Shown here piece after piece: positions 1 to 64,000 of a DNA stretch of 64,000 nt. Position numbers and translations under genes: made by a program. This stretch comes from Macrostomum lignano. Its lineage: Eukaryota. The notes below the pieces were generated by a model, which did not search any database, had not been told where the DNA came from, and saw only the letters and a program-made list of their open reading frames with translations. Numbering within the stretch: position 1 is the stretch's first letter; the number at the start of each line of letters is the position of its first letter. The stretch lies in NCBI GenBank assembly GCA_002269645.1, contig NIVC01000825.1, positions 124,001-188,000 of the forward strand. The letters run 5' to 3'.

Positions 1-160
1 TCTCATCATCTAGATCTCATCTATCCCGTCATCTAGATCCCATCTATCCTACCATCTAGATCTCATTTATCCCATCATCTAGATCCCATCTATCTCGTCA
101 TTCAGTTAATATATATCCCATTATCAAGACCCCATTATCAAGGTCCCACCACCAAGATCC
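1..160. repeat. Degenerate tandem repeat (ATCTAGATCCCATCT-like), intronic
   Basis: Several imperfect copies of atctagatc(c/t)catct at the window start. Confidence 0.6.
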
Positions 161-209
161 CATTATCGAGATACGATCCTCAAGATCCCATCACCAAGCT
201 CCCACTCAC

Positions 210-464
210 TCAGATTGATGATCTGGAAGGTGTCCCGGTTGCCGGGGATTTCGCCAGCCACCCTCTCCTTAGCAACATGAGCGCCGTAGGTGATGATGTA
301 CTTGTCTGGCAGCACGTGAGACGGCCGGATCCATGACAGCAGGATGGAGTCCGGCTTGCCAATGGGTATCAGCTCTTTAATCCGTAGCTGTTCGGCCAGC
401 GCCTCCGTGGGGGCCGATTGGCGATTTGTAGAATCCGCCATAGTTCCGGAATTAATCGATAGGT
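210..464 (-). CDS. Ig/FN3 protein exon (FN3 domain); gene continues off the left edge
   Basis: TTTGCAG acceptor and GTGAGT donor; ...DSILLSWIRP...YIITYG...IPGNRDTFQIINL is an FN3 pattern; phase 1 matches the upstream exon. Confidence 0.75.
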
Positions 465-872
465 CTGCAAATTTTGGCGCGAATTTAAATTTCAAAATGT
501 ACTAAACTCCAGAATTGAATATCAAACAAACACTGGAAAAGTTTATAAGCCCACAATAGTTGACAAGCAGAATTTTATAGTCAAGAGTCACAGGATCACC
601 TAAGCGTCAAGCAAGCAACTGGAGTCAGAATGTTCCACAGAGCGAACCAGTTGGAGGCAATAAACAGAGGCAGCAAATGTTTTTATTGTTATTATCATAG
701 CATCCTGTCTAGCGGGGACACGGCAATTCTAAACTGCTGCAATGCGTTCAGCATGATTTCAAACCACGTGATTTCGTATAAAATTCGACTAGAGTTCGGG
801 TGAAGGGGTTAGCGACAAGGTGGCAGCGCATTGAGGACTTTATTATGCTAGAAGGACCTGGGCTCGACTCCA

Positions 873-1400
873 AATGTCAGGGGCACCAAATGAGGTATCA
901 GGTGAACCAAATCAAATGTCAGGTGAGCCAAATCAAATGTCAGGTGAGCCAAATAAGGTGTCAAGGGGGCCAAATGAGGTGTCAGGGGGAGCCAAATGAG
1001 GTGTCAGGGAGAGCGAAATGAGGTGTCAGGGGGGCCAAATGAGGTGTTAGGCGGAGCCAAATGAGGCGTCAGGGGAGCCAAATGAGGTGTCAGGGGGAGC
1101 CAAATGAGGTGTCAGGGGAGCCAAATGAGGTGTCAGGGGGGTCAAATGAGGCGTCAGGGGAGCCAAATGAGGTGTCAGGGAGAGCCAAATGAGGTGTCAG
1201 GGGGGCCAAATGAGGTGTCAGGGGGAGCCAAATGAGGTGTCAGGGGGAGCCAAATGAGGTGTCAGGGGGAGCCAAATGAGGCGTCAGGGGAGCCAAATGA
1301 GGTGTCAGGGGAGCCAAATGAAGTGTCAGGGGAGCCAAAGGTGTCAGGGGAGCCAAATGAAGTGTCAGGGGAGCCAAATGAGGTGTCAGGGGAGCCAAAC
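873..1400. repeat. Intronic minisatellite, ~21-22 bp unit (CCAAATGAGGTGTCAGGGGAG)
   Basis: Direct tandem copies. Confidence 0.95.
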
Positions 1401-1445
1401 CAGATGTGGGATGGCAGATTGCTAAAATCCGAGCTCCGAACTCAC

Positions 1446-1936
1446 AGGCGTTCCGGCGGCCAGTGTCGAACGGCAGCCAGTCGGTGAAGGCGCCAACAAA
1501 GCCGGCGGCAGTGCGAGCGGCCACGCGGACAAGAAACCGCCGCCTAGCAGGCAGGCCTGGCGGCAGCTGGCATTCAAGGCCGGCCACGGTCAGCAGCCGC
1601 TGTTCATTGTTGTCGTCGTCATCGTCAACGGTTGCAGCCGGTCGATAGGCGACAATATAGTCGGCAATCTCGGAGTCGGCCGCAGACTGTGGCGGTTGCC
1701 AGGCAACGTGCACAACGCCGTCTCGAGACCAGGCGGTGAGGCCGGACGGCCGAGCGATATTAGGTTGGCCGAGGCCGATTACTAGGCTGGCCGACGGGGA
1801 GAACCGGCCGTCCGGGCCAAGGATTCTAGCCGACAGGCGATTCGTCGAGCGGCCGATGGGCAGATCGGCCAATGTGGCCGAGCAGCTGGCCGAGGTGACG
1901 GCCGGGCCGCTGCTGGGTGGAGGCTGAAGTCGCAGT
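1446..1936 (-). CDS. Ig/FN3 protein exon (end of one FN3 plus a full FN3)
   Basis: CCCTTCTAG acceptor and GTGAGT donor; VHVAWQPP...DYIVAYRP...FLVRVAARTAAGFVG; phases 2/1 fit both neighbours. Confidence 0.8.
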
Positions 1937-2005
1937 CTAGAAGGGAGAAAGTGTAAGCGTTTGAACTGATGAAGACCGCGAACGTCTATCAGCTGCTGAT
2001 AAGCA

Positions 2006-2330
2006 CAGATGCTTCAGTGGGTGACTCCACCCCTACCAGATGCTTCAGTGGGTGACTCCACCCCTACCAGATGCTTCAGTGGGTGACTCCACCCCTACCA
2101 GATGCTTCAGTGGGTGACTCCACCCCTACCAGATGCTTCAGTGGGTGACTCCACCCCTACCAGATGCTTCAGTAGGTGACTACACCCCTACCAGATGCTT
2201 CAGTGGGTGACTCCAACCCTACCGGATGCTTCAGTGGGTGACTCCACCCCTACCGGATGCTTCAGTGGGTGACCACCCCTACCGGATGCTTCAGTGGGTG
2301 ACTCTACCCCTACCGGATGCTTTATTGGGT
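2006..2330. repeat. Intronic minisatellite, 31 bp unit x ~10 (CAGATGCTTCAGTGGGTGACTCCACCCCTAC)
   Basis: Head-to-tail copies with no spacers. Confidence 0.95.
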
Positions 2331-3194
2331 GAAATCAAAGGTTTCAATGCTTGTAAAAGTCAGGTTTAAGTTCAGCTTTTTGTTGTCCAACCAATGTCGG
2401 AATGAACAAAATAAAGACGTGGCTGGTGGCCGGCACACAGGCAGGAGGGCACAGATAAATGGCAGTGTGGGAAATCTCCCTGAAGGGACCGCAGCCGCTA
2501 CCCCCTCTCCTTGCCCTGTGCCACCGGAAACCGGCATTATTTCCTCATTTTCCACTTTCCCGCCAGCGCGACCCGGCCGAGCCCACAGAAACTCGACGCC
2601 AATCTGGCTGGGAATTTTATCCCATTCCCAACCCCCACTCCACTCCCCGCTCAGCCAAGCGCTCAATAATTCTCTAGCCCCACTAGTCTCGGGCCTCCCA
2701 AATCACTTGAAGTCGATTTAGCTGCAACCATATCAGGCTGCAATGGCAGCAGAAACACTGCTAGCTTTGGTTTATCGCAATCAATTTCTCCCTACCACCC
2801 CCCTGTTTTCCCCAGATTCCTTCATCAACCATCTAATTTCCACTCAAGCAGCCAGCTCATTGCTCTCCCGTTTGGGGGATTTCGAAAACGGAGACAGATA
2901 CAAGGAGATGGGCGCACTGGGCCGCAACAACAGGACATTGCTGGACATGCGCTAGTGGGTATTTAATGAAAGGCGTGCGCCTTATCTAGCAGCAGCAGGG
3001 CATTAGTTTTGTAGGGGGGGGGGGGGGGAGGGGTCGAATGTAAAAATGCAAGCGGCTGCAAAATATGCGACCTTCGGGTCTCAAGTGGGATTTCCTGGCT
3101 TACTGAATTAGTAAGCATGTCAAGACTAGGGAAGATCCCTACATATGATTTAGACTGCAACTAATATCCGAGCTATTCCATTCTGGTAACATGG

Positions 3195-4618
3195 AGCGAT
3201 TCTTCTAGCAGGTCAAGGGCGATTCTTCTAGCAGGTCAAGGGCGATTCTTCTAGCAGGTCAAGGGCGATTCTTCTAGCAGGTCAAGGGCGATTCTTCTAG
3301 CAGGTCAGGGGCGATTCTTCTAGCAGATCAAGGGCGATTCTTCTAGCAGATCCAGGGCGATTCTTCTAACAGGTCAAGGGCGATTTTTCTAGCAGGTCAA
3401 GGGCGATTCTTCTAGCAGGTCAGGGGCGATTCTTCTAGCAGATCAAGGGCGATTCTTCTAGCAGATCCAGGGCGATTCTTCTAGCAGATCAAGGGCGATT
3501 CTTCTAGCAAGTCAAGGGCGATTCTTCATTCTTCTAGCAGGTCAGGGGCGATTCTTCTAGCAGATCAAGGGCGATTCTTCTAGCAGATCAAGGGCGATTC
3601 TTCTAGCAGATCAAGGGCGATTCTTCTAGCAAGTCAAGGGCGATTCTTCAATCTTCTAGCAGATCAAGGGCGATTTTTCTAGCAGATCAAGGGCGATTTT
3701 TCTAGCAGATCAAGGGCGATTTTTCTAGCAGATCAAGGGCGATTCTTCTAGCAGATCAAGGGCGATTCTTCTAGCAGATCAAGGGCGATTCTTCTAGCAG
3801 ATCAAGGGCGATTCTTCTAGCAGATCAAGGGCGATTCTTCTAGCAAGTCAAGGGCGATTCTTCAATCTTCTAGCAGATCAAGGGCGATTTTTCTAGCAGA
3901 TCAAGGGCGATTTTTCTAGCAGATCAAGGGCGATTTTTCTAGCAGATCAAGGGCGATTCTTCTAGCAGATCAAGGGCGATTCTTCTAGCAGATCAAGGGC
4001 GATTCTTCTAGCAGGTCAAGGGCGATTCTTCTAGCAGGTCAAGGGCGATTCTTCTAGCAGGTCAGGGGCGATTCTTCTAGCAGATCAAGGGCGATTCTTC
4101 TAGCAGATCCAGGGCGATTCTTCTAGCAGATCAAGGGCGATTCTTCTAGCAAGTCAAGGGCGATTCTTCATTCTTCTAGCAGGTCAGGGGCGATTCTTCT
4201 AGCAGATCAAGGGCGATTCTTCTAGCAGATCAAGGGCGATTCTTCTAGCAGATCAAGGGCGATTCTTCTAGCAAGTCAAGGGCGATTCTTCAATCTTCTA
4301 GCAGATCAAGGGCGATTTTTCTAGCAGATCAAGGGCGATTTTTCTAGCAGATCAAGGGCGATTTTTCTAGCAGATCAAGGGCGATTCTTCTAGCAGATCA
4401 AGGGCGATTCTTCTAGCAGATCAAGGGCGATTCTTCTAGCAGATCAAGGGTGATTCTTCTAGCAGATCAAGGGCGATTCTTCTAGCAGATCAAGGGCGAT
4501 TCTTCTAACAGGTCAAGGGCGATTTTTCTAGCAGATCAAGGGTGATTTTTCTAGCAGGTCAAGGGCGATTCTTCTAGCAGATCAAGGGTGATTTTTCTAG
4601 CAGGTCAATGGCGATTTT
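3195..4618. repeat. Intronic minisatellite, 23 bp unit (CAAGGGCGATTCTTCTAGCAGAT)
   Basis: About 60 tandem copies with variant blocks. Confidence 0.95.
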
Positions 4619-4672
4619 GTCAGCCCCAGAAAGACAAAGGACACAAAGATATAATTATATATAGTTACTCAC

Positions 4673-4775
4673 TCAATTCTCAAGCAGGTGGCCGGCTCCG
4701 GCCGGTCCCAGCCGACTCGGACAGTCCGGCCAGCAGTCTCGGACAAAATACGCAGGTTAATCAAGCGATGCGGCG
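4673..4775 (-). CDS. Ig/FN3 protein exon (start of FN3)
   Basis: CTCTTCTCAG acceptor and GTGAGT donor; PHRLINLRILSETAGRTVRVGWDRP; joins in frame to exon 1446-1936. Confidence 0.7.
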
Positions 4776-4883
4776 CTGAGAAGAGGAGAAGAATTGACAA
4801 AGGGATCGGAGATCAGGCGTGTTTCATTGGGCTACAATATGAAAAAAATAAGTGAGAACAGGTAAGTGTAATTAATAACTCAC

Positions 4884-4942
4884 CTGCATTCAGATGACCA
4901 TCGGGTAAGCTTCGCCGCAAACGCTGGTTGCCATGCCGCCAC
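4884..4942 (-). CDS. Ig/FN3 protein small exon
   Basis: TATTCTCAG acceptor and GTGAGT donor; 59 nt; phase 2/1 consistent with both neighbours. Confidence 0.55.
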
Positions 4943-5598
4943 CTGAGAATAGTGAGTATTCGTCCAGCATCACTAACTGTAACACCACTGACTACTACTA
5001 CAGCCTCGACAGTTAATACTGCGATAATTAGCCAGCAATAAGTCTTTGTAGAATCTGCATGCATAGCAAATCCTTGTTGAAACTATGTAGTTTAATTGCC
5101 AATATTAATACAGATACAATGCTATGCTAGCAGCATGTTAATTCAAGAAATAAAGATAAAAATAACAGTGAATCTCCTATTGAGGATAAATAGTCAAGTT
5201 TTAGGAGGAAATCTTAGAGGCTTATAGAGGTTGAGAGAGAGAGAGAGCGGGTCGGAGGCTGCCCCTCTCTCAACGATTGCGTGTTGGTCCAATTCCAAAA
5301 ACAGAAGCAACCAAACCCAGTAAGTCGAATCAGCCAATGACAGAAAGCCAAGGATTTGCGCGTACGCTTCTCTCCAACTCTCCAACTGGCCCAGGGCGAT
5401 GGGGGTTGGAGGGAGGTGGCAAAGCATTGGCCGACTGGGCAGGGGAACAGATGCGTCACTTCATCAATGCAGTTGGCCAAGTTCAATACCTCAGACTTGT
5501 TAGTTTACTTAAGCTGGCCAATCCTCCCCGTGTATGGCCCCACCGGCCTCTAATGGGAGATAGATGGGAGCAGTATAAGCATTGGGATTCCGTGGGTT

Positions 5599-6332
5599 TG
5601 ATTAGGGCGATTCTCTGTGCTGGATTAGGGCGATTCTCTGTGCTACATTAGGGCGATTCTCTGTGCTGGATTAGGGCGATTATCTATGCTGGATTTGGGC
5701 GATTCTCTATGCTGGATTAGGGCGATTATCTATGCTGATTTGGGCGATTCTCTATGCTGGATTAGGGCGATTCTCTGTGCTACATTAGGGCGATTCTCTG
5801 TGCTACATTAGGGCGATTCTCTGTGCTACATTAGGGCGATTCTCTGTGCTACATTAGGGCGATTCTCTGTGCTGGATTAGGGCGATTCTCTCTGCTGGAT
5901 TAGGGCGATTCTCTGGGTGGATTAGGGCGATTCTCTGGGTGGATTAGGGCGATTATCTGTGCTGGATTTGGGCGATTCTCTATGCTGGATTAGGGCGATT
6001 CTCTGGGTGGATTAGGGCGATTCTCTGGGTGGATTAGGGCGATTCTCTGGGTGGATTAGGGCGATTCTCTGTGCTGGATTAGGGCGATTCTCTTTGCTGG
6101 ATTAGGGCGATTCCCTATGCTGGATGAGGGCGATTCTCTTTGCTGGATTAGGGCGATTCCCTATGCTGGAATGCTGGATTAGGGCGATTCTCTATGCTGG
6201 ATTAGGGCGATTCTCTATGCTGGATGAGGGCGATTCTCTATGCTGGATGAGGGCGATTCTCTATGCTGGATGAGGGCGATTCTCTATGCTGGATGAGGGC
6301 GATTCCCTGTGCTGGATTAGGGGCGATTCTCT
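5599..6332. repeat. Intronic minisatellite, 23 bp unit (TTAGGGCGATTCTCTGTGCTGGA)
   Basis: About 30 tandem copies; shares the core AGGGCGATTCT with array 3195-4618. Confidence 0.95.
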
Positions 6333-6449
6333 GGAGGGAGATCGCCCTCAGGAAGGATAATCTCACGACAAAAACGATTACATATAGGAGAGAGCGAGAT
6401 TACAGAGCGAAATTGTGAGCAAAAATGTGATTAGTTATACTGATCTCAC

Positions 6450-6549
6450 CTGTCAGCCATTGCTGTAAAGGTAGCTTGATTTGCCGTTGAGCCAGTAGAC
6501 CAAGTCAGCAGACACGGCACTTTGTCAGCATTAGAATTGCTGCCATCTT
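6450..6549 (-). CDS. Ig/FN3 protein small exon
   Basis: TTGCTTGCAG acceptor and CAG/GTGAGA donor; 100 nt open frame, phase 1/2 consistent. Confidence 0.5.
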
Positions 6550-6955
6550 CTGCAAGCAAATACGGTGCCAACAGAAAATACAGTAGGCTTGATTTCTGCA
6601 ACATCTGCTACCACATCGCTTTTTTGCAATTCCAAAAATTCCAATTGTTGATTTTTTGACGCAGTTCTGTCAAAAAGAAAAGACCCAGGGGCCTGACAGA
6701 AAGTTCCTGATCGAGAGGAAAAGGAAGAGTAGAAAAGCGTTGCCAGGCATTGGAACTCGGGATTCTAGCCGAGTGTGAAAAACCACTGTATCCTTTTTAA
6801 CACGTAAAAAAATATGAACTAGCTTCTGTTGCTGGCTAAACAACAGAAGGAAATGTTGATGGCACAGGTAAGGATGAGAAAAAATCACGTACAGAACTTT
6901 CACAACACTGACAACAAAGTAAAAAACAGTCAGAGATCCTTGACAACACATTTAG

Positions 6956-7578
6956 ACACTCTTGACAATAGTCAGATATACTCTTGACAATAGTCAGATA
7001 TACTCTTGGCAATAGTCAGATATACTCTTGGCAATAGTCAGATATACTCTTGGCAATAGTCAGATATACTCTTGGCAATAGTAAGATATACTGTTGGCAA
7101 TAGTCAGATATACTCTTGGCAATAGTTAGATATACTCTTGGCAATAGTTAGATATACTATTAGCAATAGTCAGATATACTCTTGGCAATAGTCAGATATA
7201 CTCTTGGCAATAGTTAGATATACTATTGACAATAGTCAGATATACTCTTGGCAATAGTCAGATATACTCTTGGTAATAGTTAGATATACTATTAGCAATA
7301 GTCAGATATACTCTTGGCAATAGTCAGATATACTCTTGGCAATAGTTAGATATACTATTGACAATAGTCAGATATACTCTTGGCAATAGTCAGATATACT
7401 CTTGGCAATAGTTAGATATACTCTTGGCAATAGTTAGATATACTCTTGGCAATAGTCAGATATACTATTAGCAATAGTCAGATATACTATTGGCAATAGT
7501 TAGATATACTATTAGCAATAGTCAGATATACTATTAGCAATAGTCAGATATACTATTGGCAATAGTCAGATATACTCT
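6956..7578. repeat. Intronic minisatellite, 22 bp unit (GGCAATAGTCAGATATACTCTT)
   Basis: About 28 tandem copies. Confidence 0.95.
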
Positions 7579-8106
7579 TGATCACACAAGCAATCCGCTA
7601 CAACCCATTAAACCTACAGAAAATATATATGAAATGTTGCACCATGCCTTTACACTATGACAGACAGAACAGCAAACACACAGGCCGTAGTAGTTTAGAT
7701 ATTAGTAAAACATTTTTTTACAATTGTAGAGGGTACAGCGCAGACACAGGCGCCCGACTGTCTGGTGGTGCGACACTCAGCCCAACAAAAATATATAGAA
7801 GAATTCAGGCCACACACAGCTTTGCCATCTATGAAGAAATTCCTGCCCGGATGTCGGCGAAGCAGACTTTCTATAGATATGTATGGCTGTTCAGCAAACA
7901 GTTTTCTTGTCCGTTGCAATGACAATATAATATCTACTAGAAGAAATTAAAAGAATGAATCAGACTTTTGCCAATGGGCAAAGCCACTCTTATCAGAATC
8001 ATGCTACACAGGTACAGTTTTAGTAAGTGTACCAGCATTATCCTTTTAACAAACGAATAGATGTATAGCTGGTTCATACTGAGTACTTACTGAGTGGGTA
8101 TTTCTT

Positions 8107-8728
8107 ATCTCACCCCTGCAAGAGTGACCTCAGAATCTCGAAATCTCACCCCTGCAAGAGTGACCTCAGAATCTCGAAATCTCACCCCTGCAAGAGTGAC
8201 CTCGGAACCTCGAAATCTCACCCCTGCAAGAGTGACCTCAGAACCCTGAAATTTCATCCGAAACCCCGAAATCTTACCCCCTAACCCTGAAATCTCATCC
8301 GAAACCCCGAAATCTTACCCCCTTACCCTGAAATCTCATCCGAAACCCCGAAATCTCACCGAAGTCTCACCCCTAACCACGAAGTCTCACCCCTAACCCC
8401 GCAGTCACACCCCTGACCCTGAAATCTCACCCCTAATAACGAAATCTCACACTTATTCCGCAGTCTCACCCCTGACCCTGAAATCTCACCCCTAATAACG
8501 AAATCTCACACTTATCCCGCAGTCTCACCCCTGACCCTGAAATCTCACCCCTAATAACGAAATCTCCACTTATCCCGCAGTCTCACCCCTGACCCTGAAA
8601 TCTCACCCCTAATAACGAAATCTCACACTTATCCCGCAGTCTCACCCCCGACCCTGAAATCTCACCCCTAATAACGAAATCTCACACTTATCCCGCAGTC
8701 TCACCCCTGACCCTGAAATCTCACCCCT
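8107..8728. repeat. Intronic composite minisatellite (GAAATCTCACCCCT core, with higher-order units)
   Basis: Repeated aaatctcacccct motif within several unit types. Confidence 0.9.
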
Positions 8729-8758
8729 GGAAGGGTGTTAGCCCCACCCCAGACTCAC

Positions 8759-8955
8759 CCAACTGCCCGGAACAATGCGACTCCAACACCGCTTCTCTAG
8801 CAGAAGCGCCAGCATCGGTCAGTGGCAGCACCGTCAAGTCCCATCGGGCAACTACCATCAGCAGTTGACTAGCATCGACATCGTCGACAATCCAGCAGGT
8901 GTACAAGCCTGAGTCGGACAACTGCGCCGAGTTAATGATCAAACGAACTCCTGTC
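8759..8955 (-). CDS. Ig/FN3 protein exon (C-terminal half of an Ig domain)
   Basis: RLIINSAQLSDSGLYTCWIV is the Ig D-x-G-x-Y-x-C motif; joins in frame to exon 10488-10856. Confidence 0.85.
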
Positions 8956-9394
8956 CTGCATCAGGGCAACAAAAGACAAATGCATCAATTAGGGCGAACA
9001 CACACAATGCAGGACTTTAATTGAAGCAAACACAAGAAACATATTGGCCGGCAAATGATGATTGATGCCAGTCATTAGCCTAGAAAAAGCACCCTATGCC
9101 GGTACAAATCGCATAAAGGAAAGACCTGATTGAATGCCCTTTCACTGCCACCAATAATACGCTAATGAGTAAATCTCTCTAACTAGTTAAACGTATTCTA
9201 ATACACTATTAGAAACTTTCGTTCTTTAATCAATAAATAATATCACATAAATATCAGAATGCATGTTACAATTTTTTATCCTGCGTCAAAAATACGATTT
9301 GTTAATTGCTAAACTGATGGCCTCTGGCTTGGTAAAGCAACAAGGAAAACCATGAGTTTTTTGGAGGGGGTGGGTTAGTGCTATTTATACACAC

Positions 9395-10465
9395 TGCTTG
9401 ACCCAGCCAGACCTCCGCTTGACCCAGTCAGACTTCTGCTTGACCCAGTCAGACCTCCGCTTGACCCAGTCAGACCTCTGTTTGACCCACTCAGACCTCT
9501 GCTTGACCCAGTCAGACCTCTGCTTGACCTAGTCGGACCTCTGCTTGACCCACCCAGACCTCTGCTTGACCCACCCAGACCTCTGTTTGACCCACTCAGG
9601 CTTCTGTTTGACCCACTCAGGCTTCTGTTTGACCCACTCAGGCTTCTGTTTGATCCACTTAGACCTCGGTTTAACCCAATAAAACACATGCTTGACCCAC
9701 GCAGACCTCTGTTTGACCCACTCAGGCTTCTGTTTGATCCACTCAGACCTCGGTTTAACCCAATCAAACACAGGCTTGATCCACTCAGACCTCGGTTTAA
9801 CCCAATCAAACACATGCTTGACCCACTCAGACCTCTGTTTGACCCAATCAAACACATGCTTGATCCACTCAGACCTCGGTTTAACCCAATCAAACACATG
9901 CTTGACCCACTCAGACCTCTGTTTGACCCAAACAGACACATGCTTGATCCACTCAGACCTCGGTTTAACCCAATCAAACACATGCTTGACCCACTCAGAC
10001 CTCGGTTTAACCCAAACAGACACATTCTTGATCCACGCAGACCTCGGTTTAACCCAATCAAACACATGCTTGACCCACTCAGACCTCGGTTTAACCCAAT
10101 CAAACACATGCTTGACCCACTCAGACCTCTGTTTGACCCAAACAGACACATGCTTGATCCACTCAGACCTCGGTTTAACCCAATCAAACACATGCTTGAC
10201 CCACTCAGACCTCGGTTTAACCCAATCAAACACATGCTTGACCCACTCAGACCTCGGTTTAACCCAAACAGACACATTCTTGATCCACGCAGACCTCTGT
10301 TTGACCCAAACAGACACATTCTTGACCCACTCAGACCTCTGTTTGACCCAAACAGACACATTCTTGATCCACGCAGACCTCTGTTTGACCCAAACAGACA
10401 CATTCTTGACCCACTCAGACCTCTGTTTGACCCAAACAGACACATTCTTGACCCACGCAGACCTC
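9395..10465. repeat. Intronic minisatellite with 21 bp units grading into 42 bp units
   Basis: GACCCACTCAGACCTCTGTTT on the left; 42-mer with AACCCAATCAAACACATGCTT on the right. Confidence 0.95.
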
Positions 10466-10487
10466 CACTGTCACTCAAAAAACTCAC

Positions 10488-10856
10488 CTGACAATTTCAC
10501 CGTCACGCAACCATCGAATTCGACTAGAGTTGGTCACGTGACCGCAGGGCAGCGCAACAGACGAACTGACGGGAACTGCTAATGCAGCCTGTCTCAGTTT
10601 ATTCAATCGGATTCGATCAGCTCGAACAGACACCAACTGATTTTTATTATCCGATTGTATAAGAAATGCACTGCGAAATTTAGTCTGACTAATCGCTTCA
10701 GTTGTTGATTGACACCAATAGTAGCCTGTTTTGTTATCTGGCGACTTGAGTTTTATAGCTAGCAACAAGTTTGGCAACTGCAGTTGATACAGACGACTGC
10801 TGAATATTGACTGAACAGGCACAGCATTGTCTCTTTTGCTCCTGCTGTGCCACCAG
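10488..10856 (-). CDS. Ig/FN3 protein exon (end of one Ig, start of the next)
   Basis: TTTCTTTAG acceptor and CAG/GTGAGT donor; GYYWCQ then VALPC...IRWLRDG. Confidence 0.8.
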
Positions 10857-11774
10857 CTAAAGAAAGGAGAATTTACTAATTTAATAAAATTAATTAATGC
10901 ATGATTTGATAATAAACAATGAGAAAAACTTACACAACATTTGAAGTTAATGGACACTTGAGAATTATTGTGGCATTCAATGCAAAATTAGCAACTTGCA
11001 GTTGCCTTGCTGGCCTGGATAAATCTAAAAAGTCAAGTCAAGATCACTTTTTTGAAGTGAAATGCATTGAAAATCATAATTTAATGGATTCCAAAGTAGT
11101 CATTTAAAAAAGAAAACACTATAGCTAATACACTGTAACATTTGTTTGCCTCTGCTTTATAATTATTTTTGATATAAATAAAACTGATTATATATTATAT
11201 TTTTAACTTTATGGCTGATTTTGGATTTCAATTTAGCAATTTATCTTGATTTGGCTTATCTTACATAAAAATAATTTTATGTAAGGAGAAAGAAAGAAGA
11301 GACTGGCCTTCGTCTCTAAAATTACATAAAAATAATTTTATGTAAGATAAAAAACAATGATAATTTTTTTAATTTAAACAAATTTTAAATAAATCTTATT
11401 TTTATTTAAAATTCTTTTTATCTAGATTATGACAAATGCTTATGAACTACAAGATAGCCAAAAAAGCAATTATTTCCTAGATAGTCTGTCTATATAGGTT
11501 ATACAAGCTGTTGCAACCCGCGGATTTTGAACCTGGGGAATTCCATTCCCCGGACCTAATTTTGCATGTATTCTGAAGTCTAAAGCCATACACAAACAAA
11601 AACTTGTTGATAGATAGTAGGATAGAGGCAAACATAAAATAGAGTACAATTGTGTAAAATTAGGATTTGAGGCAAACATTTTATATTGTTGGCTGAGGTG
11701 CTATGCAGAATGTCAGGCAATATCTGTCTGACTCTAAAACATGTATGACTCATGTCTGACTCTAAAACTCTGGC

Positions 11775-12195
11775 CTCTACCTCTGACTCTCCCTACGTCC
11801 CTTGGATCCTTTGAAACTTCTATCTTCTCTTCTGTTTCCTCTCTTCTCTCTCACCCCTCGTCTCTCCTCTCTTTTCTCTCTCCTCTCCTCTCTTCTCTTT
11901 TTTCCTCTCTCCTCTCTCCTTTCTCCTCTCGTATCTTCCTTCTCTCTATTCTTTTTTCTATCCTCTCTTCTCTCTTGTCTGCTCTCTCGTCTCTCCTTTT
12001 CCTTTCTCCTCTTTTATCTCTTCTCATTTCTCTCCCCTCTTCTCATTCCTTACTCTCCACTCTATTAACACTTCCCTCTTCTTTCAACTCTCTCTTTTAC
12101 TCTCTTATCTCTCCTCTCTACTCTCTCTCCCCTCTTATATTTTCTCTTCTCTCCTCTCTCCATTCTTCTCTTGTATTTGCTCTCATCTCTCCTTT
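11775..12195 (+). repeat. Polypyrimidine (CT-rich) low-complexity tract
   Basis: About 400 bp almost entirely C/T on +. Confidence 0.9.
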
Positions 12196-12528
12196 CAACA
12201 AGTTACAACCAAGGAAATATACATTTCTTAGGTTTTGTCTACTGGCAGACAAAACAGCTTTATTTGGCAGACTAATAGGATGCAGGCCCAGTTTTGCAAT
12301 CTGTGGGAATGGACTTACTTAAGTGAATTAAAACAAATATACATACTTTTAATAGGCTTTTAATAGACATAGTGGCATGCTATGTATTATTGTACTATTT
12401 TTATACCTTATAGATATAGAAAATACAATTAAAAGTAGCATGCAAATCAAATCAAATCTTAGTGAGTGCCTTAATGCAAATCATAAGTTTAAAAATCTGT
12501 ATGTTAAATTATATACAGTCATGCTTGG

Positions 12529-12686
12529 GCGCAACCTTGGGATTCACTCGGCCGTTTCTATTGGCAACACACACACATGTATGTCGCTATTGGACAGAAA
12601 AGTAGTCACGTGACTGCTCTCAGCCAATAGCGACTTACATGTGTGTGTTGCCAATAGAAACGGCCGGGTGATTCCCAAGGTTGCGC
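12529..12686. repeat. ~158 bp imperfect palindrome (foldback or MITE-like)
   Basis: GCGCAACCTTGGGATTCAC...CTATTGG arm and its reverse complement, centred on GTCAC|GTGAC. Confidence 0.8.
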
Positions 12687-15419
12687 ACGTATGTATACAG
12701 TAGCTAGTGGAACCTTTGAAAAAATGTTGCAATTTTTTAATCAGAACAATGTAAAATTGATCTAAGTATAGATGACTTAATTGAAAAGCAATTGCACAAA
12801 TGTAGAATTTTTTCATACAAATATATTGTAATTGATATTTTTAACAAATAAGATTGCATTTGGTTAAAATAACATTTAGTAGGCCTAATACTTCAAAAAT
12901 TTTCAAAGCTCCTCTTATCAAAGCTATAATTTAACACTATATATTTGTAATTTAGTGCCAATTTTTTTCATTAATTGTAGATTTATAGACCAAATTGGTA
13001 GACAAAATGATTTTTCATGAATATTAGCAAACAAAAAAGTAATAGATAACATATAATAGACAAAATTATCACTAACCACCTTGTTGTACCATAGGTTTTA
13101 ACCTACTTTGGCAAAGGAATTTTTAGCAAAAGTCAATAATGGCAAAAAATACTTTTGCAATGACTAATTTATCAAAAGCTAGCTATTTTGGCAAAGGATT
13201 TATTAAGACACATCAGGAAGAAATCCAAAAATTGAGTGTTTTTGTTGTTTTAGAAAAAAAGTTAAAATAAAGACTAACTTTATAGACTGTTTTATTAGGA
13301 CATGTTTTTTATTTTGTGACAATTTTATTATTTTATTAGTAATATGTTGTTTTATTAGGTGTTATTCAATTACAAAGATATTTCAAAATGCTATTTAAGA
13401 ACTGGAACTAAAAGACTATAGGCCCTAGTATATTGTTTTCACCCTAATCTATCAATTGCACTTTGTATGTACATAACAATAACATAGCCACCAGCTAACT
13501 TGTGAGTTTTTCTATTCACAAATTACAAATATGTGCAAATTGCATAGTGGTCAATGAATAATTTATTAAAAGCTACAACCACTAGTAGTATATATTTATA
13601 ATTAAAGGTAGCATATATCTTTTTTACCAAATGAGTCACTTTTTATAGTCAAGCTTCTTAAACCTATTTCTTTTAAGCCATGCACTTTTTTTAGATTTTT
13701 ACTAGGCTAGCCTAATAAATGTAGGCTTAGGCTATAGCATAATGAAAAAGTCATATTTAGTTATATTGTTATTGCTTATAAAAAAAATTTCTATAAATTA
13801 AGTAAACTTACCAAGAGATTTTTTAATCAATGAAATAAAAATCCCATTGTTGTATTTAGCATTAGCAGCATGTTTGGAGAAAAGACTGAGGGTAGACTCA
13901 GACAATGAAAGAAATGTGATAGCATTTAGAACTAGAAATGGAATTATTTTTAATATTCCAATCATCATTAGGCCTACTTGGCGTAATTTTTCTGTGCTTT
14001 ACAGTTATGTATATAGTTTATTTTATCCAAGTAAGTTTGGGCAAAGGAGGCCTTATATTTATTAGGAATTTCTTTTCCATGTGCTAGGAGAGTTAGAGTA
14101 TGTGTAGGCCCCTTTTGAGTTTCAACTTGAATGTTTTTGTGTTCAATAAAAAACTGAATGATTTTATTGTACAATATCTTGAGCAATATCGTTGCTATCA
14201 CTATCTTTTATTACCTTCTTGATTAAGTCAAGCCAATATTCTACCTCAAGCTCAAGGATTTGATGACTTAGGTCTATCTTAAAGGCCCTATAACTTATAA
14301 AAATAAAAATATGGATGACAGTCAATCCTCAAATGGCAGAAGTACCTGCCATCAGTTCGCAATATGAATGATAGCACCGACCGTTAAATCCTATTGACTA
14401 CGTACAGGTTCTATACTATTTTACCGATTGACGTTCACAAGTTCTGTTCCTTGTTTAACTTTAAGTACTGTAACCATAAACTATACTATATTGACTGGAA
14501 CTGCCATGGAACAAAGAATTCTATCGTGTAGTTAAACTAGTGCGTTTCTATTCTAAGAAACTAAAATTGATAAACAAATTTATTTCCCATTATAAATCGT
14601 TTAGATACAGTACGTAAATACAAACATTTAAATATTCAGTTTTTCAGTTTGTAACGCAAGGTTGTAGTCTACTACTGAAAATTGAGTATACGAGTTCTTG
14701 GGGAGAAATCGCAATTGAAAACACTTCAAACTTTGTTCATTTGCATTCATTTCGATTGCATTTATTATGAATTTCGCGAGTGATGCTTAAATATGTATAA
14801 GAAGTATTAGAAAATATCCACCCGTTTATTGATATTTCTTTGGCCGTTTAGAATGACTGCAGAGAACATTCTCTGCTCTCTGCTCTCAATTTGTTTCTGT
14901 CGGCCGAGGTGCAGCCAAAGAAACAAATTATTCAAGTGTTTTGGCCATACCATAGTCCATATGGGGTACATGTATGTAATGTTACGGAAATAAACGGATA
15001 TACATGTATTTTATACTGCTCTTAACATTTTCTCGCTAAATCTCGTAAACTTTATGTCTTTCTTGTAAAATTTAGGCGGCAGGTTTTACGTCGTACCGAA
15101 AATACAATTTTCAACTACTTTTAAATATCGGTTGTACATGTATTTATTGTTTTGGTAGGGGCGTACATGTATGAGGCAAGATCAAGACCAAAATGTTTTT
15201 CTTTTGATACGACACTTGCATTTCTTAGTTTAGCTCTGTACTCTTGATATTGATCGTAGAGCTTTTTGTTTAGAACATAAAACATTTGAAATAGAATTAC
15301 ATCCCAAAACCCAAACATAATACATGTATGTGTATGCACGCGGTATGCACCATAGGTACATAAAACATAAGAGAATTAAGCGTCATGTAAAAATAAAAGA
15401 AGCTTCATGTCAAACGTAC

Positions 15420-15735
15420 TGAGATATCAAGGCTTTGAGTTGAATTGCTGAGAGATGACAAAGGCAATTCCGATTTAGGGTGGAATTAATTGCTGAGATT
15501 TCAAAGCTTACGGAGGAATTGGCTGAGATATCAAAGCTTCGGCGAAATTGCTGAGATCACGTCATGGATACTATATGGGGTGAATTGCTAAGAGATGGCA
15601 AGGCTTGGGGGGTTGCAGTTGCAGATCGAGATGTCAAAGAGGATTACGGGGGATTGCTGAGAGATGGCAAAGGCTTTGGGGGGATTGCTGAGATGTCAAG
15701 GGCTTACTGGGGGAATCGCTGCGAGATGTAAAGGC
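15420..15735. repeat. Degenerate tandem repeat (ATTGCTGAGAGATGGCAAAGG-like)
   Basis: Several diverged copies of gctgagat...caaagg/c. Confidence 0.6.
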
Positions 15736-17841
15736 AAGATTCACATAAATATAAATTTCCGTCCCAATTGCTCATTGCATGGACGCCGCAAAAAAGGAGG
15801 GCACTGATATATTCCTGCACGGTCACGAGTGCGGGAATGACATCTGCACGAGTGCGCGCTAGCGCACGAGTGCACGATGTCCTTCACGCACGAGTGAACG
15901 TGAAGGAATTCCATTGTCGGATGATTCATCGTGCAGGAATGCACAAAACCGTGCAGGAATGCATTTCTGCGCCTAATGCTTTTTCAGTGAGATTTTACCA
16001 TAGACATCCATTCCTGCACGCAAAAGAGTGCAAGAATGCCATTCTTGCATGGGAAATCAGCCGACAATGCAGATTAAAGAGATTGTAAAAAAGTTTTTAT
16101 ATTCTATGGTTAACATTGTGCCAAAAAATATTGAAATGACAGAAGCTCGAGTCATACTGGTTGTATTCATCTTTTTAATCATACTTCCCTAACTTGTACT
16201 TGAGTAGTCCTCGGCTCATACTTTAGCATGTACACATGTAATTTTTATTCTTTAGTAAAACTAAATTTCATCGAACTACTCACAGTAGTAAATTTGAGCA
16301 TGCATACCCCTATGTGTACAAGTTGTAAAATAAAAAAGTTACCGAGACTTGTTTACGTTTACACATTCGTTTATTTGCTTGTTGTATGAAAATAAGTAAA
16401 TAGTAAAAAATCAATGAAGAAAGCGAATGTCGAGTTTTTACAAAATGGAAATAATTTCTTTATATAGAAATTAGATTAATTCAATGGGAAAGAGATGACA
16501 TGTACCTATAGATCAGCAGGTGTAGTATTAAATTAAAGATTTAATTTAAATCCTGGTAGGGCATATGGAATTAAGCAAAAGCATCAACACGTATTTAGCA
16601 TTACAGGTATAAGTAAGGCGCAGAATGATAAATGAAAGTTTTAAATTACTTTGTATTTCGACTGTTTAGTGCTGAGCTTAAAGTTTTAAGCTTTTTGGTT
16701 TTACAGATACGGAAGCTACAAGTAGCCGAAGTAAAATGATTTGAATTATTAGTAAATTAATATAGTGTATCAAGAGTAACAAAAAATCATTACACAATTT
16801 CGAAATTAGAAAGATGCGACTAAAAGCCCTACTTTTTCACTACAGCTGACTAAATTAATTGTAGCAAAGATGTGTAATATTTTACGCGATTACAACAATC
16901 AAATAGTGCAAACAATCACCATAGTGAGAAAAATCGTCACAAAATCTCCCCTCCCGACCCAATCGCCAGTGTATTCAGTTTAGGCGTCAACAAAAAACAA
17001 GCAATATTCCATGCTTCACTATAATTGTGAACGCATCAATCTCAGCTTCGATTTAGATTTAGCAGATGTGCATCTCAACGAAGACCTCGCGTGACTTGAA
17101 GACACCCCAGGCGTTGTTCTTCGTAGCCTCAATCTCCGACTCGATGGCGACCTCCATGGGACTGTCGGCGCTGTAGCCGGAGTCCACGGAAGCATCCGAC
17201 TGTCGCCGTTTGCGCTTCTCCTTCTGCTGGTAGTATGGCGACGTGTGCGGCTCCTGCAGCTTAGGGATCTCGACCATCTGGGGAACGCTAACGCAAGCCA
17301 TTAGTGTTGAACGTTGAGAAACTGTGATAATACAAGTGCTAACGCCTGAAGCCTGAATCGGGAGGGGAGTAATTTGTGCGAATTTCAATCGTCAGGAACC
17401 ACAGAACTTAGCTCGGGAGCACCTTCGCTTCTTTACTTGACTTGAAGAATTGTAAGCAAGAACAGAGAATTCGTAGTTGGTTGTCAGTTGACAGAAAATC
17501 ACTGTGCGCATTCACAGTCTGCTGAGATAGGAAAAAGAAAAAGGGGCTTAGATTAGCGATATCTTTGAACCACAGTTTTATATGCAAAAGCAATCGAAAA
17601 GGAGTGGCCAGGGTGAACGAAGCCCTGCCCTAGCAGTCCAAAAGTTCGCAAAATGTACATCCACAGTAGAGCTTGTACGTTAACTGCATAGGAATAGGGC
17701 ATACAGTACATTAGTCCTTGTAAAGAATTGTAAGTGGAAAAAGTTCGACCCCTGCTTGCATGGGTAAACTGCATGACGAAGTCCAAGGTCGATGCACGCT
17801 TCTTTAGGATTTTATAGTACGCGTGATCCGACGTAGGCAAC

Positions 17842-17861
17842 GCCTCCGTGGCGCAATAGGC

Positions 17862-17898
<37 letters not shown>

Positions 17899-17915
17899 GA
17901 GCCCACCCGGGGGCG
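17842..17915 (+). tRNA. tRNA-Asn (GTT)
   Basis: Acceptor stem GCCTCCG/CGGGGGC, A-box TGGCGCAATAGG, anticodon loop CTGTTAA, B-box GGTTCGAGCCC, T5 terminator 6 nt downstream. Confidence 0.95.
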
Positions 17916-19113
17916 TTCACTTTTTGACTGATAATTTCTTTAGACTTACGCTTTTTATGCTAATTGTTATAGTTACACATACGCTTAAGAACCAGCTTCA
18001 AATTTACAGAAAGCACCAACTGTTTTTACTCTGTGATATGTTATGTGTAGACAGAGACCGATATGTGTAGAAAGTTATTTTCTCCGTTCCAATAAATGAG
18101 AAAAGATAAAGTATGCCACTAGTATGCAGATAGAAGTTTTACCTTTTCAGACGTTTTTATTTCAAAAAATTACAAAATAATGCTCCTGATTTTTAATGTA
18201 TGATAATTGGTAATAAAATAAATCTTTGTTTCATCTAAATCTACAAAAACGTTAGAAAGGTTTTGAGCCCCATTTTTTTTAATATTCTAAAGCAAACTAC
18301 TGTAAGTAGACTTACTACCTTGTTTCATTTTATCGGAAACGAAAAAAATGGTGGTGCAAGCCATTTGAAATGCGCCGGATCACGCGGAGATAAAAGAATT
18401 GGAACTTGTATTCTGTCTGTATAAAATATAATTGCTTTAATAGCTAATTAATTAATATATAAATAAATCAAAGCTATATACGAAAGCTATATATGTGAAA
18501 GAAAAAAAGATTTGTTCGCTTTCCTGAGTTTAACTAAAAGCTTCCATCTCACCCTGCCTTGCCCATTTGATTCTGGCTGAGGGAGGCCATTTAGAGGCAA
18601 ATGGTCTTAAATTTATTGATTATTGATTATTGATTGATTGGACAGCAAGAACATAATGCTATATTCTCAGCCTCTCAGCTGCTAGCAGTCAGTCTGGAAC
18701 AGAGGTTTTCAAGCGCTCCGAATTTGATGTTTTTCTTGTCAATTAAAATTTCAACTAAAGAATCATCGGTGAGTTGCAAGAGCAGTGATCTGATTGTTCA
18801 AAGAATTGTATCATACTTTTTTAGCATTCGAATATCGACACAATTTTATGATTTTAATGCAAGTCAGTACAAGATAGGTCACTTAGATTAATTAAAAAGT
18901 TATTTTGCACCACAATGCTACGCGTGCTTGGTCATTCGTGACTGAGTATGCTTCAAAATGTATGCTTCACTCATCAACATGTAATTTATTGAGTTTATTA
19001 TTGCAGATTGAACGCATTGAAATAACCATTAAAGAATCAAGCTTATTAAACCGAGGAAAATTAATACTCTAGACATTTTAGTACAGAAAATTTGGGTGAT
19101 TAATGCTTTAAAC

Positions 19114-19519
19114 CAAGGGCGTCGCGCGCCATGGATTTTATGGTGGGGTGGGGAACAAAAAAGCCAAGCATTTTACATGTACATGACTAAATTCCTACAT
19201 GCACATTATTTTGAGAGTCAGTGTTGTCAGCGCTCATTTTAGCAACGCAGGCGCTCATTTTAGCGTCGCAGGTGCTCATTTCGGCGCTGCAGACACTCAT
19301 TTTGTCGCTGCAGGCACTCATTTTGGCGCCACAAGCACTTATTTTAGCGCCGCATGTGCTATATTTTGTCGCCCTAAAACAAAATTATTGATTTCCACAA
19401 CGGGTCACAGGGTACGTGGGGTGGGGGGGGACAAAGCATTGGTATATCCCTAATAGCTTTTACTGGGGGGGCATGTTCCCCAGCTGTTCCCCCTGTCCCC
19501 CCGGGTGCCGATGCCCCTG
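19114..19519. mobile_element. Putative hAT-like MITE, diverged
   Basis: Termini CAAGGGCGTCG / CGATGCCCCTG match at 9/11 as inverted repeats; flanks CTTTAAAC / TTTTAAGC match at 6/8 as an 8-bp TSD. Confidence 0.45.
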
Positions 19520-19599
19520 TTTTAAGCGTTTGAGAAATATGAAACCGTTACAAGACACAAAAGTACGAGTATAGTGCGGCTAGAATCGCTTAATCATCT

Positions 19600-21560
19600 C
19601 AGATGATCGTCTCAGATGTTGTTCCCTTAGTCAGGTGAACTTCAGCCCACTTACTGAACACACCTGCAATTAGTAGTTTCCACTCTTCATGGGTCCTGCG
19701 TAGTCCATGTGAACTCTCGACCAGCACTGGGTCTCGTCTGGCCACGAAGTCCATTGTCAAGTTGTTCCGTGCACCTCGTTTATCTGCTACGAACTGCATC
19801 CTTCTGAGTAGTTTTCGATATGCCGATCTAATTCGGGTCACCATACACATTGTCTAGCTGTGGATTTCATCTTCTCACGTCCGATGTGTCCTTCGTGTCC
19901 TTCGTGCAGCAGTCGCAGAGTTTTGGAACGCTCCAGCTTTGCATGGTACAACCAGCCTAATGCCTCTGTACAGCAATCCGTTCTCAATTACTAACTCTCG
20001 TCCCTGATTTGGCTAAACTGCTGTAGTTGTCGAACTTAACTGAACAGCTTCCAGAGTTTTGAGTCCTCTTTTTGATTGCCTTCTCAAGTTCTCCTTGCTG
20101 ATAGGAACACATCCAGTAGACAGTCCTGAGCTAATATCAACCTTCAGATGTATATTTGCTTAGTCTTAACAGCACGTGGGCTACATGAATCTCAGAGAAT
20201 CTCCAGCACTCAACGACATACTCGTAGCAAATCAGAGTGATTTGCTAGGATCGAAGATAAACTTCAGTGACTAATGGTCCGCGTGGATGATGAATTTCTG
20301 GCCTAGCAAATACTTGTGTAAGTGGTTCTTAGCTGCAGGGCGGTCCGAAGACGCAGCGGGGAGGCGAGCGTCGCCCATTCCGCTATGTGTAAGTGGTTCA
20401 CGGCCTATACGATAGCTAGAGTCTCACGCTCGATGTGAGTATAGTTTCGCTTTGCTTGTGTTAGAGTCTTTGAAATAAATATTGCTGGCCCAGTCTATTG
20501 CTCTAGAACTGCACCAAGTCCAGAGGGTGAAGCATCAGTTGTGAGAATGATTTTGTCGATCGGATGGATCGAAAGGTTTGAGAGCGACTTGCGTTGTACA
20601 GCAGAGCCTCAATGCTTTTAAAAGCTCTCTGCTCGACAGATGTCCATTTCGTCTCTGTCCTGGCCAGTTTCGTCTGAAGTTACTTCAGGCTCGCGAGATT
20701 TTAATACACCGCCAATAAAAATCGACAATTCCAATGAAGGACTGCTACTGCTTAAGTTAGCTCCTCAAGTCCTGCGATCTCATTGGCTTTCTTCGGCGGT
20801 GAGCGAATGTCGTTTTCACTGATCTCGCATCCCAGGAACATGATTGATGGCTTGTCAAATGTGCACTTACAAATGTTAATGCTCAGTTCTTATCCTTTAT
20901 AATTCGAAGAAGTCTTTTGTTATGAATCCGTTAGTTAAAGACCCATGCACACTAAAATATCGTCTTTGTACGATATGTCTTTGCCTTCTGCATTTTAGTA
21001 GCAGTCTGTCCATGAATGACTGAAAAATTTCTAGTGCTTGCTTGACTCCATATGCCAATGCAGCGGGCCTGTACAGGCCGATCCGTTCTTTGCAGGAGTC
21101 AGCACCATCAGAAAGTATACCAGGGCAGCTGAATTATCACAAACCGGGTGTGCCTCCCTAAACGTAAACTAACTGGAAGGAGTGTGCCACGTCAGCATCA
21201 CGCTGCTGTCCTCATCCACCGGTACTTAGACGTACGCACTTGATAAGTCCAATGTAGAGAATCGCCAGGCGCGTAAATTTTTTACCAGTGGGTTGATGGT
21301 AACCTTGTAGTCACCACATCCGGACCTTTCTAGACTGCTTCCGAACACAGACGACGATAGGCCGCTTGCTGGATTCAACCTTCCGGAGCTGTCCAACTAT
21401 TCCATTCTCCTTAACACGGCTTTGATATCGTCCTGAATCCCTATGGAATTTGCCGAGGTTTACAAAAGATGGGTTTTGCTCTGGATTCAATAGCCAATGA
21501 CGCAGAAAAAATTCTCACTAGCACGTTGCTGTCGAGTTAAATTCGTCTTCTTCCGGTACC
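19600..21560 (-). pseudogene. Decayed Ty3/Gypsy (Mag-like) pol: RT-RNaseH-integrase remnants
   Basis: Manual translation gives FSTLDLSSAY, LTTDASPSGLGAVL, YLLGQKFIIHADH, LLHEGH, FSKWAEV, with many stops and frameshifts. Confidence 0.8.
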
Positions 21561-21629
21561 GTGCATTTTGTACGCATTTTGACAGAAATCCAGTCTAGGT
21601 ATCTATATTGGTCTCAATGCCAAGATCTG

Positions 21630-22600
21630 TCACAATAATCTCCCCCTTCCGGATCTGGATATCGAGCAGGCGATCGTCAAGACCTGGTGGACTCCCGTGT
21701 CTCGATTTGCGGCGGTTGCTCATGTGTAGGTGCTGCATTGGCCGCGACTGGCTCGTCCAGCATCGATGCGCTGCCCGCTTCAGGTTCGGCCACGCCCTCT
21801 TCGGATTTTGGGTTGTTACACTTCACCAGGTGACTGGCATGCTACTTCATACCGTCTTAGAGCACGAAGGTGTTCCTGCCAGCCTTCGACATGATGACTA
21901 AGGGGCCCTTCGAGATGACTACGGGGCCCTACAGTCGGGTTGCCAGCTCGTGCGCCCCATGTGGTATAGCCGTCACCACACCCAGTCTCCAGACTTGAGT
22001 GTCGAGTCCCGAGCTCGCATCCGCCTGTTGGTGTCGGCTACGATCTTGGCCTGTCGCTGGCTGGTCTCCTCGTGGAGACCGTCGATCCGAGACTGCCGCG
22101 TTGTTGGTGGCTTCAGTAACTGCAGGCCTGTCCTCAGCTTGCGACCAATCATCAACTCGGCCGGGGTGTGCCCTGTGAGCGCATGCGGACTCGTCCTGTA
22201 GGTCTTCAGCACCAGGTCAATGGCATCCTCAAATTTCATTCCCGCCCAGGTTTGCGGTGAGGCCCTCTTTGAGGTTGCGATTGAATCTCTCAACCCCGCC
22301 CTGTTGCCTTGCTTGTACGAGCTGGTATCAGCTTGACCTGCTGTGCTGGATTCCTTCGATCTGTAGGAAGTCCCAAAAGTCTTAACTCACAAATTGAGGT
22401 CCTTTGTTGCTGACGATCACCCTGGGAACACCTCAGCTGGACAGCTTCCTGCTTCCTGGGCGCCTTGCAGATGCTTGACGATATCACAGTCTCCATAGCT
22501 GCGGTCTCTGGCCATTTGCTGCGCAGGTCATGCACAACCAGCAGGAACAACCGCGGGTCTGCGACAACCTCACCGAAGATCTCATTCAGAATAAATTACT
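21630..22600 (-). pseudogene. Second decayed Gypsy integrase 3' fragment with polypurine tract
   Basis: FGE...VHDLRSKWPE and YRTSPHALTGHTPAELMIGRKLRT; AAGGGGGAG PPT then TGTGAC near 21630. Confidence 0.75.
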
Positions 22601-24062
22601 GACACGTGGTTGCACTTCCAACACTAGATTTCTTTAAAAGATTCAGTACTCTTCAGTTTTGAGAGTCAATTGAAGCCAAGTTTTTACACTGTGGTCAGCA
22701 TGATGGAGTCGATTGAAGATTGCTGAGCATATTTTTACAATACGTGGTCAGAACAACATCAATTAAACGATTATTTAAGGATGGATCGAACGATTTAAGG
22801 ACGTCGGGTAGGGAGCCATCCAGGCCCTGTCGGTCTCAGATGCAAGCCTGACAGTTTGAGAGACCTGTGATCGATTGGATATTTCCAAGCCATCTATCAA
22901 GTCAAAATCGACTTTTCAGAGTTTCATTGGTCGATGTTTAATGTTGTAACACTAGTGTTGACTTGTTCAGGTACTTTTTGATTCGGCGTATGAATGTACC
23001 CGTAAGAACATTTTAATGCCGTTTTCCGAGTTTGGAATTTTTTTACCCTCTTTTTAAAAAGTTCTTTTTAACTGAATAATGTGAAGTCTTTCGGCCAAAA
23101 AAGGTCAACGACAGCTCGAACAGATGATGCTGATGACAGAGCCAAATGTGCCCATCCAAACTCACCATCAGCAAGGAAGCTGATTCAGAAAGCGATTGAA
23201 ACTGTTTAGCCGATGGGTGACTTCATCCAAAAGTCATCAGTTGATGACGATGCTGTAATTCTGACAAGGCATGTTCAACTAGTACGATCTATTATCCCCG
23301 CTATTTTAAGACACCACTTGTAATACTCGTAGCAGAATGCAGCAGAGGATAGGGATTTTTATTCTAATAAAGATTTTAGTAGTGTAACTTATGGATATGT
23401 TTTGGACTACAGTTTCTAGTTAATAGCTGAAGCCCAAACGGAATAAATACTATCATACAACAACTTTGATGTGTTGGCGCCAAAGCATATTCACATAGGG
23501 ATGTAAATTCGGATCAAATAAACAACCGACTGAGTTTATTGACCAACAAATCAGTAGCGACAGCACCAAAAATAGGGGGAGTTCCTACCTAAACAAAAAA
23601 GCATCGGGAAAGAAAGTGACAAATGCAACAGAGGCATTGCACAAAAATGCAAATCTTAGTTAAGAGACGAAAAGCACTCTGAGCCGAGCCTGTGAGTATA
23701 TGGATAGAAAAATAACGACTATGGGACTGGAAAACTTCGACAGGAAAAATATACAAACAAAAGCAGCTAATTGTGGAGGACATCATTCGCTCACACAATT
23801 TACTAGTTGATAAAAGGCGACTTATAAAAAAATTGAACACATTTGAACACAAATTGAACACACAAGCAGCTAAGGTTTTTTTCTATTTTTTTTACTGAAA
23901 AGAAACGAGAACTAGAAACAAAATCCATGTACACAGAGTCTAAAATCACACACAGAATCCACAATTCAGCATACATAATCTCTTTGCCAAGCAGAAATGC
24001 ATTGATTTCCCTAAGTTCCCTAAAAATTCCCCCAAATCGGTACACACGGGATCAAAAGTCTT

Positions 24063-24448
24063 TCAGTTCTTCCTTCGCTTAGGAGACTGTGGCGCGCCAA
24101 AAAGTTTGTCATCTTCAAATCCCTCTTCCCGCCTTCGCTTTCGAGCCTCATCTTGTAGATCCCTAATCGCCAGATCTTCATCCTGCTTTGTGTCCGTGTA
24201 CAGCAGGCACTTGCCGCACTTCTGCGGGCAGCCCTTGTCGCTAGGGTTCTTCGGATGGTTGCAGAAATGCGCATAGGGGTCCTTGGTCAGCAGCGGCTGC
24301 CGGCAGATGTAGCAGAAGTGGGCGCGGCAGCGGCAGGTGATGTGGTTGCAGCCGTCAGTTTTGTAGATTGAGGCGTGGCACTTGTGGCACTCGCGCAGTC
24401 TGGCTCGGGTCATGCGCTCCTCGTAGTCCCTGCGCAGCTTCGTCTCAC
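24063..24448 (-). CDS. RNF216: RNF216/TRIAD3-like RBR E3 ligase, exon 3 (RING2)
   Basis: RECHKC...KTDGCNHITCRCRAHFCYICR...HFCNHP matches the RNF216 RING2 and C-terminus; GCATCGCAG acceptor; phase consistent. Confidence 0.88.
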
Positions 24449-24463
24449 CTGCGATGCGGCGCG

Positions 24464-25435
24464 GGGAATGTGACGTCGGTATAGGGAATGTGACGTCGGT
24501 ATAGGGAATGTGATGCCGGTATAGGGAATGTGACGTCGGTATAGGGAATGTGATGCCGGTATAGGGAATGCGATGCCGGTATAGGGAATGTGATGCCGGT
24601 ATAGGGAATGCGATGCCGGTATAGGGAATGCGATGCCGGTATAGGGAATGCGATGCCGGTATAGGGAATGTGATGCCGGTATAGGGAATGTGATGTCGGT
24701 ATAGGGAATGTGATGCCGGTATAGGGAATGCGATGCCGGTATAGGGAATGCGATGCCGGTATAGGGAATGCGATGCCGGTATAGGGAATGTGATGCCGGT
24801 ATAGGGAATGTGATGTCGGTATAGGGAATGTGATGCCGGTATAGGGAATGCGATGCCGGTATAGGGAATGCGATGCCGGTATAGGGAATGTGATGCCGGT
24901 ATAGGGAATGTGATGTCGGTATAGGGAATGTGATGCCGGTATAGGGAATGTGATGTCGGTATAGGGAATGTGATGCCGGTATAGGGAATGTGATGCCGGT
25001 ATAGGGAATGTGATGTCGGTATAGGGAATGTGATGCCGGTATAGGGAATGTGATGCCGGTATAGGGAATGCGATGCCGGTATAGGGAATGTGATGCCGGT
25101 ATAGGGAATGTGATGTCGGTATAGGGAATGTGATGCCGGTATAGGGAATGTGATGTCGGTATAGGGAATGTGATGCCGGTATAGGGAATGTGATGTCGGT
25201 ATAGGGAATGTGATGCCGGTATAGGGAATGTGATGCCGGTATAGGGAATGTGATGCCGGTATAGGGAATGTGATGTCGGTATAGGGAATGTGATGCCGGT
25301 ATAGGGAATGTGATGCCGGTATAGGGAATGTGATGCCGGTATAGGGAATGTGATGCCGGTATAGGGAATGTGATGCCGGTATAGGGAATGTGATGCCGGT
25401 ATAGGGAATGTGACGTCGGTATAGGGAATGTGATG
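24464..25435. repeat. Intronic minisatellite, 20 bp unit x ~48 (ATAGGGAATGTGATGCCGGT)
   Basis: Fills RNF216 intron 2. Confidence 0.97.
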
Positions 25436-25539
25436 GCTGAAGAGTGTGATGAATGAAGGGGACTGTGATGAATGAAAAACAACAGGATACTGCATAGGGG
25501 AGTGTGAGGCAGTTTGACGAGGGACAAATATGAACTCAC

Positions 25540-26019
25540 TATTCTGCTCGAGTTCCGAGCACTTCTTGCCAAAGTGCTCAGACCAGTCCTGGCCGCATTC
25601 GCGGCAGGTCTCCAACTCGCAGTTCTGGCAGGCGAACACTTTCACGCCGGGGTCGAGAATGGCGCCCCACTGGCAGGTCGGGCAGCGGACAAAATTCTGG
25701 TCGTCAACCAGGCCGGAGCGCAGATTCTCCTCCATCAGGCGATCCTCGAATTTCTCAAGCACCTGCGGATCCAAGGCTTGGCGCACCAGCGACGGCAGGA
25801 ACTGGTTGTCGCAGCCGTCGGCCATGCAGTCGAATGAGGTAGTGCCGGAGCCGAAGACCTTCTCTTTGACGTAGCCGTTCAGGCACTCCCGGCAGAACAG
25901 ATGGCCGACAGGGCACTGAGTCATCTGCTCGAATGCGAACTCCGTGTAGCAGCACTCGCACTCGAATTGGGCCAGGTCAACTGGGCCGGCGGGCGCCGTG
26001 TCGCCGGCTGAAGCCGCTT
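25540..26019 (-). CDS. RNF216: RNF216-like exon 2 (RING1-IBR)
   Basis: FECECCYTEFAFEQMTQCPVGHLFCRECL...VFGSG...VRCPTC...CRECGQDWSEH; CCCTCAG acceptor and GTGAGT donor. Confidence 0.9.
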
Positions 26020-26045
26020 CTGAGGGGGCGGTTCGGTTTTTGTTT

Positions 26046-26700
26046 CACATGACTGAAACATCACATGACCGAAACATCACATGACCGAAACATCACATGA
26101 CCAAAACATCACATGACCGAAACATCACATGGCTGAAACATCATGCACATGACTAAAACATCACATGACTGAAACATCACATGACCGAAACATCACATGA
26201 CCGAAACATCACATGGCTGAAACACCACATGACTAAAACATCACATGACTAAAACATCACATGACTGAAACATCACATGACCGACACATCACATGACCGA
26301 AACATCACATTGCGGAAACATCCCATGGCCGAAACATCACGACCAGAATATCACAAGAACGAAACATATAACAGAAACATCACATGACCGAAACATCACA
26401 TGACCGAAACATCACATGACCGAAACATCACATGACCAAAACATCACATGACCGAAACATCACATGGCTGAAACATCACATGACTAAAACATCACATGAC
26501 TAAAACATCACCTGACCGACACATCACGTGACCGACACATCATACAACTGAAACATCACATGACCAACACTTCACGTGACCGACATCACGTGACCGACAC
26601 ATCACATAACTGAAACATCACATGACCAACACTTCACGTGACCGACATCACGTGACCGACACATCACATAACTGAAACATCAGATGGCCAAAACAACACA
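26046..26700. repeat. Intronic minisatellite, 16 bp unit (CATCACATGACCGAAA)
   Basis: Fills most of RNF216 intron 1. Confidence 0.95.
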
Positions 26701-26804
26701 TGGCCGAGAAGTCACAAGACTATTTAGACTTGGTAGGGCTATAATAAAGAATACAGACGATGCACTGGCATAGACTGAATGTTTTGTGTTAGTGAAAATA
26801 TTAC

Positions 26805-28689
26805 CATCTTTATCGGCAGTATTGGAGTTGGCTGAAGTGGTTTCGCCGGCAGAGTCAGTTCGACAGCGATCTCTGGCAGCTTTCAGCTCCTGTGCCAGAT
26901 GCGGATATTGGCCATAGATCTCAGCAGCTCTGGGCCCGTACATTCTTGGCCGCCGGTTGCGCAGAAAATGGATAGCATTAGGAGGCGGCTTGAGGCCGGG
27001 AACCAGCGGTGTTGGAGTCTGGTTGGGACAGATCATCTTGTAGGAAAATCCGTGAGTCCGATAGGGAAACGACGACTCAGTTGTCAGTCCCAGAGCCGTC
27101 AGCTGACCGTATAGAAAGCTGTAAGCCGGAGCCAGCAAGTGCTTGTGAGACGCCAAGACCGCACTGATGGTCTGATGGCTTACGTACGGAAACTCGAGCT
27201 GCAGAATGTCCAGCGCGGTGCGGATCTGCCTGGCATCAGTTGGCGCCTCCCTGCCCCCGATATCCCAGTAGTCGGCAACTCCGGACTGCGGATTCGACAA
27301 CGACCGCTGCTGCTGCTGCTGCTGCTGCTTCTGCAGGCCCGACGGCCCCGCGCCAGGCGACGAATATGAAGATGAAGCGGAGCCGGCGCTCTCCCGAAGC
27401 TGCTGGTACTTCTTGACGCGCCGTTTGAAGCCGCCCTCAAGATAGTCGGTGACCACACGCTGGATGGCGGCCTCGCGTGCTCCGTTAGTGACGGCCAGCG
27501 CTGTCCGAGCAGCCGCAGCGGTCGCATCCGGACAGGCGTCCGGAAAGATGCCAAGCAGCTCGCTGAGTACCAAGTCCACCTGTTCAGCGGCGACCGAGGC
27601 ATGCATCGAGTTCTGCGGCTGCTGAGGTGTCGGAGGCTGCTGCTGCTGCTGCTGCTGCCACTGCTGAAGCAGCTGATCTATATCAAGCGATGTCATGTCC
27701 CGCTGCTGATGCTGAGCTGTTTGTACAGGCCGATCTCCTTGATGAGGCGGCTGAGCACCCTGTGGCTGCTGAGCAACCTGCTGTGGCGGTTGGGCACGCA
27801 CCTGTGGCTGCTGAACACGCACCTGTGGCTGCTGTACACGCACCTGTGGCTGCTGAGCACGCACCTGTGGCTGCTGAACACGCACCTGTGGCTGCTGAGC
27901 ACGCACCTGTGGCTGTTGAGCACGCACCTGTGGCTGCTGAACACGCACCTGTGGCTGCTGAACACGCACCTGTGGCTGCTGAACACGCACCTGTGGCTGC
28001 TGAGCACGCACCTGTGGCTGTTGAGCACGCACCTGTGGCTGCTGAACACGCACCTGTGGCTGCTGAACATGCTGCTGAGCAGGTGGCTGAGCAGGTGGCT
28101 GTGCAAGTGGCTGTGCAGGTGGCTGAGCAGGTGGCTGAGCAGGTGGCTGAGCAGGTGGCTGAGCAGGTGGCTGAGCAGGTGGCTGTGCAAGTGGCTGTGC
28201 AGGTGGCTGAGCAGGTGGCTGAGCAGGTGGCTGTGCAGGTGGCTGTGCAGGTGGCTGAGCAGGTGGCTGAGCAGGTGGCTGTGCAAGTGGCTGTGCAGGT
28301 GGCTGTGCAGGTGGCTGAGCAGGTGGCTGAGCAGGTGGCTGAGCAGGTGGCTGAGCAGGTGGCTGTGCAGGTGGCTGAACATTCTGCTGAGCAGGCTGCT
28401 GAGCAGGTGGCTGAGCAGGTAGCTGAGCAGGTGGCTGTGCAGGTGGCTGAGCATGATGCTGAACACGCTGCTGAGCAGGTGGCTGATTCTCCGACGGTGC
28501 AACTTGTTTGTTCGATTGGGGCGGCGGCGGCTGTACTTGCATCTGCAACTCCATCATGCCTTGCTGTTGCTGCTGCTGCAGGATCTCAGTGGCCGGGTCC
28601 TGCGGGTCGCCAGTCATTGCACGCAGCAGGGCATCGAGAGTCTCCGCATCAAACAAGTCTAAATTCGCCGCAATCTCCTCGGGATCCAT
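26805..28689 (-). CDS. RNF216: RNF216-like exon 1: Q/P-rich repeats plus two CUE-like helical segments
   Basis: ATG at 28689, donor GATG/GTAATA at 26804; FLRNRRPRMY resembles the region before RING1 in RNF216; in frame with exon 2. Confidence 0.75.
27790..28480 (-). repeat. Coding tandem repeats: 12 bp (QPPA)n and 21 bp (QQPQVRA/V)n
   Basis: Within the exon 1 open frame. Confidence 0.9.
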
Positions 28690-30188
28690 AGCTGCGCAGA
28701 GTTCGGCGGTGACCAAGATCTAATTTTAAATCTCTGAAGTGTTGCAAATTTCACGTGATTATTCCTATTTTTGATGAACTAAAAATACTGTTAAATTGTC
28801 TGTTCCATAGATCTTATATTCCCTGGATAGGCCACTTAGTAATTGCGGTTAAAAGCGAAAGCGCGACCGCTGTTTTTCGTCATTTGCGCTTCAATTTGAG
28901 TTCAGCAGCTTAGGGACATAGACGCTTTTTTTGAGAATTTCTTAAAATATCCATTAAATAAGTTAATTTATGTCTCATTGACTGTTATTTAAAGCGCACC
29001 TTTTAGAATTCTGCGTTTTTGCATTAAATATATACAAGCACATGTACGTTTAAGAAGGACCAGCAGTTAAACGCGCAGTTATACACGCACTGATCATAAA
29101 AGTTTGACCTCACTCCGTCAGATATAAATGAGCTAATAAAAAGCTACTGAATCAAACTAAGAATGATACATGCGCTGCAGAGACTACTGACGAAATTGAG
29201 TTCAGTAGTAGTTGATTTTCGCGCTGTTGCGAGTTGCGGAATATTTTTACATTGGTTTCTATGGCCACATAGGCGGTTAATGAGAGGCCCATATTGTGTA
29301 TATATGATCTTTGATCTATTCTAAGCTTGTTGTTCTAAAGTACAACAGGTACTGTGCTATCTATCTGCAGGGCAGAGCAGCTCAGTGGTGAACGTATGAA
29401 CGTTTATGAAAAATAGGAGCGACAGTAATGCTATGTTATGCCTCCATTATGATTTATCTCTTAGTATTGTTTATATTATCCTCCCACCCCAGGTTTTCCC
29501 GCCTTGATGGAGACATAAATAGCGTCAAGGGGGGTTTGTGGTCAAGTTAAAGCGCTCGGGTTTTTCGGGGGAAGGGATTGGGGTAGAGAAATCGGGACCC
29601 AATGCTTCCGGCTCAATTTTGACTCTCAAGTTCACATCCCCTTCCTGTGGTATATTTCAAATTTTAGCCGGCTTAACGCGGAATCGAGCCCGGGCACCCA
29701 GCTACCGCTAGGCTGCTTTTAATTCAAACCAATTTCTCTAGCAAGTCTAAGGCACGCTTCTGTGCAAGAGAGCAGTGGTTTGGCCATAGACATGACCTCT
29801 AGCCAGTTTGAATATGGACACATTGGTCCAATTAAGCACACACACACTAAGACTGACACACTAAGAGCGGGGGGGGGGGTCGAACCTCGATCAGACAGAC
29901 CAAGATCAGTCTCTGGTTTGTTTGCCTTCTTCAGTCGGGCCGTAGCCACACGCCTGTTGTTTCTTTTATGGCCACATTTTTTCTGACTATGTGAGACATT
30001 TTACGATTTAAATATTTAGTTGTCTACTTTTCTCAGTAGTTTGGTTTGAAAGTATTAGATGGGATTATAAAATATTAATGATCAAACTAATTACTATAAA
30101 AGCAGAAAAAAATAAAACTCAAAGACAGAAATTTCACAGAGCCTATCAGATTTTTATTCTTATATACCGCCCCGCAACCAGGTGAGAC

Positions 30189-30603
30189 CACAGATACAAG
30201 AATAACTAGATGAACCACCACTCATGCATACATACTTAGCAAAACAGCTTCCTACTTTCAGTTCAGTAGCAATGAAGAATACATAAGCTATTTTATAAGT
30301 TTTATAACTTTGATAACTTTAGAAGCCCAAGCTTGCAGGCGTAAACAGCTTGCTAATTGGTTCAGCCATAAGCTTAAAGTTCAGGCTGGAACAACTGAGG
30401 AAGATAATAAAAATTGGGTGGCGAGGTAAGGGTAAAGGTTTCGTGTGGAGTTTTGGGTTTAAGCTTGGAGGGGGGTAAGAGCCAATAAATGAGCCTTGGC
30501 TTTAAAAATACATTAAAATGCGTCTGTTTAACTTACTACTGAACTGAAAGTAGCTTGCACGCAAATGTGCTGAGTGGCCCATCCAGTTATTCTAGAATCT
30601 GTG
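30189..30603. mobile_element. hAT-type MITE copy 1 with perfect 8-bp TSD GGTGAGAC
   Basis: TIR CACAGATAC(A)...AATAACT / AGTTATT...ATCTGTG; inner inverted CTACTTTCAGTTCAGTAG; TSD at 30181-30188 and 30604-30611; homologous to 59051-59472. Confidence 0.85.
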
Positions 30604-30690
30604 GGTGAGACATAACAGACCAAGCATTAAGAGACTACAGAGCTGCATCTCAATGGATCTCAGGCAGTGCATCTATCCGCACACAATCTA

Positions 30691-31128
30691 CTACTCAAAT
30701 TCAAAGTCAAAGTAGTCATTGTCGAATGAGTGCAAACGGACGAAGCCGTCCTCGCCGCCAGTGACGAAGCCGCGACCGTCGGGCGTGAAGCCGACGGAGT
30801 TGATGGGTCCGAAGTGGCCTTTGACCCTGGCGAATTCCTCCTCGTAGACTGTGTGGAAAAATTTTGCATCAAATTTGCCAACATGCGCGCCGGACGTTGT
30901 GACGTCCTGGGCCTCCTGGCCGCCGCCAAGCAGCACATGCGGCCGCAGCGGGCTGATGTCAGCCGAGTTCACCGGCCGCTCGGTCTTGTAGGTCTTGAAC
31001 AGCTGCAGCTCGTAGCTGTCTATTAGGCGAGCCGTGTGGTCTTTGCTGGCTGTTACGAACATTGTGCCGTCTTTGTACATGCGAATGTCGTTAATGGCGC
31101 CTTTGTGATGCTTCTCCGTCCTTATTAC
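30691..31128 (-). CDS. EIF3I: eIF3 subunit I, exon 3
   Basis: HKGAINDI...[12 protein letters not shown]...[12 protein letters not shown]...[15 protein letters not shown]...[13 protein letters not shown]. Confidence 0.96.
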
Positions 31129-31248
31129 CTGGGGTAGCATGCGAGTTTTAGAGATGACTCTGTAGGGCGGATGTTGCTCTGTGACCAGGTTCCACGACAA
31201 TGGCGATCACAAATATGAGATCTAAGAGGGTTGGCTATATAGCAACTG

Positions 31249-31680
31249 AAGATCTGGGAGGCTGGCCCAGCAACTGAGGATCTGGGAGGCTGGCCCAGCA
31301 ACTGAGGATCTGGGAGGCTGGCCCAGCAACTGGGGATCTGGGAGGCTGGCCCAGCAACTGGGGATCTGGGAGGCTGGCACAGCAACTGAGGATCTGGGAA
31401 GCTGGCCCAGCAATTGAGGATCTGGGAAGCTGGCCCAGCAATTGAGGATCTGGGAGGCTGGCCCAGCAACTGAGGATCTGGGAGGCTGGCCCAGCAACTG
31501 GGGATCTGGGAGGCTGGCACAGCAACTGAGGATCTGGGAAGCTGGCCCAGCAATTGAGGATCTGGGAAGCTGGCCCAGCAATTGAGGATCTGGGAGGCTG
31601 GCCCAGCAACTGAGGATCTGGGAGGCTGGCCCAGCAACTGAGGATCTGGGAGGCTGGCCCAGCAACCGAGGATCTGGGAG
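31249..31680. repeat. Intronic minisatellite, 28 bp unit x ~15
   Basis: CTGAGGATCTGGGAGGCTGGCCCAGCAA in eIF3i intron 2. Confidence 0.95.
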
Positions 31681-31718
31681 CTTAGCCCTGCATGACAGAG
31701 ACCCCACCCCGCCCATAC

Positions 31719-32048
31719 CTTCTGAGCGCGCACGTCCATCTGGCACAGGTCGCCATTCTCGTGCCCGGTGATGAGGAACCGGCTCAGTGGGCCCCACACG
31801 GCGCTGGTTATCTTGGACTCCGGCACCAGCATCTGGCAGGCGGGCTGCCCGGCGGGGTCCTGGCGGATATCGTACAGCAGGATGGTGCACTTGTAGCCCA
31901 TGGTCTTGTCCGTGGTCAGCATAGCGCTGGTGCCGGCAAAGTCGAAGCCGCAAGAGCGAACGGCGCTATTAGTATCGACGCTGAGCACGCACTTGCCGGT
32001 CTCCGTGTCCCACAGCTTGGCGCTGTTGTCGGCAGATCCGGTTAACAC
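31719..32048 (-). CDS. EIF3I: eIF3 subunit I, exon 2
   Basis: VLTGSADNSAKLWDTETG...SKITSAVWGPL...ITGHENG; 330 nt, phase 0/0. Confidence 0.95.
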
Positions 32049-32099
32049 CTGGGTATTATTAGTTGTGAGTCCAATAAGTATGAGGATAAGTTTACACTT

Positions 32100-32335
32100 T
32101 TGACACCTCACTGAGTCACTGCTAGTTTAACCTGTGACACCTCACTGAGTCACTGCTAGTTTAACCTGTGACACCTCACTGAGTCACTGCTAGCTACCCT
32201 GTGACACCTCACTGAGTCACTGCTAGCTACCCTGTGACACCTCACTGAGTCACTGCTAGCTACCCTGTGACACCTCACTGAGTCACTGCTAGCTACCCTG
32301 TGACACCTCAGTGAGTCACTGCTAGCGACTCTGTG
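32100..32335. repeat. Intronic minisatellite, 33 bp unit x ~7
   Basis: CCTGTGACACCTCACTGAGTCACTGCTAGCTAC in eIF3i intron 1. Confidence 0.93.
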
Positions 32336-32369
32336 AAAAACAGCAGACCACCAGCGAACTGTCACTGAC

Positions 32370-32567
32370 CTTTTTGCTGTCCCAACGGCAGTCAACGCAC
32401 CACACGGCGCCATTGTGTCCAACCAGGCTGCCAAGGCGTTCGCCATTCAAAGCGAACCAAATCGAAGGATGCGGATCTTTGGCGCAGGTGAAAATTAAAT
32501 CTCCATCCCGATTGAATCGGACCTGCGTTATGGACCTCATGTGGCCGAGGAGGCATATGGGTTTCAT
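32370..32567 (-). CDS. EIF3I: eIF3 subunit I, exon 1
   Basis: MKPICLLGHMRSITQVRFNRDGDLIF...NGERLG...GHNGAVW; the three exons sum to 321 aa. Confidence 0.96.
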
Positions 32568-32975
32568 GATTTGGTTTAACTGGGAGAGTTGGCATGCAGC
32601 AAATATAACAATGTTATAAGTTAGAGGTGCGAAATGCTGAGCATAGCTGAAATGAATTGCCTAGAATAAGTTAATTTGCTGAGTAATAGAAAATATTCTC
32701 CAGGGAGAAGTCGAAGAGGGAGGATACCATAGAGGTCTAAGGACTCTATGCATGGATAAAATACTTAGGTGATTATATTTGATAGAAAAAGAAATAATTT
32801 GTAATATCAATTTTTTTAGTTATGTTTTTTTGCTTATTATAACAAACTGTCTTAACATTTACATTGTCAATGTAAATTTGGAAAGTTGCCCATATATGTA
32901 TTGAGTGGGCATCTATATTTTAACAGAAAAAAGATTAAAACAGAATTAATCTTTTAATAAAAACAAAAATCACTA

Positions 32976-33762
32976 GGCTCATTCCATATAAGATGGACAT
33001 ATTTGGAAAATAGAAAAAAGTCAATATTTTTGCTTGCCATTGCCTAATTAGCCTATTTTTTTTACCAAATGTTTATATTGTGCAATATATACAATCTAAG
33101 AATAAAGGAATGGTAAAATGTTGGATTAGTATGTTATCAATTGGCAAAAAGTCATTTTTGTAAAAATTTGGACATTTTTCGAAGCAAAAGACATCATTAA
33201 GATTTTGTACCTTTTAAAAACAAATAGAAAGCTTTTGAAGGTTGAAACAAACTATAGATAAAAGTATAGTACTTGCATCATCAGATAAAAGCATTGGTGA
33301 CCAAATAATCTATTATATTTTTAATGTATTAGTACCTCAAAGTTACTGAATTGACAGAAAAAAATATGTTACGACCATAATGTTACGACCATAAGGCTGC
33401 CTTTTCTTTTGTATCTTTGTTGCCTTTTGAGTTTATATATTCTAATAAAAGAGTATGATTTCTAAAGATGTTCTTAGTCAAATTTTAAAAATGTATTGCA
33501 AAATATCAAAAATGAAAAATGTTATAAGACTTTTACCTTTTAGTTTCTATATGTCAAAAATCCTGTCGTTACGACCATAAGTGTCATTTAAGGTTTAATA
33601 GCATCTATACTAATGATGATATCTATATGAAACTCTATAAATATATTCTAGACAAAATAATCTTTCATTTAAAATATTGGTTTAGTATATTCTATTATTA
33701 GATTTCATTTTATAAGTAAAAATAACCTGTCATGTTACGACCATGCTTATATGGAATGAGCC
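32976..33762. mobile_element. Non-autonomous DNA transposon: 17-bp perfect TIRs, candidate 4-bp TSD ACTA
   Basis: GGCTCATTCCATATAAG ... CTTATATGGAATGAGCC; ACTA on both flanks; four internal GTTACGACCAT copies. Confidence 0.75.
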
Positions 33763-36541
33763 ACTAGAGATTTACTATATTTATTAATACCTTGTTAATC
33801 GACATGCAATTATTTGTATTTAATTAATTTTGACTCTCCAGTATTTCTCAACAAGAATCCAAGTTTTAGTTGCACCTAGTTTGATGCAAGCTTTAACTGG
33901 CAATGTTTGCAGTATTTTGCAATTGCAAATATCAGCAACAAAAACTTATCTGCTCGTTTCTACATTGTGCCGGAAATTGTGCAGGAAAGTCAGGCATCAA
34001 AGGCAAAGTCAAAAAGGCAATAATCCAAGATATAATGAACTCAAATCTGACTGTTTGAAAGCTACTTAAACTTTAGAAGTAGTTATGAACTCTCAAGCAA
34101 GCATATTAACTCTAGTGCCAACATCATCAAGCAAGGAAGATCTGCTGAGATGACCTATTGGTTTCTAGGCCAATTTAGCTAGAGTGGAAAGACTGAAGAC
34201 TAATACTAATACTACACAATTGGTAATGCTCAAATTCAGTATGTTGCTATTGCCATTGAATTCAATGGTATAAATGTAATGTTCTAGTACTACCTTGGTG
34301 AGATATTAACTAAAAAATAATAGCTCTATACTTATAGCAAATATTGCAAGCAGGAAAATGCTCAATACCTATAGACTAATTATAGTTACTCGTAGTCAAT
34401 TAGTTCTATAATAAGTGTAAATGTGATATATAAATATATAAAACTGGCTAGTGGCACTTTATTTTTTACAATGATAGGCAACTAAGTCTTTTCAAATGTT
34501 ATAAAGGGTGGCATAGCAACAGCACTTTTTGCCATTAAGCAGCTTTTTAACAGCTCTATATAATTCATAGTTATACTTAAACCTGGCAAGATGATAATGT
34601 TATACAAGTGCCTTTAGCTTTTTTACTCATGTCTAAAGGAGCATACCTTTTACTATAAAGCCATCTAAGAAAAATAAAGGAACTTTTTGTCTCAGACCTT
34701 CAAATTCAAAGCCTTGCAATAAATTTTGAAGTAGCTGTATAGAATATAGTTGTCTTTTTTCTCTAAGCATTGAAAAATATAATTGCTCCTTTCTTTTTGC
34801 AAGCTATGTCTTTGTAATATTTTTGAATTTGAATTTAAAATTTCTACTGTAGTTTGGAATGAAATGTATAATTTTTGCATTTGCTTTACTTTTGTTTTGT
34901 ATTTTTACTTTTTGTGCTGATTAATATTTCCAACATTTTGCTTTAGGTATCTAACTTTCTGACTGACTGGAATATACCTTGATAAAAGTTCTTAAATATC
35001 CCTTATATCTCCATCTTATACCTAAATATCTATCTAATTTTGATAGAAAATTATACAAACATAGGCCTATTTATAATGAATCTATAAACTAAAAATAGTT
35101 CCATTCTAAAGTTTTAGCTTAATTGGGTTGATAGAACAAAAGCAATCATTCATCATAAAAAATAGACTAATGTATATATATATAGGCCCAAGTATTAATT
35201 TTCTACATGGATCTAAACTTTTTAATATTTGCAAATATATATCTTAATAGGGTATTTTTTGTTTTTCCTTCCTAAAAATTCTTTTGCAGTTATTTTTAAT
35301 ATTATATCAAAATGTATTATTATTGTCATTTTTATCCTTTGTTACAAAAGTAATAAACATTACTTTGTTTATTATTTGTTTATGTTTATTTGTTTGTTTA
35401 TGTTTGTTATTTACTATTTATTACTATGGAAAGTAATAAACATTACAAAAGTCATATAATTTATAGCCAATGATATGACAGGCCTAATCTATGCAAAAAA
35501 AGAAATTTAGTGAATCCTACATAGTAAATTTTTTTTAAAAATCAATCACATAGGCCTATACTTAGATGGATAAATATAGACAAAAAATTTTAATATAAAG
35601 GATTGACTTAAATAAATGCAAATTATAAAACAAAGTTGCTTTTTAGTCAAAACTAAAACCAAGTTACATGGCCAATACTAACTTTAAAAGGCTATTAGTA
35701 ACTTTGACAATTGACATTTTGGCAATAAAACATTTTGGTAATAGTCATTCAGTAGGGGGGGGGGGCTAATAGTCAATTTTAGGCCATTTTACCTAAACTC
35801 CAAATTTAGGCCTATAGATAGATTTGAAAAAGACACAGATGTTGATTAGTTGCTGTGAAACAAAATTTAATAAATACATTTTTTTAAATCCATTTAATCA
35901 AAATTAATCTATATAATACGTATTATTTGTCGAAAGATAAGCAATTAATGCCAATGGTACAAAGTCAAAATGTTATTTGCAATTAACATTGTATATTTAC
36001 ATTTAAACAAATATAATATCTAAAACTGATACTTGTATATTTATATACTATACAAATTACTTTAGTAATTACTATACTAGTAAATTATTATACAAATGAT
36101 ATTAGACCTACCATAGCAAGCTCAATATTCTATTCTATAAAAAAATTTTTTTCCTTCTTTTTCGAAAATCTCGAAAATATGATATCATCTGATCCAAAAA
36201 GTAAAAGTACAAGTAATTCCATGATTGTAGCCTAAACTAAAGCTAAGCCCAGCTATTTAAACTAAGATTTGTTGGCATTGTTGTTTTCTCAGAATTAGGC
36301 TAGCCTACTTTGCTTGCATCTGTCTCAATACATATCAGATTATTCAGAATCTTTAAATACGAATGCTTGATGAGTTAGTTCACATTTTTACTCGATGCGG
36401 GACTGACGAGACTTGAATCAGTAAGGACAGCGTTTTTTTAGGACGGCAGGTTTCTTTATGTTTGGGCTCAGGCCTTGCACGTTGTACCTCGAGCACGTTC
36501 GATCGAGAGCTCGAGGCTCAGCTCATGACGACGAGACTTTG

Positions 36542-36856
36542 TGTAGTACACCTTAATTTCGTAATTTAAATTGGTGCCAACTCGAGGCGGGTGTTAAGTA
36601 AAGCAAAGTAATCGCATCGCAGTGTAATAATACTCGTATATTTTCGTTTCGTTCAATACTTTATATTCGTAACTTTATATCAGCTGAATTTCATCGCCTT
36701 AGCTCGATGGTGAGTCCAATAAATGCTGAATCATAGCTCGAACTGTTACTGGCTATGCTTTAGAGTGTGCCTAGTAAGCAGGCAGCTGTGCAAGCTTGTG
36801 ATTGGGCGGTAAAGGCTCAAAGTCAAATTTAGTGTCCTGCCTCCGTTCTTGCTACA
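36542..36856 (+). repeat. Gypsy-1 5' LTR
   Basis: Direct repeat of 42795-43109. Confidence 0.97.
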
Positions 36857-36858
36857 TT

Positions 36859-36875
36859 TGGCGACCACGCCAGGA
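36859..36875 (+). other. Primer-binding site TGGCGACCACGCCAGGA, probably tRNA-Arg
   Basis: Follows the LTR directly; its complement TCCTGGCGTGGTCG-CCA resembles animal tRNA-Arg 3' ends (tRNA identity is inference). Confidence 0.7.
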
Positions 36876-36928
36876 CGAATTTCTTCATAGCAATAAAAGA
36901 CCGAAGGTTGCACCTGTCATCGATCATC

Positions 36929-38239
36929 ATGTGGTCAGAACGTGAGGCAGAAGAGCCTCAACGGCTAAGACTGAGAAATCGCGATATTTTACGTCCGACC
37001 GCTGCGGCTACGGCTTACACCTCTTCGTCAACCAGTGAGCCAGAATCCGAACGGGAGGCGAACTGGCGGCGCTATCAAGAGCTTCGTGACCTCGATCCTG
37101 TGCAAATCTCTGTCGATGAAGCACGCTGCTGTCAGTCTCAAGTGCCAGTGCCCCCCGGGCCCGGCCAACCATCAACGAACTACATGGAGACGGGAGACTC
37201 ATTCCTGCTGGACACCAGGCCTTCCGCGGCAGCTGCGGCAGCTGCAGTGACACATCCACCAAGACCTGTGCACCGTATGGCCGAACCATGGGCTCCGTTG
37301 CTCCAAGGCGGATCTCACCCTGGCGCTGACGCCCGCAACCTGTGCGCACCGGTATATCAACAAGCAATCCAGCTTCCGTCGGTGCCAAAGCCGGCGCCCT
37401 TCAACGGATCCGAACCGTTCGATGACTTTCTGGGTCGAGTGTCTTCGTATTTAAGCCGGCACCAAGGACTGAGTGACTACAGCAAGATCAACACGCTCAG
37501 CAGTTACCTGGGACCAGCATTCGCTACCTACGAGGTCTGGCTCTACCAACTGTGCGCGCAGCATGGACAGCCCGTTGGGACTTCACTGCAGTTCCTGCCA
37601 GGTGCCCGCTATGAAGATCTCCTGCAGCACCTTCGCGCTCGTCATGGCGGTGCCACCAGCACTGCGCTACTTCGGCGCGAGCTTCACAGCCGGTGCCGGG
37701 GCAGGGACGAGAGGTTCGAGGATTTTCTGACTGCCCTCCAGCGACTCGCGTTCAAGGCCTACCCAGAGCTCGGTGCTCAAGACTGTCGCCAGCAGACTGT
37801 GCTTGAGCGGTTCATTCAAGGGCTGAACGACAACTACGTGACGGAGCGGCTGCTTAATATGCAGCTCCCTCTTACTACACCGGATCAGGCCCTGCACTAT
37901 GCCCAGCAAGTGCGCGAGACCCGGCAGATAATGAATTCCCAGTCGCAGCACCACAGCGCCGAGGCGTCAGCTCCAGCGGCACCGGTTCAGTCAACACCGA
38001 CAGGAACCCGACCGCAGCATGGGCCACAGACGACACAACATCACCAGCCAGCGGCTCATCGAGCGCAGACAGCCCCAGCGCCACCATGGAGATCAGCTGA
38101 CGCCGCTGCACATCAACAGCAGCAGCCTAGGGCGGTGCCCATCTGCTACGGCTGCCATCAGCCTGGCCACATCCGCCGGAGGTGCCCAAACGCTGGGGGG
38201 GCTGGTCCAATGGGCCAGCACCGGCCCTCTCAGTACTAA
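36929..38239 (+). CDS. gag: Gypsy-1 gag (capsid plus CCHC knuckle)
   Basis: PKPAPFNGSEPFDDFL capsid motif; CYGCHQPGHIRRRC. Confidence 0.92.
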   Translation: MWSEREAEEPQRLRLRNRDILRPTAAATAYTSSSTSEPESEREANWRRYQELRDLDPVQISVDEARCCQSQVPVPPGPGQPSTNYMETGDSFLLDTRPSAAAAAAAVTHPPRPVHRMAEPWAPLLQGGSHPGADARNLCAPVYQQAIQLPSVPKPAPFNGSEPFDDFLGRVSSYLSRHQGLSDYSKINTLSSYLGPAFATYEVWLYQLCAQHGQPVGTSLQFLPGARYEDLLQHLRARHGGATSTALLRRELHSRCRGRDERFEDFLTALQRLAFKAYPELGAQDCRQQTVLERFIQGLNDNYVTERLLNMQLPLTTPDQALHYAQQVRETRQIMNSQSQHHSAEASAPAAPVQSTPTGTRPQHGPQTTQHHQPAAHRAQTAPAPPWRSADAAAHQQQQPRAVPICYGCHQPGHIRRRCPNAGGAGPMGQHRPSQY

Positions 38240-41200
38240 GCAGTTCGGCCCAGCCCCCACGCCCCAGCTTCCAGCCCGACCAAGTGCGCTTCATCACCTC
38301 GCGCATGCTCAGAAAACGCCGGCCGTGCATGATCGACACCGGTGCCGAGATCTCCTGCATCAACGGCGACATCGTGCACTCGGCCAGGCTCAGGCGGCAG
38401 CTGAGACCCAGCTCAACAACCATCTATGGCGTGGGCGGCAATCAAGCAACAGTGTTGGGCGAAATTGAGATAAGTTTTTTTCTTGGTCCGCTTCATTTTC
38501 GACACAGATTCCTGGCAGTGACCTGCCTCAGCGCACCGGTAATTCTGGGCTGCGACTTCCTAAACAAATTTGACATTTCGATCCACCTGAGATCAGGAAT
38601 TCTCGAGTTTAACGGCCTCGGCGTCACCTTGCCAATGCGGACATCCAGGCAGGCGGCCCAGACTTGCAAGCTGGCAGCGGCGGCCACGGTTCGACTGCAG
38701 CCAGGCGATGGCTGGATCATTCCGGTGCGGCCAGCGAGCGCGGCAGCGTGGACGAACTCGGAGGCACCAGGCGTTGTCTGCGGCAGCAAGGCGGCCAAAG
38801 TGATGATCGGCCGCAGCGTGTCCAAGCTGGTTGACCACGGAATGGGGGTTGCTGTCATCAACACCAGAGATGAGACAGTCGAGATCAAGGAGGGCGACAT
38901 CGTCGGCAACTTCAACCCGCTGTCTGGCCGAGCCCTGGCGCACCTGCAAGCCGGAGGATCTGGTGATGCCAGCGAGGCAGATCCGACTACTGCAACGACC
39001 TGGCAGGACGAGGTGTAAATCGCCGATGACATCCCAACCGAGGAGCGGCAGCAAGTCGAACGCCTTCTGCTGGAGTTCAGTGACGTATTCGCGAGCCCCA
39101 GCAACCCAGGCCGCACCCAATTGTTAAAGCACGAGATCGACACAGGCAACGCCAGGCCAATTCGCCAAGGACTGCGGCGCCTGGCTCCCACAGCGATCGC
39201 ACAGCAGAAGGAGCTGGTCAACGAGATGCTGGCAAAGGGAGTCGTCCGACCATCGTCATCACCTTGGGCATCTCCGATAGTTCTGGTTCGCAAGAAGGAC
39301 GGGTCGGCCAGATTTTGCTTGGACTACCGCCTGCTGAACGCGGTGACCAAGCCCGATGCCTTCCCGATGCCCCGCATCGATGACACTCTGGATGCCCTCG
39401 AAGGAAACAGCTACTTCTCAGCGCTGGATCTCGAAAGTGGCTACTGGCAAGTCGAGATGAATGACCGAGACAAGGAGAAGACGGCATTTGTGTGCCATGA
39501 AGGCCTGTTTGAATTCAACGTGATGCCGTTCGGACTACGGAATGCACCAGCCACCTTTCAGCGGCTCATGCAGCTGGTGCTCCGGGGGCTGACGTGGCAG
39601 GCCTGTCTGGTGTTCATTGACGACGTCATCGTGATGGGCCAGACCATCGGCCAGCACAACGATCGGCTGCGTTCAGTTCTGGAGCGACTGCGCGAGTTTA
39701 ACCTGCGCCTCAAGCCGTCAAAGTGCCGATTTGCAAATACCAGCATGTTAGTCCTGGGCCACCGCGTCAGCAAGACCGGCATCACCGTCGATGAGGGCAA
39801 AACCGCGGCTGTGCGAGACTGGCCGGTGCCCCGGAGCTCGAAGGACGTCAAGAGCTTCCTCGGCATGACCTCCTACTACCGAAGATTTGTGCGCGAATAC
39901 GCCAATATCGCCGAGCCTCTGCGCCGCCTTACACTGCCTACGCCCTTCGAGTGGACGCCAGAAGCCGAGGCGGCCTTCAACCAGCTGAAGCAAGCGCTGC
40001 TGTCAGCTCCGATCCTGGCGTTCCCGGACATGAGCGAGTCGGGCTCCGAATTCATCCTCGACACCGACGCAAGTGACTGCGCAATCGGCGCGGTGCTGTC
40101 GCAAGTGCAGGCGAGCGAAGAGCGGGTTATCGCCTACGCCAGCCGCGCCCTGTCAAGAGCTGAGCGCAACTACTGCGTGACGCGACGCGAGCTCCTGGCT
40201 GTTGTCGAGTTTGTTAAGAAGTTCCGGAGCTACATGCTGCCGCGCGCCTTCACCGTTCGAGTGGATCACCAGGCGCTCACCTATCTGCTGGCATTCAAAG
40301 AGCCCGAAGGCCAGCTGGCCAGATGGCTGCAGCTGCTCGATGAGTTCAACTTCAAGGTCGTCTTTCGCCGAGGCCGCCAACACGGCAACGCAGACGCCCT
40401 CTCTCGGCGAGAGCAAAAGTGCACCAGCCAGTGTCGAGTCTGTCGGCCAGGGACGACAGCGGTGGCGCCAGCCGAGACTTCAACAGCCGCCTGCCAGACG
40501 GAGCCGGCGGTCGAGGCGCCAGTGCCAATCGCGGAGCCTGCTGGCCGGGTCGACACAGTCAGAGTCAACTCCGTGCAAACCAACGCAGCGACATCAGCGC
40601 CGGCTACCTCTGCGGCTGCCCAGACCAACGCCGAGCCGGAACGTCAGGGCACCTCAAGGAGGAAGCAGCAGCTTCAACCGCGGCCAAGCGAGAGCGAGGA
40701 CTCCAGCGAAGACGAAATCAGCGACGAGGCCATTCAGGAAGGCGACGCGCTGTCAGATGCGTCTCAGTCACTGCGTGAACTGCAGCTCCGTGATCCAGAC
40801 ATCGGCCCGGTGTTTCGCCTGCTGTCCAACGGCAAGACAAGGTTCAGCGCCAGCAGACGTGACCGACTGTCGCCTGAGAGTCTAATTCTGGCACAGAAGA
40901 TCGGCGACCTGTGTTTCGTCGACGGCGCCCTGAACAAGCTGGTGAAGCCCAAGCCTGTGCCTGTGATTCCGCGCTGCAGACAGGAGGAGTTCATCGAGGA
41001 GGTCCATGAGCTTGGGCATCTGGGCGAGGACAAGACCTTGGCAGCCCTCAAGCAGCGTTGCTACTGGCCGAAAATGGCGGAGAGCGTTCGCCTAGCGGTC
41101 AGGTCCTGCCAAGTGTGCCAGCGCGCTAAGACACCGAGTCAGCGCCGAGCTCCACTGCAGACTATGGCCAGTGGATTTCCTATGCAGCGCGTGGGCATCA

Positions 41201-42120
41201 ACGTGGTCAAAGTTGGACTGTCACGGCGGGGAAACGATCGGCTGCTCACCATTGTCGACTACTTCACCAAGTGGGTCGAGCTGGTGCCACTCCCCGACGA
41301 GAAAGCGGCCACCATCGCCAAGGCACTGTTCGACAACTGGGTGACGCGTTTCGGAGCCCCGCACATTCTGCACTCCGACCGTGGCAAGGCCGTGGACGGA
41401 AAGGTCATCAGGAGCCTGTGCCGGCTGCTGGAGATTCAGAAGACGCGGACATCCGGCTACCATCCGCAGTGCGACGGCCTAGTAGAAAGGTTCCACCGCA
41501 CTCTGCACCAGATGCTCCGCTGCCACCTGCAGTCAGTTCAGCCGGAGGACTGGGAAGAAGTGCTGCCGCATTGTCTCTTGGCCTACCGCAGCAGCGTCAA
41601 TGCTACAACCGGGTTTACTCCTCACTGCCTGCTGACTGGCCGGGAAATGACGCTTCCAGTTGACGTCGTCTACCGGCCACCGGAGCCGCCAATGACAGTC
41701 GGCCAGTTCGCCGCCAACAACCGCGACCAGCTGCTTCGCGCCTACGACTCCGTGCGGCGATCGATGGCGACAGCACAACGACGCCAGCGGCGGTACTACG
41801 ACCGTAAGGCCAAGCGGTGCAGATTCCGGGTCGGCGACCTCGTATGGGTTTTCGTTCCGCCGTCGGCGCTTTCAAGGACGACTGGACTGGCTCCGAAACA
41901 CCAGGCGCCCTGGACCGGCCCGTTCCTGGTGCTGCAGCGAACGTCGCCGGTGAACTACCTGGTTCGTCCTATCGATTACAAGGACGGCGACACCGGTCGG
42001 GTGGTCCACGCAAACAAGCTGAAACGTGCGCACCAGCCCCGCGCTCCCGACCCGGCGCGGAGTGAGGCGACCAGCGACTGCAGCAGCGAAGTTCTTGACG
42101 ATGGCTGGGTCCTAGTGTGA
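38185..42120 (+). pseudogene. pol: Gypsy-1 pol (PR, RT, RNase H, integrase) in the -1 frame to gag, with in-frame TAA at 39016-39018 and a D>N change in the integrase
   Basis: MIDTGAEIS (PR), FIDDV (RT), LDTDAS (RH), HELGH...CQVC (IN zinc finger), RVGIN/SD/VE; the PR ORF and RT ORF are in the same frame. Confidence 0.9.
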
Positions 42121-42794
42121 GTCTGACAATCTTTTTTTGCCGTTTTCTGCGACCTGCGCAGTTTGTGCTTGAGTTGTGCATTTGTGCGCTGTTCCAGCAG
42201 AGCTGCCTTTGCGTGTCACTTGGCTGAGTATTTTTTGCGTCTAATTCGTTTTTTAAGATTCAAATCCGCTGTCTTTTCGAGTTTTAATCAGTTGTGGTTT
42301 CCGAGTTCCAGGCCGGTGCTTTATATATTCCCTTATATATTAAATCGCATTTTGCTATCAAAATATTTATTTTCGATTTCAACAATATTTTCTAAATTCA
42401 AAAAATTGGTAAGTTTTCGCGTTGAAGTGAATATTGCATTTTTATTCCGCATTGACATAATTGTTCAATTTTTAGCATCCGTTAGGGTATGTGCGTTGAT
42501 CATCATCCGATATTCTATTAAATTAGACTCGAGCATTTTCGTTCCGCGTTATGTTCAAATTGCATTGGTGAAGTCCTAAATTGCTGTGGTTGAAGAATTT
42601 TGCCGCTATTTTTGAAGTTGGCTTTATTTAACTTTTGCTCATACGCGATTCGATCCTTTAGTGTCCGTCTTGTGAGCGTGCATTGAACGCAACTTGTAAT
42701 TGTGTCAAAGAAATATTTTCATAAAGTAGATTTTGTTCGAACTGTCAATTTTCGGGGCAATGGGGACATTGTTTTTTTATCGCGAGGGGGGTAG

Positions 42795-43109
42795 TGTAGT
42801 ACACCTTAATTTCGTAATTTAAATTGGTGCCAACTCGAGGCGGGTGTTAAGTAAAGCAAAGTAATCGCATCGCAATGTAATAATACTCGTATATTTTCGT
42901 TTCGTTCAATACTTTATATTCGTAACTTTATATCAGCTGAATTTCATCGCCTTAGCTCGATGGTGAGTCCAATAAATGCTGAATCATAGCTCGAACTGTT
43001 ACTGGCTATGCTTTAGAGTGTGCCTAGTAAGCAGGCAGCTGTGCAAGCTTGTGATTGGGCGGTAAAGGCTCAAAGTCAAATTTAGTGTCCTGCCTCCGTT
43101 CTTGCTACA
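42795..43109 (+). repeat. Gypsy-1 3' LTR, preceded by PPT GAGGGGGG
   Basis: Direct repeat of the 5' LTR. Confidence 0.97.
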
Positions 43110-45063
43110 TTTGTCTAGTTTAAATCCGTGCCAGAATTTCCGGGGTTAAGGTCGATACGAACAACTTGGAGTGCAATGTGGGGAGCTCTGGCTTATGATC
43201 AAGCTCAGAGGGGGGTAGCTATGGTCGTGACTAATGACTGAGTCGTCTAAGTTGATGTCGCACTTCAGAATGCTGGGCAAACAATGTACGTCAGCCGATG
43301 CTGAATTTTTCGCATTAATTGTAGATATATTCGGAAAGTCTTACAAATTTTCGTAAGCTAATGCTAAAAACTCAGAGAGTTACTTGTAGTAGCAGGTCGC
43401 TGCCACCACCGCGTGAATTCGTTGAGAAGAAATCCAAAGTGCCTGGAAGTATCTCGAACTAGCCCGTGGACTCTATTAATTGATGAGATCCCTTAGATCT
43501 GAATGCTTTTCCGAGGGTCACAAAGTCTAGAAGGAACAATTAAACTTAACCGAATGAGCGTTCTGAATTTTATTGACAATTCTAAAAGTAATCAGGCATT
43601 TGGCGTACTGCGAAGAAGGGAGTTATAGCCAAATTTAAGCAGACAGAAAATTTACATGCATGGACATGTAATGTACGTAAAATAATTGCCAATGGCAATG
43701 TATTTTAATGGTAGTGATGGGTTCGGCCTTTTTAAGCCTGTAGCTTCGGGCCTCAGAACTCAGAAATGAATCACTAAGAGCTCTGGCCTCTCACTCCTGT
43801 CAGATGGTCAGGCCCATGGTAGCTAGATTGTGGGCGAGCAGCAAGGTCCTATAGCTAGGAGAAGACAGCGAGAGACAAGCAGGGAGAATTTGGAAGGTAG
43901 AAATTAGCTAACCCGCGGATAAACTAACTCGCTGCCACCAGTGCGTGCGCCCCGGCTCACCAAACCGGAGCTATCGAAATCGGACTTCCGACTAGAGGGG
44001 CACTGCACTTACCTGCCATCTAGTGTCTTTTAGCTGTCTAAATCTCGAAGTCATAGCCGAATAGAAGGGACGCTGCTGGGACTAAGATCGCATTGGCCAT
44101 GCAGGGACAGAGAGGACTTCTGCAGGGGGTTCTTGCGCTGGCGAGCCTTCATAAACTGCTAGATGTACTATTTCATTACCAAATTCCCAGAAGTACATGT
44201 ATAAGTACACGTAACAGCATGCTTTTGGCACTAAATGTGTTAACACGTCGACAGATAGCGATGATGTAGATGTATTGTCACTTTCGGAGATCGTTAGGCT
44301 AATACTTAACTTACTTTGGCCGCTTAACTGCCTGTGACCGCGCCAAAGCGCCAGTCTGGCACTTAATTTGCAGGCTTAACATAATGATTTCTTAGATCGA
44401 CTGATTGACTGGGAACTGTGTCGCTTCCGGTCCACTGTGACCTCTGCCTCTATAGATTTAGCTGCTCATCTCAGCTGGCATTGCGAAAAAGAAAGAAAAC
44501 GCTAAGTCTTTAACTTCCACATTTAACTTTCTCACTTAATCCGCAATCCTAAACACTTTAGATTGAGTTAGAGCAAATGGCTACTTTTAATATTAACTGA
44601 CACTGCTGCCTCGAGATTGGCACACAAAAGCAAGTAAGCAAAAGTGCAAATCCTATCAGACTACCTAGGAAGGGGTCAGACAAAGAGTGCACCCAGTTAA
44701 GCAGGTCAAGAGAGCCTCTCACCAAACCAATCAGAGGACCTATCTGCCGGTAGCCGAGGAATCCACAGAGACCGAACAAGGACAACTTAAGTTGACATAA
44801 CGTAACTTCAGTTGTCCTTGAGACCGAAGCGTTCAGATTGGATGCTGTTGCTGATCTTGACTGACGATTGCCGCCGCTGCTCTTCGCTTGCCGATAGTCG
44901 TTGCTGCTCTTAGATCACTTCCGAGAGATATTGATGATGCTTCTCAGGGGGAACTTAGCTGTTGAAGCCGAAACTGCCGGGGAAAGGGGGATCAGGTCGG
45001 CAGGACCAGAAGAGGAGTGTCCGGAGCGGAAGGGAGTACTCGAGCGCGGGGCGAGTTGCCGCC

Positions 45064-45432
45064 TTTTATAGCTCTCACGCGGCCGATTTGTTATAACGCA
45101 CGCCGAATTTTCCGATTGGCTGAGAGCTTTTGTTAAAATAGGCGCCGAATTTTCTGATTGGTCGAGCCGGGGGCAGTCAGGTCGACTCTGATTGGCTGAG
45201 CGCAAGACCCCAAAACCCACCCCACCAGGTGGCCTTCAGACCCCAGGGAAGTTGACAGGTGCGGTCATAAATCATAAGCAAAACATAATAAAAGTCACTT
45301 AATTGTCTAGACATTCTGGCGCCAAAAGTGACAGCAAAACGCCCATAAATCAAAAGAGAAAGCAACAGAGTGAGTGGGGGAAAGCTGGAAGGACCTCTTT
45401 GACCCAGACAGGCTGGCGCCAAAAGTGACAGC
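45064..45432 (-). promoter_or_regulatory. Promoter-like cluster: TATAAAA, three CCAAT boxes, duplicated E2F-type TTTTGGCGCC sites
   Basis: TATA 45064-45070; CCAAT at 45115, 45157 and 45191; exact 20-bp repeat CTGGCGCCAAAAGTGACAGC at 45316-45335 and 45413-45432. Confidence 0.5.
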
Positions 45433-46203
45433 TAGACGGCCGTTAATCACGGGAAACAGTGAAAAATCCACAAATCTGGGGGTCAGAACACTTCTCCCAG
45501 ACTTAGTGTCGCCTGTCTAGACTGTTGGAGATCAATACGTCTCGAACCCAGACAGTCTGACCTTCAAATACGCGTAAAGAATCCAAAATTAGGTTCCTAA
45601 GGGAAGTACATTGGGTATCTAACAGAATTAATAGTAATGGCATAAATTAGTATAGAACTTAAGCCTAGATGGGAGAATGGAAAGAAGTTCCTAAGCTAGC
45701 CTACTGACAGTAGGGGAAAAGCGCATCGAAGCAAAATGTGCGGTTCTGAGATTGAAAAAAGGTGCGTCCTCATCAGTAGGTATATGTAGCTGGTCACTTG
45801 GGCTTACAAATTTACCTCGGGTATCATGGAATTCAATAAGGGGAGCTGCATTGTTTTACCAAGGAATAATCTGGCCAGGACAGGGCCGGCAGACCGTCAC
45901 ACAAGCGATCGGAAGAGGGACAATGAGTCGGACCAGTGGGTAGTAAACGCAGGACCACCGGGTGGAAACAGACAAGAGCACATGGGGATTAACAAAAATT
46001 TAACAGCAGACGCACGCATTTACATCGAAAGTAAAACAAAAACCATCAGTGAAAAATAAGGTAGTAATTCACTTCTGGGAAATTTTTTACGCTGACTGGA
46101 GGGCATTCTTAAACCTCTCAGGGGAGGCGGAGGCCTACCGTTTTATTAAATTGAATTTTTCACCAATTTTAATTTCGTTAATTACATAAATCGTTGATAT
46201 AAA

Positions 46204-49200
46204 TGTGGTGAGCGAGAGACAAGTCAGTCAGGTTTAGTCCAACAAACAAAATTCAAACCCTCACCCAAAGGGTGGAGCTATTCTTATATTTACTCGAGAA
46301 CGCATGTACATATACAAACAGAGCGCGCATGTACAACGGATCCCTTGACCCCCAAACACCGACTAGCAAAACAACCCAGTGAGTAAACTCACTTTACAAC
46401 ATTCACCCTCCTTAACAGTCACTAATTCCCTTCACAGCTGGCAATCAATGCGTCACGACCTGGCCGTACCACAACGGTGGTGCCCGCAGTCGCGTACTGC
46501 GCCGCAGCTCCGCGTCGGCCTCAACGGTCGCCGGCGGCGGGTCCGTCGGGCCTTCTGGCGCTGCCGGCTCTGCAGCCACTGGCGGCTGTGGCGGCATTGC
46601 CGTTGCCGAAGTCGTGCTGGCACCCTCGGGCTCCGCATGAGGCATACAGAGGCTGGTGTGCCACCTTGAGCCGTCCTCTAACCTGACGATCGTCGGGCTG
46701 ATGATGTCGCTGACCCGTAGAGGTGGTGACACGTGGCTCTGCAGCTTGCCTCGCATCCGCGGAGATCGCACTCGCACCAGGTCGCCGACCCGGAATTGGC
46801 GCGGCGGCTGCCGGGATCTGTTGAGCCGCTTGAACTGCCGTCTTTGCCGCTCCTGGATCTGATCGGCCAGTGGGTGCTCTCGAGTCGCTCGCTTCGGCTG
46901 CAGCGTCCACAGCGGCGTGGTGATCTTGCGGCCGAGCATCAGCTCCGCTGGCGTCACGCCGGTCAGCGCATGCGGTGTCGATCGGTACGCCCACAGGATG
47001 GACTGCACCGCTTCCAGGAACGAGTAGCCGTCTTGAAGGTGGCTCTTCAAGCCCTCTTTGACTACGCGGTTCAGGCGCTCCACTCCGGAATTTCCTTGAG
47101 GGTGGTAGAACGGAGTCTGACGATGATTGATGCCGTACGCCTTTAGGAAGTCGTTGAACTCCTGGGAGATGAACTGGGGTCCTCCATCGGTGGTGATTAC
47201 GCGCGGAATGCCCCAGCGACAAAACAGCGCCGTGAGACTCTTGATGATAGTCGCAGACGTCGCTGAAGAGAGGCAGACCAGTTCGGGCCACTTTGAATGC
47301 AGGTCATGTACACCGAGTATGAAACGGCAGTTCTGTGGTGCACCCTCGTGCAGCTCTCCGAACAAGTCGATCTGCAGCTCTGTCCACGGTTCCTTCGGCC
47401 ACTTGGTCGGGGTCAGCACTGTCCGATGCGGCTTGAAGCTCTTCTCACTGATGATGCACGCAGAGCAGCTGCTGACGAACCTCTCGATGTCGCTGTCCAT
47501 TTTGGGCCACCAGGCGGTGTCTCGGCAGTGATGCTTGGTCCTGCTGACTCCCTTGTGACCTTGATGCGCTAAGTCGAGCACTCGCTGGCGCAGTTCTTCC
47601 GGTATGACGGCACGAGTTCCCATGGCCAAGCACCTGCCGTTGCTCCAAACAGTCAGCTCGTTCCTAACACTCCAGTAGGGCAGCAGGCGCTCATCGAGCT
47701 TTTTCTTGTCTGGCCAACCGGAAACTGTGAACTCTGCGACTCGTGCCAGGAGCTCGTCCTTTGACGTTGCCTCCGCCAGCTCGTCCTCGGTGACCACGGT
47801 CAGCGCCTCGGCCAGGAGCACTCTTTGGACTTCCAGACCGTCTGTTTCATCGCCTTCCGTCGGCTCGGCCGTGTCCTGGCAGCGCGACAGAAAGTCGGGC
47901 ACGATGTTCTTGGCACCCGGGACGTACTTGACGGTGAAGGAGTAGTTTAACAAACGATCAGCCCAGCGATGCAGTCTGAGTGGCCGGTGTCCGCTCCCAG
48001 ATGATGACAGCAGCGTGGTGAGAGCCTGGTGATCGGTGTGGAGCTCGAACCGTCGGCCGTAAAGGAAGAAGTTCCAGCGCTCACAGGCGAAGATGCAGGC
48101 CAGGGCTTCCCTCTCGCTCGCCGAGTAGCGGCGCTCCGTAGCACTCAGAGTTCGGCTCGCAAAGGCAACCGGGCGCCACTGGCCGTCGGAGTCTTGCTGG
48201 AGGAGCATCGCACCAAGAGCTGATGCTGAGCTGTCGCAGCTGACGATGATCGGCTGATCTGCGTCGAAAAACTTGAGGCAGGGTGGCTTGCACACTCCTG
48301 TCTTCAGCTGCTCAAAAGCCTGCTGGCACTCACTGGTCCACTTCCACGACTCGTCCTTCCTCAGCAGTTTCATTAGGGGCTCCGCCGTGCTGGAGAGGCT
48401 GGGAATGAAGTTGCCGAAGTACTTCACGACGCCTAGAAACGCAGCCACTTCCTTGGTGTTCGTTGGCGGCTGTACCTTCTCGATAGCTTCGACGTGTGAC
48501 TGCAACGGGCGGACTCCAGAAGCGCTCAGCTCATAGCCTAGGAAGTTGACCTTGTCCTGGCGCCAGGTGCACTTGGCCGTATTGATAGTCACGTTGTGCG
48601 TCATCAGAGCTTGCAGCACCTTGAACAGGCGCTTGTCGTGCTCTTCTCTTGATGCCGCGTGCACTACGATGTCGTCAATAAAGTGCACTGCGCCTTTGAT
48701 GCCACTGAGGATCTTAGCCATCACCTTCTGGAACGCAGCCGGTGCACTACTCAGGCCGAAGCACACCCTCCGATATCGATATAGGCCTCGCTCCGTCACG
48801 AACGTGGTCAGATTTCTGCAGTCCTCAGACAACTCCAGTTGCAGGTAAGACGAATTCAGGTCCAACTTGGAGAAGCATCGTGACCCGGCAAACTCGGCGG
48901 AGAGCTCCTCAAAGGTCGGAAGTGGGTATCTGTCCGGTATGATGCTCTTGTTTGGGCCTCTCAGGTCGTTGCAGATCCGGATCGAGCCGTTCGCCTTTGG
49001 CACCACGACTAGGTTTGACACCCAGTCTGAGGCGTCCACCTCCTCGATGATGCCTTGCTGCAGCAGCTGGTCGATCTCCTTTTGAACCGAATCTCTTAGG
49101 CTGAGCGGCACTCTGCGCAACGGTTGAGCAGTCGGTTGCACCGCGGGGTTGACTCGCGGCCTGTGCTGAAATCCTTTGATGTGTCCGAGTCCCTGAGTCA

Positions 49201-50811
49201 ACTGGTCGAACCGGCCTGGGATCCAGTCAGGCAGGGCTCTGGTGCCGACTGTCTGCACTCGCTCACCGTCTGCAGTGACGATCCACAGTCCCAGCTGATC
49301 CATGAGGTCGCACCCCAGGATGTCAGATCCGGTATTGACCACGCTAAGGTTGACGTAAGGCACTACTTTGTCCTTGAGCTGCACCGAGGTCAGGATGTCA
49401 CCAAGCACGCCGATCTTGCTGCCGTTGAAAGCGACCAGCTTCCGTGATGACGCCTGCAGGGGCACGTTGGACAGAAGTCTATTGTACGTCGTCTTGGTGA
49501 TGATGGAGACTCGCGAACCGGAGTCAACGAGCAGCTTGACAGGCCTCCCGTTTAGCAGCACTTCGCAGTGCTTGCTTGCTGCCGCAGCTGTCGACACAGT
49601 GCAGATGGAGTACTCATCCTGAAGCTGTCGCACTCGGTTGCCGCTCCTGCAGACTCTGGCGAAGTGCCCGCGCTTGCCGCAGGACTTGCACTTCTGCCCC
49701 TTTGCTGGGCAGGTCTGTCCACCGACATGCGCCGCTGAGCCACAGTAGCCGCAGCTCCGGCCGTCGGTTGTCGACTTCAGTGCCTCATGCTGTCTTGCCA
49801 CTGCTCCACTGTTCTTGGCCTTGCTGATCTGCTGGACTCCACACGAGCTGTTTGGGTCTGTGTGGCTGCCTCCCTTGATGGCCTGGGCCTCCAGCAGTCC
49901 AGTTTCCAGTCGCTCCGCCAACTGCACAGCTGTCGCCAAGGTCAGCTCCGGCTCCATAAGCAGTCGCTCCCTGATGTGGTTGCTGAGCACTTTCTCGACG
50001 AGCTGGTCACGCAGCATCTCCTCCTGGAAGGTCTTGAAGTCGCAGTTCGAAGCCAGGTTTCGCAGCGCGGCAACGAAGTCGCTGATCTTTTCGCTCGGTC
50101 GCTGAGCTCTCTGTCGGAATCTGTGCCTCTCAGCAACTACGTTGACTTTGGGTCCGAAGTGCATGTCCAGGAGCTTCAGCGTGTCATCAACTGTTGATGG
50201 CGGTTGCTCTCCTTCCTCCTGATCGCTGCTGGCCTGTAGAGACATGTAGATGTTTTGTCCCTCTGCACCCAAACAGTGGATGAGCAACGCTTGTTTTCTT
50301 TGCTCCGGCAGATCGATGGCTCCCGATGCTAGCAGGTAATTGCTGAACATTGCTTTCCATCGGTTCCATTCAATCAGCGGTGCTCCAGCGGCTGGCAGAA
50401 ACGGCTGCGGTGGCGAAATGTTGACACTCATTCTGTTGGCTGCATCTCTGCTTGACTGTTGGGCTGCTGCTTGTTGGGACCCTCGCTGTGGGTCGCCCAT
50501 TGCACTTGCATTTGCGCCTTCTGTGCTGCTCATGACTTGGCAGATTTTAGAGTTCGCGCTTGTGCTGAATCACGCTGGCCCAAATCAATTGATTTCTCCG
50601 CGCGACGCCAAAATGTGGTGAGCGAGAGACAAGTCAGTCAGGTTTAGTCCAACAAACAAAATTCAAACCCTCACCCAAAGGGTGGAGCTATTCTTATATT
50701 TACTCGAGAACGCATGTACATATACAAACAGAGCGCGCATGTACAACGGATCCCTTGACCCCCAAACACCGACTAGCAAAACAACCCAGTGAGTAAACTC
50801 ACTTTACAACA
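46204..50811 (-). mobile_element. Full-length intact Ty3/Gypsy (Mag-like) retrotransposon (Gypsy-2), 5-bp TSD ATAAA
   Basis: Identical 198-bp LTRs (46204-46401, 50614-50811); PBS TGGCGTCGCGCGGAGAA; PPT AAGGAGGGTGAA; TSD at 46199-46203 and 50812-50816. Confidence 0.97.
46445..50533 (-). CDS. gag-pol: Gypsy-2 single gag-pol polyprotein, 1362 aa
   Basis: Tandem Cys/His knuckles, LVDSGS (PR), FIDD (RT), CDSS (RH), HQGH...CSAC, ID/TD/VE integrase triad; no stops. Confidence 0.95.
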   Translation of the reverse strand: MSSTEGANASAMGDPQRGSQQAAAQQSSRDAANRMSVNISPPQPFLPAAGAPLIEWNRWKAMFSNYLLASGAIDLPEQRKQALLIHCLGAEGQNIYMSLQASSDQEEGEQPPSTVDDTLKLLDMHFGPKVNVVAERHRFRQRAQRPSEKISDFVAALRNLASNCDFKTFQEEMLRDQLVEKVLSNHIRERLLMEPELTLATAVQLAERLETGLLEAQAIKGGSHTDPNSSCGVQQISKAKNSGAVARQHEALKSTTDGRSCGYCGSAAHVGGQTCPAKGQKCKSCGKRGHFARVCRSGNRVRQLQDEYSICTVSTAAAASKHCEVLLNGRPVKLLVDSGSRVSIITKTTYNRLLSNVPLQASSRKLVAFNGSKIGVLGDILTSVQLKDKVVPYVNLSVVNTGSDILGCDLMDQLGLWIVTADGERVQTVGTRALPDWIPGRFDQLTQGLGHIKGFQHRPRVNPAVQPTAQPLRRVPLSLRDSVQKEIDQLLQQGIIEEVDASDWVSNLVVVPKANGSIRICNDLRGPNKSIIPDRYPLPTFEELSAEFAGSRCFSKLDLNSSYLQLELSEDCRNLTTFVTERGLYRYRRVCFGLSSAPAAFQKVMAKILSGIKGAVHFIDDIVVHAASREEHDKRLFKVLQALMTHNVTINTAKCTWRQDKVNFLGYELSASGVRPLQSHVEAIEKVQPPTNTKEVAAFLGVVKYFGNFIPSLSSTAEPLMKLLRKDESWKWTSECQQAFEQLKTGVCKPPCLKFFDADQPIIVSCDSSASALGAMLLQQDSDGQWRPVAFASRTLSATERRYSASEREALACIFACERWNFFLYGRRFELHTDHQALTTLLSSSGSGHRPLRLHRWADRLLNYSFTVKYVPGAKNIVPDFLSRCQDTAEPTEGDETDGLEVQRVLLAEALTVVTEDELAEATSKDELLARVAEFTVSGWPDKKKLDERLLPYWSVRNELTVWSNGRCLAMGTRAVIPEELRQRVLDLAHQGHKGVSRTKHHCRDTAWWPKMDSDIERFVSSCSACIISEKSFKPHRTVLTPTKWPKEPWTELQIDLFGELHEGAPQNCRFILGVHDLHSKWPELVCLSSATSATIIKSLTALFCRWGIPRVITTDGGPQFISQEFNDFLKAYGINHRQTPFYHPQGNSGVERLNRVVKEGLKSHLQDGYSFLEAVQSILWAYRSTPHALTGVTPAELMLGRKITTPLWTLQPKRATREHPLADQIQERQRRQFKRLNRSRQPPRQFRVGDLVRVRSPRMRGKLQSHVSPPLRVSDIISPTIVRLEDGSRWHTSLCMPHAEPEGASTTSATAMPPQPPVAAEPAAPEGPTDPPPATVEADAELRRSTRLRAPPLWYGQVVTH

Positions 50812-51016
50812 ATAAATATATGCAATCGAAGCAAAGAGGCACGATCGTTGCTTCTAGATTCTTATATTTATAAGATTTAGTATCTTAGAAAAGTATCAAC
50901 TATTATGAGCAGCAGTAACGTATCTTACTTGACTTAGCTGCAGGGGGCTCCGTGCGTCCGGAAACAGCGAGGAGGCGTTGCCGCCCATTTCGCTAACCCC
51001 TGGCGACCACGGGCAG

Positions 51017-54719
<3,703 letters not shown>

Positions 54720-54720
<1 letters not shown>

Positions 54721-56230
54721 GAATTCCACGAGTGGTCCGCGCAGCTTCCTGCTGGCTCAAGGCGAGTTGTGCAGGAGAGCTGCCTCTTCTGCCTCGCCGA
54801 TAGCTCCAGGCTCCAGCTCCATGGGCTCCTCCCGGATGGATTCCATGGTCGAGGGCGAGGTCGCTACCTGGGCGGCATTCTCGCTCTCGGCCCGGTTTTC
54901 CGGGGGGGGGGGCCGCAGTGGTGACACTGGGCTGGGGGTGGCTGCGGTTGGGGGCCTTGGCGGTGTCCAGCAGCTGCTTCGCGCGCTGAGTCAGACCAGA
55001 GCGGATAGTGTTCCGGGCGGGTTTCCGGCCCTTTCCACGTCCGCCTGTTGCTGCAGCTTTCGCGGCTTTCCCTCTGACAGGGTCCACGTCCTCGGAGGGG
55101 TCGTGACGACCGGGAGCTTCTTTTCCTGGGCGTTTCCGCCCGGCAGAGCCCCCGACTGCCCGCTTACGCTTCTCCGGGGGCGGTGGGCGGGTGGCGTCAG
55201 ACTCAAAGCTAAAGAGCTGAATCTGCAACAGCCCGACAGAGATGATGGACATGTCCGGGTAGCGGAGCATCCAGCTATCCGACAGTCCAAGAATAGCCGT
55301 GAAACCGTCTCCGCCTGGCTTGGAGATGGTCTCGTGAACTACGACACCGTTGGCCGGTAGCTCCGGGTTGGAAGCCACTAGCAGGTGACGTAGCTCGTCT
55401 GCCTTGGTGATGCAGCTGCGAGCCGGGATCCAGGCACGGTGCCGGTGTGTCCGGGGTCGCTCGTCCTCCCTGTAGATGAACAGGTTCTCCAGCTCCGTAC
55501 CCCAGTCGAAGGTTTTCAGCAGCTCGAGGAGCTGCTGTCCTGACTGGCTGTCGGTGGGCTGGATATAGAGGGCTTGGTCCTCGACTTTCGTCTTTTGGAC
55601 TCGAATAGTAGTGCCGCTCAAGGCCATCTTGACCAGGTGGGAGTCCAACCTGCGCCAGATAAGGTCAAGCTGTTCGGCCGTAAGAGGCGTCTCCTGGCCT
55701 TGGATAACCAGGGCCGGCTGCCTTTTGGCCATAGCCGCGTAGGTTCGCTTCGGCTTTGTGGTTTGGCCAGCGCCCCCCGCTTTGGATCCCTCCACGGCCG
55801 TGGGAGCTTCCACACGGGCAGAGGTCCGGTCACGGGAGGGGCCAGCCGCACCAGGAGCTTCAGCGGCACCTGACGCATCAGACCGGCGCGCGGGGTCCAC
55901 GCCCTTGTCGGATGTCGGCTCCTCCGCGGGGTTCGCAGAGTTACCGGCACCCTCCTCAGAGGTGGCCGGAGGGGCGGCTTTCGCATTCCTCCGTTCCTCC
56001 GCTTTGCGCTGGAGAAAGGCTTTGTAGCGAGCAATGCTACGGGCCTTCTTTTTCGAAATCTGAGGTCCGCTGTCTTGTCCAGCCACTCCGGTATTATCCT
56101 GAGCGGCGGCAGCGGCAGATTGAGAGGCACCGGGGGTTCCGGTGTTGCGAATGTCCGGCTGGGCCGCGGTGCCAACCTCGGTTGGTGCTCCAGCAGCCTC
56201 GGACGTGTCGGAGGTAAATGAATACTCCAT
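54720..56230 (-). CDS. LINE ORF1 (as assembled, runs in frame into the APE start)
   Basis: ATG at 56230; basic low-complexity N-terminus, TYAAMAK motif, and a central domain similar in style to Loa-clade ORF1 (inference). Confidence 0.7.
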
Positions 56231-56699
56231 GAGTCGCTGAAAGGCGAGTGGGGACTAAAGGTGAGAAGCCGCTGGGCCGTAACCCCAAACCCAACAACCA
56301 GGCCAAGAGGTAGCGACCGGGGGGTGGCCCAGCCCCGTACCAGCCCGACCGCTAGCAACCGAGAAACTCCCCGGCTAAGAGCCCGGCTTGGAAAAACCAG
56401 AGGCCGAACCAAAGGACCAACAGCACGGTACTACACTGGGCCCTTGAGGGAAGCAGGAGGACTGCCTCCGGAGCCTGCGGACTGGCCGCATACCCTGTTA
56501 AGGTCAGAGGGTGGTACCTGTTCCTCAGAGCCATGGCCAGAGGTACCTGATACGCACAGGTGCACTTCCGGGCGGAGCCCGTACCCAACTTGGTCAAAAG
56601 GCCACGGATGGGTTGCCGCCGCCGGAGCCCAGTCAGTCCAGCAGCCCTAGAGCTGCCCTAGAGCAGCCCTAGGCCACGGATGGGTTGCCGCCGCCGGAG

Positions 56700-56895
56700 C
56701 CCAGTCAGTCCAGCAGCCCTAGAACACATGCGGGGCGTGAACCCCTGGGTCGGCTTGCGAGTCAGCTTGGAGAGAGTTCTCCTGCCATTCCTGCACCAGA
56801 ATAGAGGGGGTGCAGGTGTGTAGGATCGCAGACCTTAGCCCGTAGGCCTAATCTGTCTCATGCTACACAGGCGTGCTGTACCCGCCATTGCATGC
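56700..56895 (-). ncRNA. HDV-like (CPEB3-type) self-cleaving ribozyme at the LINE 5' end
   Basis: P1 GCAUGC/GCAUGU with G.U at position 1; P2 CCCAG/CUGGG; P3 GGG/CCC; L3 UUCACGC; J1/4 GU; P4 UCUAG/CUGGA; J4/2 CUGA. G1 is the element boundary defined by the TSD. Confidence 0.75.
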
Positions 56896-56929
56896 GCACT
56901 AACGTATCATTTAATTAACTCAACTGTCG

Positions 56930-57660
56930 AGAGGGCGCCCCAGCGACAACTGGACAAGCTCGTTGCTGTTGCGGCGAGTGTCGGCCTGGTGGTAAACACG
57001 CTGAAGACCGTCGTGCTCTGCGTGCCGGACGACATCGAGACTGCGATTTTGTGCCGAGGCACTGATGGACAGGCGACAGAGCTTCTGCGTTTTCCGCAGT
57101 TCGTCTACCTCAGCGGCTGGTTCCTGGCGTCCGCGAGGATTTGCGGCGTCGCCGCGGGCTTGCCTGGGCTGCCTTTCGTTCTGGGAGGGCAGTCCTGCAG
57201 TCAGAGGCCTTAGCTGACCGCCAAAGGGCGGCGTTGTTCCAGGCGGTGATCGAGACCGTCCTGCTATACAACGCCGAGACCTGGACGCTGACGGAGTCGC
57301 TCGAGCAGCAACTTGACGCGGCGAACGCTGGCCTGCTGCGCGCCGCCTTCATGCAAGCTCGGCTACGAGCGAGTGACCAACGCGGCTTTGTATCACCGCG
57401 CCGGCCTGGTCCGTACAAACGACCTGCTGCGCTGTTGGCGACTGCAGCTGGCAGGCCACATCATCCGCACCGAGTCGTACTGCAAATGCACAGAGCCGGT
57501 GCAGGATGCTGCTCCTAACTCTGCAGGCACCCTACCGGCGGGGGCAGTCGCGCAATCGGCGTTTCGTCGACTGCCTGCTGGCTGACGCCGGCTCTACGTA
57601 TTCTGCCGGTGGCGTGGCGTTCTTTCGCGACCTGGCCTTGAAGCGCGCCCCGTGACGCTA
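56930..57660 (+). pseudogene. 5'-truncated, frameshifted RTE-like LINE fragment (RT C-terminus)
   Basis: QRQLDKL...GLVVNTLKTVVL, FVYL, VLLYNAETWTLT, RLQLAGHIIR. Confidence 0.8.
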
Positions 57661-59050
57661 ACTGCGTAGTGTTGTATTTTGTCAGTTAATTAGTTTTCTG
57701 CACTTTTCAAAGTGTTTAACGTTTTACAAACAGTGTCATACATGTACACGTAAATCAGAACGGATGCGTACATAGTCAGTATGCATGTGGGCATGAAAAA
57801 AGACAGATCAAAAACTCAATAATCTTCGATAGTTGCAATGCTCTTGGCAATTTGGTGAACAACAGCCAAGAGCTTTTTGTTAAATAGCTTATTATTATAT
57901 CTATAGGTTCGCTTCGCTTTGACTTTTATTTAAAAAAAACATATTTAAGCATATTTTAACGTCTGATTAAAATAAATAAAAGTAAATTATTTATGCATTC
58001 GCGCTAGCCACTATATAGCCTATATTGTAGGCAAAGTAAAACTATAATTAAAAAGTTTAAATGTAATAATTATCGAATCGATGCTAGAACAGAAACATGT
58101 TTCCAATGTTTTAAAGGTTAATGCATCTGGTATACATGCTTATATGTGTGTGTGACGTGTGAATATTAGTAATTGACTCGATGCGAAGTGTGGGACCAAG
58201 TTGTTCCTATCAGCACATATAATATGTTCTCATTACACGAAGCGAGATAGATGTTAGGGGTTGCAATGTATCATCATATAACAAGACTGCGCAGGTCAGA
58301 ACAGGCTCTAAGGCGTGCATGCATGACAGCATGAGAATTAGCTAGAAATCAAGGGTGAGATGCTGCTTATAGCCGCCAGATTCGTAAGTCTACTTCAACA
58401 ACAAAGAATAAAGAATATGAAATACAATTAATTTTATATGAATATAACAGCGGACATACATGTAGAACTAATTTAAGGTCAGCATTTAAATAGTGACAGG
58501 AGCTAATAAAGCTTAAGAATTGAAATCTAGGTTGAACCAAGCCAGTTAGCCATGCGGCATGTATGCAATAGCAGACGGAGAACACATGAAAAATATAAAT
58601 CAATATAGCATTATGCGGCCTTCAGAGCGCTGGGCATCAGCTTGAAACCATTGGCGAATACAGACAGTTCCAGTTGTTATGTAAAATTATAACTATAAAG
58701 TTATTAGTGATTTTCGTATGCATAGCTATGAATTAGAATAACAAACAGAGCTTATACGAAGGCAAATAGTAAATAGAATGACGTCATAGTGGCCCGCCAA
58801 ATGCTTACCTCAACTTTATAAGCAAAAAAAATAAATGAGGAACTACATGTTTATTAAAGCTACTAATAAAGTCAGTAGTATGACAGGCAAAGTATGTGCA
58901 CAAAAAAACGGCATGCAAGAACAGACAGAGGACAGACAGGACAGTTAAGAGGCTATAGTACATATTATGCTTGCAATTTGCTGATGCCCGCCGCAGGGTC
59001 ATCGCCGCTCGTCAACACAAAAGGAGGGCAGATTAGTTAGCAGGTCAGGT

Positions 59051-59472
59051 CACGGATACAAAAATAACTGGATGGGCCACTCAGGCATATATACTTAGTA
59101 AAACAGCTTTCTACTTTCAGTTCAGTAGCAAGGAAGAATACATAAGCTATTTTATGATATAAAGACACATGAAATGACTTTGATAAGTTTAGAAGCCCAA
59201 GCTTGCAGGCGTAAACAGCTTGCTAATTTGGTTCAGCCATAATGTACATTAGCCAGTCCACTGAAATGTACATGGCAGCTTTAGGTTGGGACAGGTTCTG
59301 CGTTGAGTTTGAGGGTTTAAGCGATGGGGGTGTGGTGAGAGCCAATAAAATAAGCCTTGGCTTTAAAAATACATTAAAATGCTTCTGTTTAACTCACTAC
59401 TGAACTGAAAGTAGTTTGCATGCAAATGTTCTGAGTGGCCTATCTACTCATGTAGTTATTTTAGTATCTGTG
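59051..59472. mobile_element. hAT-type MITE copy 2, same family as 30189-30603
   Basis: CACGGATAC...ATCTGTG termini; flanks GGTCAGGT / GGCCAGCT match at 6/8; extensive internal similarity to copy 1. Confidence 0.8.
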
Positions 59473-60127
59473 GGCCAGCTAGGTGAGAGGAGCTGAAAGC
59501 AAGAGAGAGGGGAAGGTATGCAGATCAGAATGTGAGCAGCCCCCAGTCCAAAATTTGACTCGCGCTGAACATTCAGAAAACAGATGAGCTGTAAGTGAAA
59601 TGCAGCGAAAGGGTACACAAATATAAAATTGCATATATAGACTAGGAGCCAGACAACAGAGATATGACTTTTGTATAAAAAAAAGCGCAACATCATTCTA
59701 AAATATCGTCGGTTGTGTTGGTTTTTCGTTTAAAAAATGTGCGAAAGCAAAAATAACAGCAAGTATAAGGATAGATTGAAAATAAAATAAAACACAGACT
59801 AGAATTGATAAAACTTAGTGCAAACTAATTTTTAAATAGAAATTTCACACAGATAAGACGAAGAAGAGAAAACAGTACTAAGCTATGTTTTGATAGCCTG
59901 ATGAAGCAGAGTCTGCAGTCAGTAGATGCTCAAGGACTGACTACACTAAAGCCCGTCAAAAGCTTAATGCCCATGCAGTGAAACAACTAACAGCTTGCAT
60001 GCTGAGAGACAGATATGAGGCTAAAATGAAAACATATCGAGTCGCTACGCCACATAATACATAACTATATTTAAATCTGTAGTTTTAAACACAGTCGCTA
60101 TAATGTTTAGTTGATTAGCATTTGAGT

Positions 60128-60366
60128 TCACGGCAGCGGGACCAGAACCTCAACGTAGTTGACAGGGAAGTAGCCCCTGCGGCCGTGAGCCTCGCCCTCG
60201 TACCAGTTCTCGTCCACCTGGGCCAGCAGGGCGATCGTGTCGCCCTCTTCGAATGGCAGCTCGGTGCTGTTCTCGGCCGAGAATGAGTACAGAGCCCGGC
60301 AGCTGGGCGTGGAGCCGCCGCCGGCCGACTCTGCGCGAGGATGGGAGGGGGGGGGGCAAGCAGGCG
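60128..60366 (-). CDS. SH3GL: Endophilin A terminal exon (SH3 domain); exact acceptor uncertain (60366 or 60398)
   Basis: [36 protein letters not shown]...[15 protein letters not shown] is a C-terminal endophilin-A-type SH3. Confidence 0.88.
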
Positions 60367-60524
60367 CTGGAGAAGCTGCTGAGTGCTGCTTATTCAGTCT
60401 GCAGTTAGGCACAGTCCAGGTGTCAGTCTTATTGCTATTGGCAATTGTGGGAGAATTGACCAAGACTGCCTGCCGTGAGGAAGTAGCGATCGAGAGAAAA
60501 AAGGCAGTACAGTAGTTGATGAGA

Positions 60525-61122
60525 TCAAAAGGTAGTTGAGGCGATCAAAAGGTAGTTGAGGCGATCAGAAGGTAGTTGAGGCAATCAGAAGATAGTTGAG
60601 GCAATCAGAAGGTAGTTAAGGCAATAGGAGGGTAGTTAAGGCAATAGGAGGGTAGTTGAGGCAATCAGAAGATAGTTGAGGCAATCAGAAGGTAGTTAAG
60701 GCAATAGGAGGGTAGTTAAGGCAATAGGAGGGTAGTTGAGGCAATCAGAAGATAGTTGAGGCAATCAGAAGGTAGTTGAGGCAATCAGAAGGTAGTTGAG
60801 GCAACCAGAAGGTTGTTGAGACAATCAGAAGGTAGTTGAGGCAATCAGAAGGTAGTCGAGGCAATCAGAAGGTAGTTGAGGCAATCAGAAGGTAGTTGAG
60901 GCAATCAGAAGGTAGTTGAGGCAATCAGAAGGTAGTTGAGGCAATCAGAAGGTAGTTGAGGCAATCAGAAGGTAGTTGAGGCAATCAGAAGGTAGTTGAG
61001 GCAATCAGAAGGTAGTTGAGGCAATCAGAAGGTAGTTGAGGCAATCAGAAAGTAGTTAAGGCAATCGGAGGGTTGTTGAGGCAATAGGAGGGTAGTTGAG
61101 GCAATCAGAAGGTAGTTGAGGA
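60525..61122. repeat. Intronic minisatellite, 20 bp unit x ~30 (GGTAGTTGAGGCAATCAGAA)
   Basis: Tandem copies. Confidence 0.95.
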
Positions 61123-61507
61123 GATGAGAAAGCAAAGAGACTGTGCACTGAACGCAAAGATCTACATCTTAAAGCAACTATGTGAATGCATGAGTTGTTG
61201 CTAAATAAACACATTAGCAGCCTCTCGAACAGAAGAGGTGTTCCAGGCGTGTACGCGATGGTGAGGACAATTTCCATTGGAATTGTCATAAACAAGTAAA
61301 TAAATAAATGCCCGGTGCTGGGTGTAAATAGAAAATAAATAGCTGCTGGGAATTCCCGCATGCAAAATGTGTCTTAAAGAGTCTACTCGAGTCACCGATA
61401 TGTTTAGAAAGAAGTTTAGATTTAGCTAAAGAACTAGACGGTTGGCAGGTCGATAAAGAATAAGATTTGCAGCCAGCCAGTCACCGGGGGAGGGTCTTAT
61501 TGGTTAC

Positions 61508-61555
61508 CGTGGCCGGCCTCGAACTCATCATTGCCGCCATTGGACTTCCATTTGT
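61508..61555 (-). CDS. SH3GL: Candidate 48-nt endophilin microexon (NKWKSNGGNDEFEAGH)
   Basis: TAG acceptor and G/GTAACC donor; phase 1/1; GC-rich island within the intron. Confidence 0.4.
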
Positions 61556-61962
61556 CTATATGTTTAATAATTTGGCGGAGGGGGGCGGGTGACAGCAGGG
61601 AATATGCGTCAGTTTATTAGTAGCATGAATGGCGTTTTTTACTTGAATTTGTTATTTGGCAAAGAAACTGTGTTCTGCAGTTTATTCAGGGAGTTAGATA
61701 AGTACTTTATATGCTAAATTAAAGCAAACATTATCTTCAATTAAGATAAGGAAACTGACATTGAAATATCAAAATTAACACAGCTATGGAATTTATGAGC
61801 AAAATGCTTCGATGCACCTATAAATAGATGAGTAATTTAATTTGAGCCAATTTGAGTAAATTTGAAGGCAAAATTAAGCAAAGAAATGCAGGAAAATTAT
61901 GAATACAATACAATGGCGGGGAAGAAAAACAGTGCCAATTTTATGATGAATACAATGAAACT

Positions 61963-62375
61963 GAGTGACAATGACAGTGAGTGACAATGACAGTGAGTGA
62001 CAATGACAGTGAGTGACAATGACAGTTAGTGACAATGACAGTGAGTGACAATGACAGTGAGTGACAATGACAGTGAGTGACAATGACAGTGAGTGACAAT
62101 GACAGTGAGTGACAATGACAGTGAGTGACAATGACAGTGAGTGACAATGACATTGAGTGACAATGACATTGAGTGACAATGACAGTGAGTGACAATGACA
62201 GTGAGTGACAATGACATTGAGTGACAATGACAGTGAGTGACAATGACAGTGAGTGACAATGACAGTGAGTGACAATGACAGTGAGTGACAATGACATTGA
62301 GTGACAATGACAGTGAGTGACAATGACAGTGAGTGACAATGACAGTGAGTGACAATGACAGTGAGTGACAATGCT
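61963..62375. repeat. Intronic minisatellite, 16 bp unit x ~26 (GACAGTGAGTGACAAT)
   Basis: Tandem copies. Confidence 0.95.
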
Positions 62376-62644
62376 AGTGAGACTGAAATTTAGTGTGAGA
62401 GTGATATTGAAATTCAGAATTTCGAGTGACAATAGTCGAGATGTTTGAGTGACAATTGGTGTGAGTGTGAAAATGGCAGTAAGAGTGACAATAGCACTAA
62501 GTGTGACCAAATGAGTGACATTGAGAGTGAAAATAGAACTGAACAAATCAAATCAACCTTCAAAACCTAGAGTTGGCGGAAGCAAAAGTCATTGTCGGGA
62601 ATTAGGCAAGGTAATAAATAATAAGTGAAGAGCATTCAACTCAC

Positions 62645-62826
62645 TCAGCGGTGTTGTGGCCCCCTGCTGATGGTGATTCTCCTGGTTGTCCGAGCGCCAA
62701 GAATTGGCCGAGTGCTGCTGCTGCGGAGACGGCAGGTGGTCGCGGCTCAGGCTGGAATTGTTGCCAGCGCCTGTCCGCTTCGTAGGCACGTACTCCGTCT
62801 TGGGCCGCTCGGCTGCCTCTCTGCGC
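62645..62826 (-). CDS. SH3GL: Endophilin A exon (BAR tail and linker)
   Basis: RREAAERPKTEYVPTKR resembles the post-BAR segment; CCGCAG acceptor and GTGAGT donor. Confidence 0.7.
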
Positions 62827-63033
62827 CTGCGGCGGGTTGATCACGGCGGATGCAGGGGTGTGGATTCAGAAGCCTTATGACTTAGATTCTCGCTTAATTT
62901 TTAGCGCGGAAATAAAAATCGGATATAATAACCTCGCTACTCTACTTACTAGTAGACTAGTAGAGTAGTGCGAGTGTCAATAAAATTCACAAAAGTTTAG
63001 GTATAAAGTTCTTGCCTGTACAACTGAATGACA

Positions 63034-63510
63034 ATTAGCAATCCATTCTATTCCTTCATCCGGAATTGGCTAGATTAGCAATCCATTCTATTCCTTCATC
63101 CGTGTTTAGCTAGATTAGCAATCCATTCTATTCCTGCATCCGTGTTTGGCTAGATTAGCAATCCATTCTATTCCTGCATCCGTGTTTGGCTAGATTAGCA
63201 ATCCATTCTATTCCTGCATCCGTGATTGGCTAGATTAGCAATCCATTCTATTCCTGCATCCGTGTTTGGCTAGATTAGCAATCCATTCTATTCCTGCATC
63301 CGTGTTTGGCTAGATTAGCAATCCATTCTATTCCTGCATCCGTGTTTGGCTAGATTAGCAATCCATTCTATTCCTGCATCCGTGTTTGGCTAGATTAGCA
63401 ATCCATTCTATTCCTGCATCCGTGTTTGGCTAGATTAGCAATCCATTCTATTCCTGCATCCGTGTTTGGCTAGATTAGCAATCCATTCTATTCCTGCATC
63501 CGTGATTGGC
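63034..63510. repeat. Minisatellite, 40 bp unit x ~12 (ATTAGCAATCCATTCTATTCCTGCATCCGTGTTTGGCTAG)
   Basis: Near-identical tandem copies. Confidence 0.95.
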
Positions 63511-64000
63511 AACATAATTCTACAATTATATCAAACTTATTTATTCTAAAAAAGTAGAAAACTTCTTTTGTTTCCAATTGGCCCTCATCAAAAGGAAGTT
63601 GCAAGACCAGTCAGCTTCATTTTATTCTGGCGGGAGGGGCCCAATTTATTCATTGGAAATAAAGAAAGTAGGCGGACAAAAATAATTCGACACCGATAAC
63701 TCCGATCCCCCCAAGAGGATTAAAGAGGCTGCGATGGGATGGGGTTCCGAGCGCCGGCGCCTCCCCTCCCGCGGGATCGGCACACTGTGGGAACTATATT
63801 GCTCCCGAATAGGACAGCTCTGGTCCGCTCTCGTTGGAGAAGACGAGAGCGGAGGCAGAAAGTTGCAGACGGAAGAAGACCGAGGCAAAGGCGAATGCGA
63901 AGACGGGGAGCCGGACAAGATGGACCGGAGAGAGCGGAGAGAGCGAGTGTGCGAGCTGGGAGAAACTAGGAAGAAATCCCCGAGTTGCGAGTTCGCTGAG

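Follow-up and report, generated by a model that had tools for sequence, protein, structure and literature searches.

A probable HDV-like self-cleaving ribozyme at the 5′ end of a LINE family in Macrostomum

A decayed LINE on the minus strand of the window (i.e. the whole 64,000-nt stretch of Macrostomum lignano DNA analyzed here) opens with a segment that can be arranged in the fold of an HDV-like ribozyme. This raises the question of whether the element's 5′ end is set by self-cleavage of its own transcript. A first, sequence-only reading had placed an HDV-like self-cleaving ribozyme, its J1/2 large and structured, exactly at the first base of the element. We found the motif, including a large and stable J1/2, at the first base as defined by the TSD, and both its architecture and its start are kept in a divergent relative, here called L001. 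Judged from these comparisons, this LINE family of Macrostomum probably encodes, at its 5′ end, an HDV-like self-cleaving ribozyme of the genuine 5′-processing type.

The host element and its first base

The LINE is full-length but decayed and extends over 5,971 bp (50925–56895, minus strand), as determined from its TSD bounds, Pfam matches and tblastn. It comprises a 665-nt 5′UTR, ORF1 and a frameshifted ORF2 encoding APE, RT and RNase H, followed by roughly 90 nt of 3′UTR, which terminate in ...GCTAAGTCAAGTAA and lack poly(A). ORF1 is a 625-aa reading frame (54353–56230, minus strand) with no Pfam domain; through decay, its frame has become continuous with the beginning of the APE domain. 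The remnants of ORF2 (51017–54369, minus strand) consist of APE (54369–53266), RT (53043–52168) and RNase H (52270–51017). Matches to the Pfam families APE, RVT_1 and RNase_H were located in different frames, and the tblastn matches of ORF1 and ORF2 of L001, which cover 56251–51041 of the window, were likewise spread over several frames. As ORF2 is broken across frames, the window copy is a dead element.

The Pfam domain order APE-RT-RNase H presumably assigns the element to those LINEs that carry an RNase H domain (I, Loa, Nimb, Ingi and Tad1). All named homologues of ORF1 were Macrostomum lignano gene models, with identities of up to 90%; the family is therefore multi-copy in this species or a close relative. 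In one distant relative, ORF1 carries DUF4780.

The boundaries of the element follow from its TSD. The upstream copy, GATACGTTAGTGC (56896–56908, minus strand), adjoins G1 of the putative ribozyme, and the downstream copy, GATACGTTACTGC (50912–50924, minus strand), directly follows the ORF2 stop and the 3′UTR of about 90 nt. The 13-bp TSD described in the sequence-only reading is thus real and sets the element start exactly at G56895, but it is imperfect, with 12 of 13 positions matching. Since the TSD cannot be extended at either end, the element corresponds to 56895–50925, and its first base, G56895, is also the first base of P1. A Ty3/Gypsy LTR pair is located nearby. An internal empty site was sought in this pair and none was found, the LINE being 100 bp outside the LTR.

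Core fold and peripheral domain of the window copy

All core motifs listed in the sequence-only reading were recovered from the minus strand at the positions given there, in the nested strand order of a double pseudoknot (P1, J1/2, P2, P3, L3, P3′, P1′, J1/4, P4, J4/2, P2′; 56895–56700). The 5′ strand of P1 (GCAUGC, 56890–56895), with predicted cleavage 5′ of G56895, pairs with GCAUGU (56726–56731). The resulting helix has 6 bp, within the 6–7 bp looked for, and carries the G.U wobble (G56895–U56726) at its base, where cleavage would occur. Within the initial 216 nt, GCATG[CT] occurs at P1 and P1′ and nowhere else. The 5′ strand of P2 (CCCAG, 56745–56749) faces CUGGG (56700–56704), and the helix is formed in the MFE structure. 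P3 (GGG/CCC) and its loop L3 (UUCACGC) occupy 56732–56744; in L3, both partners of the conserved reverse-wobble pair, U at position 1 and G at position 6, are retained. Of these two, the G has been described as important in HDV-like ribozymes (PMC3774820). Within J1/4 (GU, 56724–56725), the G pairs with the C at position 3 of L3 and forms a P1.1 of 1 bp. P4 is a hairpin of 5 bp, one U.G included (UCUAG-GGCUG-CUGGA, 56709–56723), and J4/2 (CUGA, 56705–56708) fits the consensus C-N-R-A, with C56708 as the candidate catalytic residue. Despite the dead ORF2, the putative ribozyme core of this copy is still canonical.

Two helices were added to those of the sequence-only reading. The first is an extension of P2, in which GCCG (56751–56754, minus strand) pairs with CGGC (56693–56696, minus strand) across a 1x3 internal loop; it was formed in the unconstrained MFE structure. 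The second closes J1/2, a peripheral domain of 140 nt with a multi-branch fold (56750–56889, minus strand). This closing helix of 6 bp joins GCGGGU (56885–56880) to ACUCGC (56762–56757), four nucleotides after P1 and 2–7 nt before P2 and its extension. Enclosed in the domain are a long hairpin (UGUGUAG.../...CUACACA, with the tip GCC-UACG-GGC) and the further hairpins CCUGCACC/GGUGCAGG and GGAGA/UCUCC. These three hairpins had already been proposed, and each was present in the unconstrained MFE structure. When folded alone, J1/2 had an MFE of -57.9 kcal/mol (z = -3.41), and none of 200 shuffles was as stable.

For the full RNA of 203 nt, the unconstrained MFE structure contained P2, the P2 extension and the J1/2 domain; the 5′ strand of P1 was single-stranded. 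The nested subset of the ribozyme fold reached -78.2 kcal/mol, to which the P1 duplex would add -6.6 kcal/mol, compared with -84.2 kcal/mol for the MFE structure. In these energy models, the ribozyme fold is roughly competitive with the unconstrained one.

From this arrangement we infer catalysis and co-transcriptional release as follows. A read-through transcript entering the element from upstream would fold co-transcriptionally; the first six bases of the element (P1) would pair with GCAUGU, which lies about 160 nt further downstream, and two coaxial stacks would be completed by P2, its extension, P3 and P4. The 140-nt J1/2 would form a closed multi-branch domain of its own, whose closing helix could keep P1 and P2 joined at their distal ends. 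C56708 in J4/2 would then catalyze scission immediately 5′ of G56895 and release an RNA with a 5′-OH on G1. Full-length target-primed reverse transcription of the released RNA would yield insertions that start exactly at G1 beside the TSD. In other words, the insertion would begin at G1 next to the TSD because the released RNA starts there.

Comparison with a divergent relative

The comparative evidence consists of two sequences, the window copy and L001. The latter is a Logan contig of 6,492 nt that represents a full-length relative with ORF1 and ORF2 intact; its identity to the window copy is 49–55% in ORF1 and about 68–71% in ORF2. The contig extends about 640 nt past the 3′ end of the element, yet opens at the homologous G (GCCTGCAATGGC against GCATGCAATGGC), as would be expected if a repeat boundary, or the 5′ end of an RNA, lay at this position. 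The predicted cleavage site therefore coincides with the 5′ boundary of the element in both copies, as given by the TSD in the window and by the contig start in L001. According to the sequence-only reading, copies starting well upstream or downstream of this G would have spoken against a ribozyme; among the copies compared (n=2), both start at it.

The core region of L001 (1–236) can barely be aligned with that of the window, yet architecture and order of the helices are kept. L001 displays P1 GCCUGC/GCAGGC, a J1/2 of about 164 nt, P2 CUCAGA/UCUGAG, P3 GGG/CCC, L3 UCUCCGU and a J1/4 of 6 nt (AGGCAA). These are followed by a P4 of 11 bp (UGCGCCCGGCC-AUCU-GGCCGGGCGUA), a G, CUGC and P2′, together with a P2 extension GCCG...CGGC. 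A 3-bp P3 and a 7–8-nt L3 with the U...G pair are thus found in both copies, and so is a P1.1 that joins L3 to the start of J1/4 (1 bp in the window, 2 bp in L001).

Several helices changed between the two copies in a manner that preserves pairing. From the window to L001, (i) the pair at position 3 of P1 changed from A-U to C-G; (ii) P1.1 changed from C-G to U-A (U3-A1) and gained a second pair (C2-G2); (iii) P2 displayed a double change from C-G to U-A and an added A-U pair; and (iv) the P4 helix was kept, with unrelated sequence and length. P3 and the U and G of L3 were invariant. Varying yet paired helices combined with fixed core residues are, as far as two sequences can indicate, the signature expected of a ribozyme. 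The P2 extension is also found in L001 in the arrangement GCCG-N...NNN-CGGC; as it is invariant, no covariation is derived from it. L001 departs from the canonical core in several respects. Its G1 pairs with C, so that G.U at position 1 of P1 is not uniform in the family, J1/4 has 6 nt, and an extra G precedes the candidate catalytic C. Furthermore, its J4/2 (G-CUGC) lacks the conserved A of C-N-R-A, to which CUGA of the window conforms. With regard to the covariation among family copies that the sequence-only reading had proposed to look for, compensatory changes were found in P1, P1.1 and P2 and the P4 helix was kept, in a comparison of two copies (n=2) whose core pair table was registered by hand, since the part with P4 and J4/2 is misaligned by MAFFT; L001 has G1-C and no A in J4/2.

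The peripheral domain is shared as well. Folded alone, J1/2 of L001 reached -83.3 kcal/mol (z = -2.15) and formed a closed multi-branch domain. In both copies, the closing helix starts four bases after P1 (GCGGGU/ACUCGC in the window, GCAGGG/CUCUGC in L001). The helix differs between them by two double and two single changes, all compensatory. A central J1/2 hairpin is also common to both, compensatory changes included. Positions in the J1/2 helices were 100% paired, compared with 34–48% for slid partners, the structure being derived from the same two sequences. By analogy, closed J1/2 domains with a common closing helix match the published "pinch" role (PMC4908430).

Searches for further relatives covered more distant sequences. 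The distant relatives L002–L004 and L125–L127 (31–37% ORF2 identity) contained no strict matches to the motif, and loose ones occurred at background rate. Exact-protein look-ups for the M. lignano UniRef models P0001 and P0003 and for ORF1 of the window returned no record. Protein searches with ORF2 and ORF1 of L001 revealed no additional close relatives with DNA, and P0008, otherwise the closest relative, has a 5′-truncated contig. A covariance model built from the 3′ core of the window alone had its best match in the UTR of L001 at the homologous start (8.3 bits, E=0.12), with the wrong 3′ half. Two other candidate pairings were discarded. The conserved AGCAUGA (RNA positions 32–38), considered as an alternative P1′, finds no complementarity in L001. 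A compact HDV-like candidate at 235–320 of L001 is a match of the loose descriptor at the chance rate (about 1.3/kb); its J4/2 is non-canonical, and the window does not retain its P2.

Parts of the 5′UTR are conserved in sequence and not merely in structure. The first 12 nt of the element are invariant between the window and L001, and the J1/2 block AGGCCnAnGGGCUAAGGUCUnCGAU is conserved despite about 50% divergence in ORF1. Judging from the two copies, conservation of this block is in excess of what a clamp or a ribozyme J1/2 appears to need, and it provides the basis for two further readings.

The first of these, which we consider unlikely, is that an internal RNA polymerase II promoter initiates transcription at G1, that the structured 5′UTR serves other ends, and that the HDV-like pairing is non-catalytic or vestigial. 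Other uses of the UTR along the same line, i.e. promoter elements, binding of the ORF1 or ORF2 protein, or cap-independent translation, seem similarly doubtful. Both conserved sequence segments would suit such a promoter, a contig start at G1 fits a transcription start equally well as a cleavage site, and the internal promoters of some LINEs start at the first base (PMC3774820). The non-canonical core (G1-C, no A in J4/2) also happens to belong to L001, the copy with intact ORFs. However, a promoter acting at the DNA level leaves unexplained the compensatory changes in P1 (A-U to C-G, about 160 nt apart), P1.1 and P2 as well as a P4 helix kept with unrelated sequence, and for either sequence, the full motif has an anchored chance probability of about 1e-4. 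By analogy with L1Tc of Trypanosoma cruzi, a promoter at G1 is plausible alongside a ribozyme, and the two readings are apparently not exclusive: the first 77 nt of L1Tc contain an HDV-like ribozyme that doubles as the internal promoter Pr77 (PMC3185411, PMC3383444).

Possibly, though with a low probability, J1/2 (140–164 nt) acts both as a folding clamp and as a second functional module inside the ribozyme. The invariant AGGCC-NANG-GGCUAAGGUCU-N-CGAU and the first 12 nt might then represent an internal promoter, a binding site for an element protein or an IRES-like element, a proposal that we make tentatively. If true, a single segment would join the definition of the 5′ end with transcription, translation or RNP assembly. 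L1Tc offers a model for the sequence-conserved J1/2 block, with the differences that its ribozyme is compact (77 nt), that its host is a protist, and that the module proposed here would be housed inside J1/2, unlike Pr77/L1TcRz of trypanosomes. When metagenomes were scanned with GGGCTAAGGTCTNCGAT, the conserved block of J1/2, at least 120 loci were returned, none with similarity in the UTR or in protein; for lack of both similarities, these matches were taken as chance.

Chance expectation and known ribozymes

The HDV-like ribozyme favored here has to be set against the frequency of such motifs in unrelated sequence. The canonical descriptor required G1.U, a 6-bp P1, a 3-bp Watson-Crick P3, a 5-bp P2 abutting P3, a P4 of at least 4 bp, an L3 of 7–8 nt, a J1/4 of 1–3 nt, C-N-R-A and a J1/2 of up to 220 nt. 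When the initial six bases were kept as P1 and the 490 nt that follow were subjected to dinucleotide shuffling, 1 of 20,000 shuffles completed this descriptor. A search of both strands with an HDV descriptor, as proposed in the sequence-only reading, returned 56895(-) and one weak site. A looser scanner, which required P1.1 and the L3 U...G and was loosened post hoc after inspection of L001 so as to accept it, had two matches on both strands of the window (128 kb), namely 56895(-) and 43550(-). In anchored shuffles, the same scanner with P1.1 and L3 was completed in 1 of 10,000 cases for the window and in 6 of 10,000 for L001. The match at 43550(-) is AT-rich, has no transposable-element context and was taken as chance. 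Given roughly one false match in 128 kb, we calculate a probability of the order of 1e-5 that such a match starts precisely on the base defined by the TSD. A loose descriptor lacking those constraints (J1/2 of up to 220 nt) found about 160 distinct starts on both strands, many of them in tandem repeats.

That a GC-rich, structured 5′UTR merely satisfies a permissive descriptor with a J1/2 of free length is very unlikely. Such a chance match would be in keeping with the many starts found by the loose descriptor, the second loose match in L001 at 235, the lack of Rfam support and the transfer of the covariance model to L001, which was not significant. It is opposed by the rarity of the canonical motif at the TSD-defined base, by the single other site in 128 kb that P1.1 and L3 constraints leave, and by an independent relative in which the architecture recurs at this position with altered helices, and which likewise starts at G1.

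Rfam models did not recognize the segment. At gathering score, no HDV-family match was found in the whole window, and at E<=10 no HDV, CPEB3, drz-Agam or related model matched the 400 nt of 56550–56950. The check with Infernal models put forward in the sequence-only reading was therefore negative at both thresholds. The sole Rfam matches were one tRNA and a sub-threshold NRF2_IRES, which lies on the opposite strand and was taken as chance. The HDV-family models of Rfam derive from compact ribozymes and are not known to cover a J1/2 of 140 nt, so that their silence is weak negative evidence.

A likeness to the mammalian CPEB3 ribozyme had been pointed out. CPEB3 has L3 UUCACGU, J1/4 GU and a single-pair P1.1, and L3 of the window differs from it in the last base only. 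The CPEB3 ribozyme is compact and intronic, with neither a J1/2 insert nor an association with a transposon; its Rfam model does not match the window. As L001 has a P1.1 of 2 bp and a different L3, the resemblance to CPEB3 is not a trait of the family.

Trimming of LINE transcripts at their 5′ end by HDV-like ribozymes is already known, as the sequence-only reading had stated for R2, RTE, L1Tc/ingi and baggins; such ribozymes cut the 5′ ends of R2, R4/Dong, RTE, baggins and L1Tc elements (PMC3774820, PMC6765202, PMC3185411). In later accounts (PMC6765202, PMC3774820) of the 2011 work on baggins, this element resembles the one described here in that the ribozyme is located at the extreme 5′ end, with the cut at the first base of the element, and in that it has a TSD, no target-site specificity and a presumed release from read-through transcripts. 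Compared by description only, the present case differs in its host, a macrostomid flatworm, and in an ORF1 that cannot be classified by Pfam. R2 ribozymes have a P1 of 6–7 bp, a P2 of at least 5 bp that is often long, a 3-bp P3, conserved U and G in L3, variable P4 and J1/4, and a J1/2 of 23 to >700 nt; in the silkmoth R2, activity requires part of J1/2, and a ribozyme has been predicted for R2 of the planarian Schmidtea (PMC3774820). R2 itself is site-specific (28S rDNA), with a single ORF, a restriction-like endonuclease, Pol I transcription and cleavage often upstream in the 28S, whereas the LINE of the window has an APE endonuclease, is dispersed, and is predicted to be cleaved at its own first base.

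The suggestion that the large-J1/2 variant may be undescribed did not hold, given the published range of J1/2 in R2 (PMC3774820) and the structured J1/2 (P1.2) of drz-Agam-2-1 from Anopheles, a characterized activating module (PMC4908430). In drz-Agam-2-1, the closing helix of J1/2 joins the ends of P1 and P2, as predicted here. In contrast to its single helix, J1/2 is multi-branch in this family, with 140–164 nt, and the Rfam drz-Agam models had no match. Among flatworms, Perere-3 LINEs of Schistosoma mansoni carry 5′ twister-variant ribozymes (PMC8501958). Perere-3 is likewise an APE-type flatworm LINE with a ribozyme (a predicted one in our case) defining its 5′ end, but the ribozyme class is twister instead of HDV-like, and its clade, RTE, is different from that of the LINE analyzed here.

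The architecture is thus not new; the host lineage and the element family appear to be. Our literature search found no paper combining HDV-like ribozymes with Macrostomum. If the ribozyme is confirmed, Macrostomum, a free-living flatworm tractable by transgenesis, would join the hosts of HDV-like 5′ processing, and an RNase H-bearing APE LINE family would be added to the users of these ribozymes. Together with Perere-3, this would mean that two or more classes of ribozyme have been taken up by flatworm LINEs to perform one and the same task. Confirmation would also provide a natural, large multi-branch J1/2 with a covarying closing helix for studies of activation by peripheral domains. The general picture of LINE biology is unchanged, and the finding is not surprising to a specialist. 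It is useful for experiments and for annotation, the ribozyme being an exact criterion for full-length copies in Macrostomum genomes.

A further feature of the window copy, absent from the sequence-only reading, is an exact duplicate of 53 nt (56599–56651, minus strand; blastn 100% over 53 nt) of the stretch 56723–56671. The duplicated stretch comprises P4, J4/2, P2′ and downstream sequence. It provides an alternative 3′ half, yields a second solution of the descriptor and was matched by the covariance model with 37.7 bits; L001 has a single copy. As a variant of the second-module reading, and as doubtfully as that reading itself, the tandem duplication of P4, J4/2 and P2′ might endow the window copy with two alternative 3′ halves. 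Extremely unlikely is a scenario in which the ribozyme is real in the family and the duplicate P4, J4/2 and P2′ compete, misfold the core and impair cleavage of this copy, as its two descriptor solutions, its otherwise decayed state and the single copy in L001 might suggest, since the proximal core is complete and should fold first during transcription, with the duplicate located downstream of all required parts.

Duplication and conservation in the LINE 5′ UTR

The predicted HDV-like ribozyme (56895-56700, minus strand) at the start of the decayed LINE overlaps a duplication. Within the 5′ UTR, one 53-nt segment occurs twice as exact copies (56723-56671 and 56651-56599, minus strand), separated by approximately 19 nt consisting of an 11-nt repeat, AGCAGCCCTAG, in three copies. 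This segment contains P4, J4/2, and P2′ together with downstream bases, and its exact duplication provides the window copy with two alternative ribozyme 3′ halves. The segment is single-copy in L001, a divergent full-length relative of the LINE.

Beyond the ribozyme, the 5′ UTR is also partly conserved between L001 (235-320) and the window (approximately 56630-56560, minus strand). Blocks common to both are (i) GGGUACnGGGCU...CCCGG and (ii) CACCUG...CAGGUACCUCU. Possibly, the conserved hairpins in this part of the 5′ UTR have a function of their own. A compact HDV-like pattern in the 235-320 region of L001 was a loose match and was judged to be due to chance.

Ends of the L001 contig

L001 (1-6492, Logan run ERR14788467) begins exactly at the first base of the element, but runs approximately 640 nt beyond the element's 3′ end (...GCTAAGTCAAAGTGA), with opposite-strand ORFs in that part. 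Such an asymmetry would be compatible with a transcript whose 5′ end is defined and which reads through at its 3′ end.

Neighbouring retrotransposons

A Ty3/Gypsy-type LTR retrotransposon (46201-50811, minus strand) starts 100 bp downstream of the LINE's target-site duplication. It carries an uninterrupted ORF of 1,362 aa encoding gag, protease, RT, RNase H, and integrase (46445-50533). Its two LTRs of 201 bp each (50811-50611 and 46401-46201) are 100% identical, indicating a very recent insertion. A second Ty3/Gypsy-type element (approximately 36900-42120, plus strand) comprises a protease ORF (38182-39018) and an RT-RNase H-integrase ORF (39121-42120).

A different LINE family is represented on the opposite strand by a 5′-truncated fragment (approximately 56925-57520, plus strand) with RT C-terminal-like ORFs (56860-57213 and 57141-57518), located approximately 17-30 bp upstream of the LINE that carries the predicted ribozyme. 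This fragment gave no Pfam match and no tblastn match to ORF2 of L001.

tRNA gene and tandem repeats

A tRNA-Asn(GUU) gene was detected at 17841-17916 on the plus strand (Rfam tRNA, 66.2 bits), with ARAGORN in agreement. At approximately 61870-62550, a minisatellite of THCHCHSLSLSLTVIV... units displays long repetitive ORFs when read on the minus strand. Start positions reported by the HDV-like descriptor scanner suggested further tandem arrays with spacings of approximately 23 nt (near 6105-6309, plus strand), 28 nt (near 31500-31668, plus strand), and 31 nt (near 2031-2155, minus strand).
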